Source of the DNA: Coriobacteriia bacterium
GTDB taxonomy: Bacteria; Actinomycetota; Coriobacteriia; Anaerosomatales; SLCP01
Length of the DNA stretch: 64,000 nucleotides
Direction: 5' to 3'
Assembly (NCBI GenBank): GCA_030603745.1
Contig: JAUVXE010000003.1
Location: 131,923 to 195,922 of the forward strand
Part shown: positions 1 to 64,000 of the stretch, piece after piece
Layout: each line of letters begins with the position of its first letter
Numbering within the stretch: the stretch's first letter is position 1
Made by a program: the position numbers and the translations under genes
Notes under the pieces: generated by a model
What the model saw: the letters and a program-made list of their open reading frames with translations, nothing else
What the model was told of the DNA's origin: nothing
The model's database searches: none

Positions 1-271
1 GCACATCGGGTGGAACACGGTGGATTACCCGGTCGAAAGCCCGCTCTTCGCCGGGATCGGGGAGGGGAGCGCGTTCTACTTCGTGCACTCATACCACTTC
101 GTGCCGGCTGACCCTTCCGGTATCATCGGCGCCACCGAGTACGGGGTGCGGTTCGCGGCCGCGGTGCAGGTGGGCGAGGTCTACGCGGTGCAGTTCCACC
201 CGGAGAAGTCATCGACCGCCGGACTCGCCCTCCTCGGCAACTTCGGACGCATCGTCAAGGAGCGTGGCTGA
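1..271 (+). CDS. hisH: imidazole glycerol phosphate synthase glutamine amidotransferase subunit HisH, C-terminal fragment (5' end lies outside the window)
   Basis: The frame is open from the window edge. The translation (...HIGWNTVDYPVESPLFAGI...FYFVHSYHF...VQFHPEKS...) matches the conserved C-terminal half of HisH. hisA starts 2 nt after the stop. Confidence 0.85.
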   Translation, partial: HIGWNTVDYPVESPLFAGIGEGSAFYFVHSYHFVPADPSGIIGATEYGVRFAAAVQVGEVYAVQFHPEKSSTAGLALLGNFGRIVKERG

Positions 272-273
272 CA

Positions 274-1005
274 ATGATCATCTTTCCCGCGATCGACATC
301 CTCGACGGTAAGGCGGTGCGGTTGCGCCAGGGCCGCCTCGACGCCGTGAAGGTCTACAACGACGACCCGGTCGCCCAGGCGCACCTGTGGGCCGAGGGCG
401 GGGCCGAGTGGCTCCACGTCGTCGACCTCGACGGCGCCGTGCTCGGCGACCCGCTCAACATCGACACCATCCGGCGGATCACCGCCGCGGTCGACGTCCC
501 GGTCCAGACCGGGGGCGGCATCCGCAGCATGGAGACGCTCGACCGGCTCTGCGAGGCGGGCGTGAAGCGCTGCGTGCTCGGCACCTCGCTCGTCTCCGAC
601 CCCGAGTTCGTCGCCGAGGCGTGCGCGAAGTACCCGGGGATCGTCGCCGGCATCGACGCCCGCGACGGCAAGGTCGCCATCGAGGGGTGGCGCCAGGGCA
701 CCGAGTACGGGGTGCTCGAGCTCGTGCGCGAGCTGGAGCTCCTCGGCGTGCGGCGGCTCGCCTACACCGACATCGGCCGCGACGGCATGCAGGGCGGCGC
801 GAACTACGGCGCCTACCGCGCGCTCGCGGATCAGGTCGACATCCCCATCATCGCCTCGGGCGGCGTCTCGACGCTCGACGACATCCGCGACCTCGTCTCG
901 ATCGGGCCCAAGGTCGAGGGCGTGATCGTGGGCACCGCACTCTACGAGAACCGCTTCACGCTGCCCGAGGCCATCGCCGCGGGCAGGGGAGAGGCGGCCG
1001 TCTGA
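274..1005 (+). CDS. hisA: ProFAR isomerase HisA
   Basis: [20 protein letters not shown]... and the C-terminal [12 protein letters not shown] are HisA hallmarks. The gene sits in his operon context. Confidence 0.9.
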
Positions 1006-1006
1006 G

Positions 1007-1822
1007 ATGCTGACCAAGCGCGTCATCCCCTGTCTCGACGTCCACGCGGGGCGCGTCGTCAAAGGCGTGAACTTCGTCGACCTCGTGGACGCGGGTGACC
1101 CGGTCGAGCTCGCCGCGTTCTACGACGCCGAGGGTGCCGACGAGCTCGTCTTCCTCGACATCACGGCGACCCACGAGGACCGCCCCTCCATGCTCGACGT
1201 GGCCGCTCGCACGAGCGAGGAGGTCTTCATCCCCTACACCGTGGGTGGCGGGATGCGCTCGGCGGCCGACATCCGGGCGATGCTCGCGGCGGGCTGCGAC
1301 AAGATCTCGCTCAACTCCGCCGCCGTGCGCGCGCCCGCGCTCATCACCGAGACGAGCCGCATCTACGGCGCGCAGTGCATCGTGGTCGCCATCGACGCGC
1401 GCCGCGTGCCCGGCTCCGTGGAGCGCTGGGAGGTCTTCATCAACGGCGGGCGAGTCAACACCGGCCTCGACGCCGTCGCGTGGGCGGCCGAGGCGGCCCG
1501 TCTCGGCGCGGGAGAGATCCTGCTGACCAGCATGGACCGCGACGGCACCAACGAGGGCTACGACCTGCCGCTCACCCGTGCGATCACCCGCGCCGTGCAG
1601 ATCCCCGTCATCGCGAGTGGCGGCGCGGGCGAGCTCGAGCACTTCACCGAGGTCGTGGTCGAGGCCGACGCCGACGCCGTGCTCGCCGCGAGCACGCTCC
1701 ACTTCGGCAAGTTCCGGGTGCGCGACATCAAGGCACACATGGCGGCGAGCGGCGTGCCCGTGCGCGTCGTGGACGTCGCCGAGGAGGCCCGCTCGCCGGT
1801 CTCGGGCGGGTGGGTGCGATGA
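1007..1822 (+). CDS. hisF: imidazole glycerol phosphate synthase cyclase subunit HisF
   Basis: [12 protein letters not shown]...[12 protein letters not shown]...IASGGAG are classic HisF motifs. Confidence 0.95.
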
Positions 1823-2232
1823 GCGGCGCGACCCCGGCCCCGGCACCCGACGGCGACGCCGTCCGCATCGATGACCTGCGCTTCGGCGCCGACGGACTCA
1901 TCTGCGCGGTGGTCCAGCAGCACGACACCGGCGAGGTGCTCATGGTGGCGTGGATGGACGCCGAGGCGGTGCGCCGCACGCTCGCGACCGGGCGCACGTG
2001 GTTCTGGAGCCGCTCTCGCGGCGAGTACTGGTGCAAGGGCGAGACGAGCGGGAACGCCCAGCGCGTGGTCGGGGTCCGCGTCGACTGCGACGCCGACGCG
2101 CTCCTCGTCACCGTCGACCAGAGCGGCGTCGCCTGCCACACCGGCGCCCGCTCGTGCTTCTACCGCACGCTTCCGATGACCGCCGCGGGGAGCGACGCCT
2201 CCCCCGAGTGCAAGGACACGGCCGATGAGTGA
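1819..2232 (+). CDS. hisI: phosphoribosyl-AMP cyclohydrolase HisI
   Basis: The ATG at 1819 overlaps the hisF stop (ATGA). The translation [24 protein letters not shown]...WFWSRSR...WCKGETSGN...VDCDADALL is HisI. Confidence 0.9.
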
Positions 2233-2545
2233 CGACCCGCGCGCCGCCGAGACCTCCCCTGAGATCGGGACCGTGCTCGACGAGCTGTTCGCCGTGCTCG
2301 TGAGCCGCAAGGACGCTCCCGCCGAGGAGTCCTACACCGCGCGTCTGCTCACCGGCCCTCAGGACAAGCTCCTCAAGAAGATCGCCGAGGAGTCGGGCGA
2401 GGTCATCATCGCCGCCCGGGACCAGGACCCTGCCCAGATCCGCTACGAGGTCGCCGACCTCGTCTACCACCTGCTCGTGGTGCTCGTCCGCGAGGGACTC
2501 ACGCTCGACGACCTCGCCGCGGAGCTCGCCGCGCGCCGCCGGTAG
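2225..2545 (+). CDS. hisE: phosphoribosyl-ATP pyrophosphatase HisE
   Basis: SYTARLL...[17 protein letters not shown]...[13 protein letters not shown] is the HisE/MazG-like fold signature. It overlaps the hisI stop by 8 nt. Confidence 0.9.
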
Positions 2546-2552
2546 GGGCGTC

Positions 2553-3452
2553 TTACAGCCCGAAGAGCCTCGCCGCGTTGCCGCGAAGGACGAGGTCGAG
2601 CTCGTGCGCGCCCAGCCCGAGACCCTCAAGGGTGCGTCGCTGCATGAACGCGATCCACGCGCGGTAGGGGGCGGTCGTGGTCGAGTCGGTGCCGAAGACG
2701 ATCCGCTCGGGTCCGAGCGCGACGAGCGAGCACTCGAACACCTCGGCGAGCGTCAGCCGCGGCACGCACACGTCGATCCAGTTGTTCGTGCCCGAAGTGT
2801 CGACGTGCACGTTGGGGCACTGGTATGCGAGCCGCAGGACCTGCTCGAACCACCCCGCGCCGAAGTGCGCGATCACGAACGGGATGTCGGGGAAGTCGCG
2901 CGCGACCGGCGAGAGATCGATCGGGTCGGCGAAGCGCAGGTCGGCGGTCGGGGCCACGCTCACCCCGTAGTGGACCGTCGCGGGGAGCCCGAGCTCGTTC
3001 AGGCGCTTGAGGAACGGACGGCACGCCGGGTCGGAGAGGCGGTAGGCCTGGTTGACCGGGAGCAGTTTCACGCCGCGCATCCCCGCCGCCACCTCGCGGT
3101 CGAGCAGCTCGACCGCCCCAGGGTCGCGCGGGTCGAGGTGCGCGCTCGCGACCACGCGCCCGCCGGTGTGCCCGAGGAACTCCCGCAGCCAGGCGTTGTC
3201 GGGCGTGAGTGACATCACCACCGCCCGGGCGATGCCCGCCGCGTCGAGCCGCTCGAGGTACGCCGAGGCGGTCGTGGCCGGGTCGGTGTCGGGCAGCACG
3301 CCGACCTTGCGCCCGTACTGCCGCCGGGCGAGCGCGGCACGGTAGCCCGGGGGCTCCTCGGCCAGCGAGGTGAGGTGCTCCTCGAGCAGCCCGACGGTCA
3401 CGACGTGCACGTGGGCGTCGATGGCGTCGCCGGGGCGGGTCGTCTGGGTCAT
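2553..3452 (-). CDS. amidohydrolase-2 family metal-dependent hydrolase (TIM barrel)
   Basis: I place the start at the internal Met (MTQTTRPGDAIDAHVHV...), whose ATG overlaps the upstream gene stop (ATGA at 3449-3452). It has an HxH metal motif, and HFGAGW plus a late FGTD are typical of the family. Confidence 0.7.
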   Translation of the reverse strand: MTQTTRPGDAIDAHVHVVTVGLLEEHLTSLAEEPPGYRAALARRQYGRKVGVLPDTDPATTASAYLERLDAAGIARAVVMSLTPDNAWLREFLGHTGGRVVASAHLDPRDPGAVELLDREVAAGMRGVKLLPVNQAYRLSDPACRPFLKRLNELGLPATVHYGVSVAPTADLRFADPIDLSPVARDFPDIPFVIAHFGAGWFEQVLRLAYQCPNVHVDTSGTNNWIDVCVPRLTLAEVFECSLVALGPERIVFGTDSTTTAPYRAWIAFMQRRTLEGLGLGAHELDLVLRGNAARLFGL

Positions 3453-4609
3453 GACATCTCCCGGACCGCCAGCACGATACGGTCGAGGACCTCTTCGAGC
3501 AGGTCCGGGGAGGTGGCGAAGTTCAGGCGCGCGAATCCCGCCCCGGCCGCGCCGAAGTCGATGCCGGGCGAGAGCGCGACGCGCGCGTGCTCCCGCAGCC
3601 ATCGGGAGGGGTCGTCGCCGAGGCCCGCGTCCCGGAGGTCGAGCCAGGCGAGGTAGGTCGCCTCGGGTGCCACGCCGGCCGCGCCGGGCACCTCGGCGAG
3701 CAGGCGCTCGAAGACCCGGTCGCGGTTCGCCCGCAGCGTGCGGCGCGTCTCGGCGAGCCAGGCGTCGCCCGCGGTCCAGGCGGCCCGGGTGGCCTCGGCT
3801 CCGGGCGAGCTGACGGCGCCCAGCAGGTGGCAGGGGAGGCGGTCAGCGGTCCGCGCGACACCGTCGTGGCCGAGGTGGGCGACCGCGCACCGCAGCCCGG
3901 CGAGGTTGAACGCCTTGCTCGCCGCGGTGACGGTGACGGTGCGTGCCTCGGCGGCACGCGAGAGCGAGGAGAACGGCACGTGGCCGGCCGGTTCCCACAC
4001 GAGGTCCGACCAGATCTCGTCGCTGATCACGAGGAGGTCGTGGCGTTCGGCGACCTCGAGCACGCCCTCGAGCTCGGTGCGGGTGAACGCGCGGCCGGTG
4101 GGGTTATGGGGGTTGCAGAGCAGGATGACGCGAGTGGTGGCGTCGATGGCGGCCTCGAGCCGTTCGGGGTCGAGGCGGCGCGCGGGCGCGTCGAGGGGCA
4201 CGTCGACGACCCGGCACCGGCACTGCTCGACCGCGGTGTAGAAGGGCGCGTACACCGGCGTGAAGAGCACCACGCCGTCGCCCGGCTCGGTCTGCGACCA
4301 GAGCGCGAGCTCGACCGCCTGCATCACGTCGCAGAACCCGCGCACCCGCTCAGGCCCCGGGCGCCAGCCGAACCGTGCCTCCTGCCGCTCGGCGAAGAGC
4401 GCGGGCAGTCGGCTCTCGGCGTCGAAGTTGTAGCCGAGGTCGCCCCGGTCGAGCAGGGCGCGCACCGCGTCCACGATGACGGGGGCGGGCGCGAGGTCCA
4501 TGTCGGCGACCCACGCCGGGATCACGTCATCGGTGAAGCGCGCCCACTTCTCGCCGGTCAGCGAGCGCAGGCGCGTGAGGTCGCATCCCGGACCCATGGC
4601 GGCCGCCAT
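3449..4609 (-). CDS. PLP-dependent aminotransferase class I/II, MalY/PatB-type cystathionine beta-lyase
   Basis: KWARFTDDVIPAWVADMDLAPAP, the PLP-lysine motif SKAFNLAGLRCA, and NPHNPTGR. The start codon at 4607-4609 abuts the Rrf2 stop. Confidence 0.8.
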   Translation of the reverse strand: MAAAMGPGCDLTRLRSLTGEKWARFTDDVIPAWVADMDLAPAPVIVDAVRALLDRGDLGYNFDAESRLPALFAERQEARFGWRPGPERVRGFCDVMQAVELALWSQTEPGDGVVLFTPVYAPFYTAVEQCRCRVVDVPLDAPARRLDPERLEAAIDATTRVILLCNPHNPTGRAFTRTELEGVLEVAERHDLLVISDEIWSDLVWEPAGHVPFSSLSRAAEARTVTVTAASKAFNLAGLRCAVAHLGHDGVARTADRLPCHLLGAVSSPGAEATRAAWTAGDAWLAETRRTLRANRDRVFERLLAEVPGAAGVAPEATYLAWLDLRDAGLGDDPSRWLREHARVALSPGIDFGAAGAGFARLNFATSPDLLEEVLDRIVLAVREMS

Positions 4610-5025
4610 CAGATGTAGTACATCGGGGTCAGGCTCTCGTCGAGCTCGCGCTGCTTCTCGAGCAGGTCGGCGAGCGTCACCGAGCCGAGGTGCGCCTCGG
4701 CGGCCCCGGCCATCCCGGCCCAGAGCTCGGCCGCGGCGCTTCCGGGCTGTTTGGGGACGTCGATGACCTCGCCCTGCAGCGCGGTCACGATCTCGAGCGC
4801 GGTGACCTCGCCCGGGTCGGTCTCCAGCGCGCACCCTCCCGCGGGCCCGCGCCTGCACCGCACGATCCCCGCCCGCGAGAGCTCGGTGATCTGCTGCTCG
4901 ACGAAGCGCCGGGGCAGGCCGAGGTGGTCGGCGAGCTGTCCCGCCGCCGTGTAGGAGCCCTGGGGCTGCGCGGCGAGCAGCACGAGGGTCTGCACCGCGT
5001 AGTCGAGTCGTTGCGACACGCGCAT
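4609..5025 (-). CDS. Rrf2 family transcriptional regulator (CymR/IscR-like)
   Basis: MRVSQRLDYAVQTLVLLA...LPRRFVEQQITELSRAGIVRCRRGPAGGCAL is the Rrf2 wHTH signature. Confidence 0.85.
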   Translation of the reverse strand: MRVSQRLDYAVQTLVLLAAQPQGSYTAAGQLADHLGLPRRFVEQQITELSRAGIVRCRRGPAGGCALETDPGEVTALEIVTALQGEVIDVPKQPGSAAAELWAGMAGAAEAHLGSVTLADLLEKQRELDESLTPMYYI

Positions 5026-5034
5026 GGCGGGCTC

Positions 5035-6003
<969 letters not shown>

Positions 6004-6106
6004 CGGGTCCTCCTCCACCGGGTGGTCGCAGGGTCGCGCGACGGGGCGCGTGGCCTGATGCTCGGAACATACCACGCGGAGGCGGAGAATAAACGCACAT
6101 ACACCG

Positions 6107-6121
6107 TGTGCAAACTGCACA
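6107..6121. promoter_or_regulatory. perfect palindrome TGTGCA-aac-TGCACA in the AT-richer cysK upstream region (candidate Rrf2 operator)
   Basis: Read directly from the sequence. It overlaps a second inverted repeat (GCACA-n7-TGTGC) and lies about 105-120 nt upstream of the cysK start. Confidence 0.3.
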
Positions 6122-6306
6122 TATCGAACCGGCGCACCTCGGCTGCCGCCTGCGCGAACGGGTCGGCCGCCGTTCGCCGCCTCCGGCGCGAGAGGTGTCC
6201 CCGCACGGTCGCGATATGGGCGATACTGCTCGGTGAAGTCGTCGGAGAGGTGACGGGCGCGGCCGGGGCCGCACCGTGACCGGGGGTCACCGGGAGGGGC
6301 GCTGCC

Positions 6307-7413
6307 GTGAGGCCGCATCGCATCGAGCCGCTGTGGGACCGGGTCGACCGCAACCGCGTCGAGCTCGCGGTGTTCATCGCGCTCTTCTTGCTCGCCTCGT
6401 CGGCGGGGGCCGCGATCGTGCTCGCCTTCGGTCTCGCGGGCCTCGCGATCCTGACCCAGGACCCGGAAGCCTGGGAGTGGCTGCTCGGCAACGTGGGCCG
6501 CGCGTTCGGCGTAGTGAGCGGAGCCGCGGCGTGTGTGGCGGGCGCGTACGTGGCGGTCGCGCTCAGCAGGTGTGAGCGGTGGCTGCTCAGGCGCTTCGGC
6601 GCCGAGCTCTCGCCGCGTGGGGAGGAGCTGCCCACAAAGCACGCGCTCAAGGACATGGCGATCGCAGCCGGCTTCGAGGTCGCCCCGGCCCTCTACGTGA
6701 TCGAGACGCGCAACGTCAACGCCTTCGTGTTCGGGAAGGGGCGCAGGCGCCCGGTGGTGGGCGTCACGCGCGGCCTCGTCGACCGCCTCACCCCCGACGA
6801 GCAGCGGGCGGTCTTCGCGAACCTCATGGCGCGGCTGCGCGCCGGCGACACCATCTGGGCGACCGGGGTGACCGCGATCATGGCGCCGCTGTGGACGGTC
6901 CGCGACCGGCAGCTCGACGCCGACGCGCCGGTCCGCCGCGGCGCGAGCGACGCCCGCGCGCAGGTCGACCCGCGCACCGGCCGGCCGTATGTCGTGACGA
7001 GCGAGGCGGACCTGCTCGCGGGGATCTACTGGCTCATGCCGATGCTCTTCGCGTTCATCTTCGTGAGCGAGTTCGTCGCGTTCGGGCACCGCTGGTCGCA
7101 GCTGCGCCACGCCGAGGTCGCCGACGCCGAGGGGATGCTCCTGCTCAAGGACCCGCGCTCGATGCTCTCGGCTCTCGAGAAGTGCGTGCGCTTCAACAAC
7201 TACGTGCCCACGGCCGGTCCCGGCTTCACCCAGCTGTTCTACTGCTGGACGGGTGACGGCTCGACCGACGACGAGTCCGACCCGGAGAACCGGCGCATCA
7301 CGCGCCTGCGCGAGGTGCTCGGGGTCGCGGGGATGCCCGATCCGGTCGTCGTGCCCAACGAGCCGGTGTTGGCCCCCGTGGCGCCCCGGCTCGAAGGCGC
7401 GGGCGGCTCCTGA
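6307..7413 (+). CDS. M48 (HtpX-like) peptidase homolog with a degenerate active site; membrane protein
   Basis: VNAFVFGKGRRRPVVGVTRGLVDRLTPDEQRAVFANLMARLRAGD aligns with the HtpX block ...INAFATG...STGLL..[21 protein letters not shown], but HExxH is replaced by NLMAR. It has N-terminal TM helices. Confidence 0.6.
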   Translation: MRPHRIEPLWDRVDRNRVELAVFIALFLLASSAGAAIVLAFGLAGLAILTQDPEAWEWLLGNVGRAFGVVSGAAACVAGAYVAVALSRCERWLLRRFGAELSPRGEELPTKHALKDMAIAAGFEVAPALYVIETRNVNAFVFGKGRRRPVVGVTRGLVDRLTPDEQRAVFANLMARLRAGDTIWATGVTAIMAPLWTVRDRQLDADAPVRRGASDARAQVDPRTGRPYVVTSEADLLAGIYWLMPMLFAFIFVSEFVAFGHRWSQLRHAEVADAEGMLLLKDPRSMLSALEKCVRFNNYVPTAGPGFTQLFYCWTGDGSTDDESDPENRRITRLREVLGVAGMPDPVVVPNEPVLAPVAPRLEGAGGS

Positions 7414-7489
7414 GCACGCTCCGGCCGGCGGGTGCGAGGTTGCGCTCGCTTCGGCCACGGTGCTACACTCGCCGGCAACAACCGAACAT

Positions 7490-7799
7490 GCGCCAGTGAT
7501 GGGGAGAAGTATCCCGGTCAGCGAAGCCAAGAGAGTCGGGGACGGTGGGAACCCGACGTGAGCGACCGGAGAGAATGGGCCCCTGAGGCACCGAGGCAAC
7601 GGCGGCGACGTCTACTAGTCTCGGCGGATCCCCACCGATAGAAGGGGCCGGGTATCCGGGTCCGCACCGCGAGCGGGATCAGCGCGGGAGGCGGCCCACG
7701 TACTGTCAGGACAAGTGGCTCCGCGCACGACCGGCGGGGCAACAAGGGTGGCACCGCGAGACGACCTCTCGTCCCTTGAGGATGAGGGGTCTTTGTGTT
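7490..7799 (+). promoter_or_regulatory. T-box leader (tRNA-sensing riboswitch), probable Trp specificity, controlling the trp operon
   Basis: Stem I elements are present in order: GTGATG (K-turn), AGTA box, AGAGAG bulge (7529-7534), and distal-loop GGTGGGAACC. A specifier-loop candidate is GAGAA-TGG-G, with the TGG at 7576-7578. The T-box sequence AACAAGGGTGGCACCGCG lies at 7741-7758 and is followed by a terminator. A -10-like TACACT sits at 7464-7469. Confidence 0.8.
7763..7799 (+). terminator. intrinsic terminator of the T-box leader
   Basis: GACCTCTCGTCC-cttga-GGATGAGGGGTC forms a 12-bp stem (including 2 G-U pairs), followed by TTTGTGTT. Confidence 0.75.
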
Positions 7800-7861
7800 C
7801 TCAGGGACCACCGGGCGCCCCGCATCCTCGAAGGCAGGTGCCGGTGAGGAGCGCTGCACGG

Positions 7862-9399
7862 ATGATCGTGCCGGGCAAAGAAGAGTTCGCGCGACTGGCT
7901 GCAGACCACGACGTGGTCCCGGTCGCTCGTGAGGTCTACGCCGACCTCGCGACCCCCATCTCCGCCTTCATGGCGCTCGCCGAGGGCGTCGAGCACGCCT
8001 TCCTGCTCGAGAGCGTCTCGGGCGGCGAGCAACTCGGCCGCTACAGCTTCCTCGGCATCGGTGACCGCGAGGTCATCACGGCGCACGGCGACGAGGTCGT
8101 GGTCGAGAACGGCGGCGTGGTGGGCGAGCGCGCCACCGACCCGCTCACCGTGGTCGAGCGCCGGCTCGCAGCGGGCAGTGTCGCCCACGTCGCGGGCGTG
8201 CCGAGGTTCGTGGGCGGCGCGGTGGGCTATGTGGGATACGAGGTCGCCGCCGGGTTCGAGCGCGTGCCCCGGCACGACACGCCGGCGGCCGGGTCGGCCC
8301 GTATCCCCGACATGGCGTTCATGCTCGCCGACATCGTGGTCGCGTTCGACCACGCGCGCCGGGTCATGCAGGTCATCGCCCCGGTACGGCCCGGCGGCGC
8401 CCCCGACGCCGCGTACGAGCGCGCGCTCGGCCGCATCGACGCCGCGCTCCGCCGCATCGACGCGGGCCCTCCGGGCGCACGCCTCGGCGCGGTGGGCCGG
8501 AGCGCCGAGGTCCCCCTCGAGGCGGAGACCACCCGCGAGGCGTTCCTCGGCGGGGTCGAGCGGGCCAAGGAGCACATCGCGGCCGGTGACGTCTTCCAGG
8601 TCGTGCTCTCGCAGCGTTTCAGCGCCCCGTACGAGGGCGATGGCCTCGATCTCTACCGCGTGCTGCGGGCCGTCAACCCGAGCCCCTACATGTTCTACCT
8701 GCGCACCCGCGACGTGACGCTCGTGGGGTCGAGCCCCGAGCCGCTCGTGCGCGTGGAGGGCGACTCGGTGCTCACCCGTCCGCTCGCGGGCACGCGTCCG
8801 CGCGGCGCCGACCTGGCCGAGGACGGCCGCCTGCGCGCCGACCTGCTCGCCGACGACAAGGAGCGGGCCGAGCACGTCATGCTCGTCGACCTGGGCCGAA
8901 ACGACCTCGGCCGCGTGAGCGTGCCGGGCACGGTGACGGTCGACGAGCTCATGGAGGTCGAGAACTACAGCCACGTGATGCACATCGTCTCCAACGTCAC
9001 CGGCACGCTCGCGCCGGACAAGAACGCCTTCGACGCCCTGCGCGCGACCTTCCCCGCCGGGACCGTGTCCGGCGCGCCCAAGATCCGCGCGATGGAGATC
9101 ATCCGCGACCTCGAGCCGGCGGCGCGCGGACCGTACGCGGGCACGGTGGGCTACATCGGTCTCGATGGCGCGATGGACATGTGCATCACCATCCGCACGT
9201 TCGTGATCGCTGGCGGGCGTGCCTACCTGCAGTCGGGCGCGGGCATCGTCGCCGACTCCGACCCGGTCCGCGAGTACGAGGAGACGCTGCACAAGGCCCG
9301 CGCGCTGCACCGCGCGCTCGAGCTCGCCGCCGGGATGTATGCCGAGGACACCGCGACCGTCGCCGCCAGCGGGGACGCCACGGACCGGGAGGCCGCCCG

Positions 9400-9403
<4 letters not shown>
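7862..9403 (+). CDS. trpE: anthranilate synthase component I
   Basis: Start at the internal ATG 7862 (MIVPGKEEFARLAADHDVVPV...) with GAGGAG upstream. Motifs LLESV, GAVGYVGYE, PSPYMFYL and GTVSGAPK are present. Confidence 0.95.
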
Positions 9404-11132
<1,729 letters not shown>

Positions 11133-11136
<4 letters not shown>

Positions 11137-11984
11137 GCGCTGACTTCCTCGCCGGGATGGTCGCTCGCCGCACGGCGCGGATCGCCGCGGAGTGGGGCTC
11201 TCTCGCGCCGGCCGACCGCGAGCGGCTCGCCTGCTGCGCCCGCCCGCCGCGGCCCTTCGCCGCCGCGCTCTCCGACCGCGCGGACGTCGCCGTGATCGCC
11301 GAGGTCAAGAAGGCCTCGCCGAGCGCGGGCGCCATCGCGCCGGAGTGCGAGGCGTCCAAGCAGGCGCTGCACTACACCGACGGCGGAGCGGCCGCGATCA
11401 GCGTGCTCACCGAGCCGGAGGTCTTCGCCGGCTCGTTCACCGACCTCTCCGACGTCGCCGACGCCGTGGACGTTCCCGTCCTCGCGAAAGACTTCGTGGT
11501 CGACCCGGTCCAGCTCTTCGTCGCCCGCGGGCATGGCGCGGACGCCGTGCTGCTCATGGTGAGCGTGCTCGGCCCCGCGGTCGCCGACTACCTCGACCTC
11601 GCCGCCACCCTCGGCCTCGAGGCGCTCGTCGAGGTGATCGACGAGGCCGAGCTCGAGTTCGCGCTTGCGGCCGGCGCGATGCTCGTCGGAGTCAACAGCC
11701 GCGACCTGCGCACGCTCGAGCTCGACGCCGCGCGTGCCGCTCGCGTGGTCGCCGCCTCCGCGCGCGCCGGCGCCGTCACGGTCGCCGCGAGCGGCGTGAA
11801 GACCCGCGCCGACGTGCGTGCCGCCGCCTCGGCGGGAGCCGACGCCGTGCTCGTGGGGGAGACGCTCATGCGCGCCGCGTTCCCCGAGGACCTGCTCGCC
11901 GAACTCACGGGCGTCGCCAGGAGCGCGGCCGCCCGCCGCACCGCCGTCCGTCCGCCGTCCACCAGCCAGCACGCCGAGGAGTAA
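11133..11984 (+). CDS. trpC: indole-3-glycerol phosphate synthase
   Basis: VIAEVKKASPSAG...AISVLTEPEVFAGS...VLAKDFVVDPVQ. It overlaps the trpGD stop. Confidence 0.9.
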
Positions 11985-11996
11985 GGGAGGCCCATC

Positions 11997-13343
11997 ATGC
12001 CAGACAGGACCAAGTTCGTGCTCGACGAGAAGCAGATGCCCACCAGCTGGTACAACATCATCCCCGACCTGCCGAGCCCGCTCGCCCCGCCGCTGCACCC
12101 GCAGACCGACGAGCCCGTTGGCCCGGAGGCGCTCGCGCCGCTCTTCCCCATGGAGCTCATCAAGCAGGAGATGTCGCCGGAGCGCTTCATCGAGATCCCC
12201 GAGGAGGTCCAGGCGGTCTACAAGACCTACCGCCCGAGCCCGCTCAACCGGGCGCGCCAGCTCGAGCGTGACCTCGGCCTGCCCGAGGGGGTCAAGATCT
12301 TCTACAAGTACGAGGGGGTCTCGCCCGCAGGCAGCCACAAGCCCAACACCGCCATCCCGCAGGCCTTCTACAACAAGCTCGAGGGCATCAAGCGGATCTC
12401 CACCGAGACCGGCGCCGGCCAGTGGGGGAGCGCCATGTCGATCGCGTGCGCGCTCTACGACATGGAGTGCGTCGTCTACATGGTCGGCATCTCCTACAAG
12501 CAGAAGCCCTACCGCCGCATCCTCATGGAGAGCTACGGCGCCGAGGTGATCGCCTCGCCGAGCACCCGCACCAACGCCGGCCGCCACGTGCTCGACATGG
12601 ATCCCGACTCGCTCGGGTCCCTCGGCATCGCGATCTCTGAGGCCGTGGAGGACGCCGTGTCGCGCGACGACACCCACTACTGCCTCGGCAGCGTGCTCAA
12701 CCACGTCTGTCTCCACCAGACGATCATCGGCGAGGAGGCCATCGTCCAGATGGAGATGGCCCAGGTCGAGCCCGACGTGGTCGTCGCGTGCGTGGGCGGC
12801 GGCTCGAACTTCGCCGGGATCACGTTCCCGTACTACAAGCGCCGCCTCGACGGGAAGACCAAGGCGCGGCTCGTGGCCGTCGAGCCCAAGGCGTGTCCCA
12901 CGCTGACCGCGGGAGAGTACCGCTACGACCTCGGCGACGAGGCCGGCATGACGCCCAAGATGCTCATGTACACGCTCGGCCACGACTTCGTGCCCGCGGG
13001 AATCCACGCGGGCGGCTTGCGCTACCATGGTGACTCGCCGCTCGTCTCGCAGCTCGCCAAGGAGGGCGAGATCGAGGCCGTTGCGGTGCACCAGAACGCG
13101 TGCTTCGAGGCCGCCGTGCAGTTCGCCAAGGCCGAGGGCATCCTGCCCGCGCCGGAGAGCAGCCACGCGATCCGCGCCGCGATCGACGAGGCGCTCGACG
13201 CGCGCGAGGCCGGCGAGGACCGCACGATCCTGTTCTGCCTCTCGGGCCACGGTCACTTCGACCTCGCGGCCTATGAGGCGTACAACAGCGGCAAGCTGCA
13301 GGACTACGACTTCGCCGCCGGCAGCATGTGCGAGGGCGCGTAG
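11997..13343 (+). CDS. trpB2: TrpB2-type (long, archaeal-like) tryptophan synthase beta-chain paralog
   Basis: The characteristic TrpB2 N-terminus is present (MPTSWYNIIPDLPSPLAPPLHP...ERFIEIPEEV...YRPSPL), as are the PLP-lysine motif GSHKPNTA and a length of 448 aa. Confidence 0.9.
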   Translation: MPDRTKFVLDEKQMPTSWYNIIPDLPSPLAPPLHPQTDEPVGPEALAPLFPMELIKQEMSPERFIEIPEEVQAVYKTYRPSPLNRARQLERDLGLPEGVKIFYKYEGVSPAGSHKPNTAIPQAFYNKLEGIKRISTETGAGQWGSAMSIACALYDMECVVYMVGISYKQKPYRRILMESYGAEVIASPSTRTNAGRHVLDMDPDSLGSLGIAISEAVEDAVSRDDTHYCLGSVLNHVCLHQTIIGEEAIVQMEMAQVEPDVVVACVGGGSNFAGITFPYYKRRLDGKTKARLVAVEPKACPTLTAGEYRYDLGDEAGMTPKMLMYTLGHDFVPAGIHAGGLRYHGDSPLVSQLAKEGEIEAVAVHQNACFEAAVQFAKAEGILPAPESSHAIRAAIDEALDAREAGEDRTILFCLSGHGHFDLAAYEAYNSGKLQDYDFAAGSMCEGA

Positions 13344-13422
13344 ACGACAGACCGAGGACCGTGCGGGAGCGCGGCGAGGGAGACCTCCCGCGCCCGTCCG
13401 GTCCACGACGAAAGGGCACGGC

Positions 13423-14067
13423 GTGTTCAACGACAGGACCCGGGTGAAGGTCTGCGGGCTCGCCTCGGCGCGTGACGCGGCGGAGGCGGTGCGCGCGGGC
13501 GCGGACGCCCTCGGCGTGATCCTCGCCGAGTCGCCTCGGCAGGTCACCATCGACGAGGCCGAGGCGATCTTCGCCGAGGTGCCGCCGTTCGTCGCGCGCG
13601 TGGGGGTCTTCGTCGACGCGCCCGCGGCCTACGTGGAGGAGGCGGCGGCGCGGCTCAACCTCGCCGCGGTGCAGTTCCACGGCTGCGAGTCGCCCGAGGC
13701 GTGCGCCGCGGCGCCCGCGCCGGTCATCAAGGCGGTGCGCGTGAAACCCGACTTCGACGCGGCCGACGTCGACGCCTATCGGGGCACCGTGGCCGCGCTG
13801 CTCTTCGACACCTACGTGGAGGGCGTCGCCGGCGGGACCGGACGGACCTTTCCCTGGGAGGCCGCAGGCCCGCTGCCCGACTGGGCGCCGGTGATCGTGG
13901 CCGGCGGCCTGAACCCCGTGAACGTGGGCGCCGCGATCTCGGCGCTCCACCCCTTCGGCGTGGACGTCTCCTCCGGCGTCGAGGAGCGGCTGCGCCACAA
14001 GGACCGTTTCAAGCTGCACGCGTTCGTTGCCGCGGTGCGCGCGGCCGATGAGGAGGTATCACCGTGA
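13423..14067 (+). CDS. trpF: phosphoribosylanthranilate isomerase
   Basis: GTG start at 13423 after GAAAGGG. The translation VKVCGL...DALGVI...SPRQV...VQFHG...LLFDT...GGTG..F.W...AGGLNP.NV is TrpF. Confidence 0.85.
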
Positions 14068-15302
14068 GCGACGTCTTCCTGCCCTCCGCCGAGCTGGCCT
14101 ACTCGAGCCCCGACGCCAAGGGGTTCTTCGGCCCGTACGGCGGGACCTTCGTGCCCGAGACCGTCGTCCCTGCGCTCGCCGAGCTCGCCGAGGCGTTCGA
14201 GGCCGCGCTCGACGACCCCTCGTTCGCCGAGGAGTACACGACGCTGCTCGCCGACTACGTGGGCCGTCCCACGCCGCTCTACCGTGCTGACCGCCTCGCC
14301 GCCGAGGTCGGGCTCGGCGCGGTCTACCTCAAGCGCGAGGACCTCACCCACACCGGGGCGCACAAGATCAACAACACCGTGGGCCAGGCCCTGCTCGCCC
14401 GCCGCATGGGCAAGCTGCGCGTGATCGCCGAGACCGGCGCCGGGCAGCACGGGGTGGCGACCGCGACCGCCGCGGCGCTCCTCGGCCTGGAGTGCGTGGT
14501 GTTCATGGGTACCGAGGACATACGCCGCCAGTCGCTCAACGTCTACAAGATGCGCCTGCTCGGCGCGGAGGTCGTCCCCGTCGCCGACGGCACCGGCACG
14601 CTCGCCGACGCGGTCACGGCGGCGCTCCGTCACTGGGTCGAGCGGGTCGAGGACACCTTCTACGTCCTCGGCAGCGCGGTCGGGCCGCATCCGTACCCCG
14701 CGATGGTGCGCGAGTTCCAGAAGGTCATCGGCGAGGAGACGCTCGTGCAGCTGCAGGGCCGCGAGGCGCCGCTGCCCGACGCGGTCGTGGCGTGCATCGG
14801 CGGGGGGAGCAACGCGATCGGCATGTTCTACCCGTTCCTGCGCGACCTGCCGGCCGGGAGGCGACCGCTGCTCGTGGGCGCCGAGGCGGCCGGCCTCGGC
14901 GTGGAGACCGACAAGCACGGCGCCGCGCTCACCAAGGGCTCGCCCGGCGTGCTGCACGGCTTCTACTCCTACCTACTGCAGGACGACGCCGGCAACCCGC
15001 TCGAGGCCTACTCGATCTCGGCCGGCCTCGACTACCCCGGCGTGGGCCCGGAGCACAGCTACCTCAAAGACGAGGGTCTCGTCCGCTACGAGGCGGTCAC
15101 CGATGCCGAGGCGCTCGACGCCTTCGCGCTGCTCACGCGCACCGAGGGCATCATCCCCGCCATCGAGAGCAGCCACGCGCTCGCGATGCTGCCGCGGCTG
15201 GCCGCCGAGCTCGGTCCCGAGGCGACCGTGGTGGTCAACGTCTCCGGCCGAGGGGACAAGGACATGGACATCGTGCGCGAGGCCGGTCTCGGTGGGGAGT
15301 GA
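14064..15302 (+). CDS. trpB: tryptophan synthase beta chain (canonical TrpB1)
   Basis: [11 protein letters not shown]...[14 protein letters not shown]...[12 protein letters not shown]. The GTG start overlaps the trpF stop (GTGA). Confidence 0.95.
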
Positions 15303-16131
15303 GCCCGACACCCCGTCGACCCGCGACCTCGGTTTCGTAGGCGGCTTGGGCGGCGGTTTCCCTGCGGAGCGCGCCGCGCTCGTGGTCTACCTCATGGCGG
15401 GCTACCCCGACCGGGAGACCTCGCTCGCCGCCCTGCACGCCGTCGCCGACGCGGGCGCCGACGTGATCGAGCTCGGCGTGCCCTTCGGCGACCCGGTTGC
15501 CGACGGCCCGGTGATCGCCGAGGCCGCGAAGGTCGCGCGCGAGGGTGGCTTCGGGCTCGCCGAGACGATCGGGCTCGCGGCCGAGTTCATCGCCTCGCGC
15601 GCCGCCGGGAGACATCCCGCGCCGCCGGTCGCGCTCATGACCTACCTGAACCCGCTCATGCGCTTCGGGCTGCCGCGCGCCGCAGCGGCGCTTGCTGAGG
15701 CCGGGGTGGCCGGCGTGATCGTCCCGGACATGCCACCCGACTCCGCCGCGCCGTGGCTCGCCGCCACCGCGGCCGCCGGCGCGCCGGAGACCGTGTTCCT
15801 CGTCGCGCCGACCTCGACCCCCGAGCGGCTCGCCACGGTGGCGGCGTCGGCCTCCGGCTTCGTCTACGCCGTCTCGACCACCGGGATCACCGGCGAGCGC
15901 GCCGAACTCGCTGCCGGTCTCGAGGCGTTCGTCGCGCGCGTGCGCGAGGCGACCACCCTGCCGGTCGCGGTCGGGTTCGGGATCTCCGAGCCCGCCCAGG
16001 CGGCCGAGGTCGCGCGGATGGCCGACGGCGTCGTGGTCGGCTCGGCGGTGGTCAGGCGCCAGGGAGACCCGCGTGCGGTGGGGGAGTTCGTGGCCGCTCT
16101 CGCCGAGGCGGTCCGCTCGGCGCGCGGCTAG
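15292..16131 (+). CDS. trpA: tryptophan synthase alpha chain
   Basis: [12 protein letters not shown]...[19 protein letters not shown]...VAVGFGIS. I chose the GTG at 15292, which overlaps the end of trpB, but the exact start is uncertain. Confidence 0.85.
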
Positions 16132-16213
16132 CCGGCACCGCCTGACCCCTGAAACGAGAACGGCACCCGCCGTGGTGGCGAGTGCCGCGATTCCTGAGAC
16201 GTGTGCCGGTGGC

Positions 16214-16354
16214 TCACCGCACGTGGTGGACCACCTGGACCTTGTATCCGTTGCCCCCGCACTCGGGGCACTTCTGGTTCTTGCCGCCCTGCGACGTGTC
16301 GACCTTGACGTACCGGTCTCCGCGACACCTCGGACATGTCTGCTTCCGTACCAT
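16214..16354 (-). CDS. 46-aa zinc-ribbon protein with two DnaJ-type CxxCxGxG-like knuckles (not in the ORF track)
   Basis: I reverse-translated it by hand: MVRKQTCPRCRGDRYVKVDTSQGGKNQKCPECGGNGYKVQVVHHVR*. GGAGG sits 6 nt upstream of the ATG, and third-position G/C usage matches the host. Confidence 0.6.
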   Translation of the reverse strand: MVRKQTCPRCRGDRYVKVDTSQGGKNQKCPECGGNGYKVQVVHHVR

Positions 16355-16460
16355 CCCGCACCTCCGTGCGACGGGCCCGCGCACTGCCTACTAGGTTTCC
16401 TCGGCACGAGCCAGCTTAAACATTAGCACCACTTAACCCCCCTGGACAGGGGGTATGCGT

Positions 16461-16476
16461 TGTGACGTTCTTCACA
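16461..16476. promoter_or_regulatory. consensus CRP/GlxR-type site TGTGA-n6-TCACA
   Basis: tTGTGAcgttctTCACAa has both half-sites perfect. It lies in the divergent, lower-GC intergenic region between the zinc-ribbon gene and nadE. Confidence 0.5.
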
Positions 16477-16596
16477 AGCTCTTAAGCATCATTCATGCCA
16501 GTTCGTCCCGTGTGCCGCATTCGCGCGGAGGGGTCGCGGTGCTATGCTGTGCGCGTCGGTGGGCGCACCAGGGGACCGAAGGGCCGGGGAGGCGCA

Positions 16597-18273
16597 GTGC
16601 GGATCGCGATCGCGCAGATTGACACGGTCGTCGGGGACATCCCCGGCAACACGGCGCGCGTGCTCGAGCGCATCGCCGCCGCACGCGACGCGGATGCCGA
16701 CCTCGTGCTCTTCCCCGAGCTCGCACTCACCGGCTACCCGCCCGAGGACCTGCTCGCCCGGACGCATTTCGTCGCCGAGAACCGCGCCGCGCTCGACCGG
16801 GTGGCCGCCGCCTGCACCGGCATCGCCGCGTTCGTCGGGTTCGTCGACCGGCACGACGGCATGCTGCGCAACGCCGCGGCGCTGTGCGAGGGCGGCTCGG
16901 TCACGCTCGTCTACCACAAGCGCATGCTGCCCAACTACGGAGTGTTCGACGAGGAGCGCTACTTCGAACCGGGTTCCGACCCGGTGGTCTGCGAGGTGGG
17001 CGGAGTCGCCGTGGCCCCCACGGTCTGCGAGGACGTCTGGTTGCCCGCGGTCCCCGCCGAGGCGGCCTCGGCGGGCGCTCGTCTCATCGTGAACATCTCC
17101 GCCTCGCCCTTCCACGCCGGCAAGGCGCCCGCGCGCGAGCGGATGCTCAGGGACCGCGCGCGGGAGAACGGCGTGTGGCTCGCGTACTGCAACCTCGTGG
17201 GCGGCCAGGACGAGCTCGTCTTCGACGGCCGCTCGGTGGTGGTCTCGCCCGCCGGCGAGGTCGTGGCCCGGGCTGCCGCCTTCGCCGAGGAGCTCCTCGT
17301 CGTCGACCTCCCCGGACTCGCGCTCCCCGCGGACCCGGCGCTCCCCGCGGTCCCCGCCACTCCGCCGGCCGTCTCCGCCCCCGCCGCGCCGACGGCGGCC
17401 GCCCCCTCCGGGGAGCCCGGCCCCGCCGGCCTCGAGGAGATGTACGGCGCGCTCACCCTCGGCCTCGCCGACTACGTGCGCAAGAACGGGTTCGCCGACG
17501 TGGTCGTGGGCCTGTCCGGCGGCATCGACTCAGCGCTCGTCGCGACGATCGCCGCCGACGCGCTCGGCCCCGAGCACGTCCACGGGGTGACGATGCCGTC
17601 GCGCTACTCCTCGGCGGGGAGCGTGGAGGACTCCCGCGAGCTCGCCTCGGCTCTCGGCATCGGGTTCCACGAGCTCTCGATCGAGCCGGCGTTCTCGGCG
17701 TTCCTCGACACCCTCGCGCCGGTCTTCGCCGGGCACGGGCCTGACGTGACCGAGGAGAACCTCCAGGCGCGGGTGCGTGGCACGCTCCTCATGGCGCTCT
17801 CGAACAAGTTCGGCTGGCTCGTGCTCGCGACCGGCAACAAGAGCGAGCTGTCCGTGGGCTACTCGACGCTCTACGGCGACATGGTGGGAGGGTTCGCGCC
17901 CATCAAGGACGTCTTCAAGACGGTCGTCTACGACCTCGCCCGCTGGCGCAACGAGCGTCCGGGCGGGGCGGTGGTCCCGCATGCCGTGATCGCCAAGCCG
18001 CCGAGTGCCGAGCTCCGCCCCGACCAGCTCGACGAGGACTCGCTCCCGCCCTACGAGGTGCTCGACGCGATCCTTGCCGCCTACGTCGAGGACGACCTCT
18101 CGCGGGAGGCGATCGTGGCGCGCGGGCACGACCGGGCGACCGTGGAGCGCGTCTGCGAACTCGTCGACGGCGCCGAGTACAAGCGCCGCCAGGGCCCCCT
18201 CGGCATCCGTGTCACGCCCAAGGCGTTCGGCAAGGACCGCCGGATGCCCGTCACCAACCGCTACCGGGGATAG
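16597..18273 (+). CDS. nadE: glutamine-dependent NAD+ synthetase
   Basis: GTG start at 16597 after GGGGAGG. The N-terminal part is a CN-hydrolase domain (VRIAIAQIDTVVGD...LVLFPELALTGY). The C-terminal part is the synthetase domain (GLSGGIDSALV). Confidence 0.9.
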   Translation: MRIAIAQIDTVVGDIPGNTARVLERIAAARDADADLVLFPELALTGYPPEDLLARTHFVAENRAALDRVAAACTGIAAFVGFVDRHDGMLRNAAALCEGGSVTLVYHKRMLPNYGVFDEERYFEPGSDPVVCEVGGVAVAPTVCEDVWLPAVPAEAASAGARLIVNISASPFHAGKAPARERMLRDRARENGVWLAYCNLVGGQDELVFDGRSVVVSPAGEVVARAAAFAEELLVVDLPGLALPADPALPAVPATPPAVSAPAAPTAAAPSGEPGPAGLEEMYGALTLGLADYVRKNGFADVVVGLSGGIDSALVATIAADALGPEHVHGVTMPSRYSSAGSVEDSRELASALGIGFHELSIEPAFSAFLDTLAPVFAGHGPDVTEENLQARVRGTLLMALSNKFGWLVLATGNKSELSVGYSTLYGDMVGGFAPIKDVFKTVVYDLARWRNERPGGAVVPHAVIAKPPSAELRPDQLDEDSLPPYEVLDAILAAYVEDDLSREAIVARGHDRATVERVCELVDGAEYKRRQGPLGIRVTPKAFGKDRRMPVTNRYRG

Positions 18274-18282
18274 GGGGCGTCC

Positions 18283-18765
18283 GTGACCACGCCCGCCCGC
18301 GGCCTGACCGTGCGCCCGCTCGATCCCGCCTCGCCCGCCTACGCCGAGGCGACCCGCCTGCGATACGACGCTCTCTACCGCGAGTGGGGCTTGCCGCGCT
18401 CGCTCACCGACGACGCGAACGCGGCGGCGTTCTATCACATCGGCGTGTTCGACGCGGACGCGATCGTGGGCTACGCACGCATCGACCTCGCTCTCGATGA
18501 GCCCCAGATCTACCAGGTCTCGGTCGCCCGGGACCGGCGCGGGGAGGGTATCGGCGCGCTCCTCGTCGAGGTGCTGAAAGGGATCGCCGCCCAGGCCGGC
18601 CACACCGAGGTCTGGCTCGACGCCCGGGCGCACGTGATCCCCTTCTACGAGCGGCTCGGCTTCGAGGTCGTGGGCGAGGAGTTCCTCTCCAGGCGCACCG
18701 CGACGCCGCACCGGCGGATGCGTGCGCCCCTCGGCGGAGATGCCGACGCGCCCCTCGGCGGATAG
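18283..18765 (+). CDS. GNAT family N-acetyltransferase
   Basis: QVSVARDRRGEGIGALLV...FYERLGFEV is the acetyl-CoA binding motif (Q/RxxGxG/A). Confidence 0.8.
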   Translation: MTTPARGLTVRPLDPASPAYAEATRLRYDALYREWGLPRSLTDDANAAAFYHIGVFDADAIVGYARIDLALDEPQIYQVSVARDRRGEGIGALLVEVLKGIAAQAGHTEVWLDARAHVIPFYERLGFEVVGEEFLSRRTATPHRRMRAPLGGDADAPLGG

Positions 18766-18933
18766 CGCGCTTCGCGGTCGTCGCCCGGCCGTTCACGTCT
18801 GGCAAACCGGACCCGCATCGCCTACCCTGTAGGGGTGGGCCGTGAGCACGCCGCGAGGGGTGGCATCCCGGTCCCGCCGCCGCGCCATCGGGCGCCGCGA
18901 GACGCCGTCACAGACTCGAGGAGGGGTCCCCAG

Positions 18934-19872
18934 ATGCCCAGCATCACCCGTGAGCAGGTCCGCGTGCCTGCCGACGTGCCCGCCGAGGCACGCGAGACCT
19001 ACATCGACAACTACCTTGCCGCGACCCGCGGCACCGGTCGGCTGATGCTCTTCGCCTGCGACCAGAAGATCGAGCACCTCAACGACGACTTCTACGGTGA
19101 GGGCATCGCCGAGGAGGACGCCGAGCCCGAGCACCTGTTCCGCATCGGCTCGCAGGGCGTGACGGGCGTGCTCGCCGGACAGCGCGGGCTCGTGGCGCAG
19201 TACGGCGCCGACTACCCCGACATCAACTACCTCGTGAAGATGAACAGCAAGTCCCACCTCGTGAAGACGAGCCAGGACGACCCGTACTCCCCGCAGCTCT
19301 ACGACATCCAGACCGTGCTCGACCTGCGCGACAACGGCGTGAACGTCGTGGGCATCGGCTACACCATCTACATCGGCTCCGAGTATGAGTCGAACATGAT
19401 GACCGAGGCCGGCCAGCTCATCGCCGACGCCCACTCGCAGGGTCTGCTCGTGGTGCTCTGGATGTACCCGCGCGGCAAGGCGGTCGCCAACGAGAAGGAC
19501 GCGCACCTCATCGCCGGCGCCGCCGGTGTCGCGGTCGCGCTCGGCGCCGACTTCGTGAAGGTCAACCCGCCCAAGGGCACCGACGCCGCCTCCTCGGCCG
19601 AGCAGCTCAAGGAGGCCTCGCTCGCCGCGGGCCGCACCGGCCTGGTGTGCGCGGGCGGCTCGACCGTCGACGCCAAGACGTTCCTCACCCAGCTCTGGGA
19701 GCAGATCCACGTGGGCGGCGCGATCGGCAACGCGACCGGCCGCAACATCCACCAGCGCTCGCTCGATGAGGCGGTCCGCCTCACCAAGGCGATCAGCGCC
19801 ATCACGCTCGCCGACTACTCGGCCGATGACGCCCTCGCGGTCTTCGAGGGCACGGCCGACTTCACGCTGTAG
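18934..19872 (+). CDS. class I aldolase of the DhnA/FbaB (archaeal-type fructose-bisphosphate aldolase) family
   Basis: GRLMLFACDQKIEHL...YLVKMNSKS...GADFVKVNPPK (Schiff-base Lys context). The ATG at 18934 follows GAGGAGGGG. Confidence 0.85.
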   Translation: MPSITREQVRVPADVPAEARETYIDNYLAATRGTGRLMLFACDQKIEHLNDDFYGEGIAEEDAEPEHLFRIGSQGVTGVLAGQRGLVAQYGADYPDINYLVKMNSKSHLVKTSQDDPYSPQLYDIQTVLDLRDNGVNVVGIGYTIYIGSEYESNMMTEAGQLIADAHSQGLLVVLWMYPRGKAVANEKDAHLIAGAAGVAVALGADFVKVNPPKGTDAASSAEQLKEASLAAGRTGLVCAGGSTVDAKTFLTQLWEQIHVGGAIGNATGRNIHQRSLDEAVRLTKAISAITLADYSADDALAVFEGTADFTL

Positions 19873-20012
19873 GGGCGCACGCCCCGGGGCGCGGGACCGC
19901 ATCCGCACGGCACCGTCCGGCTCGCATGCCGGGCGGTGTCGTGGTATGCGGGAGCCGCCCGGGGCGTGTATACTCCGGTTCCCGATACCGACCGGCCGAC
20001 CACAGGATCCCG

Positions 20013-20894
20013 ATGTCGATCTCAGACTGGTTCAAGGCGCGCGAGGCGCGCCGCTACACCTCCGCCAAGGGCGCGCCCGCCCGCGGGGCGGACCTCCCCG
20101 ACGGCGTGTGGGTCACCTGTGACTCGTGCAAGCGCATCGTCTACGACGGGCAGCTCGCCGAGAACTTCCGTGTCTGCCCCTCCTGCGGCCACCATTTCGA
20201 CCTGACCGCGCACCAGCGGGTCGAGCTCCTCGCCGACCCCGGCTCCTTCACCGAGTTCGACGCGGGCGTCACCTCGACCGATCCGCTCGGGTTCGTCGCG
20301 GCCAAGCCCTACGTGACGAGCCTCGCCTCCGCGCGTGAGCGTTCCGGTCTGCCTGAGGCGGTCGTGTGCGGCCGCGCCACCATCGGCGGCCATCCGGTCG
20401 TGCTCGGCGCGATGGACTTCCGCTTCATCGGCGCGTCGATGGGGTCGGCGGTGGGCGAGAAGGTCACCCGGACCTTCGAGGTCGCGCTCGCCGAGCGTCG
20501 CGCGGTGGTGCTCTCGACCGCGTCGGGCGGCGCCCGGATGCAGGAGGGGATGCTCTCCCTCATGCAGATGGCCAAGACCTCCGCGGCCGCGCGTCGCCTC
20601 GCCGAGGAGCGCCTGCCGTACCTCTCGGTCCTCACGAACCCCACGATGGGCGGCGTGACCGCCTCGTTCGCGGTGCTCGCCGACGTGATCCTCGCCGAGC
20701 CCGGGGCGCTCGTGGGCTTCGCCGGCCCGCGGGTCATCGAGCAGACCATCAAGCAGCACCTTCCCAAGGGCTTCCAGACCTCGGAGTTCCTGCTCGAGCA
20801 CGGCATGGTCGACGAGGTCGTGCCCCGCGGCCAGCTGCCCGCCCGCGTGACGCTGTTGCTCGACTACCTCGTCCGCGGAGGTGAGGTCGCATGA
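20013..20894 (+). CDS. accD: acetyl-CoA carboxylase carboxyltransferase beta subunit
   Basis: MSISDWFKAR..., the zinc ribbon CDSCKRIVY...CPSCGHHF, and GGARMQEG. A TATACT -10-like box lies at 19969-19974. Confidence 0.9.
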   Translation: MSISDWFKAREARRYTSAKGAPARGADLPDGVWVTCDSCKRIVYDGQLAENFRVCPSCGHHFDLTAHQRVELLADPGSFTEFDAGVTSTDPLGFVAAKPYVTSLASARERSGLPEAVVCGRATIGGHPVVLGAMDFRFIGASMGSAVGEKVTRTFEVALAERRAVVLSTASGGARMQEGMLSLMQMAKTSAAARRLAEERLPYLSVLTNPTMGGVTASFAVLADVILAEPGALVGFAGPRVIEQTIKQHLPKGFQTSEFLLEHGMVDEVVPRGQLPARVTLLLDYLVRGGEVA

Positions 20895-21859
20895 AGCGCC
20901 GTCACGTGATGGACTTCGAGCGCCCGCTCGTCGAGCTCGAGGACAAGCTCGCGGAGCTCCGCTCGCTCGACCTCGCCCAGAACCCGGAGCTCGCGTCGGA
21001 GGTCGAGAGCCTCGCGGCGCAGATCGACGTGTTGCGCGAGGAGACCTACGCCTCGCTCTCCCCGTGGGAGCGCGTGCAGGTCAGCCGCCACCCGGACCGG
21101 CCCAAGACGCAGGACTACGTCGCGGCGATCTGCACCGACGTGATCGAGCTGCACGGGGACCGCACCTTCGGCGACGACGAGGCGATCCTCGCCGCACTCG
21201 CGACCATCGACGGGCACCGTGTGGCGGTCCTCGGCCATCGCAAGGGCAAGAACACGAGCGAGAACATCGCGCGCAACTTCGGGATGGTGCACCCCGAGGG
21301 CTTCCGCAAAGCGATGCGCGTCATGCGCCTCGCCGAGAAGTTCGGCCTCCCGCTCGTGACCTTCATCGACACTCCCGGCGCCTACCCCGGTATCGAGGCC
21401 GAGGAGCGCGGCCAGGCCTGGGCGATCGCCGAGTCCCTCTCCCTCCTCTCCGGCCTGCGCGTGCCCGTGGTCGCGGTGGGCATCGGCGAGGGAGGTTCCG
21501 GCGGAGCGCTCGCGATCGGCTTCGGCGACCGGCTCATCATGCTCGAGAACGCCTACTACTCGGTGATCAGCCCCGAGGCGTGCGCGTCGATCCTGCACAA
21601 GGACGCCGGCAAGGCCGCCGAGGTCGCGAGCTGCCTGTCGATGACCGCCACCGACCTCGTGGGCCTCGGCATCGCAGACGAGGTGCTTCCCGAACCGGCC
21701 GGCGGTGCGCACCGCGCCCCCGAGGAGGTCTTCGGCGCGGTCCGGGCACGGGTCGCGACGGCGCTCCGCGAGCTCGGCTCGGTCGGTTCCGATGAGTTGC
21801 AGGAGCGGCGCTACGCGCGTCTGCGCGCCATCGGGGTCATCGGTTCGGACGAGGGGTAA
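20891..21859 (+). CDS. accA: acetyl-CoA carboxylase carboxyltransferase alpha subunit
   Basis: RHPDRP...GDR.FGDD.AI...FGM..PEGFRKA.R.M.LAEKF..P..TFIDTPGAYPG. It overlaps the accD stop. Confidence 0.9.
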   Translation: MKRRHVMDFERPLVELEDKLAELRSLDLAQNPELASEVESLAAQIDVLREETYASLSPWERVQVSRHPDRPKTQDYVAAICTDVIELHGDRTFGDDEAILAALATIDGHRVAVLGHRKGKNTSENIARNFGMVHPEGFRKAMRVMRLAEKFGLPLVTFIDTPGAYPGIEAEERGQAWAIAESLSLLSGLRVPVVAVGIGEGGSGGALAIGFGDRLIMLENAYYSVISPEACASILHKDAGKAAEVASCLSMTATDLVGLGIADEVLPEPAGGAHRAPEEVFGAVRARVATALRELGSVGSDELQERRYARLRAIGVIGSDEG

Positions 21860-21892
21860 GTACACCCGAGACCGCGTGGTGACGACCCGGAG

Positions 21893-23140
21893 GTGTTGCG
21901 CGTGAAGACCGACCACCGCATCAAGCGAGTAGGCATCCTGTTCTCCGGAGGGCCCGCGCCGGCGGCGAACGCGGTGATCTCGGCGGCGGCGCTGAACTTC
22001 CTCAACTCCGGCGTCTCGGTGGTGGGATTCCTCGACGGCTACGAGAACCTCGAGCGGTACTCGTCCGAGGTTCCGCTCGTCGAGGGCGAGCACTACATCT
22101 GCCTGCGCCGCGACGACGTCTCGCAGATCCGCAACCGCAAGGACATCGTGCTGAGGACCGCGCGGGCGAATCCCGGCAAGCGGATCACCTCGCTCGACGA
22201 CCTCACTGACCCCGCCAAGAACGGCGGACTCATGGCGGTCTATGGCGCGCTCGACGCGCTCGAGATCGACGCCCTCGTCTCGATCGGCGGCGACGACACG
22301 CTCAAGACCGCCAACTACCTCTACCGCATGCAGGAGCTCCTGCCCGAGCTCCGCAGGGTCGACGTCATCCACCTGCCCAAGACGATCGACAACGACTACT
22401 ACGGCATCGACTGGACGTTCGGGTTCTTCTCGGCGGCGCACTTCGCCGCTGCCGAGATCCGTAACCTCGGCGCCGATGCCCGCTCCACGCAGGTCTGGTA
22501 CGTGCTCGAGATGATGGGCCGCAAGGCCGGCTGGCTCACCTACGCCTCGGGCATCGCCGGCGAAGCCACGCGGATGCTCTCGGTCGAGGACGTGGACGGG
22601 GAGTTCGACGTGCGGGCCTCGGCCGAGGAGATGGTCGACCTCATGCTCGCCCGCGAGCGCGACGGGCGCCGCTACGGCATCATCTGCGCCGCCGAGGGTC
22701 TCGCGGACCGGCTGCCCGACCACCAACGCCCGCAGTCGACCGACGAGCACGGCAACATCCAGCTCGGCGCCGCGGCCATCGGCCGCACGCTCGCCGAGGA
22801 GATGGAGCGCGTCTACGAGGAGCGCACCGGCACCGCGATCAAGGTGCGCCACAAGCAGATCGGGTACGAGACGCGCTGCTCGGAGCCGAGCGCGTTCGAC
22901 GTGCTCCTCGGCACCCAGCTCGGGGTCGGCGCCCATCGCGGGCTCATCGAGGAGGGACGCTCCGGCCACATGGTGAGCGTGGAGAAGCAGCTCCAGCTCA
23001 CCTACGTGCCGTTCGACGACCTGATCGACCCCGCGACGCTCAAGACCCGCGTGCGCCTCATCGAGCGGGACAGCGACCTCTACCGGCTCGCCCGCTCGCT
23101 CGAGTACCAGAAGATCGACCATCCCGAACCGGAGTGCTGA
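21893..23140 (+). CDS. pfp: 6-phosphofructokinase, predicted pyrophosphate-dependent
   Basis: GILFSGGPAPAANA, GGDDT (Asp where ATP-dependent enzymes have GGDG) and PKTIDND (Lys where they have Gly) form the residue pair known to mark PPi-dependent enzymes. The start is either 21893 or the GTG at 21902. Confidence 0.85.
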   Translation: MLRVKTDHRIKRVGILFSGGPAPAANAVISAAALNFLNSGVSVVGFLDGYENLERYSSEVPLVEGEHYICLRRDDVSQIRNRKDIVLRTARANPGKRITSLDDLTDPAKNGGLMAVYGALDALEIDALVSIGGDDTLKTANYLYRMQELLPELRRVDVIHLPKTIDNDYYGIDWTFGFFSAAHFAAAEIRNLGADARSTQVWYVLEMMGRKAGWLTYASGIAGEATRMLSVEDVDGEFDVRASAEEMVDLMLARERDGRRYGIICAAEGLADRLPDHQRPQSTDEHGNIQLGAAAIGRTLAEEMERVYEERTGTAIKVRHKQIGYETRCSEPSAFDVLLGTQLGVGAHRGLIEEGRSGHMVSVEKQLQLTYVPFDDLIDPATLKTRVRLIERDSDLYRLARSLEYQKIDHPEPEC

Positions 23141-23141
23141 C

Positions 23142-23720
23142 ATGAAGGAGTTCGATCCGATCATCGGCCGCGAGACGATCGAGCGGTTCGCGGCGATCGG
23201 CCGCGACCTGTTCGTGACCGGCGCGGTCTCGAGTCACGGCGGCAACCTCTCCGAGCGCCACGGCGACCGCATCGTCATCACGCGCCGGGGCTCGATGCTC
23301 GGGCGCCTCGGCGAGCGTGACGTGGTGTGGACGAACCTGGCCGCGTGCGAGCGCGACGAGGAGTGCAGCCGGGAGATCGTGGTGCACCGGGCGATCTACG
23401 AGGCCACCGAGGCGCGCGCGATCGTGCACGCGCACACGGTGCACACCGTGTGGCGCTCGATGATCGAGGACGCCATCGAGCCGATCGACTCCGAGGGTCG
23501 CTACGTGCTCGGGAGCGTGCCCGTGGTCGAGGCCGAGCAGACCATCGCCTCGCCGGAGGCCGCCGAGGTGCTGGCCGCGGCGCTCGCCGACCACCCGGTC
23601 GCGGTCCTGCGCACGCACGGTCCTTTTGCGCGCGGCACGACCCTCGAGGAGGCGTTCTACCACGTGAGCGCGCTCGAGGCCTCCTGCCAGCTGCTCGACC
23701 TGCGGGATTCGCGACGGTAG
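23142..23720 (+). CDS. class II aldolase/adducin N-terminal domain protein
   Basis: SSHGGNLS...IVITRRGS...HRAIY...AIVHAHT is the fuculose-phosphate aldolase fold signature. It starts 1 nt after the pfp stop. Confidence 0.8.
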   Translation: MKEFDPIIGRETIERFAAIGRDLFVTGAVSSHGGNLSERHGDRIVITRRGSMLGRLGERDVVWTNLAACERDEECSREIVVHRAIYEATEARAIVHAHTVHTVWRSMIEDAIEPIDSEGRYVLGSVPVVEAEQTIASPEAAEVLAAALADHPVAVLRTHGPFARGTTLEEAFYHVSALEASCQLLDLRDSRR

Positions 23721-23818
23721 CACGGTCGTCCGTGATAGCGGCACGACGAGCGGCCGGGAGCGTCGCCCCCGGCCGCTTCGGTGTCACGCTGTGGGCGCGG
23801 CGTCATTCGCTGCCTCCT

Positions 23819-23968
23819 TCATACCGGTCGGCGGCCCTGTATCACCCTGACCAGTACCGTGATGATCGCGAGTACGAGCAGGATGTGGATCAGGCCGTTG
23901 ATCGTGGTCCCGGACACGAGCCCGAGGAGCCACAGGACCAGCAGTATCGCGACGATAGTCCACAACAT
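23819..23968 (-). CDS. lmo0937-family small membrane protein (49 aa)
   Basis: The internal Met gives MLWTIVAILLVLWLLGLVSGTTINGLIHILLVLAIITVLVRVIQGRRPV, which is the typical family sequence. Confidence 0.7.
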   Translation of the reverse strand: MLWTIVAILLVLWLLGLVSGTTINGLIHILLVLAIITVLVRVIQGRRPV

Positions 23969-24162
23969 GGCGGTCGCCCCCCTTCGGCCAACGGACCCGC
24001 CATGCGGGTCGGTATGCGACGTTCTACCAGGCACATACCCGCTCCGCCGCACCCGCGAACCCCCGGTTGTGTGGTGTCCGGCGCAGGCGGGAGGGGTAGG
24101 AACACGGTGTGTCCGCGCGTGCGGGCATCCGTTCCGGACAGCAGGCGACAGGAGGCAGACCG

Positions 24163-24432
24163 ATGGGCGATGCGTACAAGGCCAAGGCCGAGGCCAAGCT
24201 CGACGAGTGGGCGGCGCGACTGAAGCAGCTTGAGGCGCAGGCGCGGCAGTCCTCGGCGGACGCTTCGATCGAGCTCGACAAGGCCGCCAGCGACTTGCGC
24301 GGGCGGATCGACGAGTTGCGCGGCAGGCTCGACCAGGGAGCGGACGAGGCCGAGGACGATCTCGAGGAGTTCGTGAAGTCTGCCGAGGGCGCGTGGGAGG
24401 CCGTGAAGGACCGCCTCGGGAACGGGGAGTAG
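24163..24432 (+). CDS. hypothetical acidic coiled-coil protein (89 aa)
   Basis: The ATG at 24163 sits 7 nt after GGAGG. The heptad-like sequence KAEAKLDEWAARLKQLEAQ... is present. I recognise no family. Confidence 0.5.
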   Translation: MGDAYKAKAEAKLDEWAARLKQLEAQARQSSADASIELDKAASDLRGRIDELRGRLDQGADEAEDDLEEFVKSAEGAWEAVKDRLGNGE

Positions 24433-24435
24433 GCG

Positions 24436-25233
24436 GTGGCGGACACGCAGCGCGACCCCGGGCCGCTCGATCTGCACCTGAACAAGGCGCTTGAGAAGCC
24501 CTCGCTCCTCGAACAGGTGCAGGGAGCCGAATCCGAGTTCCTGCGCGGCAAGCGCAAGCCCTCGGACAACGTCGAGAGCGCGGTCCGGTACTTCCTCGAG
24601 TTCCTGCGGGGATTCGAGTTCCTCTCGATCGCCGAGCCCACCGTCACCGTCTTCGGTTCGGCGCGCTTCGAGGCCGGGCACCCCTACTACGAACTCGCGC
24701 GCGAACTCGGTTCGGCGCTCGTCCGGGACGGGTTCGCGGTCATGACCGGCGCGGGCCCGGGCATCATGGAGGCCGCCAACCGTGGCGCCAAGGAGGCCGG
24801 CGGGCTGTCGATCGGCGCGAACATCCACCTCCCGCACGAGCAGGAGGCGAACCCGTACGTCGACCGCCTGATCGAGTTCGAGCACTTCTTCGTGCGCAAG
24901 GTCATGCTCGTGAAGTACTCGTGCGCTTTCGTGATCATGCCCGGCGGCTACGGTACGCTCGACGAGCTCTTCGAGACGCTGACACTCATGCAGACCGGCA
25001 AGATCGACGACTTCCCGGTGGTCGCCCTCGGCTGCGAGTTCTGGGAGCCGATGATCGACTTCTTCCAGCGAAAGATGGTGGCCGAGGGGACGATCGACTC
25101 CTCGGACATCGAGCGGATCTTCATGACGGACTCGATCGACGAGGCCGTGGAGTTCATCAGGGAACACCCGCGTAGCTGCAACCACCGTGCGGCCGGAGCC
25201 GACGGCGAGGTGCGTCCGGGCTGCGAGGACTGA
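24436..25233 (+). CDS. LOG family (TIGR00730) nucleotide 5'-monophosphate nucleosidase
   Basis: VTVFGSAR...GGGPGIMEAANRGA-like (TGAGPGIMEAANRGA)...PGGYGTLDELFE is the PGGxGTxxE motif. Confidence 0.85.
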   Translation: MADTQRDPGPLDLHLNKALEKPSLLEQVQGAESEFLRGKRKPSDNVESAVRYFLEFLRGFEFLSIAEPTVTVFGSARFEAGHPYYELARELGSALVRDGFAVMTGAGPGIMEAANRGAKEAGGLSIGANIHLPHEQEANPYVDRLIEFEHFFVRKVMLVKYSCAFVIMPGGYGTLDELFETLTLMQTGKIDDFPVVALGCEFWEPMIDFFQRKMVAEGTIDSSDIERIFMTDSIDEAVEFIREHPRSCNHRAAGADGEVRPGCED

Positions 25234-25237
25234 CACG

Positions 25238-26608
25238 ATGGCGGCCGGGCCACAGACGGGTGGACGGGTCGTCACGGTCTACCTCGTCTCGGGGGGGCTG
25301 TTCACGCTTGCCGCGTCGCTGATCTGGGGCGTCAACACGCTCTTCCTGCTCGACGCGGGGCTCGACATCTTCCAGGTGATGCTCGTGAACGCGGCCTTCA
25401 GCGCCGGTCAGGTCCTCTTCGAGGTCCCGACCGGCGTTGTCGCCGACACGGTCGGGCGCAAGGCCTCCTTCGCGTGGGGGATCGCGACCCTCTTCGTCTC
25501 GACGCTGCTCTACGTCGCGTCCTCGGCGTACGGGTGGGGGGTCTGGGCGTTCGTGGGGGCGTCCCTGCTCATCGGCCTCGGGTTCACCTTCCAGACCGGG
25601 GCGGTCGACGCCTGGCTCATCGACGCGCTCGACCACCTTGGCGACGACCGCTCGCGCGAGCAGGTCTTCGCGCGCGGGGGGATCGTGATGGGCGTGGCGA
25701 TGCTCTTCGGGACGCTCGCCGGAGGGTTCCTCGGCCAGGTCGACCTGGTGGTGCCCTACCTCACGCGGGCCGGCATCCTGATCGCGGCGCTGCTGTTCGT
25801 GCTCTTCGCGATGCGCGACATCGGCTTCACGCCGCGCACGCTGCGGATGTCGCGGTTCGGCGCCGAGACGCGCGTGATCCTGCGGGCGGGGGTCCGCTAC
25901 GGGCTGCGTCACCGCGTGGTGCGGCCGCTGCTCCTCGTCTCGGCGGCCCAGGGCGTCGTGATGCTCTTCCTCTTCTACTCCTCCCAGCCGTTCGCGCTCG
26001 AGCTCCTCGGCCGGCCCGATCTCGTATGGGTGGCCGGCGTGCTGACCGCGCTGTTCGGGCTGACCGGCGTGGTAGGCAACGCGCTCGTGGGGCCGGTGAT
26101 GCGCACCCGCGACGGCGGGCGGCGCCGGCCGGCGGTCGTGCTCGCCGTGGGCGGGCTGCTCTCGGCGATCGGCGTGGTCGCGATGGGTGTCGCCGGCGTG
26201 CTCGCGCCGGCCGGAGGCGATCCGGTCATGTTCACGGTCGCGGTCGTGCTCTTCGCTGTGTTCGGCGTGGTGTTCGGCGTGGTGGGGCCGGTGCGGCAGG
26301 CCTTCCTGAACGAGCACATCCCTTCGGCCCAGCGTGCGACGGTGCTCTCGGTGGATTCGTTCTGCGCCGACGCCGGAGGGGTGGTGGGCCAGCCGGCGTT
26401 CGGCTTGGTGTCCCGCGCCTACTCGATCCCCGTCGGCTACCTCATCGGTGGGCTCGTGTGGGCCGCCTCGTACCCGCTCTATCTGTGGGCGGGGCGCAAC
26501 GCCGAGGAGACCGGGCCGGTCGCGGGCGAGGGCACCGCGGAGGCGGGAGCCGCTGACGCGGGCGAGGCGGGCGGGAGGAGCGAGACGGCAGGTCCGGCCG
26601 AGGGGTGA
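25238..26608 (+). CDS. MFS transporter
   Basis: About 12 hydrophobic segments and the loop 2-3 motif GVVADTVGRK. I place the start at ATG 25238. Confidence 0.8.
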   Translation: MAAGPQTGGRVVTVYLVSGGLFTLAASLIWGVNTLFLLDAGLDIFQVMLVNAAFSAGQVLFEVPTGVVADTVGRKASFAWGIATLFVSTLLYVASSAYGWGVWAFVGASLLIGLGFTFQTGAVDAWLIDALDHLGDDRSREQVFARGGIVMGVAMLFGTLAGGFLGQVDLVVPYLTRAGILIAALLFVLFAMRDIGFTPRTLRMSRFGAETRVILRAGVRYGLRHRVVRPLLLVSAAQGVVMLFLFYSSQPFALELLGRPDLVWVAGVLTALFGLTGVVGNALVGPVMRTRDGGRRRPAVVLAVGGLLSAIGVVAMGVAGVLAPAGGDPVMFTVAVVLFAVFGVVFGVVGPVRQAFLNEHIPSAQRATVLSVDSFCADAGGVVGQPAFGLVSRAYSIPVGYLIGGLVWAASYPLYLWAGRNAEETGPVAGEGTAEAGAADAGEAGGRSETAGPAEG

Positions 26609-26626
26609 GGCGTACTCCTCGGCGGA

Positions 26627-26713
26627 TGGTGCCCGGGGCGGGGATCGAACCCGCACTCCCTTTCGGGAACCGGTTTTTGAGACCGGCGCGTCTGCCTGTT
26701 CCGCCACCCGGGC
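26627..26713 (-). tRNA. tRNA-Leu (anticodon CAA), 87 nt with encoded CCA
   Basis: The reverse complement is GCCCGGGTGGCGGAACAGGCAGACGCGCCGGTCTCAAAAACCGGTTCCCGAAAGGGAGTGCGGGTTCGATCCCCGCCCCGGGCACCA. It has a 7-bp acceptor stem, the anticodon stem-loop CCGGT-CTCAAAA-ACCGG, a long variable arm, and GGTTCGATCC in the T arm. Confidence 0.9.
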
Positions 26714-26888
26714 GCGTGGTGACCGCCCGCAGATTGTACCGGAGAGGAGCTGCAGGTGTCAGGAACGCACTCGGCGGGACGCACCTCGCCGGTGCGCCCC
26801 GCCCTGAAGGAGTGGTGCAGGCGCCACCTGGGGAGGGAAGGACGCCCGCTAGCGGTCACCTCTCGGGTCGCGAGAGGGGGGACCCTGG

Positions 26889-28295
26889 TCAGTTGACCTC
26901 GACCACCTCCGGTGTGGGGGTGGCGAGGGCCTCGGGAGTGACGTCGGTGGTGTAGCGGGTGGTGCGCTCCGGCGGACGGTAGCCGAGGGACTTGAGCAGC
27001 GCGCGGACGACCTTGCGGTCGTAGAGGGTGTCGACCCCGCGCACGAGCTCGGCGACCGCCTGGTCCTGCGTGAGCCGTGTCCGGTGCGGTCGGTCGCTCG
27101 TCATCGAGTTGAAGACGTCGCAGACCGCGAGGATCCTCGCTTCGAGCGAGATCTGCTCGCCGCGCCGGCGCCTCGGGTATCCGGACCCGTCGAGCCGCTC
27201 GTGATGGTCGTGGATCGCCTCCTGGACCGCCTCGCTGAAGTTCGCGTTGCGGGCGACCTCGGCGCCCTTGCCGGGGTGGGAGCGGACCTCGGCGAGCTCC
27301 TCGGGGGTGAGCGAGCGCCTGGCGGCGAGGATGTGTTCAGGTATGTCGAGCATGCCCACGTCGGTGAGCATCGCGGCTACGCGCAGGTCGCTGACTCGGC
27401 GGGTTGCGAGACCGAGCTCGGTCCCCACACCCACGGCGAGGTCGGCCATCCGATTCGAGCTGCGCACGTAGTCGGGGACGCGGCGATCGATGAGCGCGGC
27501 GAGCGTCCGGAGCGTGCCGGCCAGCTGGGCGCGGACCTCGGCGAGGAGCATCCGGTTCTCGCCGGAGAGCTCCACGATCCGCGCGATCAGGCCGAGCCCT
27601 TCGAGCTGCTCCTCGCAGAACGCCTCGCCGCGACGCCACAGGCAGAGCACCGAACGGAGCTCGCCGCGGAACCGCAGCGGGACCGCGAGCGCCTCCGAGC
27701 CGTTGCGGGAGTTCGAGATGGAGAGCGGCTTGCCGGCGCGGACCGCGTCGAGCGCGACGGTGAGGACCGCCGGCTGCGCGGCCTCGTCCTCGACACCGTC
27801 GACCGTGTAGAGCTCGACGTCCTCGCCCACGACCGCGACCGCCTCTGCCCCGAAGTGGGCGGCCGACTCGCGCAGCACGGTCCGGACCGGGTCCTCCTGC
27901 TCGAGCGAGGTCATGAGCTCGGCGGCGCGCTGGGCGAAGGCGAGGCGGTCGTAGGCGGCGCGGATCTCGTCGTTGGCCGCCTCGAGGCGGTCGTGGGTGG
28001 CCACGAGCTGGGCGCGGAGGCGCTGGTGCTGGTCGATCATGTAGAGGACGACCATGAGCAGCAGTCCGGTCGAGAGCGCGCGGAAGATCTCGTTGTCGAG
28101 CAGCCACCAGTCGGGAGCGCCGACCTCGGTGAGCACCATGTAGGCGAGCACGCCCACGAGCACGAGGAGCACGGCGATGATCAGATACGCGAGCGTGTTG
28201 AGCTGGATCTCGCGCTGCAGGATGTGCCTGACGTTCGGCTGCTGATCGCTCACCCGATGCCTCCCCATGAGACGTTGACCGCTTGTCTCCACCAT
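26889..28295 (-). CDS. HD-GYP domain protein (predicted c-di-GMP phosphodiesterase) with N-terminal TM region and a sensor-like middle domain
   Basis: HDHHERLDGSGYP and HPGKGAEV motifs. The start is either 28295 (MVETSG) or 28268 (MGRHRV). Confidence 0.85.
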   Translation of the reverse strand: MVETSGQRLMGRHRVSDQQPNVRHILQREIQLNTLAYLIIAVLLVLVGVLAYMVLTEVGAPDWWLLDNEIFRALSTGLLLMVVLYMIDQHQRLRAQLVATHDRLEAANDEIRAAYDRLAFAQRAAELMTSLEQEDPVRTVLRESAAHFGAEAVAVVGEDVELYTVDGVEDEAAQPAVLTVALDAVRAGKPLSISNSRNGSEALAVPLRFRGELRSVLCLWRRGEAFCEEQLEGLGLIARIVELSGENRMLLAEVRAQLAGTLRTLAALIDRRVPDYVRSSNRMADLAVGVGTELGLATRRVSDLRVAAMLTDVGMLDIPEHILAARRSLTPEELAEVRSHPGKGAEVARNANFSEAVQEAIHDHHERLDGSGYPRRRRGEQISLEARILAVCDVFNSMTSDRPHRTRLTQDQAVAELVRGVDTLYDRKVVRALLKSLGYRPPERTTRYTTDVTPEALATPTPEVVEVN

Positions 28296-28440
28296 CGTGA
28301 TGACGAGACAAAAGGTTGAATCTGTCCGACGAACGGTAGGTTGCTGACCCCGCGTGTGCAGGACGGACGGCCGACTCGGTACGACGAAAGGGCTATGCAC
28401 CCGCGGAGCGGCCGGTCGCGCGTACGTCTATACTCGGGCC

Positions 28441-29910
28441 ATGCACGCACACGACGACATCGAGGACGCGCGGCGGACCGGTGGTCCCGCCGCCGGTAGG
28501 GATCACGACGGGGCGCCGCGCGCGCTCCATCTCGGCAACCTCGCGGACAACCTGCAGCTCGTGGCCGATCTCGGCTACGGGGACGTCGCGCTCGCCGAGA
28601 TGCGGGAGGACGGCGCGCTCGTGGTCACCGCAGACGCGCGTCCGGTCACCGCCGTCGCGGCGCTCGCCGCATCGCGCGCGGGCGCCACGCTCGCACCCGA
28701 GCGCGAGATCGAGGCGTATCGCGCGCTTCACGACGGCGAGCCCGTCGAGGGGTCCCGTCGCCGTATCACGCGCGGGATCTCCTACACCACCTCGGCGTAC
28801 CCGGTCGGCCCGGCGGGCGCGCCGTACGCCGTGGCGGTGCGCGACCTCGCCCAGCAGGTCCTCGAGGCGCCCGGACGCATGGAGACCCAGTTCATGCACG
28901 CCGCCGAGGATCTCCTCGCGGTGCTCTGCTCCCGTCCGCTGCTCACGCCGGCGGGCGAGCCGTTCAGCACGGTGCGCGTCGCGGGGGACGGCGTGTTGCG
29001 CCTCGACTCCGAGGGCCGTGTCGACTACGCGAGCCCCAACGCCGTGAACATCATGCGGCTCGCGGGCGTGGAGGCCTCGGTCACCGGCGGCCCCGCGACG
29101 CGGCTCCCCGGCGGCCCCGCGGCGCTCGCGCCCGTGCTCGCCGCGCGCGCGGGCACGGCGGCCGCGACCGAGGTCGAGCACGCCGGCCGGATCCTCGGCT
29201 ACCGCGCGATCCGGCTCGAGCACGGCGCGGTCGTGCTCGTGGAGGACCGCACCGACGCCTACCGGCGCGAGCAGGAGATCAAGGTCAAGGAGGCGACCAT
29301 CCGCGAGGTCCACCACCGCGTGAAGAACAACCTGCAGACCATCGCGAGCCTTCTGCGAATCCAGGCGCGTCGCGTCGAGAGCGAGGAGGCGCGTCACGCG
29401 CTCGCCGAGGCCAACGAACGCGTCTCCTCGATGGCGGTCGTCCACGAGATGCTCGCCGCCTCCACCGAGGAGCGCATCGACTTCACCGAGGCGGCCCGTA
29501 CCGTCGTGGACATGGTGCACCGCGGGCTCGCCGGCGAGGGCGGCGAGGTGGCGGTCAGCGTCGAGGGCTCGACCGGCCTGGTGCCCGCACAGGTCGCGAC
29601 CTCGCTCGCGCTCGTGGTCGCCGAGCTCGTGCACAACGCCATCGAGCACGGCTTCGCCGGCGGGCGGACCGGCGGTGTCGAGGTCCTCATGCGCCGGCTC
29701 CCCGGAGAGCTCGTGCTCACCGTGCGCGACGACGGTCACGGACTGCCCGCCGGCTTCGACCCCGAATCGGCGGGCAACCTCGGCCTGGCGATCGTCCGGA
29801 CCGTGGTCTCGGACAACCTGCGCGGTACCATCACCTTCGGCGGGGCGCGCGGAGCGACCGTCACCGTGCGCCTGCCGCTTCCCGACGACGACCCCGAGAC
29901 CGAGGAGTGA
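28441..29910 (+). CDS. pdtaS: PdtaS-type sensor histidine kinase (HisKA_2/HWE-like)
   Basis: The H-box EVHHRVKNNLQTIASLLRIQ, the N-box AELVHNAIEHGF and DDGHGLP are present. TATACT at 28429-28434 ends 6 nt before the ATG, so the mRNA is possibly leaderless. Confidence 0.85.
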   Translation: MHAHDDIEDARRTGGPAAGRDHDGAPRALHLGNLADNLQLVADLGYGDVALAEMREDGALVVTADARPVTAVAALAASRAGATLAPEREIEAYRALHDGEPVEGSRRRITRGISYTTSAYPVGPAGAPYAVAVRDLAQQVLEAPGRMETQFMHAAEDLLAVLCSRPLLTPAGEPFSTVRVAGDGVLRLDSEGRVDYASPNAVNIMRLAGVEASVTGGPATRLPGGPAALAPVLAARAGTAAATEVEHAGRILGYRAIRLEHGAVVLVEDRTDAYRREQEIKVKEATIREVHHRVKNNLQTIASLLRIQARRVESEEARHALAEANERVSSMAVVHEMLAASTEERIDFTEAARTVVDMVHRGLAGEGGEVAVSVEGSTGLVPAQVATSLALVVAELVHNAIEHGFAGGRTGGVEVLMRRLPGELVLTVRDDGHGLPAGFDPESAGNLGLAIVRTVVSDNLRGTITFGGARGATVTVRLPLPDDDPETEE

Positions 29911-29914
29911 GCCC

Positions 29915-30487
29915 GTGCGCGTACTGATCGCCGAGGACGAGGCGCTCATCCGGATGGACCTCCGCGAGATGCTCGAGGAGGAGGGCCACGAGGTCGTGGG
30001 TGAGGCGGGGGACGGCCGTCGCGCGCTCGAGCTCGCCCGTGAGCTCGCGCCCGATGTCGTCTTCATGGACATCGAGATGCCGGTGATGAGCGGCCTGGAC
30101 GCCGCGTGTGCCATCGGCGAGGAGCGCATCGCGCCGGTGGTCATGGTGACGGCGTTCTCGCAGGCCGCCTACGTGGAGCGCGCGTGTGACGCGGGGGCGC
30201 TCGGCTACCTCGTCAAGCCGTTCAGCAAGGCCGATATCCTTCCCGCGATGCGGATCGCCCTCTCGCGCTTCGCCGAGGCGGGCCAGCTCGCCGAGGAGGT
30301 CGCCGACCTCACCGAGCGGCTCGAGACCCGCACCGTGCTCGACCGCGCGAAGGGCCTGCTCATGGCGCGCGGCATGAGCGAGCCGGACGCGTTTCGGCGC
30401 CTCCAGAAGCTCGCGATGGACCGCCGGCTCTCGCTTCGGCAGGTCGCCGAGGCGGTCCTCCTCGCCGAGGAGGCCAACGAGCGGTAA
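29915..30487 (+). CDS. pdtaR: PdtaR-type response regulator (REC + ANTAR RNA-binding domain)
   Basis: VRVLIAEDEALIRMDL...VFMDIEMP (REC domain) and VLDRAKGLLMARGMSEPDAFRRLQKLAMDRRLSLRQVAEAV (ANTAR domain). Confidence 0.9.
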   Translation: MRVLIAEDEALIRMDLREMLEEEGHEVVGEAGDGRRALELARELAPDVVFMDIEMPVMSGLDAACAIGEERIAPVVMVTAFSQAAYVERACDAGALGYLVKPFSKADILPAMRIALSRFAEAGQLAEEVADLTERLETRTVLDRAKGLLMARGMSEPDAFRRLQKLAMDRRLSLRQVAEAVLLAEEANER

Positions 30488-30560
30488 AGTAGACAGTCGG
30501 GCGCGCGGGGCGTCCGGCGGCGCGCACGCGTCCGTGACCGGGAGCGAGAGGGGGCTTGCG

Positions 30561-31919
30561 ATGCACGTCGAGGCACCGACGGCGGAGGAGATCCGCGAGC
30601 AGGTCCACACGCTCATGGCCGGCCACGACTGGCTCGCGGTCCGGCGGATCCTCGCGGAGATGTCGGTGCCCGAGGTCGCCGACCTGCTGCTCGAGGTCGA
30701 GATGCCCGAGCGGCTCCTCGTCTTCCGGCTGCTGCCGCGCGACCTGTCCGACGACGTCTTCTCCTACCTCGACGGCCACGACCAGGACGTCATCCTCGGC
30801 GGGCTGACCGATCGCGAGACGAGGCGCCTGCTCGCCGCGATGGAACCCGACGACCGCACCGAGCTCTTCGAGGAGCTCCCCGGCGAGATCACCCAGAAGC
30901 TGCTGAACCTCCTCGGCGAGGAGGACCTGGCCGAGGTCCGGCAGCTGCTCGGGTATCCGGAGGAGAGCGTGGGCCGGCTCGCCAACACCGACTACGTCGC
31001 GATCCGGCCCGAGTGGTCGGTCGAGCACGCGCTCGCGCACATCCGCGAGCGGGGACGCGACTCCGAGACGATCGATATCCTCTACGTCACCGACCGCGGC
31101 TGGCACCTGAAGGGCGTGTGCGAGCTGCGGCGGCTCATCCTCGCCTCGCCGGAGCAGACCGTGGGCGAGATCATGGAGCCCGTGCATGCGAGCGTGAGCG
31201 CCTTCGACGACCAGGAGGAGGCCGTCCGCGAGATGCAGCGCCACGACACGGTCGCGCTGCCGGTCGTGGACTCGGCCGGCGTGCTCATCGGCATCGTGAC
31301 CGCGGACGACGTCTTCGACGTCCTCGAAGAGGAGGTCACCGAGGACGTGCACCGCACCGCCTCGGTCGCACCGCTGCGCCAGAGCTACCGCCGCACGAGC
31401 ATCCTCGACCTGTACGGCAAGCGCATAGGGTGGCTCGCGATCCTGTTGCTCGTGAACCTCGTGTCCTCCGGGATCATCTCCGCCTACGAGGAGACGCTCT
31501 CCGCCGCCATCGCGCTCGCGTTCTTCATCCCGCTCCTCATCGCGACCGGCGGCAACACCGGCTCGCAGTCGGCGATGATGATGGTCCGCGCGCTCGTCAC
31601 CGACGACGTGAGCGTGGGCCAGTGGGCGGGCACGTTCGCCAAGGAGCTCGGCGTGGGCGTCATGCTCGGCGTGACGCTCGCCGCCGGAAGCTTCCTGCTC
31701 GGCCTCTTCCGCGGTGACGTGATGATCGGCGTGGTGGTCGCGCTCTCGATGATGGCGATCGTGGTGGTCTCGAACCTCATCGGCATGTCACTCCCGTTCG
31801 TCTTCACGCGGGTGGGCCAGGACCCCACCGTCGCGTCGAGCCCGCTCATCACCTCGATCGCGGACGCGGCCGGTCTGCTCATCTACTTCACGTTCGCCTC
31901 GCTGCTCCTGCAGCTCTGA
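30561..31919 (+). CDS. mgtE: magnesium transporter MgtE (N domain + CBS pair + TM domain)
   Basis: VADLLLEV...AAMEPDDRTELFEEL...(CBS)...FIPLLIATGGNTGSQS...ITSIADAAGLLIYF. Confidence 0.9.
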   Translation: MHVEAPTAEEIREQVHTLMAGHDWLAVRRILAEMSVPEVADLLLEVEMPERLLVFRLLPRDLSDDVFSYLDGHDQDVILGGLTDRETRRLLAAMEPDDRTELFEELPGEITQKLLNLLGEEDLAEVRQLLGYPEESVGRLANTDYVAIRPEWSVEHALAHIRERGRDSETIDILYVTDRGWHLKGVCELRRLILASPEQTVGEIMEPVHASVSAFDDQEEAVREMQRHDTVALPVVDSAGVLIGIVTADDVFDVLEEEVTEDVHRTASVAPLRQSYRRTSILDLYGKRIGWLAILLLVNLVSSGIISAYEETLSAAIALAFFIPLLIATGGNTGSQSAMMMVRALVTDDVSVGQWAGTFAKELGVGVMLGVTLAAGSFLLGLFRGDVMIGVVVALSMMAIVVVSNLIGMSLPFVFTRVGQDPTVASSPLITSIADAAGLLIYFTFASLLLQL

Positions 31920-31993
31920 CCCCGCGGCACTCCTCGGCGGTACGGGTAAGGACTTCCTAGCACCTGCCAGCACACCGAGGAAGGGGAGCGCGG

Positions 31994-33655
31994 ATGCCCG
32001 CGACGCCGAGCGTGCTCATCGATCCCGAGCTCTATGACGCCGTCATCTTCGACATGGACGGCGTCATCACCGACACGGCCGGAGTGCACGCCGAGGCGTG
32101 GAAACGCCTCTTCGACGACTTCCTCACCGCGCATGCCGAGGAGACCGGCGGCGCGTTCGTGCCCTTCGACATCGAGCACGACTACCTGCCGTACGTGGAC
32201 GGCAAGGCGCGCCACGACGGAGTGCGCTCGTTCCTCGCCTCGCGCGACATCACGCTCCCCGAGGGATCCGACGACGACCCGCCCGAGGCGGCGACCGTGC
32301 ACGGCCTCGGCACCCGCAAGAACGGCTACTTCCTCGAGGCGATGGCCGAGGACGGCGTCGACGCGTTCCCCGCGGCGGTCGCGCTCGTGGAGGCGCTGCG
32401 GGCCGCGGGCGTGCGGACGGCGATCATCTCGGCGTCGCGCAACGCGGCGGGCGTGCTCGCGGCCGCCGGCGTGGACGGGCTGTTCGACACGCGGGTGGAC
32501 GGCGACACCGCCGCCGAGCTCTCGCTCTCCGGCAAGCCGGCGCCCGACGTGTTCTGCGAGGCGGCGCGCCGGCTCGGCGCGGCCCCGGAGCGGGCGGTCG
32601 TGGTCGAGGATGCCGAGTCCGGGGTCGCGGCGGGCGCAGCGGGCGGGTTCGGGCTCGTGATCGGCGTGGACCACGCCGGGCGGCCCGAACGGCTGCTCGC
32701 CGAGGGCGCCGACGTGGTGGTCGACGGTCTCGACGAGGTGGCCGTGCTCGACCGCGCGCCGATCTCCGGACTGCCCGACGCGCTCGATGCGTGGGACGCC
32801 GAGATCGCCCCGGCGCTCTCCGGGCGGCGGATCGCCGTCTTCCTCGACTACGACGGCACGCTCACCCCCATCGTCGAGCGGCCCGAGGACGCCGTGCTCG
32901 CGCCTGAGATGCGCGAGCGGATCCGCGCGCTCGCCGCTCATGCGCTGGTGGCGATCGTGAGCGGGAGGGACGTGGCGTTCGTGATCGAGCAGGTCGCGGT
33001 GGAGGAGGCGCTTTTCCTCGGCAGTCACGGGTTCGACGTGGTGACGCCGGTGGGGATGGAGCTCTCGCAGGAGCGCGCGGGGGAGTTCGAGCGGTTCCTC
33101 GGCCCCCTCGCCGAGGCCGAGGAGCGGCTCGCCGACAGGATCGCGGGGATCGAGGGCGCGCACATCGAACGCAAGAAGTACGCGATCGCTGTCCACTATC
33201 GGCAGACCCCCGAGGACGAGGTGGACGCGGTCGAGCGCGCCGTCGACGAGGCGCTCGCCGCGGCGGACGGGGCGGCGGACGGGGCGGTGGACGGGGTAGT
33301 GGACACGCAGGCGGACGAGCACGGGGCGCCCCCGCGGGCGCGGCTGCGCAAGACCGGCGGCAAGAAGGTCTTCGAGCTGCGGCCGGACCTCGACTGGGAC
33401 AAGGGCCGCGCGCTCGCGTGGGTGCTCGAGGCGCTCGGCATGGACGGCGGCGACGTCGCGCCGGTCTACGTGGGCGACGACCTCACCGACGAGGACGCGT
33501 TCGCGATGGTGCGCGACAGCGGCCTGGCGGTGGTCGTGCGCGGCGAGGGCGAGGAACGCTCGACGCTCGCGCGCTACCGCGTGGAGGACACCGCCGCAGT
33601 GGGCCACGTGCTCGAACGGGTCGCGCTGCTGGCGCGGGAAGGAGCGCGGCGATGA
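31994..33655 (+). CDS. fusion of a beta-phosphoglucomutase-like HAD hydrolase and trehalose-6-phosphate phosphatase (OtsB-like)
   Basis: The N-terminal part has AVIFDMDGVITDT...GKPAPDVF...VVEDAESGV (HAD-IA). The C-terminal part has AVFLDYDGTLTPIV...VSGR...YVGDDLTDEDAF (trehalose-phosphatase). Confidence 0.8.
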   Translation: MPATPSVLIDPELYDAVIFDMDGVITDTAGVHAEAWKRLFDDFLTAHAEETGGAFVPFDIEHDYLPYVDGKARHDGVRSFLASRDITLPEGSDDDPPEAATVHGLGTRKNGYFLEAMAEDGVDAFPAAVALVEALRAAGVRTAIISASRNAAGVLAAAGVDGLFDTRVDGDTAAELSLSGKPAPDVFCEAARRLGAAPERAVVVEDAESGVAAGAAGGFGLVIGVDHAGRPERLLAEGADVVVDGLDEVAVLDRAPISGLPDALDAWDAEIAPALSGRRIAVFLDYDGTLTPIVERPEDAVLAPEMRERIRALAAHALVAIVSGRDVAFVIEQVAVEEALFLGSHGFDVVTPVGMELSQERAGEFERFLGPLAEAEERLADRIAGIEGAHIERKKYAIAVHYRQTPEDEVDAVERAVDEALAAADGAADGAVDGVVDTQADEHGAPPRARLRKTGGKKVFELRPDLDWDKGRALAWVLEALGMDGGDVAPVYVGDDLTDEDAFAMVRDSGLAVVVRGEGEERSTLARYRVEDTAAVGHVLERVALLAREGARR

Positions 33656-36060
33656 GCATCTGGACGCTCACCTACGAGGGGTATGACCCGGCGAGCGAGC
33701 GGCTCCGCGAGGCGCTCTGTACGGTGGGGAACGGCTATCTGGCCACGCGCGGCGCCGCCCCGGAGTCCTCGGCAGGGGAGTACCACTACCCCGGCACCTA
33801 CCTCGCCGGCTACTTCAACCGGCTCGACACCGAGATCCACGGCCGCGACGTCTCCAACGAGTCGATGGTGAACATGCCCAACTGGCTCCCGCTCGCCTTC
33901 CGGATCGGCGAGGACGGCCCCTGGTTCGATCTCGACTCGGGCGAGTGGGAGATCCTCGAGTACGTCCAAGAGCTCGACCTGCGCAAAGGCGTGCTCAGCC
34001 GACGGGTCCGCGTTCGCGACGACACCGGGCGCACCACCGCGATCGCCCAGCGCCGCTTCGTGAGCATGGGCCATCGTCACCTCGCCGGCCTCGAGACCAC
34101 CGTCCACGCCGAGGACTGGTCGGGCACGCTCGAGTTCCGCTCGGCGATCGACGGTACCGTCGCGAACACGGGGGTCGAGCGCTACCTCGACCTCGACAGC
34201 GTCCACCTCGAGCCGCGCGAGGCGGGTCACGACGGCGAGCTCTCATGGCTCGCGGTCGAGACCAACCAGTCTCGCCTGCGCGTGGCCGAGGCGGTGCGCC
34301 TCCGCGTGTTCGGCGACGAGGGCCAGCCGCTCGAGCCCGCGTTCGCCTACGAGACCTCGCCGGGGCACGTCGAGTGCACCTTCGCCGTCGAGGTCGCCGA
34401 GGACGAGCTCGTCTCGGTCGAGAAGATCGCCGCGATCTTCGGCTCCCACGACAAGGCGATCTCCGAGCCGCTCGCCGAGGCTCGTGCGCACGCCGCGCGC
34501 GCCCGTTCCTTCGACGACCTGCTCGTGTTCCAGAGCCTCACCTGGAGCCAGCTGTGGCGCCGGTTCGAGACCTCGGTCGACCCGGACGGCGACGACCGCG
34601 TGGGCATGGTGCTTAACCTGCACATCTTCCACGTCCTGCAGACGATCTCGCACAACTCCATCGACCTCGACGTGGGCGTGCCGGCCCGCGGCCTTCACGG
34701 CGAGGCGTACCGCGGACACATCTTCTGGGACGAGATCTTCGTGTTCCCCCTGATCAACTACCGCCTTCCCGCGCTCACCCGCGCCCTCCTGAGCTACCGG
34801 TACCGTCGCCTGAACGAGGCCCGCCGCCTCGCGCGCGACGAGGGCCACGCCGGCGCGCTCTACCCCTGGCAGAGCGGATCCAACGGCGCCGAGGAGACCC
34901 AGACCTACCACTTGAACCCGCTCTCGGGCGAGTGGAAGCCCGACAACTCCCACCTTCAGCGCCATGTCAACATCGCGGTCGCCTACAACGTCTGGTCCTA
35001 CTACGAGGTGACCGGCGACGAGGAGTTCCTCGCCTACCGCGGCGCGGAGATGCTCATCGAGATCGCCCGGTTCTGGGCGAGCATCGCCACGTACAACAAG
35101 GTGACAGACCGCTATGACATCCTCGGCGTGATGGGGCCCGACGAGTATCACGACGGCTATCCGGATGCCGAGGAGCCCGGGCTCGACAACAACGCCTACA
35201 CCAACGTCATGGCCGCCTGGACCTTCTGTCGCGCGCAGGAGGCGCTCGACGCGCTCCGCCCGTACCGTCGCGAGGAGCTGTGGGAGCGGCTCTCGCTCGG
35301 TCGGGAAGAGCTCGAGTCGTGGGACGAACTCTCCCGCAAGCTCGCCGTGCCGTTCCACCACGACGGCGTCATCTCACAGTTCGAGGGATACGAGGAGCTC
35401 GAGGAGTTCGACTGGGAGGACTACCGCGCCAGGTACGGCGACATCCAGCGCCTCGACCGGATCCTCCACGCCGAGGGGGACACGCCCAACCGTTACAAGG
35501 TCTCCAAGCAGGCCGACGTGCTGATGCTCTTCTACCTGCTCTCCGACGAGGCGCTCGCCGAGCTGTTCGCGCGGCTCGGCTACGAGTGCACCTCCGAGAC
35601 CATCCACGCGACCATCGACTACTACCTCGCGCGGACCTCTCACGGCTCGACACTGAGCGGGCTCGTGCACTCTTGGGTGATCGCGCGGCGAGACCGCGGG
35701 CGCTCCTGGGAGCTGTTCGTCGAGGCGCTCGAGAGCGACGTCTCCGACGTTCAGGGTGGCACGACCGCCGAGGGGATCCACCTCGGCGCGATGGCCGGGA
35801 CGGTCGACCTGCTGCAGCGGGCCTACACCGGGCTCAACGCCCGCGAGGGGGTGCTCTGGTTCGACCCGGCGCTGCCCGACCCGGTCCGCGGCCTGACGAT
35901 GACGATCCGCTACCACGGGATGTGGCTCGGCGTGGAGATCACGCGCGAGCGGCTCGTGGTCACCTCCGACGCCGCCGACTCCGGCGTGTGTCAGATCGGC
36001 GTGCGCGACACGCTCCACGACTACGAGCCGGGGCAGACCCTCGAGGTGCGGCTCGGGTAG
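33652..36060 (+). CDS. glycoside hydrolase family 65 disaccharide phosphorylase (trehalose/maltose/kojibiose or trehalose-6-P phosphorylase type)
   Basis: The ATG at 33652 overlaps the upstream stop (ATGA). GNGYLATRGA...GEAYRGHIFWDEIFVFP...PWQSGS.G.EE are GH65 hallmarks. Confidence 0.9.
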   Translation: MSIWTLTYEGYDPASERLREALCTVGNGYLATRGAAPESSAGEYHYPGTYLAGYFNRLDTEIHGRDVSNESMVNMPNWLPLAFRIGEDGPWFDLDSGEWEILEYVQELDLRKGVLSRRVRVRDDTGRTTAIAQRRFVSMGHRHLAGLETTVHAEDWSGTLEFRSAIDGTVANTGVERYLDLDSVHLEPREAGHDGELSWLAVETNQSRLRVAEAVRLRVFGDEGQPLEPAFAYETSPGHVECTFAVEVAEDELVSVEKIAAIFGSHDKAISEPLAEARAHAARARSFDDLLVFQSLTWSQLWRRFETSVDPDGDDRVGMVLNLHIFHVLQTISHNSIDLDVGVPARGLHGEAYRGHIFWDEIFVFPLINYRLPALTRALLSYRYRRLNEARRLARDEGHAGALYPWQSGSNGAEETQTYHLNPLSGEWKPDNSHLQRHVNIAVAYNVWSYYEVTGDEEFLAYRGAEMLIEIARFWASIATYNKVTDRYDILGVMGPDEYHDGYPDAEEPGLDNNAYTNVMAAWTFCRAQEALDALRPYRREELWERLSLGREELESWDELSRKLAVPFHHDGVISQFEGYEELEEFDWEDYRARYGDIQRLDRILHAEGDTPNRYKVSKQADVLMLFYLLSDEALAELFARLGYECTSETIHATIDYYLARTSHGSTLSGLVHSWVIARRDRGRSWELFVEALESDVSDVQGGTTAEGIHLGAMAGTVDLLQRAYTGLNAREGVLWFDPALPDPVRGLTMTIRYHGMWLGVEITRERLVVTSDAADSGVCQIGVRDTLHDYEPGQTLEVRLG

Positions 36061-36109
36061 CGGGGCCGGTCGGTTCCCGAGAGGCCCGCTCCGCCATCCG
36101 TCCGCACCC

Positions 36110-36131
36110 ACGTTTCCGTCACGTTTCCGTC
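36110..36131. repeat. perfect tandem 11-bp repeat ACGTTTCCGTC x2 over the -35 position of the hdrBC-glt promoter (GAAAC-n6-GAAAC on the opposite strand)
   Basis: Read directly from the sequence. It is followed 16 nt later by TATACT (36148-36153). The GAAAC spacing is the same as in the glnA upstream boxes. Confidence 0.45.
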
Positions 36132-36289
36132 GGCACCCTCCCCGTGCTATACTCCGCCTACGCCGCACAACGACGTGCGTGCGAACGTGGAACGAGCGAT
36201 GAAGCTCGCCTGGCCCGAACGTGGGCTGTGGCGGGCTTCTCTTGTTCCTCGGCCAAGACCGGCGACGACCGGCACGAAGGAGGCACCAC

Positions 36290-37672
36290 ATGAAGGAGTT
36301 CGCGGCGTTCTGGGGCTGTACGATCCCGGCGCGATTCCCGTTCATCGAGAAGGCCACGAGGCTCGTCTTCGACGACCTCGGCGCCCGTGTGCACGAGCTC
36401 GAAGGCCACACGTGCTGCCCCGAGGGCGTGCTCGTGAAGGCGAACGACGAGCATGCCTTCTACACGGCCGCCGCCCGCAACCTCGCCATCACGGAGCGTG
36501 CCGAGCTCGACGTGGTCACGCCGTGCAACGGCTGCTACTCGACGTTCAAGGAGGCCCAGAGCCACCTGCGCACCGAGTGGCGGGAGCGCGAGGAGATCAA
36601 CGAGCGTCTCGACCGCGAGGAGCTGCACTACCACGGCTCGAACAAGGTCACCCACTTCGCCGAGTGGCTCGTGGACGAGATGGGCACCGGGCTCGTGGCG
36701 TCCAAGGTCGTCCGGCCGCTGTGGGGCATGCGCATCGCGGTCCACTACGGCTGTCACCTGTTGCGTCCCCAGCCCGCGGTGCGCTGGGACGACCCGCTCC
36801 ACCCCCGCAAGGTCGAGGAGCTCATCGCCGCCCTCGGCGCGCGGGTGGTCGACTACCCCACCAAGATGCAGTGTTGCGGCGGGGCGCTCGACCGGGTGGG
36901 GGAGCGCGAGTCATCGCTCGCCTTCGCTCGCACCAAGCTGCTCGACCTCACCCGCGAACAGGTCGACGCGCTCGTGGTGGTCTGCCCGAGTTGCTTCCAG
37001 CAGTTCGACCTCAACCAGGCCGCCCTCCAGCGCGCCAAGGAGGACGTCCACGTCCCGGTGCTCTACCTCGCCGAGCTGCTCGCGCTGACCTACGGGCACG
37101 AGCCCGAGGAGTTCGGCCTCGACATGCACCGGGTGTCCGTCGCGCCCTTCCTCGACCGCTGGGGCTCTCGCACCGCCGACAAGGCCCGCCTCGCGAGCCA
37201 CTTCGACGTCGCGATGCTCGGGAAGTGCTACTCCTGCCAAGCGTGCAAGGACGACTGCCCGGTCTGCAAGGTCGATCCGGCGTTCCAGCCCACCGAGATC
37301 ATCGGCGACCTCGTGCGCGGCTACCTCGACGACGTCATCGAGGAAACGCAGCTGTGGAAGTGCCTCGAGTGCTACACCTGCCAGGAGCTCTGCCACTCCG
37401 ACATCGGCATGGCCGAGACGTTCCGGCAGCTGAAAGAGCTCGCGATGGCCGCGGGTAGCGGACCGGAGTCCGTCTCGGCGGCGTACAAGACGTTCCTCGA
37501 GACCGGCACCCTCGGCAAGCCCAAGGAGTCCGCGCGCAAGAAGCTCGGCCTCGCGCCGCTGCCGACCTCGGGAGGCAACGCCATCTCGTGCCTGATGTGC
37601 GACGACGACGCCTCCTCCGCCTCCGCCGAGGCGACCGCCACCGATCCGTCCCCCGACACCGAGGGAGAGTAG
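36290..37672 (+). CDS. fused HdrB-like (two CCG domains) and HdrC-like (2x[4Fe-4S]) iron-sulfur oxidoreductase
   Basis: The ATG at 36290 follows GAAGGAGG. The HdrB-type CCG/Cys motifs are HTCCPEG...PCNGCY and MQCCGGA...VCPSCF. The C-terminal part has CYSCQACKDDCP and CLECYTCQELC ferredoxin motifs. Confidence 0.8.
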   Translation: MKEFAAFWGCTIPARFPFIEKATRLVFDDLGARVHELEGHTCCPEGVLVKANDEHAFYTAAARNLAITERAELDVVTPCNGCYSTFKEAQSHLRTEWREREEINERLDREELHYHGSNKVTHFAEWLVDEMGTGLVASKVVRPLWGMRIAVHYGCHLLRPQPAVRWDDPLHPRKVEELIAALGARVVDYPTKMQCCGGALDRVGERESSLAFARTKLLDLTREQVDALVVVCPSCFQQFDLNQAALQRAKEDVHVPVLYLAELLALTYGHEPEEFGLDMHRVSVAPFLDRWGSRTADKARLASHFDVAMLGKCYSCQACKDDCPVCKVDPAFQPTEIIGDLVRGYLDDVIEETQLWKCLECYTCQELCHSDIGMAETFRQLKELAMAAGSGPESVSAAYKTFLETGTLGKPKESARKKLGLAPLPTSGGNAISCLMCDDDASSASAEATATDPSPDTEGE

Positions 37673-37674
37673 CC

Positions 37675-38958
37675 ATGCCGCGCTTTGAACCGCTCCTCGA
37701 GCGCATGCCCACCACCCGCACGCCCGAGTTCGTCGACCGCACCGCGCCCGGCGGCGCCGCCGGCGAGCGCCCGTCCTACACCGCCGAGGCGCCCTTCAAG
37801 ATCCACGGCGGCTGCGGCCTCATGGGCATCTGCGACGAGTCCGGCTCGCTGATGAGCGGCGAGAACGCCATCCGCGCGATGGCCGTGCAGCGCGATCGCG
37901 GCAACGGGCTCGGCGGGGGGTTCGCCGGCTACGGCATCTACCCCGAGTTCCCGGACCACTTCTGCTTCCACATGATGTTGCACGACGTGCGCGCCAAGGA
38001 GGAGGCCGAGGCGGTCTTCGACCGGCACTTCACCGTGGACCTCGCCGAGCCGATGCCCACGCGTCCCGTGAAGGGCATCTCCGACGCCCCGCTGCTGTGG
38101 CGCTACTTCCTCAAGCCCGACCCGCACCGCCTCGAGGAGACGGAGATGAGCGAGGAGGACTTCGTCGTCCACGTGGTCATGCTCATCAACTCCACCGTCG
38201 ACGGCGCGTTCGTCGCGAGCAGCGGCCGCAACATGGGCGCCTTCAAGGGCGTGGGCTTCCCCGAGGAGATCGGCCACTACTACCTGCTCGAGGAGTACGA
38301 GGGCCACACGTGGGTGGGCCATAACCGCTTCCCGACCAACACGCCCGGCTGGTGGGGCGGGGCGCACCCGTTCACGCTGCTTGACTGGTCGATCGTGCAT
38401 AACGGCGAGATCTCGAGCTACGGCATCAACAGCCGCTACCTCGAGGCGTTCGGCTACAAGTGTACGCTCGGCACCGACACCGAGGTCGCGGCCTACCTCT
38501 TCGACCTCATGCTCCGGCGCCACAAGCTGCCCATCGAGCTCGCGTGCAAGGCGCTCGCGAGCCCGCTGTGGTCCGACATCGACCGGATGCCGGAGGAGGA
38601 GCGCGCCCTCATGCGCTCGCTCCGCGCGGTCTACGGCCCGGGCATGCTCAACGGCCCGTTCGCGATCGTGCTCGGCCACAACGGCGGCATGGTCGCGCTC
38701 AACGACCGCATCAAGCTGCGCCCGCTCGTGGCCGCGCGCCAGGGCACCATCGTGATGGTCGCCTCCGAGGAGAGCGCGATGCGCGAGGTCCTCGACGCCC
38801 CCGACCGCGTCTGGGCGCCGCGCGCCGGCGAGCCCGTGATCGCGAGCGTGGCCGGCGCCGAGCAGCCGTTCCACGACGACCTGCACCTGTCCGCCGACGA
38901 GGTCTCGTGCGCCGTCACCGGCGTCGTCGAGACCTGCGAGACCGTCGAGGTGAACTAG
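37675..38958 (+). CDS. glutamate synthase large-subunit domain 1 homolog (class II / Ntn glutamine amidotransferase), stand-alone
   Basis: GGCGLMGICDESG...AVQRDRGNGLGGG...HNRFPTNTPG...HNGEISSYG. It starts 2 nt after the hdrBC stop. Confidence 0.8.
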   Translation: MPRFEPLLERMPTTRTPEFVDRTAPGGAAGERPSYTAEAPFKIHGGCGLMGICDESGSLMSGENAIRAMAVQRDRGNGLGGGFAGYGIYPEFPDHFCFHMMLHDVRAKEEAEAVFDRHFTVDLAEPMPTRPVKGISDAPLLWRYFLKPDPHRLEETEMSEEDFVVHVVMLINSTVDGAFVASSGRNMGAFKGVGFPEEIGHYYLLEEYEGHTWVGHNRFPTNTPGWWGGAHPFTLLDWSIVHNGEISSYGINSRYLEAFGYKCTLGTDTEVAAYLFDLMLRRHKLPIELACKALASPLWSDIDRMPEEERALMRSLRAVYGPGMLNGPFAIVLGHNGGMVALNDRIKLRPLVAARQGTIVMVASEESAMREVLDAPDRVWAPRAGEPVIASVAGAEQPFHDDLHLSADEVSCAVTGVVETCETVEVN

Positions 38959-38959
38959 C

Positions 38960-40471
38960 ATGCCGATCTCACTCATCCAGCCGGAGTTCAAGGTCCACAT
39001 CGACTACGACAAATGCCACAAGTGCGGCCGCTGCGTGCAGCAGTGCGGCTGGGGCGTGTACAACTTCAACGAGCGCCCCATCCCCGATGACGCCAAGTGC
39101 CGCGCCTGTCACCGCTGCGTGACCTACTGCCCCGCGCACTGCATCACCATCAAGAAGAACGACCTCGCGCTCCGCGACAACGCCAACTGGTCGGCCGGGC
39201 TCCGCACCGCGGTCTGGCGCCAGGCCGAGACCGGCGGCGTCATGCTGACCGGGATGGGCAACGATAAGCCCTACCAGTCGATCTTCGACCACCTCGTGCT
39301 CGACGCCTGCCAGGTCACCAACCCCTCCATCGACCCGCTCCGTGAGCCGATGGAGCTGCGCACCTACCTCGGCAGGAAGCCCGACGCGGTGAGCGTCGAG
39401 TCCGACGGCGACGGTGGCTTCAGGCTCGCCGAGGGCTCGGGCGTGGAGAAGAACGTCAAGCTCGACACGCCGATCATCTTCTCGCCGATGAGCTACGGCT
39501 CGGTCTCGCTCAACGTCCACCGCTCGCTCGCGATGGCCGCCGAGCGCCTCGGCATCCTCATGAACACCGGCGAGGGCGGGCTGCACGCGGACCTCTACCC
39601 CTACGCCGACAACGTGATCGTGCAGGTGGCCTCGGGGCGCTTCGGCGTGAACCCGGAGTACCTGAACCGCGGCGCCGCGGTCGAGATCAAGGTGGGGCAG
39701 GGGGCCAAGCCGGGTATCGGCGGACACCTGCCGGGCGAGAAGATCAACAAGGAGGTCTCCGAGACCCGGATGATCCCGCAGGGCTCCGATGCGATCAGCC
39801 CGGCGCCGCACCACGACATCTACTCGATCGAGGACCTGCGCCAGCTCATCTACTCGATCAAGGAGGCGACCGGCTACAAGCCGGTGGGCGTCAAGATCGC
39901 CGCGGTGCACAACGTCGCCGCCATCGCGAGCGGCATCGTGCGCGCGGGTGCGGACTACGTCTACCTCGACGGCTTCAAGGGCGGCACGGGCGCGGCGCCG
40001 CAGATCATCCGCGACCACATCGGCATCCCGGTCGAGATCGCGATCGCGGTCGTCGACCAGCGGCTGCGCGACGAGGGCATCCGCAACCAGGCCTCGATCG
40101 TGGCGGCCGGCTCGATTCGCTCCTCGGCGGACCTCGCCAAGGCGATCGCGCTCGGCGCCGACGTGGTGGCGATCGGCTCGGCGGCGCTCATGGCGCTCGG
40201 GTGCCACATGTGCCAGGGCTGCCACACCGGTTCGTGCTCGTGGGGACTCACCACGCAGAAGCCCGAGCTCACGCGCCGCGTGGACCCCGAGTGGGGCGCC
40301 GAGCGGCTCACGAACCTCGTGCACGCGTGGAGCCACGAGCTGCAGGAGATCCTCGGCGCGCTCGGCGTGAACGCGGTCGAGTCGCTGCGCGGGAGCAGGG
40401 AGCGGCTGCGCTCCATCGGCCTGGACCAGCAGACATGCGACATCCTGGGCGTCAAGCCCGCGGGACTGTAG
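38960..40471 (+). CDS. glutamate synthase FMN-binding central domain with an N-terminal 2x[4Fe-4S] ferredoxin domain (archaeal-type GltS)
   Basis: CHKCGRCVQQC / CRACHRCVTYCP, then FSPMSYGSVS...VASGRFGV...IKVGQGAKPGIGGHLPG...SPAPHHDIYSIEDL...LDGFKGGTGAAP. Confidence 0.9.
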   Translation: MPISLIQPEFKVHIDYDKCHKCGRCVQQCGWGVYNFNERPIPDDAKCRACHRCVTYCPAHCITIKKNDLALRDNANWSAGLRTAVWRQAETGGVMLTGMGNDKPYQSIFDHLVLDACQVTNPSIDPLREPMELRTYLGRKPDAVSVESDGDGGFRLAEGSGVEKNVKLDTPIIFSPMSYGSVSLNVHRSLAMAAERLGILMNTGEGGLHADLYPYADNVIVQVASGRFGVNPEYLNRGAAVEIKVGQGAKPGIGGHLPGEKINKEVSETRMIPQGSDAISPAPHHDIYSIEDLRQLIYSIKEATGYKPVGVKIAAVHNVAAIASGIVRAGADYVYLDGFKGGTGAAPQIIRDHIGIPVEIAIAVVDQRLRDEGIRNQASIVAAGSIRSSADLAKAIALGADVVAIGSAALMALGCHMCQGCHTGSCSWGLTTQKPELTRRVDPEWGAERLTNLVHAWSHELQEILGALGVNAVESLRGSRERLRSIGLDQQTCDILGVKPAGL

Positions 40472-40486
40472 AGGGAGGCGTTGCAG

Positions 40487-41308
40487 ATGGCAGCGGTCAA
40501 GGAAGCCGGCACGCCCATCGAGGGCTACATACAGGTCGACCCCGAGGTCACCCGCGACGGCGACGTCGTCACGATCGACTGCCGGGGCATCTACTACAAG
40601 CACGTCAACGAGGCCGTGCGCTCCGCGTTCGCCGAGGGAGCGACCACCGTGCGCCTCACGAACGTCAACGGCCAGCGCTACATCGGCACCGGGATCTCGG
40701 GCAAGGGGCTGCGCATCGAGGTCGAGGGCACCGCGGGGCAGGACCTCGCGATGTTCATGGACGGCCCCACGGTCGAGATCTTCGGCAACGCGCAGGACGG
40801 CGTGGGCAACACCATGAACGCCGGCACCGTGGTCGTGCACGGCGACGCCGGGGACGTGCTCGGCTACGGCATGCGCGGCGGGACCGTGCTCGTGCGCGGT
40901 GACGTGGGCTACCGCGTGGGGATCCACATGAAGGCCTACGAGGGCCACGTGCCGGTCATGGTGTGCGGCGGCAAGGCGCGCGACTTCTTCGGCGAGTACA
41001 TGGCGGGCGGGATGCTCGTGTTGCTCGGCATGGACACGCGGATCGAGGGCCCGCTCGTGGGCGGATACGTTGGGACCGGCATGCACGGCGGCGTCATCTA
41101 CCTGCGCGGCGAGGTCGAGCCGTGGCAGTGCGGCAAGGAGGTCGGCATCTTCCCGGCTGACGAGGCCGACATGAAGCAGCTCAGGCCCGCGCTCGAGCGC
41201 TACTGCGAGGCGTTCGGGGTCGAGCTCGCCGAGGTGCTCTCGGTGCCGTTCACCAAGCTCGTGCCGATCAGCCATCGTCCGTACGGGAAGCTGTATACGT
41301 ACGTGTAG
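40487..41308 (+). CDS. glutamate synthase GXGXG (C-terminal beta-helix) domain protein
   Basis: The repeats GTAGQDLAMFMDG..VEIFGNAQDGVGNTMNAGTVVVHGDAGDVLGYGMRGGTVLVRGDVGYRVG are present. The ATG at 40487 lies 8 nt after GAGGGAGG; the track start (TTG at 40481) is the alternative. Confidence 0.85.
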   Translation: MAAVKEAGTPIEGYIQVDPEVTRDGDVVTIDCRGIYYKHVNEAVRSAFAEGATTVRLTNVNGQRYIGTGISGKGLRIEVEGTAGQDLAMFMDGPTVEIFGNAQDGVGNTMNAGTVVVHGDAGDVLGYGMRGGTVLVRGDVGYRVGIHMKAYEGHVPVMVCGGKARDFFGEYMAGGMLVLLGMDTRIEGPLVGGYVGTGMHGGVIYLRGEVEPWQCGKEVGIFPADEADMKQLRPALERYCEAFGVELAEVLSVPFTKLVPISHRPYGKLYTYV

Positions 41309-41362
41309 GCACGCCGAGGGGGCCTGCCGTGAAGGTCTCCTTGCTCAGACAGTCCTCACTTC

Positions 41363-41389
41363 GAAGGGCCGCCCGGTGGGCGGCCCTTC
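41363..41389 (+). terminator. GC-rich hairpin GAAGGGCCGCCC-ggt-GGGCGGCCCTTC downstream of the glt operon
   Basis: A perfect 12-bp stem 55 nt after the stop, followed by TCTCG with no long T tract. Identical arms recur at 58998-59027. Confidence 0.5.
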
Positions 41390-41572
41390 TCGCTGCGGAA
41401 CTCGCCGGAGACCTCCCCGCCAGGCCCGGGGCGCGCGAGTGCGTGTGTGGCGCGCGCGGGGGCGGCGGGCGGTGCGTGCTGGCGGCTTACGCAGACTGTG
41501 TATGGTGCCGTATGTGGCATACTCACGCTGGGGATTCGGGGTTAGACCCACGTCAGACACAGGGGGGGTTCT

Positions 41573-41908
41573 ATGGCAGTCCAGATCGTACCGCTCATCA
41601 AAGCACTCGGACCCATCGTCGCCGCAATCGCTGACTCGGCGATTCCTGCCTTCACCGCACACAAGTCCCAGGCGGCCAAGGAGGATCCCGTGCTTGCGCG
41701 GCAGATCAAGGAGCTGCAGGACGCCTCCACGGCAAACGCTGAAGAGATGAAGGCGCTGGCCGAGCACCTTCAGGTCTTCATCGCCACCGCAGATGAGGCG
41801 GCGGCGGTCGTGGAACGCAAGATAGCCACGTACAGGATGCTGCTCTTTGTCAGTTTGGGGGTGGCTGGAATCTCTCTGGTGCTTGCGATCGTCGCACTGG
41901 CGGGATGA
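41573..41908 (+). CDS. hypothetical 111-aa protein: hydrophobic N-terminus, central coiled coil, C-terminal TM helix
   Basis: The ATG follows a G-rich SD (CAGGGGGGG). The C-terminal LLFVSLGVAGISLVLAIVALAG is a TM segment. GC is lower than in neighbouring genes. I recognise no family. Confidence 0.5.
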   Translation: MAVQIVPLIKALGPIVAAIADSAIPAFTAHKSQAAKEDPVLARQIKELQDASTANAEEMKALAEHLQVFIATADEAAAVVERKIATYRMLLFVSLGVAGISLVLAIVALAG

Positions 41909-42127
41909 CGTGTTGCACGCATAGTTGGGGCGCATGGAGGTGCTGACGTCGCCCCAAGCTCGCTCGGGGTCTAACCAGCGCATCGAGCAGAACGCCACAA
42001 GCTAGAATCGACCTGAGAGCGCATGCGCGTCTGCTCATGCGCCAACACGTTAGACCTGGCATCTCGGACCCAGGGCCGAGTGACTGGTATCTTATGAGTT
42101 GCGCCATTGATTCGCTGCTGACGACCG

Positions 42128-42832
42128 ATGGGGAGCACACGTATGGCGAAGTTCCTGAACACTAGCGCCACCAACTACTATCTTGAGGAACTCATCAAGG
42201 GTACGAGACAGCACCTGATAATCATCAGCCCGTTCCTCAAGTTCAACGACCGCATCAAGGAGCTCCTCGCGGATCTCGACCGCATGAAGATTGACATCCG
42301 CATCGTCTATGGCAAGAGCGAGCTGGCCCCTCAGGAGATCAACTGGCTGCGTTCTCTTGAGTTCGTGCGGACGAGCTTCTGTCAGCACTTGCATGCGAAG
42401 TGCTACATCAATGAACAGTCCGCAATCATAACGTCGATGAATCTCTACGACTTCAGCCAGGTCAACAACAACGAGATGGGCGTCTACATCGAGCGCGATG
42501 CGGAGCCGGAACTGTACGGTGACGCATACGAGGAGGCTCAGCGTCTGATTCGCGTGAGCGAACCGGTGCGATTGGCGGCCGACAAGGTTGAGGATACTCC
42601 GAAGGACATCGGGGATCCCAAGGAGTACGAGAAGATCACCACGTCGAACCTCGCGAAATCCCTTGGAATCAGTACCAGTGAGTTGACTGAGCATCTGATT
42701 GCGAAGGGACTGCTCGTTCGCGACGGGAAGCAGTTCAAGCTGACCGATGCCGGAAAGCAGGTCGGTGGGGAGTTCAAGTTCTCGAAGAGGTTCGGCCCCT
42801 ATTTCATCTGGCCCAGAGGCATGCAGGTCTAG
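42128..42832 (+). CDS. single-HKD phospholipase D-family (Nuc/BfiI-like) nuclease with a C-terminal HTH-like domain
   Basis: The HKD motif is LHAKCYINEQSAIITSMNLYDFS, preceded by LIIISPFL and IDIRIVYG (PLD fold). The C-terminal part has LAKSLGISTSELTEHLIAKGLLVRDGK. Codon usage is visibly richer in A/T than the host. The likelier start is ATG 42143, after GGGGAG. Confidence 0.75.
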   Translation: MGSTRMAKFLNTSATNYYLEELIKGTRQHLIIISPFLKFNDRIKELLADLDRMKIDIRIVYGKSELAPQEINWLRSLEFVRTSFCQHLHAKCYINEQSAIITSMNLYDFSQVNNNEMGVYIERDAEPELYGDAYEEAQRLIRVSEPVRLAADKVEDTPKDIGDPKEYEKITTSNLAKSLGISTSELTEHLIAKGLLVRDGKQFKLTDAGKQVGGEFKFSKRFGPYFIWPRGMQV

Positions 42833-42879
42833 CCTCGCACCCTCATCCGCACACTCGCCACCCGAGACGGAAACACCAA

Positions 42880-43374
42880 ATGACCTCGCCCAACCTCAGC
42901 GCACTCGACTCCGCCGTCCGGCACCTGCTCGGGCAGCCGTCGTTCGCCGCGACGCTCGCCGACCTCGAGCGCGAGCTCGCGAACTCGACGGCGACCTTCG
43001 TCTGGGCGACGGTCGACCTTGACTCGATCCCGGCCGAGCTTCCCGGCGAGATCGAGTCCGGCTGGATCTTCCACCTGCGGCGCGACGTGCCCTCGGGCGC
43101 CCACTACCACCCCAACAGCATCCAGCACATGACGCTCGTGGCCGGCGGGGGCGAGGCCGTCCTCGGCGGGGAGCGCTCTGCGATGGTGCCGTTCGACGCA
43201 CCCGCGCCGGTGGAGGAGCGCTGGATCGTCATCGGGGAGGGCGTCCCTCACGAGTTCGTCCCCACGGGCGGCGACATGACGGTCGTCTCGTTCCACACCT
43301 GTGGCGCCGAGGAGCTCGAGGAGGTCGAGTGCGACTCCGGTCACCTGCGGCACTACGAGGGGCCGGAGGCCTGA
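42880..43374 (+). CDS. cupin domain protein, function unknown
   Basis: SGAHYHPNSIQHMTLVAGGGE...GVPHEF resembles the two cupin motifs. Confidence 0.6.
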   Translation: MTSPNLSALDSAVRHLLGQPSFAATLADLERELANSTATFVWATVDLDSIPAELPGEIESGWIFHLRRDVPSGAHYHPNSIQHMTLVAGGGEAVLGGERSAMVPFDAPAPVEERWIVIGEGVPHEFVPTGGDMTVVSFHTCGAEELEEVECDSGHLRHYEGPEA

Positions 43375-43416
43375 CCCCGCGCGGAATCCCCGACGCTCTC
43401 GGCTCCAGCGCGCGAC

Positions 43417-43953
43417 TCACCCGCGAAGCAGCTCCAGGAGCTTGCGGGTGGTGTTGCAGTTCCGGATGGTGACCCGGGCGTAGAGCGGGGTGCCCACGAT
43501 CCGCTGCAGCCGGCTCCGGGTGGCGTCCTTGCGGTCCACCCGCCAGATCACGGCGCCGGGCACGTAGCGGGCGTCCTCGATCCCGGGCCGAGGCCCCAGC
43601 TCGTCGAGCACCTCCGCCCGGTCCACGTCGGGCTGCAGGAACACCACGTCGCACTTCGCCGAGTCGTCGTTCTTCCACGCCGAGGGCAGGGCATCGACGA
43701 TCGCCGCCATCTCCTCGGCGGTGCGAAGCTGGATCTCGGTCCGCACGCCGGTCGCCTCGAGCACCGCGTCCACGAGCATCGCCGCCAGGCCGGCGCGATC
43801 CTCGGCATCCGTGGTGAAGAGCACGTTGCCCGTGTTGATGTAGGTCGTGACCTCGGCCATCCCGGCGCGCTCGAAAGCCTGCCGCAGCTCGGCCATGGTG
43901 ACCTTGTTCGCGCCGCCGACGTTGACGCCGCGCAGCAGTGCCAGGTATCTCAT
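43417..43953 (-). CDS. DUF1697 domain protein
   Basis: MRYLALLRGVNVGGANKVTMAELR...YINTGNVLF is the family N-terminal signature. Confidence 0.85.
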   Translation of the reverse strand: MRYLALLRGVNVGGANKVTMAELRQAFERAGMAEVTTYINTGNVLFTTDAEDRAGLAAMLVDAVLEATGVRTEIQLRTAEEMAAIVDALPSAWKNDDSAKCDVVFLQPDVDRAEVLDELGPRPGIEDARYVPGAVIWRVDRKDATRSRLQRIVGTPLYARVTIRNCNTTRKLLELLRG

Positions 43954-43991
43954 AGGGGTAGCCTACCCGCTCCGCCTCACCGGGAGACGCC

Positions 43992-44357
43992 ATGACGGAC
44001 CACCGCCTGTTCTCGATGCCGTTCGCGAAGGTCTACCCGCTCTACGTCCAGAAGGCCGAGCGCAAAGGGCGCACCTCGGACGAGGTCGACCACCTCATCT
44101 TCTGGCTCACCGGATACGACCGGTCAGGCCTCGAGCGCCACCTCGCCGAGGAGTCCGACCTGCGGACGTTCTTCGAGCAGGCGCCGGCGTTCAACCCGGA
44201 CAGCTCGCTCATCACCGGCGTGGTGTGCGGCGTTCGCGTCGAGGAGGTCGAGGACCCGCTGATGCGCAAGATCCGCTACCTCGACAAGCTGGTTGACGAG
44301 CTCGCGCGGGGGAAAGCACTGGAGAGGATCGTGCGTAAGGCCCCGGAGGGCTCGTAG
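43992..44357 (+). CDS. DUF2200 domain protein
   Basis: [32 protein letters not shown] is the family signature. Confidence 0.85.
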
Positions 44358-44400
44358 GCCCGGACCCGCGGGGCGTCCGCCGCTTCACCGGGAGGTCCAC

Positions 44401-44973
44401 ATGCGCCAGCTCATCTACTCCGCACTGCTCTCCGTCGATGGCCTCATCGACGCCGCCGACGGCGACTCCGCCTGGGCCACGCCCGATCCGGAGCTCCACC
44501 GCCACTTCAACGAGCTTGACCGCACCATGGGCGCCCACCTCTACGGGCGACGCATGTACGAGTTGATGGCCGCGTACTGGCCCACCGCCGACGAGCAGCC
44601 GGGGGCGCCGGACTACGAGGCGGAGTACGCTCGCATCTGGAAGGCGCTGCCCAAGGTCGTCTTCTCCAAGACGCTCGACCGCGTCGAGTGGAACGCGCGT
44701 CTCGTCGCAAGCGATGCCGCCGAGGAGGTCGCGCGGCTCAAGCAGCTGCCCGGCGGGCCGCTCGGGGTGGGGGGCGCCGAGCTCGCGACGTCGCTCGCGC
44801 GTGCCGGCCTCATCGACGAGTACCGCTTCTACGTGATGCCGGTAATCGTGGGGTCGGGGCGGCCGATGTTCGGTCCCCTCGGCGAGCATATCGACCTCGA
44901 GCCACTGGAGGTGCGGCGGTTCGGGTCCGGCGCCGTGCTCCTGCGATACCGCGCGTCGGCGGCGGGCGGGTAG
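44401..44973 (+). CDS. dihydrofolate reductase family protein (RibD C-terminal domain-like)
   Basis: MRQLIYSALLSVDG...YGRRMYELMAAYWP...LGVGGAELATSL...GLIDEYRFYVMPVIVGSG. Confidence 0.8.
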   Translation: MRQLIYSALLSVDGLIDAADGDSAWATPDPELHRHFNELDRTMGAHLYGRRMYELMAAYWPTADEQPGAPDYEAEYARIWKALPKVVFSKTLDRVEWNARLVASDAAEEVARLKQLPGGPLGVGGAELATSLARAGLIDEYRFYVMPVIVGSGRPMFGPLGEHIDLEPLEVRRFGSGAVLLRYRASAAGG

Positions 44974-45014
44974 CCGCGCCCGTGCGTCACGGCCGCGCCC
45001 TTGCGCGCAGCCGC

Positions 45015-45336
45015 TATACTGGACACACGAATCGGCTCGATCCCCCTGGAGGACGCGCGCATGCAGTCCGCACGGCTCCGCTAGTACGCCGGCCGCCCAT
45101 CCGAGGCGGCACGCGAGGCCCCGGGACCGGGGTCTCTTCGGCGTACCTACCGGAGTCGAACATGAGCCGCCACCTTCTCTCGCCCGCCCGCGCGTCGCAG
45201 GCATCGGCGAGCACCACACCCAACCGATAGCTGACCGGTCGTCGCCTTGCGCGCGATCCGGTCGGTCGTGTGCGCGCACCCGTTGCGCGCGCCGGATCCC
45301 CGCACGGGCGATGACCCTCGGCCAAGAGGAGTCATC
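45015..45336 (+). promoter_or_regulatory. candidate promoter (-10 TATACT at 45015-45020) plus an approximately 310-nt structured 5' leader with short uORFs upstream of the RlmN/Cfr-like gene
   Basis: - A Y-shaped set of nested stems: 45084-45090 pairs with 45140-45146 and encloses two hairpins.
- A 22-codon uORF at 45162-45230, with GGAG 6 nt upstream.
- Three copies of the self-complementary TGCGCGC (45247-45292).
- A hairpin CGATGAC...GTCATCG (45309-45337) that encloses the SD AAGAGGAG and the first base of the GTG start. Confidence 0.35.
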
Positions 45337-46356
45337 GTGCCTATCCGTCAACCCCACAGCGTCTACGACCTCGAGTTCGACGCGCTCGCCGAGGCCCTCG
45401 GGTCCGCCCGCGATGCCGCGCGCGTGTTCGAGGCGCTCTACCGCGAGCGACGCCCCGTTCCCCGCGAGCTGCTCGTACGTCTTGCGCCCGCCGTGCCCTC
45501 GGGGCTGCGCTCCGTTTCGCGCCAGCAGGGCAGCATGTCGACCAAGCACCTCTTCGAACTCGCCGAGGAGGGCGGGCGCGACAGCGCCGCGATCGAGTCG
45601 GTGCGCATCACTCGGCGGACCGGAGCGACCGCGTGCGTGTCGTCGCAGGCCGGCTGCGCGGTGCGGTGCGCCTTCTGCGCGTCCGGGGCGCAGGGGCTCG
45701 CGCGCGACCTGACGGCCGGGGAGATCGTCGAGCAGGTGATCGCGCTCGGCGCGGGCGTGAACCGGGTCGTGTACATGGGAGTGGGGGAGCCGCTCCACAA
45801 CCTCGACGCCGTGCTCACGTCGATGCGCATCCTGCGCGACCGCCGAGGGCTCGCGCTGCCCACCTCGGCGATGACGCTCTCGACGGTCGGCGATCCGGCC
45901 GGGCTCGCGCGCCTGCGCGAGGTCCACATGCGGCTCAACCTGACGATCTCGCTCCATGCCACCCGCGACGAGGTGCGTCATCGGCTCATGCCGGGTACCG
46001 CGCGCCACGGCGTCGAGGACGTGGTGGGAGCGGCGCAGGCGTGGTCGCGGCGGCACCGGCGGCCCGTGACCTACGCCTATCTGGTACTGCCCGGCGTGAA
46101 CGACTCGCGGGCCGACGCGCGCCGGCTCGCGCGCTGGTTCGCGCACGGAGACGGCCGCGTGAACCTCATGCGCTGCAACCCGGGCGTGAGCGGCGCGGCG
46201 ATGCCGGTCGCAGCCGACCGCGACCTGCACCGGATGCTCGAGGCGCTCCGGTCGCGCGGGGTCGAGGCGGGCGTGCGCGACACTCAGGGCCTCGACGTGC
46301 AGGCCGCGTGCGGGCAGCTGCGGCTTCGGCGGCAGACGCGTGGCGGCGGGAGGTGA
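45337..46356 (+). CDS. RlmN/Cfr family radical SAM 23S rRNA (adenine-C2/C8) methyltransferase
   Basis: ATACVSSQAGCAVRCAFCASG (CxxxCxxC cluster plus the upstream Cys), MGVGEPLHN, and the C-terminal catalytic Cys context VQAACGQL. GTG start at 45337. Confidence 0.85.
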   Translation: MPIRQPHSVYDLEFDALAEALGSARDAARVFEALYRERRPVPRELLVRLAPAVPSGLRSVSRQQGSMSTKHLFELAEEGGRDSAAIESVRITRRTGATACVSSQAGCAVRCAFCASGAQGLARDLTAGEIVEQVIALGAGVNRVVYMGVGEPLHNLDAVLTSMRILRDRRGLALPTSAMTLSTVGDPAGLARLREVHMRLNLTISLHATRDEVRHRLMPGTARHGVEDVVGAAQAWSRRHRRPVTYAYLVLPGVNDSRADARRLARWFAHGDGRVNLMRCNPGVSGAAMPVAADRDLHRMLEALRSRGVEAGVRDTQGLDVQAACGQLRLRRQTRGGGR

Positions 46357-46377
46357 GCGCCGTCCCCGGACGGCCGC

Positions 46378-47631
46378 CTACGCCGGGCCGCCGCCGTAGC
46401 GCTCGCGCAGGAACCGCGCGACGTTCCCGGGGCCGTCCCACTCGCCGAGCAGGCCCGCGACCCGCTCGGCGTTCGCGCGGTAGCCGGGCTCGGTGAGCAG
46501 CGCGTCGAGGGCCGAGCCGATGCGCGCGACCGAGAGCTCGCGCTTGCGCAGGCGGATCGCGCACCCCTGGCGCGCGTAGAACTCGACGTTCATCTCCTGT
46601 TCCGGCTGCAGTCCCACGCCGAGGAACGGCGTCCCGGAGAGCGCCGCCGTCTGCACGGTGCCCTCACCGCCATGGATGAACGCGACGTCGGCGAGCGGGT
46701 TGACCTTGTGGGCGGGGAGCCAGTCGGTGACGAGTACGCGGTCGGGCAGCGTCGGCACGTCGTTCCCGAGGTGGCGCCTGACCGGCGCGATCACGCGGTA
46801 GGGGAGCTCGGCCAAAGCGAGCAGCGCCCGTCGCAGCACCTTCGCATTGGCCGAGGAGCCCATCGCGAAGTAGACCACCGGCAGGTCGCGCGGCATCTCG
46901 AGGATCTCGGCGGGCACCTCGCCGTCGAGCCGTGCGAACACGGGGCCCACGTAGCGGTAGGGGGCGGGAAGCTCGGGCTCGCCGACGATCTCGGGCGTGT
47001 TCGCGACGAGCATCTCGTCGGCGTCGAGGAACTCCACCATCCGGCTCCACCTCGGCGTGCCCACCGTGTCCGCGACGCGATTGAGCCTGCCGAGCAGCAT
47101 CCGCGAGCGGCGGCCCCAGCCGTTGAAGGCGCGGTCGAGCGTCCGTTGCGGCAGCCAGGTGAACGGCGGCACGCTGAGCGCGTCGGGCCAGATCCCCATT
47201 CGCAGGTCGAAGAAGGCGCGGGTGAGCGCGATGGGGGTGACGGCCACGAGCGGAAGCTTCGCCGCGCGGGCCGAGTAGTAGGTGCTGAGCGTGAAGCCGA
47301 TGACGATGGCGGCCGGCTGCAGGCGCTCGAAGAGGGCGAGCTCGGCGTTCACCCGCGAGACGAGCTCGTCGTGGGTGAAGAACCGACCGCCCCACTCGAG
47401 GCGGTCGGCCCGCATCAGCTCCTCGGTACGCTCGGGCGTGAGGCGCGGCTCGAGGGTGTGGCACGGGAAGCCCGCCTCGGCGATGAGGTGCTCGTACTCG
47501 CCCCCGTAGCCGTAGAAGTGACACTCGAAGCTGCCCGTGCAGGCGCGCGCGACCTCGATCATGCGCGTGGTCTCGGCGATGTTGAGCGTCTCGGGCCCAA
47601 AGAGCAGTATCGGCAGCGCGGTGTGCGACAT
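46378..47631 (-). CDS. GT1-family (UDP-glycosyltransferase/MGT-like) glycosyltransferase
   Basis: The C-terminal nucleotide-sugar motif is FIHGGEGTVQTAALSGTPFLGVGLQPEQEMN, and the length (417 aa) fits a GT-B fold. Confidence 0.75.
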   Translation of the reverse strand: MSHTALPILLFGPETLNIAETTRMIEVARACTGSFECHFYGYGGEYEHLIAEAGFPCHTLEPRLTPERTEELMRADRLEWGGRFFTHDELVSRVNAELALFERLQPAAIVIGFTLSTYYSARAAKLPLVAVTPIALTRAFFDLRMGIWPDALSVPPFTWLPQRTLDRAFNGWGRRSRMLLGRLNRVADTVGTPRWSRMVEFLDADEMLVANTPEIVGEPELPAPYRYVGPVFARLDGEVPAEILEMPRDLPVVYFAMGSSANAKVLRRALLALAELPYRVIAPVRRHLGNDVPTLPDRVLVTDWLPAHKVNPLADVAFIHGGEGTVQTAALSGTPFLGVGLQPEQEMNVEFYARQGCAIRLRKRELSVARIGSALDALLTEPGYRANAERVAGLLGEWDGPGNVARFLRERYGGGPA

Positions 47632-47634
47632 CGG

Positions 47635-48462
47635 CTATCGGCCTCCCGGGCGAGCGTGTCCGCTCCGTCGGTACGGATCCCTCAAGCAGACAAGATACAC
47701 CGTCGCCGCCACGAGGAACGCCACGGAGAGCGTGCCGTAGAGCGCGAGCTCCGCGCCGTCGACCGGCATTCCGTACCGGTGAGGCTTGAGCAGCTCCGCC
47801 AGGGCGAGCGGCGAGAGGATCCCTACGCCCACGATGCACAGCGCCGGGAGCCCCACGATGCCGAGCGCTGCGCGGCGTACCGCGAGCACCGAGCAGATCA
47901 CGAACGCGGGCATGATGAAGACGAGGTCGATCACGAAGACCGAGAACGTGTACTCGATGCGGTCGGCGGCCTCGATGAGCGGGAGGAGGCGTCCGATCCA
48001 CACGATGTTGAACACGATCGCGATCATCACCCCGAACGCGGCGACCCCGAGGTTCACGGCGGAAGGGAGCGAGAGTCGTGTCGGGCGTGAAGAGGCGACA
48101 CGTGTGAGGCCGGCTGCGATCGAGAAGAAGCTCAGCGACAGGATCGCGAGATAGAGCAGGTAGAGCGGCGTGTAGATCTGCTCGATCGAGTAGATGCCGT
48201 ATGCGTAGAACAGGAAGCCGAGGATCCCGAGGGCGACGATCGGCGCACGGTGCCCGGGCTTACCCGAGCGGGCGGCCATCGCCAGAAGCACCGGCGCGGC
48301 GAGTACGACCATGACGTCTTGCGTGAAGACCCCGGGGAGGATCTCGGCGGCCACGACCTGCTCGTACATCGCGGGTGCGGCGATCCCGGTCCCGGCGGCC
48401 ACGAGTGCCAGCATGGCCGTCAGGGACCAGAGTATCCGGTCAAGAGGGGTGGCTGAGGACAT
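47635..48462 (-). CDS. polytopic membrane protein (about 8 TM), function unknown
   Basis: I place the start at the internal Met 48462 (MSSATPLDRILWSL...) after GGAGG. The 625-aa track ORF upstream of this point is Arg/Pro-rich noise. Confidence 0.6.
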   Translation of the reverse strand: MSSATPLDRILWSLTAMLALVAAGTGIAAPAMYEQVVAAEILPGVFTQDVMVVLAAPVLLAMAARSGKPGHRAPIVALGILGFLFYAYGIYSIEQIYTPLYLLYLAILSLSFFSIAAGLTRVASSRPTRLSLPSAVNLGVAAFGVMIAIVFNIVWIGRLLPLIEAADRIEYTFSVFVIDLVFIMPAFVICSVLAVRRAALGIVGLPALCIVGVGILSPLALAELLKPHRYGMPVDGAELALYGTLSVAFLVAATVYLVCLRDPYRRSGHARPGGR

Positions 48463-48473
48463 TGGACCTCCGA

Positions 48474-49415
48474 TCACTTCGAGGAGTGGCGGGGTGCCGG
48501 CGCGAGGCCGTATGCGAGCGTGAGCGATGCCATCAGCACGACCGTGACCACGAGCCCGGCCTCGATCCCGTAGCCGCCCCCGGTCAGCAGCGGTACCGCG
48601 CTCAGCGGAGCGACCCGGAGCAGGGCGCCCTCGGCCGCCCCTCCGCTCACGCTCAGTCCGAGGACGACGCCGAGCGTGTAGTTCCATGAGCTGTGGACCG
48701 CGGCCACCAGCCAGATGCTGCCCCGCCACATGAACAGCACGCACATCAGCACCGCGAAGAGCATCGTGTTCACGAAGCCGATGAGCGCGGCCGCCCCGCC
48801 GGCGGCGAGCAGGCCGGGCAGGTGCGGCGTCACGAACACGAGCGAGCTCACGAGGACCGCGCGCAGGGTGGTGGTCGACTCGACGAGCCGGGTGAGGAGG
48901 TAGCCGCGCGCGAGGAGTTCCTCGGCGAAGCCCTGGATCGCATAGCCGACGAGCAGCACGAGCCCCGCTGGAAGCGCGTCGGCCCCGGCCGTGCCGGCGA
49001 AGCTGAAGCCGCCGAGCCCGAACACGAGGCCCGCGCTTGCGAGCACCGCTGCCGCCCCGGCCGCCGCCCCGGCGGCATAGTCTTGCGCGCCGCCGTGCCT
49101 CGTGAGGCCGATCTCGCCGAGGGGGCGGCCGAGGATCCGGACCCAGTACGCCATCGCTCCGAGCGCGAACATCGCGAACCCGTAGAGGGGCGCGGCCCGG
49201 GTCAGCAGCGTGTCGGGGATGGCTGCGGCGCGCAGGTCGATGCCGGCCGCGAACAGTACCGCGACGATCACCGCTTCGGCCGCAAGGGCGGATGCGAGGT
49301 AGATGAGGAGGAAGCCGCCCACAGCCCCGCGGATCCCGCCGCGCGGGGGGCGGACCGATGACAGGAGCGTCATGAGCGGGTTTCGGCGGATGACGTGACT
49401 TGGTGCTTCTGGCAT
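48474..49415 (-). CDS. CPBP family intramembrane glutamic endopeptidase (CAAX protease/bacteriocin-immunity type)
   Basis: The motifs are GFAEELLARGY (EExxxR), FVTPH (FxxxH) and HSSWN (HxxxN/D). Confidence 0.8.
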   Translation of the reverse strand: MPEAPSHVIRRNPLMTLLSSVRPPRGGIRGAVGGFLLIYLASALAAEAVIVAVLFAAGIDLRAAAIPDTLLTRAAPLYGFAMFALGAMAYWVRILGRPLGEIGLTRHGGAQDYAAGAAAGAAAVLASAGLVFGLGGFSFAGTAGADALPAGLVLLVGYAIQGFAEELLARGYLLTRLVESTTTLRAVLVSSLVFVTPHLPGLLAAGGAAALIGFVNTMLFAVLMCVLFMWRGSIWLVAAVHSSWNYTLGVVLGLSVSGGAAEGALLRVAPLSAVPLLTGGGYGIEAGLVVTVVLMASLTLAYGLAPAPRHSSK

Positions 49416-49438
49416 GGATCCCCCGTTCGGATCGACGT

Positions 49439-49470
49439 CTGGTGATGCAAGTGAACGCTTGCATCACCAG
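49439..49470. repeat. perfect 13-bp inverted repeat CTGGTGATGCAAG-tgaacg-CTTGCATCACCAG (operator or 5'-UTR hairpin)
   Basis: Read directly from the sequence. It lies 24 nt upstream of the CPBP start codon. A related GCAAG-n6-CTTGCAT site lies at 49495-49512. Confidence 0.5.
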
Positions 49471-49634
49471 AGATACCATGAGTGCGGGCGGATAGCAAGC
49501 AGGTACTTGCATACATTCGTTCTTGTGGCATTCGAGAGGCGTGTCCGCTCGAGGTCCTCGGGTGTCGGTGGTGGGTATCTAGTCCGATGCGGGGCGAGTC
49601 GGTGGAGACGGCGGAGACGCACCGCGCGAGGGGG

Positions 49635-50627
49635 ATGAGTGAGATGGCGAACCCGCATCGACCGGATCTCGTCCACGCCGGACCTGAGGCGGCGGCGCCA
49701 CAGGCGACGAAGCGTGTCCCCACCGCGTCGCGCGGGCAGACGGTCGCCGAGGTCCTCGGCGCGCTGCCGGGCGTGGAGTACGACACCGCCGCGGTGGTGG
49801 TAGTACTCGACGGAGGGCGACTGGAGGGGGTCGTCAGCATCGAGTCGCTGTTCGCCGCGCCCGGGGACCGGACCCTCGGCGAGTTGATGGACCCTGAGCC
49901 GCCCACCGTCGGGCCCGGGGTCGATCAGGAGATCGCCGCGTGGCGCGCGGTGCGGCGGGGGGAGTCCGTTCTCACGGTCTCAGGGGAGGAGGGCGACTAC
50001 CGTGGCGTGATCCCGGCGGACCGTCTCCTTGAGATCCTGCTCACGGAGCATGACGAGGACCTGACTCGGCTCGGTGGTCTTCTCAAGGACACCGCGAGCG
50101 CGCGCTCGGCGAGCCTGGAGCCCGTCCCGCGCCGCTTTCGTCACCGGCTGCCCTGGCTGGTGCTCGGCCTCGCGGGCGCACTGCTGGCGGCGGGGTTCGT
50201 CGCCCGTTTCGAGGACGCGTTGCAGAGGACCGTCATGCTCGCCTTCTTCATGCCGGGCATCGTGTATCTGGCAGACGCCGTAGGGACCCAGACTGAGACC
50301 GTGGTCGTCAGGGGGTTGTCGGTGGGCGTGTCGATCCGCAGGATGGTCGTCCGTGAGCTTGCCGCGGGGCTCGCCGTGGGAGTCGCGCTCGCGATCATCG
50401 CATGGCCGCTGATCCTCGTGCTGTGGGGAGAGCGGGTGGTGGCCACGGTGGTCGCGCTTGCGCTGTTCGCGGCATGCTCCACGGCGACGGTCGCTGCGAT
50501 GGCACTTCCCTGGGCGTTCAACAGGTTCGGGCGGGATCCCGCGTTTGGAAGCGGCCCCCTGGCGACCGTGGTGCAGGACCTTCTCTCGATCGTGATCTAC
50601 TTCTCGATCGCGTCGGTGCTCTCCTGA
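49635..50627 (+). CDS. MgtE-like divalent cation transporter lacking the canonical N domain (CBS region + MgtE TM domain)
   Basis: FFMPGIVYLADAVGTQTE...GSGPLATVVQDLLSIVIYFSIA. I chose the start ATG 49635 after GAGGGGG; 49587 is the alternative. Confidence 0.75.
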   Translation: MSEMANPHRPDLVHAGPEAAAPQATKRVPTASRGQTVAEVLGALPGVEYDTAAVVVVLDGGRLEGVVSIESLFAAPGDRTLGELMDPEPPTVGPGVDQEIAAWRAVRRGESVLTVSGEEGDYRGVIPADRLLEILLTEHDEDLTRLGGLLKDTASARSASLEPVPRRFRHRLPWLVLGLAGALLAAGFVARFEDALQRTVMLAFFMPGIVYLADAVGTQTETVVVRGLSVGVSIRRMVVRELAAGLAVGVALAIIAWPLILVLWGERVVATVVALALFAACSTATVAAMALPWAFNRFGRDPAFGSGPLATVVQDLLSIVIYFSIASVLS

Positions 50628-51253
50628 CCCTCGGCCATCCATGCGCGCAGCCACTGCTCCATCGACGCGTCGACCATGTGGATGAGGCGGCGCTTGGCCT
50701 CCTCGGCGGGGATCGCCTCGCCGATGGGGCCGAACATCCGTCCGCCGATGATGAGCGACACGAGCCCGTGGTTCGTCGCCCACGAGAGGCTCACGATCTC
50801 CTGGACCGACTCCGAGGGGCGCAGCACGCCCTCGTCCATGAGCTGCTGCACCGCCTCGAGGTAGCGGAGGTAGGAGCGGCGCCGCGCGCCGGAGCGGTCG
50901 GGGGAGTAGCCATGGGGGCGCTCGAACATCAGGCGGTAGAGGTTGGGGTGCTCGATTCCCCACACCACGTACGCGCGCGCACGCGCACGTAGGACCTCGA
51001 CGCCCGAAAGGCCGGCGACCGCCTGCTCCTGTGACTCGCCGAACCAGTCGAACGCGCGGTCGACCGCGGCCTCGAGCAGCTGGCCCTTGTCCTTGTAGTA
51101 GAGGTAGATCGTCGTCGCGCTGATGCCGAGCTTCTCGGCCACGTCGCGGAGCTTCAGGGCCTCGAAGCCCTGCTCGTCGATGAGGTCCGTGGTCACGCGG
51201 AGGATGTCCACCGCCAGTGCCGGGTTCGCCGGACGTGCTGCCATGTTGATCAC
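50597..51253 (-). CDS. TetR family transcriptional regulator
   Basis: ILRVTTDLIDEQGFEALKLRDVAEKLGISATTIYLYYKDK is the TetR HTH. Confidence 0.85.
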   Translation of the reverse strand: MINMAARPANPALAVDILRVTTDLIDEQGFEALKLRDVAEKLGISATTIYLYYKDKGQLLEAAVDRAFDWFGESQEQAVAGLSGVEVLRARARAYVVWGIEHPNLYRLMFERPHGYSPDRSGARRRSYLRYLEAVQQLMDEGVLRPSESVQEIVSLSWATNHGLVSLIIGGRMFGPIGEAIPAEEAKRRLIHMVDASMEQWLRAWMAEGQESTDAIEK

Positions 51254-51332
51254 CTGTCCCTTGTACGCCTACGTCCGTAACTTAACCGAGTTCTGTAATG
51301 AGCGTCAAGCCGAAAATACTTTGAAAAAGGCG

Positions 51333-51371
51333 TTGACAGCCGAGAATGACGGGAGTAAGTTAACGCCCGTC
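51333..51371 (+). promoter_or_regulatory. sigma-70-like promoter TTGACA-17-TAAGTT with an embedded inverted repeat GACGGG-n12-CCCGTC (candidate TetR operator)
   Basis: The -35 box is at 51333-51338 and the -10 box at 51356-51361. The inverted-repeat arms at 51348-51353 and 51366-51371 bracket the -10. Related GTTAAGTTA(C/A) motifs occur at about 51281 and 51381. Confidence 0.5.
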
Positions 51372-51425
51372 AGATAACACCGTTAAGTTAAAGACGCGCA
51401 CAGCGTCCAGGGAGGAGAGGGAACC

Positions 51426-52589
<1,164 letters not shown>

Positions 52590-52692
52590 TCGCGGGGAGG
52601 GGGCGCAAACCCGCGCGGCATCGATCGATCGCACCGCTACGACCGACATGGCGCGGGCCCGCACGCGGCCCGCGATCAGGAGAGGAACAGAG

Positions 52693-53424
52693 ATGACCGA
52701 GAAGATCATCGAGGTCCGTGACCTCAAGAAGCGCTACACCCTCGGCAAGGGAAACCACGTCGACGCACTGCGCGGAGCGTCGCTCGAGATCCGCGCCGGC
52801 GAGATGGTCGCCATCATGGGGCCGAGCGGGTCGGGCAAGTCCACGATGATGCACATCGTGGGGTGTCTCGACTCGCCGGACAGCGGCACCGTGACGGTGG
52901 GCGGGCGTCGGGTCGACGGCGTGCGCGGCACCGAGCTCGCTACGTTGCGCGGCTCCGAGATCGGCTTCATCTTCCAGGGCTTCAACCTCATCCCCACGCT
53001 CGACGCGGTGGAGAACGTGGCGCTCGCGGCGGAGTACGCCGGCGTGCGGCGCCGTGAGGCCATCGAGCGCGCCGAGGGGCTTTTGCGCCTCGTGGGCCTC
53101 GGCGAGCGGATGCGCCACGTGCCGAGCGAGCTCTCCGGCGGACAGCAGCAGCGTGTCGCGATCGCGCGGGCGCTCGTGAACCGGCCGAGCATCATCCTCG
53201 GCGACGAGCCGACCGGCGACCTCGACACCGCCACGAGCGAGGAGATCGTCGGGCTCATGCGCGACATCAACACGCGCACCGGCACGACGTTCGTGCTCGT
53301 GACGCACAACCCCGAGGTGGCCGCGGCGTGCGACCGGACGATCCTGATGCGCGACGGCGCGGTCGAGGACCACGGTGAGCCCGTGTTCGACGTGGTCGAG
53401 GCCGCCGAGGCGTGCCTGGCGTGA
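52693..53424 (+). CDS. ABC transporter ATP-binding protein (MacB/LolD-like)
   Basis: Walker A GPSGSGKST, the signature LSGGQQQRVAIARAL, and Walker B IILGDEPTGDLD. Confidence 0.9.
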   Translation: MTEKIIEVRDLKKRYTLGKGNHVDALRGASLEIRAGEMVAIMGPSGSGKSTMMHIVGCLDSPDSGTVTVGGRRVDGVRGTELATLRGSEIGFIFQGFNLIPTLDAVENVALAAEYAGVRRREAIERAEGLLRLVGLGERMRHVPSELSGGQQQRVAIARALVNRPSIILGDEPTGDLDTATSEEIVGLMRDINTRTGTTFVLVTHNPEVAAACDRTILMRDGAVEDHGEPVFDVVEAAEACLA

Positions 53425-53497
53425 CAGCGACGCGCTCCGGGGCTGGGTGGCGTGCCGTCCGACCCCGGAGCGCGAAGGCCGACGAGAGGTGAGAGGG

Positions 53498-54169
53498 ATG
53501 AGTATCGATCCGGTCATGGACCACATGGGCAACTGGTGGGCGGTCGTCGTGTGGGTGCTGCTCTTCGGCGTCTTCCTGCTCTTCACCCCCTTCTACAAGA
53601 AGAGCGGCGTCAAGCCCAACGGCGCGTTCATGGCGTTCGTGGTGGCGCTCGCGCTCGAGATGTTCGGCGTGCCGCTCTCGATGTACGCGCTCTCGGCGGT
53701 CCTCGGCAGGTACATGCCTGACGGGATCCTGTGGGGGCATACGCTCGTGGGTCACGTGGGACTCGCGGGCACACAGATCGCGCTCGTGCTCTACCTGCTG
53801 GCGCTCGGGCTGGTGGTCGCGGGATGGCGCGCGATCTACCGTGACTACTGGAGCCGCGGCCGAGGGGAGGGCACGCTCGTCACGAGCGGCATCTACCGCT
53901 ACATCCGCCACCCGCAGTACACCGGCTTCGCGCTCGCGACGCTCGGCATGCTCTTCGAGTGGGCCACGCTGCCCACGCTCGTGATGTGGCCGATCCTCAT
54001 GGTGATCTACTACCGGCTCGCCCGTCGCGAGGAGGCCGACATGCGCGAGGAGTTCGGGGCCGCCTACGACGAGTACGCGGCGCGCACCGGGATGTTCCTG
54101 CCGACCAAGGCGTTCCCGTCGCGCGCCCGGGCAGGGGCGCTGACCTCTCAGACGGAGCGTCGAGCTTAA
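53498..54169 (+). CDS. isoprenylcysteine carboxyl methyltransferase (ICMT)/phospholipid methyltransferase family membrane protein
   Basis: TSGIYRYIRHPQYTGF...EEADMREEFGAAYDEY is the ICMT family signature. ATG at 53498. Confidence 0.8.
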   Translation: MSIDPVMDHMGNWWAVVVWVLLFGVFLLFTPFYKKSGVKPNGAFMAFVVALALEMFGVPLSMYALSAVLGRYMPDGILWGHTLVGHVGLAGTQIALVLYLLALGLVVAGWRAIYRDYWSRGRGEGTLVTSGIYRYIRHPQYTGFALATLGMLFEWATLPTLVMWPILMVIYYRLARREEADMREEFGAAYDEYAARTGMFLPTKAFPSRARAGALTSQTERRA

Positions 54170-54247
54170 CAATGTCAAGTGAAAGATTGACAATCTCAAT
54201 GCGTGGGTAGATTATGGTCATGAATCCTGAGAGGGGAGTGACCACCG

Positions 54248-54622
54248 GTGGCGAACGACTGGCATGAGCTGACCGACCTGACCGGCACCCGCGAGTTCGT
54301 GGTGACCGGGGTGCGCCTCAAGGACAGCGGCGTGGGGATATCGGGCGAGTTCGAGCTCCCGCCGCTGGCCGGCCTGCGCTACGAGGACCAGGTGTTCGTG
54401 GCGGAGTTCGTGCGGCGCCACGGCTCGATCAAGCAGATGGAGCGGGCGTTCGGCGTGAGCTACCCCACCATCAAGAACCGCCTGAACCGCATCGCGGGCG
54501 AACTCTCGCTCGTGAGCGTCGAGGTCGAGCCGGCCGGGGATCCGAGCGCCCACGACACGCTCGACCTGCTCGAGCGCGGCGAGATCACCGCCGCCGAGGC
54601 CGCCGGGAGGCTCCGCCGATGA
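54248..54622 (+). CDS. DUF2089 family HTH protein
   Basis: ISGEFELPPLA...QVFVAEFVRRHGSIKQMERAFGVSYPTIKNRLNRI. A candidate promoter TTGACA-17-GATTAT lies at 54187-54215. Confidence 0.8.
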   Translation: MANDWHELTDLTGTREFVVTGVRLKDSGVGISGEFELPPLAGLRYEDQVFVAEFVRRHGSIKQMERAFGVSYPTIKNRLNRIAGELSLVSVEVEPAGDPSAHDTLDLLERGEITAAEAAGRLRR

Positions 54623-54909
54623 ACGCCTTCCTGCCGCCGCTCGTCATCGACGTGCGTGTCCGCGAGGAGGGCAGGCGCGTGTTCTGGATGTGGCTTCCGG
54701 TCGTGCTGCTCTGGCCGCTCCTGTTCGTGCTGCTCGCGCTCGCCCTGCTCGTGGCGGTCGTCCTCGACCTCGCGCTCTGGCTCGGCGGCGCTCCGTTCCA
54801 CCGCGTCACCGCCGCGCTGCTCGGCTCGCTTCGCGTGCTCTCCGCCGTGCGCGGCACCCGCGTGCGGGTCGACAGCGACACCACCTACATCCGCGTGAAC
54901 ATCTACTGA
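54619..54909 (+). CDS. small two-TM membrane protein, unknown function
   Basis: It overlaps the DUF2089 stop (ATGA) and has the hydrophobic core FWMWLPVVLLWPLLFVLLALALLVAVVLDLALWL. Confidence 0.55.
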   Translation: MNAFLPPLVIDVRVREEGRRVFWMWLPVVLLWPLLFVLLALALLVAVVLDLALWLGGAPFHRVTAALLGSLRVLSAVRGTRVRVDSDTTYIRVNIY

Positions 54910-54925
54910 AGGGGAGTCGAGAACC

Positions 54926-55369
54926 ATGAGTGAGGACCGCAAGCGCATCCTCGGCATGCTCGCCGAGGGCAAGATCACCGCCGAGGAGGCCGAGACCCTG
55001 CTCGACGCCGTGCACTCGGCGGCCGTGAGCGAGCCGGCGCCCGAGCCCGTCTCCTCCGACGAGTGGCCCGAGGGCCCCTCGGCCACCGGCGCCACGCCGA
55101 GGTTCCTCTACGTCAAGGTCACCGGCGGCGCGGACAAGGTCGACGTGAAGATCCCGCTCGCCGTCCTGCGTGCGGGACTCAAGCTCACGTCGCTCATCCC
55201 GTCCCAGGCGCTCGACCAGATCAACGATTCGATCGGCGAGCACGGCATGTCGATCGACCTCAACAACATCAAGCCCGAAGACATCGAGACGCTCATCGAG
55301 AGCCTCCGCGAGATGGAGATCAACGTGCAGAGCGACTCGGGCGAGCACGTGCGGGTCTTCTGCGCGTAG
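54926..55369 (+). CDS. SHOCT-like / LiaX-YvlB N-terminal-like domain protein
   Basis: RKRILGMLAEGKITAEEAETLLDAV is the SHOCT-like motif. It is followed by an acidic linker and a beta-rich C-terminal domain. Confidence 0.6.
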   Translation: MSEDRKRILGMLAEGKITAEEAETLLDAVHSAAVSEPAPEPVSSDEWPEGPSATGATPRFLYVKVTGGADKVDVKIPLAVLRAGLKLTSLIPSQALDQINDSIGEHGMSIDLNNIKPEDIETLIESLREMEINVQSDSGEHVRVFCA

Positions 55370-55442
55370 TCGCGCACGGGCCCGGGCGGCGAGGGGTTGT
55401 CCTCGGCGGGCGGTGTGGGATACTCTATCCAACAACGTTTGA

Positions 55443-56111
55443 TTGACGGATGACCTGGAGACGCCCGTGGCCCCCCGCAAGTCAGGACAGGATGTGCTCA
55501 CCCGCGAGCGGATCGTGGCCGCCGCCCTCGCCCTCGTCGACGCCGAGGGCGCGGACGCGCTGTCGATGCGCCGCCTCGGCGCGGAGCTCGCCGTCGACGC
55601 GAGCAGCATCTACTACCACGTGCCCAACAAGGCGGCGCTCGAGGACCTCGTGGTCGACGCGGTCATGTCCGAGGTCGACCTTTCGGCCGACGACCCCGCC
55701 GCCCCGCCGCCCGCGCGGGTTCTCACGGCGCTTCGCGGCATGGCCGAGGCCCTGTTCGCGCACCCGCGCACGCTGCCGCTCTTCGCCTCCCGCTCGCTCA
55801 CCACGCCCGAGAGCCTGCGCCCGATCGAGCACCTCATCGGCGTCATGCGCGAGACCGGCATGAACTACCCGCGCTGCGTCGCGGCGGTCAACGCCCTCTC
55901 CTTCTACGTGCTCGGCGCCACCACCGCCCAGGCGGTGGGCATGCTCGAGGAGGATCGCGACGCACGTGCCGCCGCAGCGCTCGCCGCGCTTCCCGCCGAG
56001 GAGTTCCCGCACATCACGGCGGCGATCGCCACGCCCGGACTCCTCGGCGACGCGGAGGAGTTCGAGCTCGGCGCGCGCGCGATGATCGCGGGGCTGCTCG
56101 CCGAGGGGTGA
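55443..56111 (+). CDS. TetR/AcrR family transcriptional regulator
   Basis: RERIVAAALALVDAEGADALSMRRLGAELAVDASSIYYHVPNK. The start is TTG at 55443 or GTG at 55467. Confidence 0.8.
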   Translation: MTDDLETPVAPRKSGQDVLTRERIVAAALALVDAEGADALSMRRLGAELAVDASSIYYHVPNKAALEDLVVDAVMSEVDLSADDPAAPPPARVLTALRGMAEALFAHPRTLPLFASRSLTTPESLRPIEHLIGVMRETGMNYPRCVAAVNALSFYVLGATTAQAVGMLEEDRDARAAAALAALPAEEFPHITAAIATPGLLGDAEEFELGARAMIAGLLAEG

Positions 56112-56173
56112 GGCGGAACACGTACGTGGTGGAGGGCCGGATCGGGCCCCCGCTCCGGAGAGGAGGACTCACG

Positions 56174-56566
56174 ATGACGGGCAAGTCGGTCGCCGAGAAG
56201 GCACGCGTGAAGGCGGGGACACGCTTCGCGCTCCTCGAGGACGCAGCCCCCGGGGTGGTGGACTCGCTCGGGCTTCCCGCGGACGTCCGCTGGGTCGACG
56301 ATCCCGCCGAGGCCGACGCGATCCTCGTGTTCGTGAACTCGCGCGCCGAGCTCGACTCTCGCATGCTGCCCGCCGTCGAGGCCCTGCGACCCGGGGTCGC
56401 GCTGTGGGTGTTCTTCCGCAAGGGCTCGCGGGCCGCCGGGCTCGACATGAACCGCGACGACGTCTGGGCCATCGCCGAGGACGCGGGTCTCAGGCCGCTC
56501 GGTCTCCTCGGCGTGGACGAGGTCTGGTCGGTGTTCCGATTGCGGCGCGCGACGGCGGGCCGGTGA
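56174..56566 (+). CDS. DUF3052-like protein
   Basis: ADAILVFVNSRAEL...LRPGVALWVFFRK...WSVFRL matches my recollection of the DUF3052 pattern. The ATG follows GGAGAGGAGG. Confidence 0.65.
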   Translation: MTGKSVAEKARVKAGTRFALLEDAAPGVVDSLGLPADVRWVDDPAEADAILVFVNSRAELDSRMLPAVEALRPGVALWVFFRKGSRAAGLDMNRDDVWAIAEDAGLRPLGLLGVDEVWSVFRLRRATAGR

Positions 56567-56620
56567 GCCCCGGACAGGGCTGAGTCCCGACCCGCCGTGC
56601 TGTTCCGTCAGGCCGGGCCG

Positions 56621-58210
56621 TCAGGCGGCCGCCACCGTGCTGCGCCCGGGTCGCTCGATGCGGCCCGCGAACGGCCGACGGAGTCTCCTGCACAGCCGCT
56701 GGATCGAGTCCTTGCCCGAGACCACCGCGATCGGCAGGCCGCCGGGCGGCTGGAGCCACTGCCCGGAGAGCACGAAGTTCTCAAGTCCCTTGACGCGTCC
56801 GGTGTGCGCCATCATCTTGCTGCCGATGGTGGGGAAGAACGCCATGAACGAGCCGCGGTGCGCGTTGCAGTAGCGCGCGTAGGTGGCGGGCGTGGCCACG
56901 TCGAGCACCGTCAGCTTGCCGAAGAACTCCGGGAACTGCGTCTCGATCGCCGCGCGGACCGCCTCGCCCACCCGCTCCTTCTCGGCCCGGTACGCCGCGC
57001 GGTCGCCCGCGAGCGCGAACCAGTGGTCCACCCCGTCGCCGAAGTGGTTGAGCGCCACGGTCATCGCGGTACATCCCTCGGGCGCGAACTCCGGCTCGTA
57101 GGCGTAGTGGTTGAGCGTGATCTGGGTGATCGCCTCGCGACCGAGCTCGATAGGCGCGCAGTCGAAGCGCACCGTCCTCGGCATGTCGCCGACCTCGGCG
57201 GCAAGGCCCAGGCCGATGTAGGTGTTTGAGGCGAGCGGGTAGGTCTCCGGCGCGCCGAACCGCTTCTCGAACGTGCGGTCGCGGTACCTGCCGCCGAGGA
57301 GCCGCTCGAAGACGAAGTGCGCGTCGCACGCGGCGATGAAGTGGTCGGCGGCGAAGGAGCGGCCGTCGGCGGCGGTGACGTGGGTGACGTGCTTCCCGTC
57401 GATGGCCACGCCCGTGACCTCGCAACCGGTCTCCACCGTCCCGCCGAGGGCGAGGTATCGATCGACCATGCGGTCGGCCACGCCCTTCGACCCGCCGATC
57501 GGGATCGAGGACTGTCCTTCGGCGAAGGTCGCCAGGCCGAAGAAGAGGAACGCGGTCGCGTAGTCGCCGGGCGCGAAGGTCGCGAACATCGCGCGGATCG
57601 CGGGGTGGCTGAAACGCTCGGCATACTCGGCGAGGCCGACCTTGCCGTATCGCTTGAGCACCGCGGCGGCGTCCTTCATCGAGGCCATATACCGGAGCTT
57701 CTCGGGGATGGACATGAGGTCCATGGGCTTGTCCGCCTCCATCTCGAAGGCGCCCATCTGCCGGATGGTGGCGACGAACTCCTCGATGGCGTCGGCGTCG
57801 GCGGGGGAGAGGTCGAGCCACGCCTCGCGGAGTCGATCGAGATCGCGGTGGATCGGGACGGTGCCCGTCTCGTGCTCGTAGGTGAGGAACGTCTCGGGAT
57901 GGTGGATCTCGACACCGTCGAGCGCGCCGACGCTCTTCCACAGGTCGTTCATCGGCGTGCCCTCCTTGGTGCCCACGAGCCAGTGGATGCACCCGTCGAT
58001 GTGGTATCCCTTGCGGTCCCACCCCGTGCACTCCCCGCCGAGGAGGGTGTGCTTCTCGACGATGGTGGTCTGGAAGCCGTTCGCCTGGCCGAAGATGCCC
58101 GCGGCGAGCCCGGCGACCCCGCCGCCGATGATGACGATGGTGGGGGCGCCGTCGGTGGGGGCGGTGGCCGTCCGGCTGGTCCTCGTCGTGCCTGCTGCTG
58201 CGCTGCTCAC
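56621..58210 (-). CDS. phytoene desaturase (CrtI)-family NAD(P)/FAD-dependent oxidoreductase
   Basis: The dinucleotide-binding motif is IVIIGGGVAGLAAGIF...VEKHTLLGGE. The length and the C-terminal GQW.QPPGGLP motif are typical of the family. Confidence 0.8.
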   Translation of the reverse strand: MSSAAAGTTRTSRTATAPTDGAPTIVIIGGGVAGLAAGIFGQANGFQTTIVEKHTLLGGECTGWDRKGYHIDGCIHWLVGTKEGTPMNDLWKSVGALDGVEIHHPETFLTYEHETGTVPIHRDLDRLREAWLDLSPADADAIEEFVATIRQMGAFEMEADKPMDLMSIPEKLRYMASMKDAAAVLKRYGKVGLAEYAERFSHPAIRAMFATFAPGDYATAFLFFGLATFAEGQSSIPIGGSKGVADRMVDRYLALGGTVETGCEVTGVAIDGKHVTHVTAADGRSFAADHFIAACDAHFVFERLLGGRYRDRTFEKRFGAPETYPLASNTYIGLGLAAEVGDMPRTVRFDCAPIELGREAITQITLNHYAYEPEFAPEGCTAMTVALNHFGDGVDHWFALAGDRAAYRAEKERVGEAVRAAIETQFPEFFGKLTVLDVATPATYARYCNAHRGSFMAFFPTIGSKMMAHTGRVKGLENFVLSGQWLQPPGGLPIAVVSGKDSIQRLCRRLRRPFAGRIERPGRSTVAAA

Positions 58211-58785
58211 TCCTGCTCATCCTTTCGCGTGCTCATCATCCCGGCCGCGATCTCCTCGCCTGTCTCCATGAGGAGCTCCTCGACCGCTTTCTCGTCCATC
58301 CACGACGGCAGGTGGCCGTTGGCCACCATCGCCGAGAGTCCCAGCTGGAAGACGCGCATCTTGAGGAAGAGGCGTCTGCGCGCGGCGTCGCTCCATCCGG
58401 CGAGCGCGGGGTCGCCCGCCATCACCGGCGCCATCGCGTCTTCGATCAGCTCGTGCGGGGCCACGTAGTCGTTGGGCTCGAGCGCCATCTCGCGGAAGAG
58501 GGCGGGGTAGTCGCGCGCGAAGGCGAGCGACGCCTTGCCCATGTTCTCGAACGGGTCGGGGCCGGTCTGAGCGGCGAGCAGCTCGCCCGACATCGCCCGG
58601 ACGCGCTCGACGACCGCGGCGAGCAGGTCGTCGACGGTCGCGAAGTTCTGGTAGATGGGGGCGACCGAGCAGCCCAGTCGCTTGGCGACGGCCCGGGTCG
58701 AGATCGCGGAGAACCCGCCCTCCTTGGCGAGCTCGAACGCGGCCTCCACGATCGTGTCGCGGTCGTAGCGGGTGGTGGGCGGCAT
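58207..58785 (-). CDS. TetR family transcriptional regulator
   Basis: RDTIVEAAFELAKEGGFSAISTRAVAKRLGCSVAPIYQNF. Its stop overlaps the CrtI-like start. A near-palindrome TAACG-tg-CGTTA lies upstream at 58843-58854. Confidence 0.85.
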   Translation of the reverse strand: MPPTTRYDRDTIVEAAFELAKEGGFSAISTRAVAKRLGCSVAPIYQNFATVDDLLAAVVERVRAMSGELLAAQTGPDPFENMGKASLAFARDYPALFREMALEPNDYVAPHELIEDAMAPVMAGDPALAGWSDAARRRLFLKMRVFQLGLSAMVANGHLPSWMDEKAVEELLMETGEEIAAGMMSTRKDEQE

Positions 58786-58997
58786 CTCGGCGGTCCTCCT
58801 CGGCGGGTCCAGTGGCGGTACTGCGGTGTAACACATGATAGATAACGTGCGTTAGGTATCGTACGACCACGGCGCGAGGGTGTCAAGCCCGTGGCGTCGA
58901 GATCGCGGACCGTCGAGGTCGGGCGGGGGCGACCTTCGTCTGGACCCGTTCAAGCCCTCCGGACCCTCCCGCCGCTCCGCCTCTGCCGCACACACGA

Positions 58998-59027
58998 GAA
59001 GGGCCGCCCGTCTGTGGGCGGCCCTTC
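58998..59027 (-). terminator. GC-rich hairpin GAAGGGCCGCCC-n6-GGGCGGCCCTTC downstream of the GltS-FMN-like gene
   Basis: A perfect 12-bp stem whose arms are identical to those of the 41363-41389 hairpin. On the minus strand it is followed by TCTCGTGTGTG. Confidence 0.5.
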
Positions 59028-59068
59028 GGTAGTGCTCTGGAGACGCGCGAGCGCCGGCGGGTCGTGCG

Positions 59069-60658
59069 CTACCCCTCGATGATCCGCATCGCCTCGTCGC
59101 GGTAGGCGTCCATGACGTAGGGGATGTTGGAGACCTTGGCGGCCTCCTCGGTGAGCGCCACGAGGTCGGCGCGCGAGATCGCGGGAAGCGAGAAGTTGCG
59201 CGAGCCGCTCATGAGCTGCTGAAGGCCGACCTTGAGCTTGTCGCAGAAGGCGTGCAATGCGATCGCGCCGAGGGGGAACTCGTCGACCACGTCGCCGAAC
59301 TCGCTCTTGAGCGTCTCGTAGTTGACGAAGATCTCCTCTTTGGTGGTGCCGAACGCCGAGACCGTCTTGGGCAGGTCCTCCTCGGCCATCCACAGGTCGA
59401 TGTTCTTGCCCACGAAGCCGGGGATCATGAGGGCTCGACCCATGCAGACCGCCTTCATGTGCGGCGATCCGAGCGCGAGCACCTTGAAGATGTGGTCCTC
59501 GGTGGAGAAGCCGCCGGCCATCGCGAGGTCGGGCACGAACTCGCCGCGCGACGCGAGCTTCTCGGCGAGCTCGTTGACCATGCACTGCAGGTAGAAGGTG
59601 GGGATGCCCCACTCCTCCATCATGCGCCACGGGCTCATGCCGGTCCCGCCCGGCGCGCCGTCGATGGTGAGCAGGTCGATCCGGTTCTCGCTCGCCCACT
59701 TCATCGCCATCGCGAGCTCGCGCATCGAGTAGGCGCCGGTCTTGAGGGTGACGCGCTTGGCGCCGAGCTCACGCAGGCGCGAGACGCTCGCGGCGAAGTC
59801 GTCGCGGTCGATGAAGCCGAGGCGGCTGTGCCGCTCGAACTGGCGGATCGCGCCGTCGTGGTAGGAGGCCTGGATCGCCGGGTCGCTCGGGTCGGGCGTC
59901 ACGAGATAGCCGCGGCGCTGCAGCTCGAGCGCGCGCTCGAGGTCGTTCACCTTGATCTCGCCACCGATGGACTTCGCGCCCTGGCCCCACTTGAGCTCGA
60001 CCGTCTCCACGCCGAGCGTCTGCGTGACGTACTCCGCCACGCCGAGGCGCGTGTCCTCGACGTTGAGCTGCACGAGGATGTCGCCGTAGCCCTGGTGGTA
60101 GCGGCGGTAGTTCTCGATGCGGCGCTCCATATCCGGCGAGCGGGTCACGCGGCCCTTGTCGTCGAGCTCGAGCTCGGGGTCGATGCCGCAGACGTTCTCG
60201 CCGCACACGAGCGAGATACCGCTGATGGCCGCGCCGATCGCGAAATGCTCCCAGTTCTTGCGGGCGATCTCGGTCGAGCCGAGCGCGCCGGTGAACACCG
60301 GCACCTTCATCCTGACCGGGTGCTCGGTGCCGAACACCGTCTCGGTGTCGGCGAAGGGGAAGAGCGTGTTGTCCGGCGTGCCCTCGGCGCCGTCGGGCAG
60401 GCCCTTCGCGCCGTAGGCGTAGCCGAGGATGTTGAGGTGGCTGTAGTCGATCGGGTAGTCCTTGTCGCCGCCGGCGGTCACTTCGCCGAAGGGCCCGGGG
60501 TAGATCACCTCACGGCCGCGGAAGGAGGACTTGAACACCTCGCAGTTGCCGCGGCAGCCGTCGATGCACCGGCTGCAGATGCCGGAGCCGGGGACCACAT
60601 CGCGGGACCGGTTCGAGGTTTGCGTGACGTCGGTGCCGTTCGGGCGCTGCAGGTTCAC
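59069..60658 (-). CDS. stand-alone glutamate synthase-related FMN-binding (GltS central domain-like) protein with an N-terminal Cys cluster
   Basis: CSRCIDGCRGNCEVF; GALGSTEIA...ELKWGQGAKSIGGEIKV...IDGAPGGTGMSP...MAGGFSTEDHIFKVLALG. The GTG start follows GAGGAGG. Confidence 0.85.
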   Translation of the reverse strand: MNLQRPNGTDVTQTSNRSRDVVPGSGICSRCIDGCRGNCEVFKSSFRGREVIYPGPFGEVTAGGDKDYPIDYSHLNILGYAYGAKGLPDGAEGTPDNTLFPFADTETVFGTEHPVRMKVPVFTGALGSTEIARKNWEHFAIGAAISGISLVCGENVCGIDPELELDDKGRVTRSPDMERRIENYRRYHQGYGDILVQLNVEDTRLGVAEYVTQTLGVETVELKWGQGAKSIGGEIKVNDLERALELQRRGYLVTPDPSDPAIQASYHDGAIRQFERHSRLGFIDRDDFAASVSRLRELGAKRVTLKTGAYSMRELAMAMKWASENRIDLLTIDGAPGGTGMSPWRMMEEWGIPTFYLQCMVNELAEKLASRGEFVPDLAMAGGFSTEDHIFKVLALGSPHMKAVCMGRALMIPGFVGKNIDLWMAEEDLPKTVSAFGTTKEEIFVNYETLKSEFGDVVDEFPLGAIALHAFCDKLKVGLQQLMSGSRNFSLPAISRADLVALTEEAAKVSNIPYVMDAYRDEAMRIIEG

Positions 60659-60704
60659 GGATACTCTCCTCCTCGGGGGTGACGAGCCAGGTGGTCATGC
60701 GATT

Positions 60705-60827
60705 GTAACCCGTTAGAAATACCACCGAAACACGAATCACGAGGCGGCTCCGGCCCGAAATCGTGCGAAATCGAAACACTGACGAAACATTCGACCCGTA
60801 ACCTGGGTGCATCCAGTGGTACGAAAC
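60705..60827. promoter_or_regulatory. array of GTAAC/GAAAC-type pentamers with 11-bp spacing (actinobacterial GlnR-box-like) in the divergent glnA / GltS-FMN-like intergenic region
   Basis: GTAAC(60705)-n6-GAAAT(60716)-n6-GAAAC(60727); GAAAT(60757), GAAAT(60767), GAAAC(60773)-n6-GAAAC(60784)-n9-GTAAC(60798); GAAAC(60823). Confidence 0.5.
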
Positions 60828-60884
60828 GCGTGGAGACCCTGTCCGCGGCGGTGCCAGGACGACGATATCGAGGAGGTCAGTGGT

Positions 60885-62222
60885 ATGACGCAGGCGTTCG
60901 ATAAGGACTACGTGCTCAAGACCGTTGAGGAGCGGGGCATCCGCTTCGTGCGGTTCTGGTTCACCGACGTGCTCGGGTTCCTCAAGAGCTTCGCGGTGAC
61001 CGACACCGAGGTCGAGACCGCGTTCGAGGAGGGCATGGGCTTCGACGGCTCCTCCATCGACGGGTTCACCCGCATCCAGGAGTCGGACATGATCGCTATC
61101 CCCGACCCCTCGACCTTCCAGCTCCTCCCGTGGCGTCCCGACGAGGGTGGCGTCGCCCGCATGTTCTGCGACATCACCACTCCCGACGGCAAGCCGTTCG
61201 ACGGTGATCCCCGTTACGCCCTCAAGCGGATCCTCAAGAAGGCCGCCGACATGGGTTACACCATGTACGTCGGTCCGGAGCTCGAGTTCTTCTACTTCGC
61301 CGACCACCACGGCACCGAGGTGCTCGACAACGGCGGCTACTTCGACCTGACCCCGCTCGACGTCGCGTCGGACCTGCGCCGCGACACCGTGCTCGCGCTC
61401 GAGAAGCTCGGCATCCCGGTCGAGTACTCACACCACGAGGTCGCCCCCTCGCAGCACGAGATCGACCTTCGCTACTGTGACGCGCTGACCATGGCGGACA
61501 ACGTCATGACCTATCGTCTCACGGTCAAGGAGATCGCGTACGCCAACGGCGTCTACGCCACCTTCATGCCCAAGCCGATCCAGGGCGAGAACGGCTCCGG
61601 CATGCACGTGCACCAGAGCCTCTTCAGCAAGGACGGCAACGCGTTCTTCGACGCCAACGACCCGCAGGGCTACAACCTCTCCGAGGTCGGCAAGGCCTAC
61701 ATCGCCGGCCTCCTCAAGTACGCGCCGGAGTTCTGCGCGGTGACCAACCAGTTCGTGAACTCCTACAAGCGCCTGGTCCCGGGCTACGAGGCCCCGGTCT
61801 ACGTGTCGTGGGCCCGCCGCAACCGTTCGGCCATGGTGCGCGTGCCGATGTACAAGCCCGGCAAGGAGGCCGCGACCCGCGTCGAGCTCCGCTCGCCGGA
61901 CCCCTCGGCCAACCCGTACCTCGCGTTCGCGGTCATGCTCGGCGCCGGCCTCAAGGGTATCGAAGAGGGCCTGGAGCTCATGCCCGAGGCGACCAACGAC
62001 ATCTTCGAGATGAGCGAGGCGGAGCTCGAGGCAGCCGGCATCAAGACGCTGCCGGAGAACCTCGGCGAGGCCATCAAGCTCTTCGAAGGTTCGGAGACCA
62101 TGAAGGAGATCCTCGGCGAGCACATCCACAAGTTCTTCGTGGAGAACAAGAAGGCCGAGTGGGACGAGTACAAGGCCTACGTCACCTCGTGGGAGCAGGA
62201 CAAGTACCTCTCGGTCCTCTAA
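60885..62222 (+). CDS. glnA: glutamine synthetase type I
   Basis: IRFVRFWFTDVLG...GFDGSSI...GPELEFF...HHEVAPSQHEID...SGMHVHQSL...NSYKRL. The ATG at 60885 follows GAGGAGG. Confidence 0.95.
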   Translation: MTQAFDKDYVLKTVEERGIRFVRFWFTDVLGFLKSFAVTDTEVETAFEEGMGFDGSSIDGFTRIQESDMIAIPDPSTFQLLPWRPDEGGVARMFCDITTPDGKPFDGDPRYALKRILKKAADMGYTMYVGPELEFFYFADHHGTEVLDNGGYFDLTPLDVASDLRRDTVLALEKLGIPVEYSHHEVAPSQHEIDLRYCDALTMADNVMTYRLTVKEIAYANGVYATFMPKPIQGENGSGMHVHQSLFSKDGNAFFDANDPQGYNLSEVGKAYIAGLLKYAPEFCAVTNQFVNSYKRLVPGYEAPVYVSWARRNRSAMVRVPMYKPGKEAATRVELRSPDPSANPYLAFAVMLGAGLKGIEEGLELMPEATNDIFEMSEAELEAAGIKTLPENLGEAIKLFEGSETMKEILGEHIHKFFVENKKAEWDEYKAYVTSWEQDKYLSVL

Positions 62223-62270
62223 GGACGACACCTGCCGGTCGGCGACGACCGGGCATCTGATGACGGCAAC

Positions 62271-62303
62271 GGCGCCGGGCGGAGACCATCTCCGTCCGGC
62301 GCC
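62271..62303 (+). terminator. glnA terminator hairpin
   Basis: GGCGCCGGGCGGAGA-cca-TCTCCGTCCGGCGCC forms a 15-bp stem with one G-U pair, followed by GCCTCTTCC. A smaller hairpin lies at 62234-62251. Confidence 0.6.
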
Positions 62304-62336
62304 GCCTCTTCCCGGGAGACGAGGAGCGTTACAATC

Positions 62337-63008
62337 GTGCACATGAAACGGGTCCTCATCGCCTCAGACGACGTGCACACGCGTGCGTGGGCGCGCAGCG
62401 CCGCGGAGTCGCTCGACGTCACCGTGACCGAGTGCACCGACGGCGAGCTCGGTACGCATCTCTCCGGCGACGAGCTCGATCTCGTGGTCGTCGACGGAGG
62501 GCGCGACCCGGAGCCGCTCGTGCAGGTCGTCGAGCGCGCGACCGGCGGCGGTCTCGACGCGGGGCTGCTGCTGCTGATCGAGTCCTCGGCGCTCGGCGCG
62601 CTGCGGATGCCCACCCGTATGAGCGCGGACTTCCTCGTGCGCGGCGCCACCTCCGAGGAGTTCGCCGCCCGACTGCGGGCGCTGCTGTGGCCGGGCGAGG
62701 AAGCGGGCGCGCAGGAGCTGCTGCGCGTCGACTCGCTCACCATCAATCTCGCGACCTATCAGGCATATCTCGACGGCGAGCCGATCGACTTCACCTACCT
62801 CGAGTACGCGCTCTTCGCCTTCCTTGTGACGCACCCTAACCGCGCCTACAGCCGCGAGGTGCTCCTGCGTCGCGTGTGGGGCAGCGACTACTACGGGGGC
62901 TCACGCACCGTCGACGTGCACGTGCGGCGCATCCGGGCCAAGATCGGTGCGGAGCTCGGTCGCCGGCTCGAGACCGTGCGTAACGTCGGCTACCTCTGGA
63001 ACGGGTAG
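62337..63008 (+). CDS. glnR: GlnR-like orphan OmpR-family response regulator (atypical receiver + winged-helix DNA-binding domain)
   Basis: DLVVVDGGRDPEPL resembles the actinobacterial GlnR receiver. The C-terminal part (LTINLATYQAYLDGEPIDFTYLEYALFAFLVTHPNRAYSREVLLRRVWG...RTVDVHVRRIRAKI) is the OmpR wHTH. There is no cognate kinase nearby. Confidence 0.8.
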   Translation: MHMKRVLIASDDVHTRAWARSAAESLDVTVTECTDGELGTHLSGDELDLVVVDGGRDPEPLVQVVERATGGGLDAGLLLLIESSALGALRMPTRMSADFLVRGATSEEFAARLRALLWPGEEAGAQELLRVDSLTINLATYQAYLDGEPIDFTYLEYALFAFLVTHPNRAYSREVLLRRVWGSDYYGGSRTVDVHVRRIRAKIGAELGRRLETVRNVGYLWNG

Positions 63009-63015
63009 CCCCCGC

Positions 63016-63594
63016 TCAGCGTAGCGTGCCGGTGAACCGGTAGGCGGGCCCCTTGACCGGCTCGCAACGGCCTTCGATCCCGTGCTCGGCCATGAACGCG
63101 CACATCCCGTCGGGCGTGAAGAACGCGCCCGGCTCGCCGAGGAGCTTCTCGACCGCGACGATGACGCGCATGTACCACGGCCTCGGGTCGAGTTCGAGCA
63201 CCACCACGCCCCCGCCGGGCCGCACCACCCGCGCGAACTCCCGCACCGCTCCTCGCTGGTCTCGGAAGTGGTGGAACGCGTCGGAGACGAGCACCGCGTC
63301 GACCGAGGAGTCCTCGAGCGGGATCTCCTCGGCCAGGCCGAGGAGGGCGGAGACGCCCGGCTCGTCGGGCACGTAGGCGAGCATCTCGGGCGTGGGGTCG
63401 AGCACGACCACGTCCGCGCGGAGCTCGCGCGCGAGCCGGCGTGCGAGGGCGCCGGTGCCGCCGCCCACGTCGAGGAGGCGGCCGTCCGGTCCCACGTAGG
63501 GACGCAGCCACCCGGCGATCTGGTCGAGGCTCTCGGGCGACCAGCGGTCGGCGAGCCGGTTGAACGCCGGCGCAGCCCAGTTGAAGAACCCCAT
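63016..63594 (-). CDS. class I SAM-dependent methyltransferase
   Basis: LLDVGGGTGALARRLA (motif I)...DAVLVSDAFHHF...RVVRPGGGVVV. I place the start at the internal Met, 63594. Confidence 0.8.
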   Translation of the reverse strand: MGFFNWAAPAFNRLADRWSPESLDQIAGWLRPYVGPDGRLLDVGGGTGALARRLARELRADVVVLDPTPEMLAYVPDEPGVSALLGLAEEIPLEDSSVDAVLVSDAFHHFRDQRGAVREFARVVRPGGGVVVLELDPRPWYMRVIVAVEKLLGEPGAFFTPDGMCAFMAEHGIEGRCEPVKGPAYRFTGTLR

Positions 63595-63711
63595 CCCGCA
63601 CCCCGCTTCTCGCACGGTCCCGGCCGTGGGGCGGGCCCGCTCGGGTACAATCCGAAGTCGTACCCGTGCGACTCCCGCATCCTTCGACTCTGTACCCCGA
63701 ACGGACGGTCC

Positions 63712-64000
63712 ATGAGCACTCGCACCATCGCCGCGATCGACGGCAACAGCCTGCTTCACCGCGCGTTCCACGCGCTGCCTCCCACGATGACCGCGCCGGA
63801 CGGACGGCCCACCAACGCCGCGTTCGGCTTCATCTCGATGCTCGTGAAGCTCGTCGCCGAGCTGCGGCCCGACGGCGTGGTCGTGGCGTTCGACCGCGGC
63901 AAGCCGGAGTTCCGCACCAAGGCGCTCGAGTGCTACAAGATCCATCGTCCGCCCACCGCCGAGGACCTCAAGGTGCAGTTCCCGATGGTCAAGGAGCTGC
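63712..64000 (+). CDS. polA: DNA polymerase I, N-terminal 5'-3' exonuclease domain (3' end lies outside the window)
   Basis: Hand translation from ATG 63712 gives MSTRTIAAIDGNSLLHRAFHALPPTMTAPDGRPTNAAFGF..ML.KL...PDGVVVAFDRGKPEFR, which is the PolI/FEN signature. The frame stays open to the window edge. Confidence 0.85.
   Translation, partial: MSTRTIAAIDGNSLLHRAFHALPPTMTAPDGRPTNAAFGFISMLVKLVAELRPDGVVVAFDRGKPEFRTKALECYKIHRPPTAEDLKVQFPMVKEL

Follow-up and report, generated by a model that had tools for sequence, protein, structure and literature searches.

Archaeal-type split glutamate synthases (GltS), such as that of the Methanothermobacter MTH193 cluster, are formed by separate amidotransferase, FMN, and GXGXG proteins, have a ferredoxin domain with two clusters at the N-terminus of the FMN protein, and lack GltD (PMC3087415, PMC9012536). 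One precedent for a variable fourth subunit for electron input is a GltS proposed to use F420, in which this subunit is FrhB-like (PMC3087415, PMC9012536); apart from this proposal, no electron donor is known for split archaeal GltS (bioRxiv 10.1101/2024.03.05.583561). In sulfur oxidation, an Hdr-like system works with lipoate-binding proteins (PMC6067878). The window, by which we mean the whole 64-kb (64,000-nucleotide) stretch of DNA analyzed here, contains an operon that shares these traits of split GltS, including a fourth gene resembling a dedicated electron-input module. In the proposed F420-dependent GltS this gene encodes an FrhB-type F420/FAD protein, whereas in the window it encodes an HdrB-HdrC fusion, implying a thiol rather than F420H2 as the donor. 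Neither form has been purified so far. The operon consists of four + strand genes between 36290 and 41308, followed by a hairpin:

36290..37672, + strand: HdrB-HdrC fusion, 460 aa, proposed electron-input subunit (Pfam, phmmer, motifs, AlphaFold/Foldseek)
37675..38958, + strand: class-II (Ntn) glutamine amidotransferase subunit, 427 aa (Pfam GATase_2/6/7)
38960..40471, + strand: ferredoxin (2x[4Fe-4S]) plus FMN glutamate-synthase subunit, 503 aa (Pfam Glu_synthase 3.5e-136)
40487..41308 (alternative TTG start 40481), + strand: GXGXG-domain subunit, 273 aa (Pfam GXGXG 3e-31)
41363..41389, + strand: 12-bp G+C-rich hairpin, likely transcript end (perfect stem GAAGGGCCGCCC/GGGCGGCCCUUC)

The tight packing described in the original prediction was borne out, with all four genes on one strand and separated by 2 nt, 1 nt, and 9-15 nt; the gaps of 1-2 nt suggest translational coupling. 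GC3 of the four ORFs was 0.93-0.97. A scan for terminators detected none on the + strand within the operon, and the hairpin at its end lacks a U-run 3' of the stem. The same prediction held that no gltD lies in or next to the operon, and this was true of the entire window: Pfam scans of ~45 window ORFs revealed no GltD-type protein (pairing of Fer4_20 and Pyr_redox_2), the rest of the genome being outside the scope of the analysis. The 64 kb also contain no FrhB-like gene, and neither GltD nor an FrhB-like gene was among the 13 commonest flank families at the loci of relatives. The operon has in common with NADPH-GltBD and ferredoxin-GltS (PDB 7mfm, 1llw, 2vdc) the three catalytic or structural domains, the FMN-site and cluster motifs, and a place in GS-GOGAT. 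It differs from them in that the domains are separate proteins, GltD is missing, the FMN subunit has an extra ferredoxin domain and a fourth Cys at the FMN-domain cluster, and electrons are proposed to enter via HdrB-C.

The domain content, cofactor-binding motifs, and fold of the fusion are clear. Pfam detected two CCG domains (4e-30) and Fer4_8. The HdrB half contains two complete CX31-39CCX35-36CXXC motifs (C10/C42-43/C79/C82 and C155/C195-196/C232/C235). In the HdrC half CX2CX2CX3C occurs twice, from C313 and from C358; HTCCPEG, MQCCGGA, PCNGC, and CPSCF, quoted earlier, are all present. Using phmmer against the PDB, residues 3-290 matched HdrB (E 3e-61) and residues 305-426 matched HdrC (E 3e-13), in agreement with the claimed order of B then C. 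Reverse, C-then-B fusions occur elsewhere (P0156, P0163, P0220). In 25 distant relatives all 18 cluster cysteines were invariant or nearly so (at least 90%), and both CCG and both ferredoxin motifs were kept (at least 90%) down to ~30% identity. The AlphaFold model (pLDDT 87) predicts a confident packing of B against C (pTM 0.76). A Foldseek search with this model matched HdrB 8rvy_B (TM 0.92, rmsd 2.0 A) and HdrC chains, and also retrieved LutA and EtfD.

Methanogen HdrABC (PDB 5odc, 8rvy) resembles the fusion in its folds (HdrB TM 0.92), in both CCG motifs, which serve two noncubane [4Fe-4S] clusters, and in its pair of HdrC-type cubane clusters. By contrast, the window protein has B and C fused with B first, and its system has no HdrA, hydrogenase, or formate dehydrogenase partner. 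Its hosts are mostly bacteria and non-methanogenic archaea, in which CoM/CoB synthesis is not expected, and it is proposed to run from thiol to acceptor. Its scores also fall under the NCBIfam equivalog cut-offs (HdrB 263 vs 345; HdrC 58 vs 160). The TfrB model matches the fusion as well, and LutA, EtfD, SdhE, GlcF, and GlpC are among its NCBIfam/Foldseek matches. In TfrAB, the thiol:fumarate reductase of Methanothermobacter, an HdrB-like CCG module oxidizes thiols, and a series of Fe-S clusters carries the electrons to a flavin, where an organic acid is reduced. The logic proposed for HdrB-C/GltS is the same, with thiol oxidation feeding a flavin. TfrAB differs in its acceptor, which is fumarate at a fumarate-reductase flavoprotein, in its thiols, which are CoM-SH and CoB-SH, and in the domain order of TfrB, where the Fe-S part precedes CCG.

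We examined the flanks of HdrB-C genes in 80 species-level genomes of the window's clade, in distant 50%-cluster representatives (34-44% identity; two are archaeal, one of them a Lokiarchaeia MAG), and in 80 metagenome loci. A locus was informative if its contig reached far enough to show these flanks. Of 164 informative loci, all 164 had the fusion next to the GAT, FMN, and GXGXG genes, and the family was never seen away from GltS genes. The linked fusions are only 34-88% identical and come from both prokaryotic domains (Coriobacteriia-like Actinomycetota, Bacillota, and the two archaea). The genes stand in at least six different orders, including H-A-F-X, A-F-X-H, A-H-F-X, and X-Lpd-LCP-H-A-F, so the linkage survives rearrangement. 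The co-occurrence of the Hdr-like fusion with split GltS, proposed earlier as a check, is thus complete at these loci, and synteny, whose absence would have refuted the pairing, is conserved across phyla and both domains; the pairing is not chance. Glutamine synthetase was the commonest extra neighbor (57 loci). A literature search found no paper describing HdrB-C with split GltS, consistent with the claim that the pairing is uncharacterized. Its recurrence with the three-piece enzyme in bacteria and archaea probably marks an uncharacterized electron feed, perhaps from a protein-bound dithiol, into nitrogen assimilation.

Evidence about the donor came from a Bacillota subclade in which genes for dihydrolipoyl dehydrogenase (Lpd), LipB, LipA, and a 77-aa lipoyl carrier (LCP) sit between the GltS genes and the HdrB-C gene. 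In the L083 cluster, Lpd (TIGR01350, 569 bits against a cut-off of 409), LipB, and LipA all scored above NCBIfam cut-offs, and the 77-aa protein has an E2-type lipoyl domain. Similar sets occur at L092-L094, L096, L098, L099, and L175, the last in the order glnA-glnA-GAT-FMN-GXGXG-Lpd-LipB-LipA-LCP-HdrBC. Lpd and LCP are confined to one subclade of the HdrB-C tree and were absent from the window and from 80 of 80 flanks in its clade. Stand-alone lipoyl carriers without Hdr or GltS in an Omnitrophica MAG, Ca. Brocadia, and Desulfolucanica show that the carrier is not exclusive to these clusters. The thiol/disulfide donor suggested earlier therefore gains independent support from the Bacillota genes, but no donor is encoded near the operon in the window's clade. 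The sHdr-LbpA system (PMC6067878, PMC11094781) is comparable in that it, too, links an Hdr-like complex genetically to a protein that carries lipoate and to dedicated lipoylation enzymes. It comprises HdrA with two B and two C subunits, a GcvH-like LbpA, and sulfur transferases, and acts in dissimilatory sulfur oxidation, whereas the HdrB-C/GltS clusters have an E2-type carrier with Lpd and GltS as partners, and only in the one subclade.

We judge it somewhat more probable than the alternatives combined that the four genes encode one enzyme, an archaeal-type GOGAT in which the NAD(P)H-binding GltD is replaced by a dithiol-fed HdrB-HdrC fusion. That the proteins form a complex is inferred, without biochemical or expression data, and the original prediction that the Hdr-like module is the electron entry point is supported by comparative genomics only. 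The two noncubane [4Fe-4S] clusters of the HdrB half would be the site where a dithiol is oxidized to a disulfide, the heterodisulfide reductase step reversed, as in thiol:fumarate reductase; this direction of electron flow is also an inference. From there, the two electrons would reach FMN by way of the pair of HdrC-type cubane clusters, the pair of clusters in the ferredoxin domain, and the FMN-subunit cluster. The FMN would reduce 2-iminoglutarate formed from 2-oxoglutarate and ammonia, which the Ntn amidotransferase would free from glutamine, and the GXGXG subunit would have a structural role. Judging from gene content, the Bacillota cluster suggests that electrons could reach the HdrB noncubane clusters from NAD(P)H through Lpd and a dihydrolipoyl protein, and continue through the HdrC clusters and the ferredoxin domain to FMN. 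The most likely dithiol would be protein-bound dihydrolipoyl kept reduced by dihydrolipoyl dehydrogenase, although the identity of the donor is inferred.

It remains possible, if rather doubtful, that HdrB-C is a GltS subunit but serves only as an Fe-S relay or docking site, the donor being no thiol but, for example, reduced ferredoxin, a quinol, or some other redox protein, and its CCG clusters being without disulfide chemistry as in LutA, GlcF, GlpC, SdhE, or EtfD. These five proteins are among the Foldseek and NCBIfam matches, and we know of no disulfide substrate for them. The hosts are anaerobes with plentiful reduced ferredoxin, and most loci, including that in the window, have no dedicated thiol carrier nearby. 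However, the FMN subunit has its own ferredoxin-like entry domain, which would make a 460-aa module with two intact noncubane-cluster sites superfluous as a mere relay, and true HdrB is by far the closest protein in both sequence (E 3e-61) and fold (TM 0.92). Without thiol chemistry it would also be difficult to account for the presence of Lpd, LipB, LipA, and LCP genes in several clusters.

Sequences flanking the operon and elsewhere in the window bear on its physiological role:

36112..36127, + strand: GTTTC-n6-GTTTC direct repeat (GlnR-like box) overlapping the -35 region (motif count, conservation)
60716..60788, - strand: two further GTTTC-n6-GTTTC boxes, between an FMN-like gene and glnA (motif scan)
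36145..36153, + strand: extended -10 promoter element TGCTATACT (read directly from sequence)
36165..36248, + strand: leader attenuator with two hairpins and an overlapping terminator (fold z = -3.4, alignment)
28348..30487, + strand: PdtaS-like histidine kinase (28348-29910) and ANTAR response regulator (29915-30487) (Pfam)
60886..63008, + strand: glnA (60886-62222) and OmpR-type GlnR-like regulator ORF (62223-63008) (Pfam)

These regulatory elements are conserved. The window has three copies of GTTTC-n6-GTTTC where 0.68 would be expected, and those outside the operon promoter lie only in the intergenic region of glnA. In ~56 relatives the repeat is retained upstream of the HdrB-C start, at a distance of 145-240 nt and with a spacer that is free in sequence; the earlier claim that GlnR-like repeats tie the promoter to nitrogen control is strengthened by both observations. 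A generic sigma-70 scan missed the extended -10 element because there is no -35 match, and TGnTAnAnT is also found in 24 aligned relatives. The leader comprises hairpin 1 (36165-36178, loop AACGAC), hairpin 2 (36194-36207, loop GAUGAA), and an overlapping terminator (36201-36239) with a U-rich tail to 36248. An alignment of 24 sequences (A3) reveals compensatory changes in hairpin 1 and in the terminator, with GAGC-AAUGAC-GCUC hardly varying. This leader has the dual-hairpin design of an ANTAR-type attenuator. Its candidate regulators are the PdtaS-like kinase and the ANTAR regulator; in 38-42 relatives their orthologues immediately precede the operon. Orthologues of glnA and the OmpR-type regulator lie directly 3' of the GXGXG gene in many relatives, and they are predicted to share a nitrogen regulon with the operon. 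Expression would be tied to nitrogen status through the GlnR-like box and ANTAR-type antitermination in the leader.

Such links to glnA and to the GlnR-like regulator and box point to assimilation and make it very unlikely that the enzyme runs in reverse, as a catabolic glutamate:disulfide oxidoreductase in which glutamate is oxidized at FMN and HdrB-C reduces a disulfide, with electrons passing from a lipoyl protein via Lpd to NAD+. Disulfide reduction is the normal activity of HdrB, Lpd can work in both directions, and isolated GltS FMN domains can oxidize glutamate with artificial acceptors, all of which would permit it. Against this, a glutamine amidotransferase with a conserved catalytic Cys is always present. 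In the window's protein a 46-aa N-terminal propeptide precedes Cys47, and the motif G-G-C47-G-L-M-G after a leader of 10-60 aa was kept in 17 of 18 homologues examined; the printed sequence of the eighteenth (L129) ended before the motif region.

This amidotransferase matches Pfam only weakly (1.4e-8), and split GltS-like trios with other functions exist, for example MgsABC. We nevertheless give little credence to the idea that the three proteins are a paralogous amidotransferase/FMN enzyme with another product, like MgsABC (N-methylglutamate synthase) or GlxBCD. The FMN subunit matches GltS large chains (E 1e-65) and retains the 2-oxoglutarate/FMN motifs QGAKPG.GG.LPG and ISP.PHHDIYSIEDL and the three cluster cysteines, the extra Cys being C418; its core is ~50% identical to authentic GltS. 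GOGAT depends on an external electron-input chain, represented in the operon by HdrB-C and the ferredoxin domain (two CX2CX2CX3C motifs from C19 and C47), whereas N-methylglutamate synthase catalyzes a reaction without net electron transfer. In addition, glnA is the commonest neighbor. Least credible is adjacency without function, with HdrB-C in an unrelated thiol-redox role and GltD or another partner elsewhere supplying electrons: only 64 kb of the genome was inspected and a gltD elsewhere is not excluded, but the fusion family was never seen apart from GltS genes, the 1-2 nt gaps suggest translational coupling, and the linkage holds at every one of the 164 informative loci, across both domains and several gene orders.

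Four plus-strand ORFs, all with a strong third-position G+C bias, fill positions 36290 to 41308 of the window, which has a G+C content of about 70%.

36290 to 37672, plus strand: gene 1, predicted to encode a 460-aa HdrB-C fusion with two CCG domains and a dicluster ferredoxin (Pfam/NCBIfam)
37675 to 38958, plus strand: gene 2, predicted to encode a 427-aa class-II (Ntn) glutamine amidotransferase (GATase_2/6/7)
38960 to 40471, plus strand: gene 3, predicted to encode a 503-aa ferredoxin and FMN subunit of glutamate synthase, or GltS (Glu_synthase, 3.5e-136)
40487 to 41308, or from a TTG start at 40481, plus strand: gene 4, predicted to encode a 273-aa GXGXG subunit (PF01493, 3e-31)

The close packing described in the original prediction was confirmed, with intergenic gaps of 2, 1 and 9-15 nt. 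The closest proteins are from uncultured Coriobacteriia/Anaerosomatales-like Actinomycetota, with 71-88% identity for the Hdr-like protein. The amidotransferase is a separate protein with a presumed nucleophile, Cys47, located behind a leader peptide. The catalytic Cys motif is kept in 17 of the 18 homologues examined and follows a leader of 10-60 aa, from which we infer removal of a propeptide; this removal has not been shown. Aligned with 7mfm_G and 1llw_A, the FMN subunit retains the active-site motifs of GltS (QGAKPG and PHHDIYSIEDL) and the three cluster cysteines found in the bacterial and plant enzymes, together with an extra fourth cysteine (C418). The N-terminus of this subunit contains two CX2CX2CX3C motifs (starting at C19 and C47), and residues 10-72 match the Fer4 family. 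Judged by every sequence feature tested, the enzyme is an archaeal-type split GltS. That it converts glutamine, 2-oxoglutarate and two electrons to two molecules of glutamate is inferred, with indirect support from linkage to glnA in 57 loci.

The HdrB-C fusion contains two complete CX31-39CCX35-36CXXC motifs of the noncubane [4Fe-4S] type, and in 25 distant relatives each of the ten cysteines of these HdrB-type motifs is either invariant or conserved to at least 90%. The HdrC part has two CX2CX2CX3C cubane-cluster motifs at C313 and C358. In phmmer searches of PDB sequences, residues 3-290 resembled methanogen HdrB (E 3e-61) and residues 305-426 resembled HdrC (E 3e-13 to 9sfi_E). AlphaFold gave a confident single-body model of the fusion (pLDDT 87, pTM 0.76). 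Using Foldseek, this model matched the HdrB chains 8rvy_B and 5odc_B (TM 0.92, rmsd 2.0 A, 37-38% identity) and also the HdrC chains 5odc_C and 8rvu_c. The fusion is thus like the HdrB and HdrC of methanogen Hdr in motifs and fold. It did not reach the curated equivalog scores for HdrB (TIGR03288, 263 bits against a cut-off of 345; NF041780, 127 against 450) or HdrC (58 bits against 160), and no HdrA-like gene was found in the window or among the commonest flank families. Because of these low scores, the missing HdrA partner, and hosts in which synthesis of CoM or CoB is not expected, we conclude that the fusion and methanogenic Hdr are not orthologues. A C-terminal motif, R-K-K-L-G-L-x-P-L-P, is conserved in the fusion family, with R416, K418 and L421 invariant over distant relatives, and may be a docking peptide. 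Residues 416-460 of the window protein (37535-37672) contain an additional CxxC (C434, C437) and an acidic tail modeled with low confidence.

We compared loci from three sources: 80 species-representative genomes with close relatives of the fusion; distant full-length B-then-C fusions with 34-54% identity, taken as 50%-identity representatives from an exhaustive HMMER search; and 80 metagenome loci, for which the seed was a narrower Bacillota-type sub-alignment (A2) rather than the broad 25-sequence alignment. Using tblastn with the window proteins and their counterparts from L083, one of the compared loci, we found GltS genes adjoining the fusion gene in 164 of 171 loci. In the other seven, the sequence stops no more than 312 nt from the Hdr gene, so that linkage holds in 164 of 164 informative loci. 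These loci are from Actinomycetota, Bacillota, 'Deltaproteobacteria'/Acidulodesulfobacterium, a Lokiarchaeia MAG, and a second archaeon in which genes for Cdc6, Pcc1 and prefoldin are among the neighbors. The conserved neighborhood expected for the Hdr-like gene and the split GltS is therefore present, and it takes several forms. With H, A, F and X denoting the genes for the fusion, amidotransferase, FMN subunit and GXGXG subunit, most loci have the order H-A-F-X. Others have A-F-X-H, A-H-F-X, X-Lpd-LCP-H-A-F, or A-F-X-Lpd-(LipB)-LipA-(LCP)-H, where Lpd is dihydrolipoyl dehydrogenase, LCP is a lipoyl carrier protein, and LipA and LipB are lipoylation genes. Because the order varies, the linkage has survived rearrangement, which at the level of gene neighborhoods is a signature of functional coupling.

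Some lineages have an insert between the FMN and GXGXG genes, either a gene for a 23S_rRNA_IVP-family four-helix bundle (L085 and L086, 12480-12866) or a HEAT-repeat gene (L091, 11999-13087). Two loci from spore-forming Bacillota with the order A-F-X-H (L087, 9401-10564; L097, 8560-8907) have extra genes after HdrB-C. These are predicted to encode a 235-aa nitrite/sulfite-reductase-like hemoprotein domain and a 147-aa cysteine-rich protein of no family, which may be further clients or partners of the HdrB-C module. In two library proteins, P0261 and P0172, the HdrC tail is apparently joined in frame to the amidotransferase, and P0172 is frameshift-like. These fusions may be real or, given the 2 nt gap between the genes, read-through or assembly artefacts. 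We set natural fusions aside as Rosetta-stone evidence since both could reflect errors of assembly or gene calling.

A Pfam scan of about 45 ORFs in the 64-kb window detected no GltD-like protein (FAD, NAD(P)H, two Fe-S clusters), in agreement with the absence of GltD in or next to the operon that had been predicted. The same scan found no FrhB-like protein, and the HdrB-C fusion does not match one. The proposed F420-dependent GltS has an FrhB-like fourth subunit (PMC3087415, PMC9012536), whereas here that position is taken by the HdrB-C fusion. No small-subunit homologue is known for split GltS, according to a recent methanogen study that leaves the donor open (bioRxiv 10.1101/2024.03.05.583561). 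The sHdr-LbpA system, cited as a precedent (PMC6067878), comprises hdrA, hdrB1B2, hdrC1C2, a GcvH-like LbpA and sulfur transferases, none of which are in the window. Its carrier is GcvH-like, whereas the Bacillota clusters contain an E2-type lipoyl domain partnered with Lpd and GltS. By analogy, the nearest conceptual precedents are F420-dependent GltS, thiol:fumarate reductase and sHdr-LbpA. We found no description of an HdrBC-GltS enzyme in the literature, subscription-only works not being covered; the papers retrieved dealt instead with F420-dependent GltS or with the GltD domain of HdrA or Nfn.

HdrB-C is probably a redox subunit of this GltS. The proposal that the Hdr-like module is the point of electron entry is supported by comparative genomics and is biochemically unproven. 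What donates the electrons is less certain. Clues come from gene orders in a subset of loci.

L083 and L084: amidotransferase, FMN subunit, GXGXG subunit, Lpd, LipB, LipA, a 77-aa lipoyl domain, HdrBC
L175: the L083-type set behind two glnA genes
L096: Lpd and LipA between the GltS genes and the fusion
L092 to L094, L098 and L099: Lpd and the carrier immediately 5' of HdrBC

The Lpd of L083 scored 569 against an NCBIfam equivalog cut-off of 409, LipB and LipA were also above their cut-offs, and PF00364 identifies the small protein as an E2-type lipoyl domain. A cluster with its own lipoylation machinery, a carrier, and an NAD(P)H-linked reductase beside an HdrB-type disulfide site suggests a chain in which electrons would pass from NAD(P)H through Lpd to the dihydrolipoyl carrier, then to the noncubane clusters of HdrB, the clusters of HdrC, the ferredoxin domain, and FMN. 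Such a chain is plausible on chemical grounds. The lipoamide couple, at about -0.29 V, lies well below the 2-oxoglutarate plus NH4+/glutamate couple. The lipoyl arm is similar to the thiol-terminated acyl chain of coenzyme B, and in thiol:fumarate reductase an HdrB-like module runs in the thiol-oxidising direction. On balance, we lean slightly towards a dithiol as the electron donor.

The lipoyl protein itself is harder to extend to the window's organism. The fusions linked to Lpd and LCP form a single subclade of the HdrB-C tree, about 43-46% identical to the window protein. This confinement weakens extrapolation to the window clade, and the window has neither Lpd nor LCP, nor do any of the 80 flanking regions from its clade. 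We rejected the idea that the lipoyl carrier is exclusive to Hdr-GltS clusters, since three of four contexts lacked both Hdr and GltS, and for the same reason lipoyl involvement cannot be generalised from the presence of the carrier. An Omnitrophica MAG (L174, 7021-9240) contains a mini-module of Lpd, LipB and a stand-alone lipoyl domain without Hdr or GltS, near aminotransferase, aconitase-like and isocitrate-dehydrogenase-like genes. Related carriers (loci L173 and L172) occur alone in Ca. Brocadia and beside DsbD/thioredoxin genes in Desulfolucanica intricata. Lpd and a lipoyl carrier may constitute a general relay of reductant from NADH to lipoyl proteins. In the window's organism the electrons may come from a housekeeping lipoyl protein, from thioredoxin or another thiol, or from a non-thiol donor, and we are rather doubtful that a lipoyl protein is the source. 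We propose only tentatively that there is a widespread, so far unrecognised class of dithiol-driven GltS in anaerobic Bacteria and Archaea, including Asgard, in which electrons would enter through HdrB-type noncubane clusters and, in at least some lineages, come from a dedicated dihydrolipoyl carrier recharged by Lpd.

Ammonia enters biomass mainly through GltS. The window locus and its approximately 170 relatives provide a testable candidate, the fused HdrB-C module, for the electron input to one large branch of split GltS. For some Bacillota, a whole relay from NAD(P)H via Lpd to a lipoyl protein can be proposed. If this is correct, heterodisulfide-reductase chemistry would reach from energy metabolism into biosynthesis, in its first anabolic, nitrogen-assimilating use, and the donor would be identified for at least one branch of archaeal-type glutamate synthases. 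Protein-bound lipoate would gain a role besides those in sulfur oxidation and in 2-oxoacid and glycine cleavage, and in anaerobes nitrogen assimilation would be tied to thiol redox state. Re-annotation would become possible for thousands of genes labelled 'heterodisulfide reductase-related', a label that misleads attempts to reconstruct the metabolism of uncultured Actinomycetota, Bacillota and Asgard archaea.

Further neighbors were ranked by unbiased clustering of all flanking ORFs. Glutamine synthetase was the commonest (57 loci), located directly upstream of the module or directly after the GXGXG gene, followed by a PdtaS-like kinase (42 loci), an ANTAR response regulator (38) and an OmpR-type regulator (34). 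From this set of neighbors, we place the module in GS-GOGAT nitrogen assimilation. The corresponding features of the window are as follows.

28348 to 30487: PdtaS-like kinase and ANTAR response regulator, upstream of the operon and adjoining it in most relatives
36112 to 36127: GTTTC-n6-GTTTC box in the Hdr-GltS promoter
36165 to 36248: putative ANTAR-type attenuator in the operon leader, 3' of a conserved extended -10
60716 to 60731 and 60773 to 60788: GTTTC-n6-GTTTC boxes in the intergenic region upstream of glnA
60886 to 62222: glnA
62223 to 63008: OmpR-type, GlnR-like regulator directly after glnA

The GTTTC-n6-GTTTC sequence occurs nowhere else in the window. About 56 loci from relatives retain the repeat at a distance of about 145-240 nt upstream of the fusion gene, with no constraint on the spacer sequence, and this conservation is a phylogenetic footprint of a putative binding site, for which there are no binding data. 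GlnR boxes have 5-nt half sites with 11-nt periodicity; the GTTTC half sites fit only the GAAAC-type site of the Streptomyces GlnR consensus. In many relatives glnA and the OmpR-type regulator immediately follow the GXGXG gene. The suggested tie to nitrogen control gains comparative support from a repeat that is conserved in relatives and common to the glnA region, and from the regulator adjoining glnA.

ANTAR-controlled leaders have two hexaloop hairpins with A at position 1 and G at position 4 of the loop, the second of which competes with a terminator. In the operon leader, hairpin 1 has an AACGNC hexaloop, hairpin 2 is near-invariant in relatives (GAGC-AAUGAC-GCUC), and the 5' arm of the terminator overlaps hairpin 2. 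Relatives have AACGGC and AAUGAC loops and an overlapping terminator with a U-run, and compensatory changes in 24 relatives back hairpin 1 and the terminator. The window's own leader has GAUGAA as its second loop and a weak U-run. An Rfam search of the leader matched no family, and a generic sigma-70 scan found no promoter, the conserved extended -10 being visible only in the alignment of relatives. Compared with this consensus, the leader looks like an ANTAR antiterminator design, in keeping with the ANTAR regulator and kinase that most relatives encode just upstream.

In relatives, the kinase, ANTAR regulator, operon, glnA and OmpR-type regulator are contiguous, and two blocks interrupt this cluster in the window. 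The first (30378-36060), between the regulators and the operon, contains MgtE, a HAD/trehalose-phosphatase fusion and a GH65 phosphorylase. The second, about 17.7 kb between the operon and glnA (41.3-59.0 kb), includes a PLD-like nuclease gene (42128-42832) and the lowest G+C of the window (0.64 at 42-44 kb). The only tRNA gene of the window, tRNA-Leu(CAA) at 26627-26713 on the minus strand, has an MFS transporter gene on one side and an HD-GYP-type gene on the other. Divergent from glnA and behind the two GTTTC boxes of that region, a minus-strand gene (59069-60694) is predicted to encode a 541-aa protein with a KWGQGAK motif, an N-terminal CxxCxxxCxxxC, and a weak match to the Glu_synthase FMN domain (1.1e-14). 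It had no NCBIfam match. Relatives (for example, loci L052, L006 and L031) also have this gene next to glnA, and its product may be another GltS-like enzyme belonging to the nitrogen regulon.

Follow-up and report, generated by a model that had tools for sequence, protein, structure and literature searches.

The low-GC islet analyzed here is probably a stranded fragment of an integron cassette array with two independent cassettes, the second of which carries the gene of a PLD-wHTH protein predicted to be a stand-alone, restriction-like defence or anti-MGE nuclease. The islet lies in a 64-kb window, by which we mean the whole stretch of DNA that was analyzed. Such an anatomy, i.e. integron cassettes stranded in a chromosome region free of integrase, would supplant the original prediction, in which the two genes of the islet made up a defence system with operators.

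Composition and surroundings of the islet

Windowed GC content was 0.52–0.57 at positions 42000–42900 and 0.66–0.75 in the flanking DNA, and the islet had the lowest 700-bp GC of the window (z = -4.7), which bears out the low-GC islet of the original prediction. The two ORFs described there, 41573–41908 (111 aa) and 42128–42832 (234 aa), were both present, and the dN/dS values showed purifying selection on both. GC was 0.61 in the small ORF and 0.55 in the PLD gene, and the GC at third codon positions (GC3) was 0.74 and 0.79, respectively, vs. 0.90–0.97 in the neighbour genes. The third-position shift in the islet genes is real and modest in size: GC3 is indeed below that of the neighbours, but to call the sequence ‘full of’ A/T-ending codons was an overstatement. 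Much of the GC dip of the PLD gene lies in codon positions 1 and 2 of a conserved protein rich in K, N, I, Y, and E. The reading of the islet as horizontally acquired was supported.

The left flank of the islet is a glutamate-synthase-like operon, and the GC of 41309–41540 was 0.72. One feature of this flank was read from the sequence:

41363..41391, + strand: GC-rich hairpin 3' of the glutamate-synthase-like operon, in host DNA of the left flank

Scans of the islet with Rfam and for sigma-70 promoters and terminators gave no matches. As noted in the original prediction, neither an integrase nor a tRNA was found: there was no tRNA near the islet, and a motif regex search of the 64-kb window in six frames revealed no tyrosine-recombinase box I/II motif of an integron integrase. 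No empty-site relative was found; the nearest homologs of the flanking cupin-like gene were at most 73% identical and without synteny. Therefore, the right boundary of the islet and the insertion event could not be reconstructed.

An integron attC site in the islet

The repeated GGTTAGACC/GGTCTAACC motif of the islet, previously taken for autoregulatory operators, is the R'/R'' core of recombination sites and not an operator. On the basis of sequence and predicted fold, we identified 41967–42057 as an integron attC site and placed cassette boundaries at the left and in the centre of the islet. The features of the first cassette are:

41541..41548, + strand: left cassette boundary, GTTAGACC, a core site of the R' type (GTTRRRY); crossover G/TT between 41541 and 41542
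41573..41908, + strand: gene of the 111-aa protein of cassette 1, which starts with a hydrophobic segment, is helical and conserved in its central region, and ends in a TM helix
41967..42057, + strand: attC of cassette 1, identified by covariance model, fold, and homology to an attC of array L093

The site was recovered with covariance model R1, which was derived from the attC sites of cassette arrays in metagenomes. R1 scored 91.9 bits (E = 1.9e-23) for 41967–42057 on the + strand and 20.6 bits on the - strand, and this was the sole significant R1 match in 64 kb, also with the filters off. Models R1 and R2 replaced two hand-written scans, of which the strict-consensus one overlooked real sites with imperfect R'' and the loose one gave many false positives in DNA of 70% GC. 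The attC model covers 223 sites in 80 metagenomic loci, two of which (L167 and L173) contain IntI motifs that the integrase regex does detect. The consensus structure of the attC family has 20 pairs, and 5 of the 20 show compensatory changes. A second candidate attC at 51280–51388 was rejected; its palindromes are those of a divergent TetR/ABC-transporter promoter.

The islet attC was 87% identical to an attC of L093, an array with six attC sites in 3.3 kb. The boxes are canonical (RYYYAAC...GTTRRRY), and R'' (GTCTAAC, 41969–41975) and R' (GTTAGAC, 42049–42055) are perfectly complementary. The predicted ssDNA fold is a hairpin of R-box, spacer, and L-box, the R''-L'' arm of which has bulged bases, and a variable loop follows the L''/L' stems with their bulges; in the model, this anatomy is that of a textbook attC fold. 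The ssDNA fold predictions gave z = -3.3 and -3.9.

At the left boundary, DNA homology with the small-ORF cassettes of five loci (L093, L094, L086, L087, and L089) begins at 41541–41547, at G/TTAGACC. The same junction sequence, GTTAGACCCACGCC..., is present in L093, where it closes a complete attC as its R' end. The order of elements in cassette 1 is boundary (41542), ATG (41573), stop (41908), and attC (41967–42057), with the ORF and the attC in the same orientation. The DNA to the left of the 41541 boundary is high-GC host DNA.

Three copies of the 8-mer GTTAGACC were present in 64 kb, all within the islet (0.41 expected; three reached in 0 of 100 shuffles). When the 9-mer was searched with one mismatch allowed, there was no enrichment window-wide (7 observed vs. 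6.0 expected), and what stands out is that the exact copies cluster. The three copies of the original prediction are located where it placed them and are clustered in the islet, but the third matches 8 of 9 bases only (CGTTAGACC). A flanking direct repeat, reported as lacking, does exist: the 8-mer at 41541 and 42049 forms an 8-bp direct repeat that brackets the first gene. Nor does the islet lack a mobility mechanism, as had been assumed, since it bears the signature of integron site-specific recombination.

The islet is not a complete integron, in which intI, attI, and Pc adjoin the cassettes, and it contains one attC only, even with the filters off, where a CALIN has at least two clustered attC sites without integrase. 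Since no integrase motif is present in the window, the islet falls to the SALIN/mini-CALIN class, and by the IntegronFinder definition it is a SALIN, despite its two cassette-like units. SALINs and CALINs are cassettes or attC sites without an integron-integrase (IntegronFinder 2, PMC9024848), and small ones have been proposed to come from cassette insertion into genomes by the attG route (10.1101/2022.09.11.507474). The islet resembles them in the canonical sequence and fold of its attC, the upstream ORF in the same orientation, the lack of a nearby integrase, and the small size; it differs in that its two cassette-like units come with a single intact attC, and in that an attC x attG insertion should have left a right-hand attC, which the islet lacks. 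The host is probably actinobacterial, judging from the best homologs of one flanking gene. In surveys of RefSeq, Actinobacteria had no more than ‘a few CALIN’ and lacked complete integrons (PMC9024848, 10.1101/2022.09.11.507474), and the islet would add a case of cassette traffic into a high-GC, probably actinobacterial genome, in a phylum from which exceedingly few such elements are reported.

Relationship between the two genes

The C-terminal hydrophobic helix of the 111-aa protein spans residues 89–111 (Kyte-Doolittle 2.67), and comparisons of the protein with Pfam, NCBIfam, PADLOC, and PHROGs gave no match, in agreement with the earlier description of a small protein with a C-terminal TM helix and without known family. 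Its homologs (n = 10) were 63–84% identical and all approximately 111 aa long, with a mean column identity of 78% and dN/dS of 0.07–0.16 within the family. In the most distant of its hosts (L084 and L092), the small ORF was not followed by an attC.

In the original prediction, the small ORF and the PLD gene formed a two-gene defence or toxin module, with the three palindromic motifs as autoregulatory operators. The genes are indeed adjacent on the same strand with a common compositional anomaly, the motif clusters around both of them, and the HTH-like tail of the PLD protein could in principle bind such a motif. However, a small-ORF homolog was found near the PLD gene at none of 79 PLD loci, and no PLD gene was found in the contexts of four of the ten small-ORF homologs (approximately 11 contigs). 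The motif was also missing upstream of 80 other PLD genes; in the islet, its copies form the ends of an element whose homologs are attC sites of arrays with neither gene, and the two genes are unlike in GC (0.61 vs. 0.55). The co-occurrence test has already largely refuted the module, which we consider highly improbable. In the loci compared, the two genes do not travel as a pair, and each is read here as a cassette in its own right.

The PLD gene as a probable second cassette

The second part of the islet contains the following features:

42050..42834, + strand: probable cassette 2 with the PLD gene, starting from the TT of the core site that it shares with cassette 1; lacks an attC of its own
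42143..42832, + strand: gene of the PLD-wHTH protein, 229 aa from M6 of the 234-aa ORF, as indicated by the homolog starts
42826..42834, + strand: possible R'' remnant of a lost attC, GGTCTAGCC, overlapping the PLD stop codon

The 5' boundary of the PLD unit is the R' of the cassette 1 attC. Downstream of the PLD gene, neither a covariance search with the filters off nor a fold scan revealed an attC, and GGTCTAGCC differs in one base of nine from GGTCTAACC, the R'' region of cassette 1 (pattern search, one mismatch). At locus L053, a PLD homolog constitutes a complete cassette, with attC sites at 5864–5943 and 6718–6796 and the PLD gene at 6001–6708. Because the PLD segment of the islet is without an attC of its own, its status as a cassette rests on the 5' boundary and this one clear homologous cassette.

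The PLD family cannot be regarded as generally cassette-borne, since L053 was the only clear cassette. Approximately 76 of the 80 PLD loci had no detectable attC nearby; L019 and L025 had attC matches in the same locus at 1.7–5 kb from the PLD gene, and L046 had one weak match (E = 0.3) approximately 250 bp downstream of it. No non-coding DNA was conserved alongside the PLD gene between distant loci.

It is conceivable that only the small-ORF unit is a cassette and that the PLD gene came separately, as the remnant of an island or a prophage, with the cassette inserted upstream of it, or in the reverse order. Separate arrival would agree with the missing attC of the PLD gene, the location of most PLD homologs outside cassettes, the presence of the family in inoviruses and islands, and the difference in GC between the two units, but it has to be weighed against the fact that the PLD segment begins with the 8-bp core GTTAGACC of cassette 1. 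Genomic attG targets require only GWT (10.1101/2022.09.11.507474), so a chance 7-base match at the start of the PLD segment is unlikely. The possible R'' remnant at the PLD stop codon and the complete PLD cassette in L053 likewise argue against separate arrival, and the flanks of the PLD gene show no mobility signature of another kind. Altogether, we regard separate arrival as rather improbable.

We favour the stranded array fragment with two cassettes. A SALIN or mini-CALIN with one intact attC would then lie outside any integron, in a probably actinobacterial chromosome of approximately 70% GC. Cassette 1 (41542–42049) would consist of the gene of the 111-aa membrane-associated protein and its attC, and cassette 2 (from 42050) of the PLD-wHTH nuclease gene, the attC of which would have been lost. 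Integrase-mediated shuffling of cassettes in the donor may have set both genes side by side as functionally independent cargo. Insertion of the fragment would most likely be the work of a trans-acting integron integrase that used a non-canonical site in the genome, and the right end of the islet would have been eroded after the insertion.

Domains and predicted fold of the PLD-wHTH protein

Judging from its homologs, the PLD gene most likely starts at 42143 (M6) and not at 42128, because MAKFLNTS is the N-terminus of every homolog and the copy in the database has 229 aa. The protein consists of a Nuc-like single-HKD nuclease domain (residues 1–145), a variable acidic linker (residues 146–162), and a winged-HTH-like module with an extra beta-hairpin (residues ~163–229). 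It has exactly one HKD motif, as predicted, namely HAKCYINEQSAIITSMNL (Pfam PLDc_2, E = 3e-8). In the 229-aa numbering, the motif reads H84-A-K86-x4-E91-x5-T97-S98-M-N100, and H84, K86, E91, T97, S98, and N100 were invariant in 30 sequences. Compared with HxK(x)4D(x)6G(S/T)xN, it has E in place of D, and T in place of G at position 97.

Foldseek matched the protein to SauUSI (8e-6), Nuc 1byr (1.6e-5), and Zucchini (5e-5), in keeping with the Nuc-type PLD nuclease fold and DNA-binding-like tail of the original prediction. The full-length model had a pLDDT of 75.7, with low values in loop 99–110. The C-terminal module folded confidently as HTH-like (pLDDT 90.5), as had been suggested for the tail, and its matches to wHTH folds were weak (best E = 0.11). 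The phage family phrog_9329 aligned with residues 6–233 over profile positions 1–234 of 236 (E = 6.8e-98). The dN/dS of the PLD gene was at most 0.13, and dS was saturated across the family. The models and profile matches establish, as predictions, the PLD-wHTH fold and the pattern of domain fusion.

By analogy with Nuc, the islet PLD-wHTH should dimerise to form one active site, and Nuc and BfiI together suggest a putative homodimer that cleaves DNA phosphodiester bonds. The protein would most likely be a homodimeric, metal-independent DNA endonuclease, the substrate of which would be selected by the C-terminal winged-HTH-like module. We propose a nuclease activity and a defence role, i.e. 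that of a stand-alone, methylase-independent, type IV-like defence or anti-MGE nuclease.

Distribution of the PLD family and its candidate role

The PLD-wHTH family had 6,243 homologs with 59–78% identity across phyla and is, as judged by homology searches, a huge, very widespread, and highly conserved stand-alone family. Its genes are carried by integron cassettes, by the accessory regions of Vibrio inovirus prophages, and by defence/toxin-antitoxin islands, and defence genes were among the nearest neighbours of the PLD homologs (raw neighbour frequency). The C-terminal module is elsewhere fused to NERD, DUF2726, DarT, and PDC-S69. The candidate defence or toxin role of the original prediction is plausible, because PLD relatives sit in defence-type contexts often enough. 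No functional data on PDC-S69 or the Vibrio inovirus PLD gene were found in the literature. Integron cassettes that serve as phage-defence genes have been described as BRiCs (10.1101/2024.07.02.601719), and the islet is similar in that a small candidate defence gene appears as an integron cassette and has homologs outside integrons without attC; a text search of that paper found no PLD-type BRiC.

The PLD-wHTH protein may instead serve the elements that carry it, in DNA processing or ‘repair’, in exclusion, or as an addictive toxin, or it may act on a non-DNA phosphodiester substrate. The inovirus copies are labelled ‘DNA repair protein’ in GenBank, the carriers (filamentous prophages and cassettes) are mobile elements themselves, and the PLD superfamily includes lipid enzymes; the extreme conservation across phyla with saturated dS also suggests a conserved target over an arms-race sensor. 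However, the closest structural relatives are nucleases rather than lipid synthases, and effectors that target DNA (NERD, DUF2726, and DarT) carry the C-terminal module as a fusion, as does a PADLOC defence candidate. Defence-type neighbours are recurrent, and validated single-gene defence enzymes with PLD and sensor domains exist (PMC12191111). A non-immune role is therefore unlikely in our estimate, though less so than separate arrival of the gene.

A bolder extension of the defence reading, which we hold only tentatively, would make the PLD-wHTH protein an abundant, ultra-conserved single-protein immune nuclease with a new DNA-sensing module. The family, with more than 6,000 members in at least 10 phyla, would then be moved by cassettes, filamentous prophages, and islands. 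A module of approximately 65 aa, made up of a wHTH and a beta-hairpin, would be common to the NERD, DUF2726, DarT, and PDC-S69 effectors and would sense a generic feature of invader DNA (single-stranded or modified) and not a specific sequence. On this reading, the window would also record integrase-mediated movement of such cassettes into Actinobacteria, which are regarded as all but devoid of integron elements. The analysis flags a very large, strongly conserved family of predicted nucleases and a reusable module with putative DNA recognition, which offer promising and inexpensive material for screens of phage defence and type IV restriction.

Comparison with known PLD proteins

Identity of the PLD protein with DISARM DrmC or Mokosh MkoB was rejected. 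The NCBIfam DrmC_I score was 29 bits vs. a cut-off of 133, the PADLOC matches to MkoB and DrmC span the PLD core only, and no partner genes (DrmA/B/E or MkoA) were found in the islet.

Nuc (pKM101, Salmonella) has a similar single-HKD PLD fold of approximately 150 residues (TM-target 0.71), but it is without a DNA-binding tail and is 15% identical in sequence to the islet protein. Nuc is secreted to the periplasm.

Known single-gene defence nucleases with a PLD domain and a C-terminal sensor include END(PaCF1) and modular PLD enzymes, and winged-HTH is among the C-terminal domains listed with such PLD domains (PMC12191111). Like END(PaCF1), SauUSI, and BfiI, the islet protein combines an N-terminal single-HKD PLD domain with a C-terminal DNA-recognition domain in one gene and without a methyltransferase. 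Unlike theirs, its tail is a small wHTH-like module and not an inactivated EndoIII, a helicase, or a pseudobarrel, and its catalytic domain is nearer the size of Nuc/Zucchini (~145 aa). The BfiI-type layout proposed originally holds as regards the PLD and DNA-binding domains, but the tail is wHTH-like and not a B3-like pseudobarrel, and the islet contains no methyltransferase ORF, whereas the BfiI type combines a pseudobarrel with a cognate methyltransferase.

Aba4572I and CbaI are PLD-wH fusions proposed to be 6mA-dependent type IV enzymes, of a family with 27 reported members that is defined by homology of the wH to that of DpnI (PMC11037411). Compared by description only, they have the same architecture label (PLD and winged helix) as the islet protein, likewise occur alone, and are toxic or difficult to express; their family has 27 members vs. 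more than 6,000 in the islet PLD family. DpnI was absent from the PDB profile search and from the top fold matches of the islet protein, where the wHTH fold matches were weak.

The ~65-aa wHTH-like module of the islet PLD protein is also present in PADLOC PDC-S69 (E = 9e-14, aligned to positions 4–68 of the 289-position model). PDC-S69 differs from the islet protein in having two N-terminal copies of the module, another C-terminal part, and no PLD domain.

Identification of two genes in a low-GC islet

Both open reading frames of the original prediction were present, a small ORF at 41573–41908 (+) and a single-HKD PLD nuclease-like gene at 42128–42832 (+), and the reported drop in GC was confirmed (0.52–0.57 over 42000–42900 vs. 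0.66–0.75 in the flanks). Nowhere else in the 64 kb does GC fall as far, the minimum over 700-bp windows lying at 42001–42850 (z = −4.7). The shift at third codon positions is also real, since GC3 was 0.79 in the PLD gene and 0.74 in the small ORF vs. 0.90–0.97 in eleven neighbouring genes; the description of the islet as full of A/T-ending codons was overstated, as G/C endings still form the majority. A large share of the GC dip reflects the conserved, K/N/I/Y/E-rich protein, and the initial observation was largely real. Because all homologs begin with MAKFLNTS and the database copy has 229 aa, 42143 is the most likely start of the PLD gene. With dN/dS ratios of 0.07–0.16 (small ORF) and ≤ 0.13 (PLD core, dS saturated), both are genuine genes.

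The repeated motif belongs to an integron attC site

The window contains three copies of the 8-mer GTTAGACC, all of them inside the islet (41541, +; 41968, −; 42049, +); 0.41 copies were expected, and none of 100 shuffles reached three. When the islet was compared by blastn with loci carrying small-ORF homologs, the homology began exactly at 41541, at the boundary between G and TTAGACC. The interval 41971–42056 proved to be a repeated element, 87% identical to a site in the comparison locus L093, which also holds weaker copies (blastn). Its two ends, GTCTAAC (RYYYAAC) at the start and GTTAGAC (GTTRRRY) at the finish, are the inverse core and the core, respectively, of an integron attC. The predicted single-stranded DNA fold had the expected shape (z = −3.3 for the top and −3.9 for the bottom strand), with an 8-bp R-box stem, an unpaired spacer, an L-box stem whose bulged bases sit on the R''–L'' arm, and a variable loop. 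An alignment of seven sites gave a consensus structure with 20 pairs, five of them with compensatory changes, and the covariance model built from it scored the window site at 91.9 bits (E = 2e−23) on the + strand vs. 20.6 bits on the − strand. No second significant attC was found in the 64 kb with this model or in a filter-free search of 40800–44500, in which the PLD gene was not followed by an attC.

The IntI motif was absent from the window, as searched with the same regular expression that detects IntI in the metagenomic loci L167 and L173. Thus, the motif copies, previously taken for autoregulatory operators, are cores of recombination sites, and the islet is DNA of integron origin that lacks an integrase. 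No tRNA was found within 15 kb of the islet, and an Rfam scan of the islet gave no match.

Cassette-like units of the islet
41542–42049, + strand: cassette 1, with a 31-bp leader, the 111-aa ORF, and attC at 41967–42057
From 42050 (TT of the shared core site), + strand: second unit, with an 87-nt leader followed by the PLD gene

Only 47 bp separate the PLD stop codon from the GC-rich cupin-like gene. The sequence GGTCTAGCC overlaps this stop codon and matches the R'' region of cassette 1 at 8 of 9 bases; it may be a remnant of R''. Although it comprises two cassette-like units, the islet counts as a SALIN (single attC without integrase) under the IntegronFinder definition. Genomes often contain isolated cassettes, and the genomic attG sites into which integron integrases place cassettes are loosely defined, being GWT for IntI1 (10.1101/2022.09.11.507474). 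RefSeq Actinobacteria contain no complete integrons and a few CALINs only (PMC9024848). The islet is a further example of a known SALIN/CALIN element in what appears to be an unusual host, and its correct frame is that of stray integron cassettes, one with a promising candidate defence nuclease.

A 109-bp interval at 51280–51388, with the ends ACTTAAC...GTTAAGT and internal palindromes, was rejected as a false positive of a crude attC scan. It resembles a TetR operator region. On one side a TetR-like regulator gene is transcribed divergently on the minus strand from about 51243, and on the other an ABC-transporter permease-like gene starts at 51427.

Related attC sites in other arrays

The 3.3-kb locus L093 is a plain cassette array of six attC sites spaced 505–746 bp apart, in which the small-ORF cassette directly follows the first site. 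When metagenomes were scanned with 18 bases of the attC family, at least 120 stretches matched; among the matches listed, the covariance model identified 223 attC sites in 80 loci, in dense single-orientation arrays with a median GC of 63%. Classic IntI C-terminal motifs were present in two of those 80 loci, L167 and L173. In L167, the IntI-type integrase C-terminus (~1200–1330) lies ~560 bp upstream of a family attC (1891–1980) on the same strand, so the integrase appears co-oriented with the cassettes, not divergent. In L173, the same motif lies near the 5' end (~198).

No support for a two-gene module

The proposal that the two genes form one module was not borne out: in the loci compared they did not co-occur, and homologs of each were found without the other. 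No small-ORF homolog was detected by tblastn near any of 79 PLD loci from many phyla (genome-collection scan), and the PLD gene was in none of ~11 contigs around four of the ten small-ORF homologs. These ten, the only homologs found, are 63–84% identical and all ~111 aa long. In the contexts of the four, the gene downstream differs case by case (a 195-aa polytopic membrane protein, a 268-aa protein, an SDR, another cassette). The motif was absent from the 400 bp upstream of 80 other PLD genes, and the non-coding DNA on either side of PLD was not conserved between distant PLD loci.

The small protein has an N-terminal hydrophobic segment (residues 1–24), a strongly conserved helical centre with a moderate heptad pattern, and a C-terminal transmembrane helix (residues 89–111). 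It was unmatched in Pfam, NCBIfam, PADLOC, and PHROGs, and is a cassette gene without assigned function. In its most distant hosts, one a Halopseudomonas MAG and the other a contig of 47% GC, the small ORF is not followed by an attC hairpin. In the Halopseudomonas MAG (L084:317–5904), the homolog stands at the end of a series of defence-like genes on one strand (HNH, GmrSD_N, TIR, NADAR, DUF6389), in which a recognisable attC was not found.

Domain structure of the PLD protein

The PLD protein matched phrog_9329, a phage protein family of unlabelled function, over its full length (E = 7e−98) and has 6,243 homologs. The best 120 of these are nearly all 225–268 aa long (one has 317 aa) and 68–78% identical, the window's own 100% copy aside. 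Among species-representative genomes, carriers (58–75% identity) belong to Hydrogenedentota, Planctomycetota, Verrucomicrobiota, Actinomycetota, Cyanobacteria, Chloroflexota, Desulfobacterota, and many Proteobacteria. Residues 1–145 are near-invariant, with H84-x-K86-x4-E91 ... T97-S98-x-N100; the acidic linker that comes next varies in length, and the last ~65 residues are a separate module, duplicated in some family members. In fold, the AlphaFold model (pLDDT 75.7) resembles PLD nucleases of the single-domain class, namely Nuc, Zucchini, and the N-terminal domain of SauUSI.

Modelled alone, the C-terminal module is predicted with confidence (pLDDT 90.5), in the order strand, helix, helix, hairpin wing, short helix, hairpin. 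Its PDB matches were weak (best E = 0.11) and all of winged-HTH DNA-binding type (MarR, LysR, Sso10a, Z-alpha); DpnI was absent from them. Searched alone against 1.8 billion representatives, the module was present in 366 clusters: as a stand-alone protein, behind PLD domains (one to three copies), C-terminally in NERD and DUF2726 nucleases, in four copies ahead of a DarT ssDNA ADP-ribosyltransferase domain, and as an N-terminal tandem pair in the PADLOC defence candidate PDC-S69. These fusions are the best evidence for a module that recognises DNA on behalf of DNA-targeting effectors. Copy number varies (P0002, L034:6001–6921, P0258, P0286, P0253), P0002 and L034 having two copies and a PLD protein of 380 aa three; in a 3,263-aa protein, 11 stretches match the module.

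Possible function of the PLD protein

Single-HKD proteins such as Nuc and BfiI need to dimerise to form one active site. By analogy, the PLD protein would dimerise into one active site and cut phosphodiester bonds metal-free through a phospho-histidine intermediate, the C-terminal module picking the DNA substrate. The best reading is a stand-alone, restriction-like endonuclease whose DNA would be chosen by this module, be it for a modification, for being single-stranded, or for its sequence. The BfiI-type layout envisaged earlier was rejected for its wrong C-terminal fold and the absent methylase, DrmC and MkoB for sub-threshold scores and missing partner genes, and PDC-S69 because the small C-terminal module alone is in common. 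A validated single-gene defence enzyme with the same logic exists, and the winged HTH is also among the C-terminal partners of related PLD domains (PMC12191111); the members of a small "PLD-wH" group have been proposed to be 6mA-dependent type IV enzymes (PMC11037411). The PLD-wHTH family is large, already catalogued, and fits a known modular class.

Raw counts among the 110 nearest flanking ORFs were five each for Mrr_cat and NA-iREase1, four each for the topoisomerase-type Zn ribbon, PbeA, and mad2, and three each for NERD, ResIII/type I REase, OLD/GajA-type ATPases, and NsnB; the remainder were unrelated housekeeping genes. By these raw counts, the PLD family tends towards defence islands without a fixed partner. 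We consider a defence or anti-MGE role of the protein somewhat more probable than not. The cross-phylum conservation of the family is extreme, which is unusual for an arms-race sensor, and for this reason the protein may, with lower probability, serve mobile elements.

The vehicles of the PLD gene varied. L053 is a textbook PLD cassette (attC, PLD, attC, next cassette, attC); in L019 (an Actinomycetota MAG) and L025, attC matches lie in the PLD locus 1.7–5 kb from the gene, and L046 has a single weak match (E = 0.3) ~250 bp downstream of it. Seven GenBank Vibrio inoviruses also have the gene, in a variable region to which the authors could assign no functions (PMC10790759); inovirus prophages account for six Vibrionaceae genome loci, and further copies lie amid toxin-antitoxin genes.

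In ~8–12 loci of different phyla (L003, L043, L051, L055, L058, L059, L062, L064), the gene directly up- or downstream of PLD repeatedly encodes an Mrr-type restriction endonuclease that is membrane-anchored and carries a topoisomerase-type zinc ribbon at its C-terminus. Within ~3 kb of the PLD gene, six loci of Chromatiaceae and Desulfuromonadales (L005, L009, L010, L011, L023, L029) encode a 973–1295-aa protein that joins a ResIII/DEAD helicase and another PLD domain to a long C-terminal region; its broader blastp cluster covers 13 loci, partial matches included. A SAM-methyltransferase is fused to its N-terminus in L029, and elsewhere a separate methyltransferase ORF adjoins. The protein and the methyltransferase are possibly a distinct defence system.

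Flanking genes

The best homologs of the cupin-like gene are in Actinobacteria and Coriobacteriia MAGs (56–73% identity); relatives carrying them lacked synteny with the window, and no empty-site counterpart was found among them. Together with a GC of 70%, these homologs make an actinobacterial host probable. The spread of the cupin-like gene across phyla is patchy, with 50–57% identity in Cyanobacteria, Planctomycetota, and Acidobacteria. The small-gene run at 42880–44357, in which the filter-free model search detected no attC, may be accessory cargo of greater age whose composition has ameliorated. The islet is followed, two genes downstream, by a DUF1697 gene (43417–43953, −), whose family is also a cassette in L093 (2722–3210). 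The left flank (37588–41308) is a split, archaeal-type glutamate-synthase-like operon, with the amidotransferase, FMN domain, and GXGXG domain on separate ORFs and a GC3 of ~0.96 throughout.

Follow-up and report, generated by a model that had tools for sequence, protein, structure and literature searches.

Positions 45015–45336 of the window (the whole 64,000-nucleotide stretch of Coriobacteriia DNA that was analysed) appear to comprise a promoter and an approximately 310-nt 5′ leader that we read as an ermD/ermA-type attenuator, in which ribosomes would control translation of an RlmN/Cfr-like gene; we put the probability of this reading at roughly 0.65. The region lies in a gap of 363 nt between the stop codon of the upstream RibD_C gene (44973) and the GTG at 45337. 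The presence of a tiny open frame with an Arg-Leu-Arg (RLR) sequence in this ~310-nt leader suggests that the methylase gene is turned on by antibiotic-stalled ribosomes. An attenuation-like architecture had been proposed for this stretch in a sequence-only reading, and comparison with orthologous loci supports it: both upstream open reading frames (uORFs), their Shine-Dalgarno sites (SDs) and the hairpin hiding the ribosome-binding site (RBS) are conserved, and the leader accompanies the gene in each of three distinct settings (next to RibD_C and a GT1 glycosyltransferase, next to an integrase and an HSDR_N protein, or next to a GNAT and an SDR).

The leader was found in three other genomes or contigs (G003, G009 and the metagenome contig L327), always 5′ of the same gene, giving a comparative base of four leaders from three lineages. 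Over six pairs, identity was 75–91% in the leader, compared to 70–89% in the coding sequence and 51–54% in comparable flanks, with the leaders of G003 and G009 being 91% identical. By BLAST against 401 Coriobacteriia genomes the leader was present only in G000, G003 and G009; the matches in 99 other Coriobacteriia genomes were 20–55 nt long with E values of at least 2.9e-5, and were treated as chance. A pattern built on the P6 hairpin (see below) matched five times in genome contigs, two of these being G003 and G009 and the other three unrelated chance matches without leader similarity, and a pattern for the SD2 region gave no matches in the metagenome collection.

The TATACT box singled out in the sequence-only reading is present at the 5′ edge of this conserved stretch, and transcription would start near 45027. 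No conserved −35 element was seen in the leaders, and a scan with the sigma-70 consensus did not find a promoter. One RNA run, made from the sample of origin, gave no reads on this stretch, which is neutral as to expression. At the other end, judging from the orthologous frames, GTG 45337 is the true start codon: orthologues use an ATG or a GTG at the equivalent position, and 21 nt upstream of it their frame is blocked. An in-frame TTG at 45247, considered as the start of an N-terminal extension, is therefore unused and was dropped. The features of the promoter and the 5′ half of the leader are as follows:

45015–45020, forward strand: −10-like box TATACT; GCTATACT is identical in all four leaders, and homology among the orthologues starts here
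45034–45038, forward strand: 5′ arm of helix P0, GGCTC, pairing with GAGCC (45164–45168), which overlaps the uORF2 start
45048–45053, forward strand: SD1, GGAGGA, 7 nt 5′ of the uORF1 ATG
45061–45084, forward strand: uORF1, seven codons, the proposed sensor; its ATG and 7-codon length are kept in all four leaders
45072–45079, forward strand: 5′ arm of helix P1a, ACGGCTCC, in uORF1 codons 4–7, pairing with GGAGTCGA (45152–45159) at the SD of uORF2
45084–45091, forward strand: 5′ arm of helix P1b, GTACGCCG, pairing with CGGCGTAC (45139–45146) and closing a three-way junction
45092–45110, forward strand: hairpin P2, GCCGCC-loop-GGCGGC, with arms at 45092–45097 and 45105–45110
45115–45136, forward strand: hairpin P3, GAGGCCCCG-GGAC-CGGGGTCTC, with arms at 45115–45123 and 45128–45136
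45152–45155, forward strand: SD2, GGAG, 6 nt 5′ of uORF2 and sequestered in P1a
45162–45230, forward strand: uORF2, a predicted frame of 22 codons, MSRHLLSPARASQASASTTPNR-stop, presumed to be translated

The most likely sensor is uORF1, with its seven codons and its RLR, rather than the 22-codon ORF. The sequence-only reading had listed uORF1, which is present as described, but missed its SD, its RLR ending and the pairing of its codons 5–6 with SD2, and laid the emphasis on the 22-codon ORF instead. uORF2 has no +x+ motif, and no known arrest motif was found in it. SD1 is invariant in sequence and spacing in all four leaders, while the sequence of the spacer varies. The uORF1 peptide is MQSARLR-stop in the window and MPSGRLR-stop in the other three leaders, so that its invariant residues (S3, R5, L6 and R7) and variable ones (2 and 4) are read from two haplotypes only, among four leaders from three lineages; one Arg codon change is synonymous. 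Across the whole genome there are 675 GGAGG-N4-9-ATG sites, and 40 of their ORFs have 4–15 codons. A +x+ motif occurs in four of these 40 and RLR in a single one, uORF1 itself; nothing notable lies downstream of the other three.

In passages of PMC6310831, RLR is named as a signature motif in leader peptides of macrolide resistance. According to parts of PMC8298421, the leader peptide ErmDL (MTHSMRLR) stalls the ribosome under erythromycin and telithromycin with Leu7 occupying the P site and Arg8 the A site, tolerates only Ala or Gly in place of Ser4, and loses stalling when its N-terminal context is altered, RLR alone thus being no guarantee of arrest. The S-x-R-L-R core of uORF1 is in register with Ser4-Met5-Arg6-Leu7-Arg8 of ErmDL. 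By analogy, arrest on uORF1 would be expected when Leu6 (CTC, 45076–45078) occupies the P site and Arg7 (CGC, 45079–45081) the A site. The RLR codons are also held by the P1a pairing, and selection on the peptide is therefore inseparable from selection on the RNA.

The nested three-way structure proposed earlier was recovered, GTACGCC (45084–45090) pairing with GGCGTAC (45140–45146) and enclosing the GCCGCC/GGCGGC and GAGGCCCCG/CGGGGTCTC hairpins. P0 (consensus helix 1) is 100% paired with two one-sided changes, P1b (helix 4) has eight pairs and is 100% paired, and P1a (helix 3) has eight pairs and is 95.8% paired, a synonymous CGG-to-CGA change keeping its pair (G:U to A:U). P3 shows one two-sided change (C:G to U:A) and three pairs with one-sided wobble changes in the four-sequence alignment. 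The stem of P2 is kept with a different loop in each lineage, and a strain variant (C>T at 45102) falls inside this loop. In the free leader the probability of SD2 being unpaired was 0.00 in the three orthologues modelled; when a ribosome was placed over codon 6 of uORF1 as a mask, equilibrium folding gave 0.14–0.29. Here the footprint of an arrested ribosome was assumed to reach 12 nt 5′ and 15 nt 3′ of the first P-site base, which for Leu6 corresponds to 45064–45091 and includes the 5′ arms of both P1a and P1b (45072–45091).

The 22-codon ORF was likewise confirmed, with GGAG 6 nt upstream. It has 22 codons in all four leaders despite 3-nt and 1-nt indels, its ends being conserved and its middle not; an open frame of this length is not improbable in DNA of 70% G+C. 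One could suppose that the conserved unit is instead a gene for a small protein, either uORF2 as a micropeptide or a 103-aa ORF on the minus strand (45014–45325), which spans the leader and matches an ORF in G009 at 53% over 60 aa, and the G+C of the codon-position class common to uORF2 and the antisense ORF is indeed raised at 45070–45190. We find this hardly credible. The antisense ORFs are 103, 72, 144 and 53 aa long and differ in starts, stops and frames, those of G003 and G009 lying in different frames despite leaders that are 91% identical. Moreover, the antisense ORF has no Pfam family, one-base indels separate the leaders and the middle of uORF2 is not conserved as a peptide. The antisense protein is thus largely refuted by its inconsistent length, start, stop and frame, and we return to the attenuator and its 3′ half, where the features are:

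45232–45264, forward strand: hairpin P4 of the OFF fold, in which the segment A side (45232–45245) is paired with segment B (45251–45264)
45238–45246, forward strand: segment A, GTCGTCGCC, the proposed anti-sequestor, complementary to segment C, GGCGATGAC (45307–45315)
45270–45292, forward strand: hairpin P5, GTGCGCGC-loop-GCGCGCGC, with loops that vary between lineages
45293–45299, forward strand: segment B′, CCGGATC, pairing with GATCCGG (45255–45261) in the ON fold
45308–45338, forward strand: P6, the hairpin sequestering the main RBS, GCGATGACCCTC-loop-GAGGAGTCATCGT, which holds SD3 and the GT of the GTG start codon
45326–45331, forward strand: SD3, GAGGAG, within P6
45337–46356, forward strand: the regulated gene, encoding a radical-SAM protein of 339 aa that is a predicted RNA methylase in a third RlmN/Cfr-like clade

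Mutually exclusive pairings had been suggested for this part of the leader from its GCGCGC copies and from GATCCGG/CCGGATC (45255–45261 and 45293–45299). All of these are present, and alternative folds, in which the main RBS is trapped (OFF) or freed (ON), exist in all four orthologues. The stem CGATGAC/GTCATCG (45309–45315 and 45331–45337) was also confirmed and takes in the SD along with the initial G of the GTG. P6 (helix 13) is 97.2% paired with a variable loop, and covariation links the initial base of the start codon to the base opposite it in P6, the pair being C:G in the two GTG leaders and U:A in the two ATG leaders. P5 shows one two-sided change (G:C to A:U). P4 (helix 9; 13 pairs, 97.4% paired) is almost invariant and so adds little covariation evidence. 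The A:C helix has nine of nine standard pairs in the three leaders counted and also forms in the ON fold of L327. The B:B′ helix is found in the ON folds of all four leaders and is made from sequences that differ between the window, G003/G009 and L327, B′ varying by lineage with its complementarity to B retained.

For the window, G003, G009 and L327, respectively, the energies of the OFF fold are −64.7, −60.1, −50.7 and −55.9 kcal/mol, and those of the ON fold −60.4, −55.7, −51.3 and −55.6 kcal/mol. The two folds thus lie 0.3–4.4 kcal/mol apart in every leader, with OFF more stable than ON by about 4.3 kcal/mol in two of the four. Masking segment A led to formation of the B:B′ helix in all four leaders, and the ON fold beats a state in which A is free, B:B′ is formed and P6 is intact by 3.6–6.7 kcal/mol.

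We propose that the leader is a compact two-uORF relay, in which the arrest codons of uORF1 pair directly with the SD of uORF2. At rest, sequence and folding point to SD2 being paired with uORF1 codons 4–7 (P1a) and to the SD and start codon of the gene being locked in P6. In the first step, a ribosome carrying a macrolide or ketolide would translate uORF1 (M-Q-S-A-R-L-R) and stall once Leu6 occupies the P site and Arg7 the A site, in the manner of ErmDL at its Arg-Leu-Arg. The stalled ribosome would then lie over both P1 5′ arms and so free SD2. In the second step, which is the weakest part of the proposal, ribosomes would translate uORF2 to its stop codon (45228–45230), unzipping P4 (A:B), and segment B may then pair with B′. 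With the ribosome gone, segment A (GTCGTCGCC) would capture the P6 5′ arm, segment C (GGCGATGAC), by pairing with it and would thereby release the SD and GTG of the methylase. The part played by uORF2 would then be remodelling by a passing ribosome and not a second stall. The product would methylate rRNA, relieving the action of the drug. Ribosome masks at any position in uORF2 did not open SD3 in equilibrium folding (0.03–0.48 unpaired), and the second step hence rests on a kinetic argument.

The closed SD3 of the equilibrium models would also suit a sensor of the same kind coupled to a different output, for example premature transcription termination, Rho access or mRNA stability instead of RBS access. 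P5 and P6 are strong G+C-rich hairpins, and terminators in actinobacteria can be without U-tracts; an RLR uORF with transcription attenuation reportedly features in a mef/mel study. At hflXr, as described in passages of PMC6310831, an RLR uORF drives transcription attenuation. However, a scan of 44900–46500 gave no terminator-like site, and P6 covers exactly the SD and two bases of the start codon, with covariation, which is a hallmark of translational control. Since, in addition, the conserved alternative fold frees the RBS only, we consider a transcriptional output unlikely and prefer control of access to the methylase RBS.

Taken as a whole, the leader is more stable than its shuffles (minimum free energy −164.6 kcal/mol, compared to −144.1 ± 5.7 kcal/mol in 100 shuffles; z = −3.63, with no shuffle as good), and its stems are kept in the orthologues. 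In a consensus structure for three sequences, 96.7% of cells are paired. Six two-sided pair changes were counted, compared to 2.0 ± 1.2 in shuffles (1 of 500 reaching six) and 0–1 with the partners slid, in a comparison that is favoured by the consensus having been derived from the same three sequences and in which most helix pairs never vary. These unvarying pairs and the small number of lineages, three only, would fit a structured but unregulated 5′ UTR, involved in mRNA stability or low constitutive translation, with conservation reflecting recent shared ancestry; so would the recently mobile appearance of the unit, which has an integrase beside it in G009. We judge this quite unlikely, given that the coding sequences have diverged to 70–74% between lineages with the leader being no less conserved, that changes are in loops or compensatory, that the B:B′ helix has been rebuilt from different sequences, and that uORF1 matches the ErmDL core specifically.

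At the Rfam gathering thresholds no covariance model matched in the leader, and at E ≤ 10 there was only a spurious lncRNA match of 15.5 bits. Such a blank is alone insufficient against an unrecognised riboswitch or sRNA, and the 5′ half does form a stable, conserved three-way junction, as might be expected of an RNA that binds a ligand or a protein with the uORFs being incidental. This could be a riboswitch, or a substrate mimic through which the methylase autoregulates; ErmC autoregulates on its own mRNA. We regard either as very unlikely: the stems are kept while junction bases vary by lineage, as do the P2, P3 and P5 loops, the opposite of a ligand-binding riboswitch; the invariant stretches are instead SDs, start codons and uORF ends; and the strong-SD RLR uORF is unique in the genome. 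The unrecognised riboswitch offered as an alternative in the sequence-only reading is thus disfavoured, and the relay remains the preferred explanation.

Several known systems resemble this leader in part. In ermD of Bacillus a short SD-preceded uORF with Ser-x-Arg-Leu-Arg, for which the same Leu-P/Arg-A arrest would be expected here by analogy, is followed by a long structured spacer (276 nt between ermDL and ermD, from passages of PMC8298421, compared to 252 nt from the uORF1 stop to the gene here), and a second leader peptide is believed to be present (PMC8274638, in part). The methylase regulated there is an rRNA methyltransferase, and the product here is predicted likewise. The two differ in that there is no sequence homology between them and in that uORF1 here has seven codons, with the stop directly after RLR. 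Moreover, the enzyme here is of the radical-SAM RlmN/Cfr-like type rather than an Erm N6-dimethylase, and the host belongs to an uncultured Coriobacteriia lineage. For ermA of Tn554, one published model outlined in PMC8274638 is a cascade, in which a stall during synthesis of the first peptide turns on the second, and the methylase RBS is exposed by ribosomes translating, or stalling on, this second peptide. In contrast, uORF2 here has no recognisable arrest motif, and remodelling by a passing ribosome is proposed instead; the interplay of the two leader peptides in ermA and ermB is itself unsettled, according to the same parts of PMC8274638.

The leader rli80 of hflXr in Listeria monocytogenes, in the account given in passages of PMC6310831, has a 14-aa RLR ORF and alternative structures and responds to ribosomes stalled by antibiotics. 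Under its control is an additional copy of a housekeeping ribosome factor, which serves as a resistance gene. rli80 works by transcription termination and anti-termination, whereas the hairpin here hides the SD and start codon and no terminator-like site was found. The cfr gene on pSCFS1 is preceded by uORFs and an RNA element, and its product, an rRNA methylase of the radical-SAM type, falls in the same superfamily; stalling and an RNA rearrangement that reveals an occluded RBS have been put forward for it in parts of PMC8752094, as a proposal only. Those passages describe two overlapping uORFs and report no RLR, and the protein here is outside the Cfr clade. Leader-peptide attenuation had been called established for erm and cfr in the sequence-only reading, which holds for erm and not for cfr. 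Leader peptides of the RLR kind are natural labels for genes that respond when a drug blocks the ribosome, and an ErmDL-like sensor in front of an RlmN/Cfr paralogue would thus make a specific prediction on the purpose of this enzyme clade.

The gene product matches PF04055 (Radical_SAM) with E = 1.4e-16, and its C100, C107, C111, C114 and C325 align with C118, C125, C129, C132 and C355 of the E. coli protein. All five catalytic cysteines are Cys in each of 40 aligned sequences; we take C118 and C355 of E. coli to be the two extra catalytic cysteines beside CxxxCxxC. These results place the gene in the RlmN/Cfr superfamily, as the sequence-only reading had done, but neither in RlmN proper nor in Cfr. 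The RlmN equivalog model TIGR00048 gave 214.5 bits, below its cut-off of 290, and the Cfr models NF000424 and TIGR04432 gave 164.3 and 162.3 bits, below cut-offs of 530 and 550; identity to Cfr and Cfr(B) is 31%. PF21016, the domain at the N-terminus of RlmN, had no match in the gene product; it is recorded for RlmN-type matches and unrecorded for the protein clusters of the clade. A separate RlmN-like gene, 41% identical, is present in the genome on contig C12. In a plain neighbour-joining tree, built without support values, the relatives of the gene form a clade separate from both RlmN and Cfr. A profile-based locus search with a protein alignment returned, among the matches listed, mostly ordinary RlmN, and only L112 was useful.

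Tentatively, this third and unrecognised clade of RlmN/Cfr-type methylases may be an inducible ribosome-protection (antibiotic resistance) family, equipped in Coriobacteriia with an ErmDL-like macrolide/ketolide sensor, which we hold to be possible rather than probable. It might methylate A2503 or some other nucleotide in the peptidyl-transferase centre or exit tunnel, and its methylation chemistry could be different from that of Erm and Cfr. Against a macrolide response, the known activity of Cfr is not mainly a defence against 14-membered macrolides, which are what RLR peptides sense. Clostridial Cfr-like paralogues that were tested had no A2503 methylation, and the one assayed on tiamulin gave no resistance; for other Cfr-like paralogues functional assignment has been elusive (both from passages of PMC5062987).

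No RLR-type uORF was found among 44 distinct upstream regions of relatives from outside the Coriobacteriia. In Proteobacteria a relative that is 48–54% identical lies downstream of a TetR/AcrR gene and adjoins floR and tet(G), and the block TetR-methylase-LysR-floR is 99.7–100% identical across more than ten proteobacterial genera. A 33-aa "uORF" of the proteobacterial loci is probably the C-terminus of the TetR/AcrR gene annotated there in a plasmid record. The open-access full texts searched contained no description of a floR-linked or RLR-controlled RlmN-like gene. Since a relative already travels with floR and tet(G) in environmental Proteobacteria, the prediction made here bears on resistance-gene surveillance. 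Relatives, too, are arranged as inducible genes would be: in five of nine other actinobacterial loci a short uORF precedes the gene by about 270 nt, and in Actinobacteria of the Nitriliruptoria type the gene stands behind a different uORF of 7–8 codons, MGL-x-L-x-F, which is probably leaderless.

The window (C3:131923-195922) belongs to a 2.14 Mb genome (70% G+C, 28 contigs, 98.5% complete). Its RlmN/Cfr-like methylase gene and the leader in front of it are arranged as follows.

Ends at 44973: RibD_C-domain gene, upstream of the leader
45015-45336: leader, about 310 nt
45061-45084: uORF1, 7 codons
45152-45155: Shine-Dalgarno (SD) site of uORF2 (SD2)
45162-45230: uORF2, 22 codons
45337-46356, + strand: RlmN/Cfr-like methylase gene, Radical_SAM domain
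46378-47631, − strand: GT1 glycosyltransferase, convergent, 21 nt from the methylase gene stop

Against the RlmN equivalog model, whose cut-off is 290 bits, the methylase protein reaches 214.5; two Cfr models give 164 and 162 bits where 530 and 550 are required. Since contig C12 carries another RlmN-like gene, 41% identical over the matched part, the window gene is an extra paralogue. GTG 45337 is the real start: orthologues begin with ATG or GTG at the corresponding site, the orthologue frame is closed 21 nt upstream of it and the N-termini of the family align from there. Long spurious ORFs, typical for DNA of this G+C content, overlap the locus at 44212-46230 (−; 672 aa, across two real genes), 44688-45230 (+; 180 aa, in the uORF2 frame) and 45247-46356 (+; a TTG-extended version of the methylase gene); orthologues and Pfam gave them no support.

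Homologues at 47–71% identity occur in Coriobacteriia, Nitriliruptoraceae and Egicoccus, an Ilumatobacteraceae MAG, one Micromonospora and many Alphaproteobacteria. A neighbour-joining tree built from 40 sequences, which carries no support values, places the family in a clade separate from RlmN proper and from Cfr/Cfr(B). The window protein shares 36% identity with the RlmN encoded elsewhere in its genome and 31% with both Cfr and E. coli RlmN. The precomputed Pfam annotation lists PF04055 alone for the family's clusters and PF21016 in addition for RlmN-type hits. Five cysteines aligned with E. coli RlmN C118, C125, C129, C132 and C355, which we take to be the catalytic ones, are kept in 40/40 sequences. 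According to one study, other Cfr-like paralogues lacked A2503 methylation and the one assayed on tiamulin gave no resistance (PMC5062987); superfamily membership thus does not establish a resistance function.

Among 60 relatives, only two genomes of other genera, G003 (67% identity) and G009 (69%), have an orthologue, all remaining matches being at most 46% identical and resembling the ordinary RlmN copy. Both carry the leader, and leader DNA is confined to these two and the window's own genome among 401 Coriobacteriia genomes searched. A fourth copy lies on L327, a 1.59-Mb metagenome contig whose gene is 70.8% identical. Across the six pairs of leaders, identity is 75–91% in the leader versus 70–89% in the coding sequence; homology begins at an invariant GCTATACT, and the 200-nt flanks on both sides are at background (51–54%). 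Upstream and downstream neighbours are the RibD_C and GT1 genes in the window, a tyrosine recombinase and an HSDR_N protein in G009, and a GNAT acetyltransferase and an SDR dehydrogenase in L327. Because neighbours differ in each of these three copies, leader and gene are one portable unit. The window's glycosyltransferase matches EryCIII-like_C/UDPGT, with weak scores on macrolide glycosyltransferase models (TIGR01426, 59 bits against a cut-off of 260); since it does not adjoin the methylase gene in G009 or L327, its proximity may be coincidence. In G009 the recombinase (contig L032, 1405-2511; Phage_integrase and Phage_int_SAM_4) follows purA and lies directly 5' of the unit. There are hints that this copy sits in an integrated element.

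All motifs and coordinates listed in the sequence-only reading were recovered from the window. The structured leader it proposed has a minimum free energy of −164.6 kcal/mol, versus −144.1 ± 5.7 for shuffles (z = −3.63). A consensus fold, computed from three and then four leaders, contains the following helices.

P0: GGCUC with GAGCC, the latter overlapping the uORF2 start
P1a: uORF1 codons 4-7 (45072-79) with GGAGUCGA (45152-59); sequesters SD2
P1b: 45084-91 with 45139-46; closes a three-way junction
P2, P3: local hairpins within the three-way junction
Unnamed hairpin: within uORF2
P4: 45232-45 with 45251-64, segment A with segment B
P5: 45270-77 with 45285-92
P6: 45308-19 with 45326-38; locks away the SD GAGGAG together with bases 1 and 2 of the start codon

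On three sequences 96.7% of cells are paired and six pairs changed on both sides, compared with 2.0 ± 1.2 in shuffles (1/500 reaching six) and 0–1 with slid partners; as the structure was derived from the same sequences, effectively only three lineages, this covariation is support and not proof. We regard the first base of the start codon as the most telling case in the alignment: it is G opposite C where the leader has GTG (two copies) and A opposite U where it has ATG (two copies). Contigs 96–98% identical across window positions 44942-45417 were seen in a soil run (X3) and a hot-spring metagenome run (X4), the hot-spring contig lacking 19 nt at 44973, just past the upstream gene's stop. Strain variants at 45008, 45025, 45039 and 45102 fall outside uORF1 and the stems, one of them in the P2 loop.

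The attenuation-like architecture suggested earlier is supported and sharpened, leader and helices being kept in orthologues. Its alternative, a riboswitch (or a protein-binding leader), we judge unlikely: Rfam holds no match to the leader, and loops and junctions are the parts that vary between lineages. A structured 5' UTR without regulation appears less likely than attenuation. An antisense protein was rejected, the ORFs of 103, 72, 144 and 53 aa in the four leaders differing in frame and ends.

The candidate sensor is uORF1. Its SD, GGAGGA (45048-53), stands exactly 7 nt 5' of it in all four copies, across a spacer of varying sequence. In the window the peptide is MQSARLR; the three remaining copies encode MPSGRLR. 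Ser3, Arg5, Leu6 and Arg7 are constant, residues 2 and 4 vary, and the Arg5 codon change from CGG to CGA is synonymous. As a genome-wide control, GGAGG-N4-9-ATG sites were passed through nested filters. There are 675 such sites, 40 of them ORFs of 4–15 codons; four of these have the +x+ motif, a class that includes Arg-Leu-Arg (RLR), and the single RLR case is uORF1. Published work names RLR as the signature of leader peptides for macrolide resistance (PMC6310831). On the ermD leader peptide ErmDL (MTHSMRLR), erythromycin and telithromycin arrest the ribosome when Leu7 occupies the P site and Arg8 the A site; Ser4 of ErmDL is replaceable by Ala or Gly only, and a short MRLR peptide stalls too (PMC8298421). 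Counted from RLR, the serine of uORF1 falls at the ErmDL position, and the uORF1 stop lies 252 nt from the methylase gene, compared with a 276-nt spacer between ermDL and ermD (PMC8298421).

Sequence comparison and folding support the leader as an ErmDL-like, RLR-based, two-uORF translational attenuator, a known kind that would now stand before an RlmN/Cfr-like clade without earlier characterisation; full-text searches of a collection of open-access papers found none on this clade or such a leader. We put the probability that ribosome stalling controls the methylase gene at roughly 0.65. Whether macrolides are the inducer is about an even call, and a relay through uORF2 is a tentative proposal, somewhat short of even.

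Sequence and folding likewise support a resting RNA in which SD2 and the main ribosome-binding site (RBS) would be hidden. The proposed switch involves these segments.

A: 45232-45245, in the P4 5' arm; core GUCGUCGCC at 45238-46
B: 45251-45264, the P4 3' arm
B': 45293-45299, just upstream of C
C: 45307-45319
D: SD and start codon

We infer that in a first step a drug-bound ribosome would stall on uORF1 once Leu6 occupies the P site. If it shields 45064-45091, from 12 nt 5' to 15 nt 3' of the first P-site base, as assumed in the modelling, it would cover both P1 5' arms and free SD2. In the second and weakest step, ribosomes translating uORF2 would unzip P4, B' would capture B and, after termination, A would invade P6, freeing the SD and GTG. 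The core of A is also complementary to GG(C/U)GAUGAC in the P6 5' arm: A:C has 9/9 standard pairs in the three leaders counted, and the helix also appears in the ON fold of L327. The 3' half was folded with P6 forced (OFF, main RBS trapped), with A:C forced (ON, RBS free) or with A masked.

Folding energies of the 3' half (kcal/mol; OFF, ON, segment A masked)
Window: −64.7, −60.4, −53.7
G003: −60.1, −55.7, −51.9
G009: −50.7, −51.3, −47.7
L327: −55.9, −55.6, −50.7

ON is lower by 3.6–6.7 kcal/mol than the masked state, which mimics a ribosome finishing uORF2 and in which B:B' forms and P6 stays. B:B' also forms in the ON fold, in 4/4 leaders and from differing sequences: the window uses GAUCCGG and CCGGAUC, G003 and G009 use a GCGCGC pairing, and L327 uses GCGAUUCGG and CCGAUUCGC. 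Equilibrium folding with ribosome masks does not reproduce the switch, SD2 rising only from 0.00 to 0.14–0.29 unpaired and the methylase gene's SD (45326-31) being opened by no ribosome position on uORF2. The length of uORF2, 22 codons, is constant across the four leaders, and its peptide is conserved at the ends and not in the middle; the +x+ motif was not found in it in any of the four. It is possible that the same sensor acts through transcription attenuation or mRNA stabilisation, but a scan around leader and gene found no terminator-like site and P6 is built around the start codon, both of which argue against transcription attenuation and for translational control.

Outside the Coriobacteriia group, the RLR uORF was not found in 44 distinct upstream regions. 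A different, conserved uORF of 7–8 codons lies ~270–275 nt upstream of the family gene in five of nine other actinobacterial loci examined (L272, L242, L223 [=L112 about 2231-2254], L257 and L286), encoding the Nitriliruptoraceae-type peptides MGLQLYF, MGLLLFY, MGLLLFQ, MMGQLLYL and MGLILHFS; L271, L225 and L295 lack it, and L227 could not be used. This uORF begins only 8–9 nt past a TAGNNT box and is therefore probably leaderless; it probably represents a leader peptide heading a ~270-nt leader. Long G and C runs at the MAG contig end in L227 (1-160), upstream of a Nitriliruptoraceae family gene, look like an assembly artefact.

A family member on Rhodobacter xanthinilyticus plasmid pEJ03 (L282, NZ_CP017784.1, 3134-7363) shares 54% identity with the window protein over the matched part; the genes there run IS1247 transposase, TetR/AcrR, family gene ('rlmN'), LysR, floR, tetR(G), tet(G). 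No paper on the floR-linked block was found in the open-access full-text search. The TetR-rlmN-like-LysR-floR block recurs at 99.7–100% identity across more than ten genera (loci L233, L236, L238, L239, L254, L259, L261, L262, L263, L270 and L279 besides L282; titles name Nitrospira, Brevundimonas, Hyphomicrobium, Paracoccus, Kaistia, Devosia, Sphingomonas, Parapusillimonas and Tabrizicola). The block has the look of a mobile module that spread recently, a context that fits, without proving, an inducible, mobile resistance-type gene.
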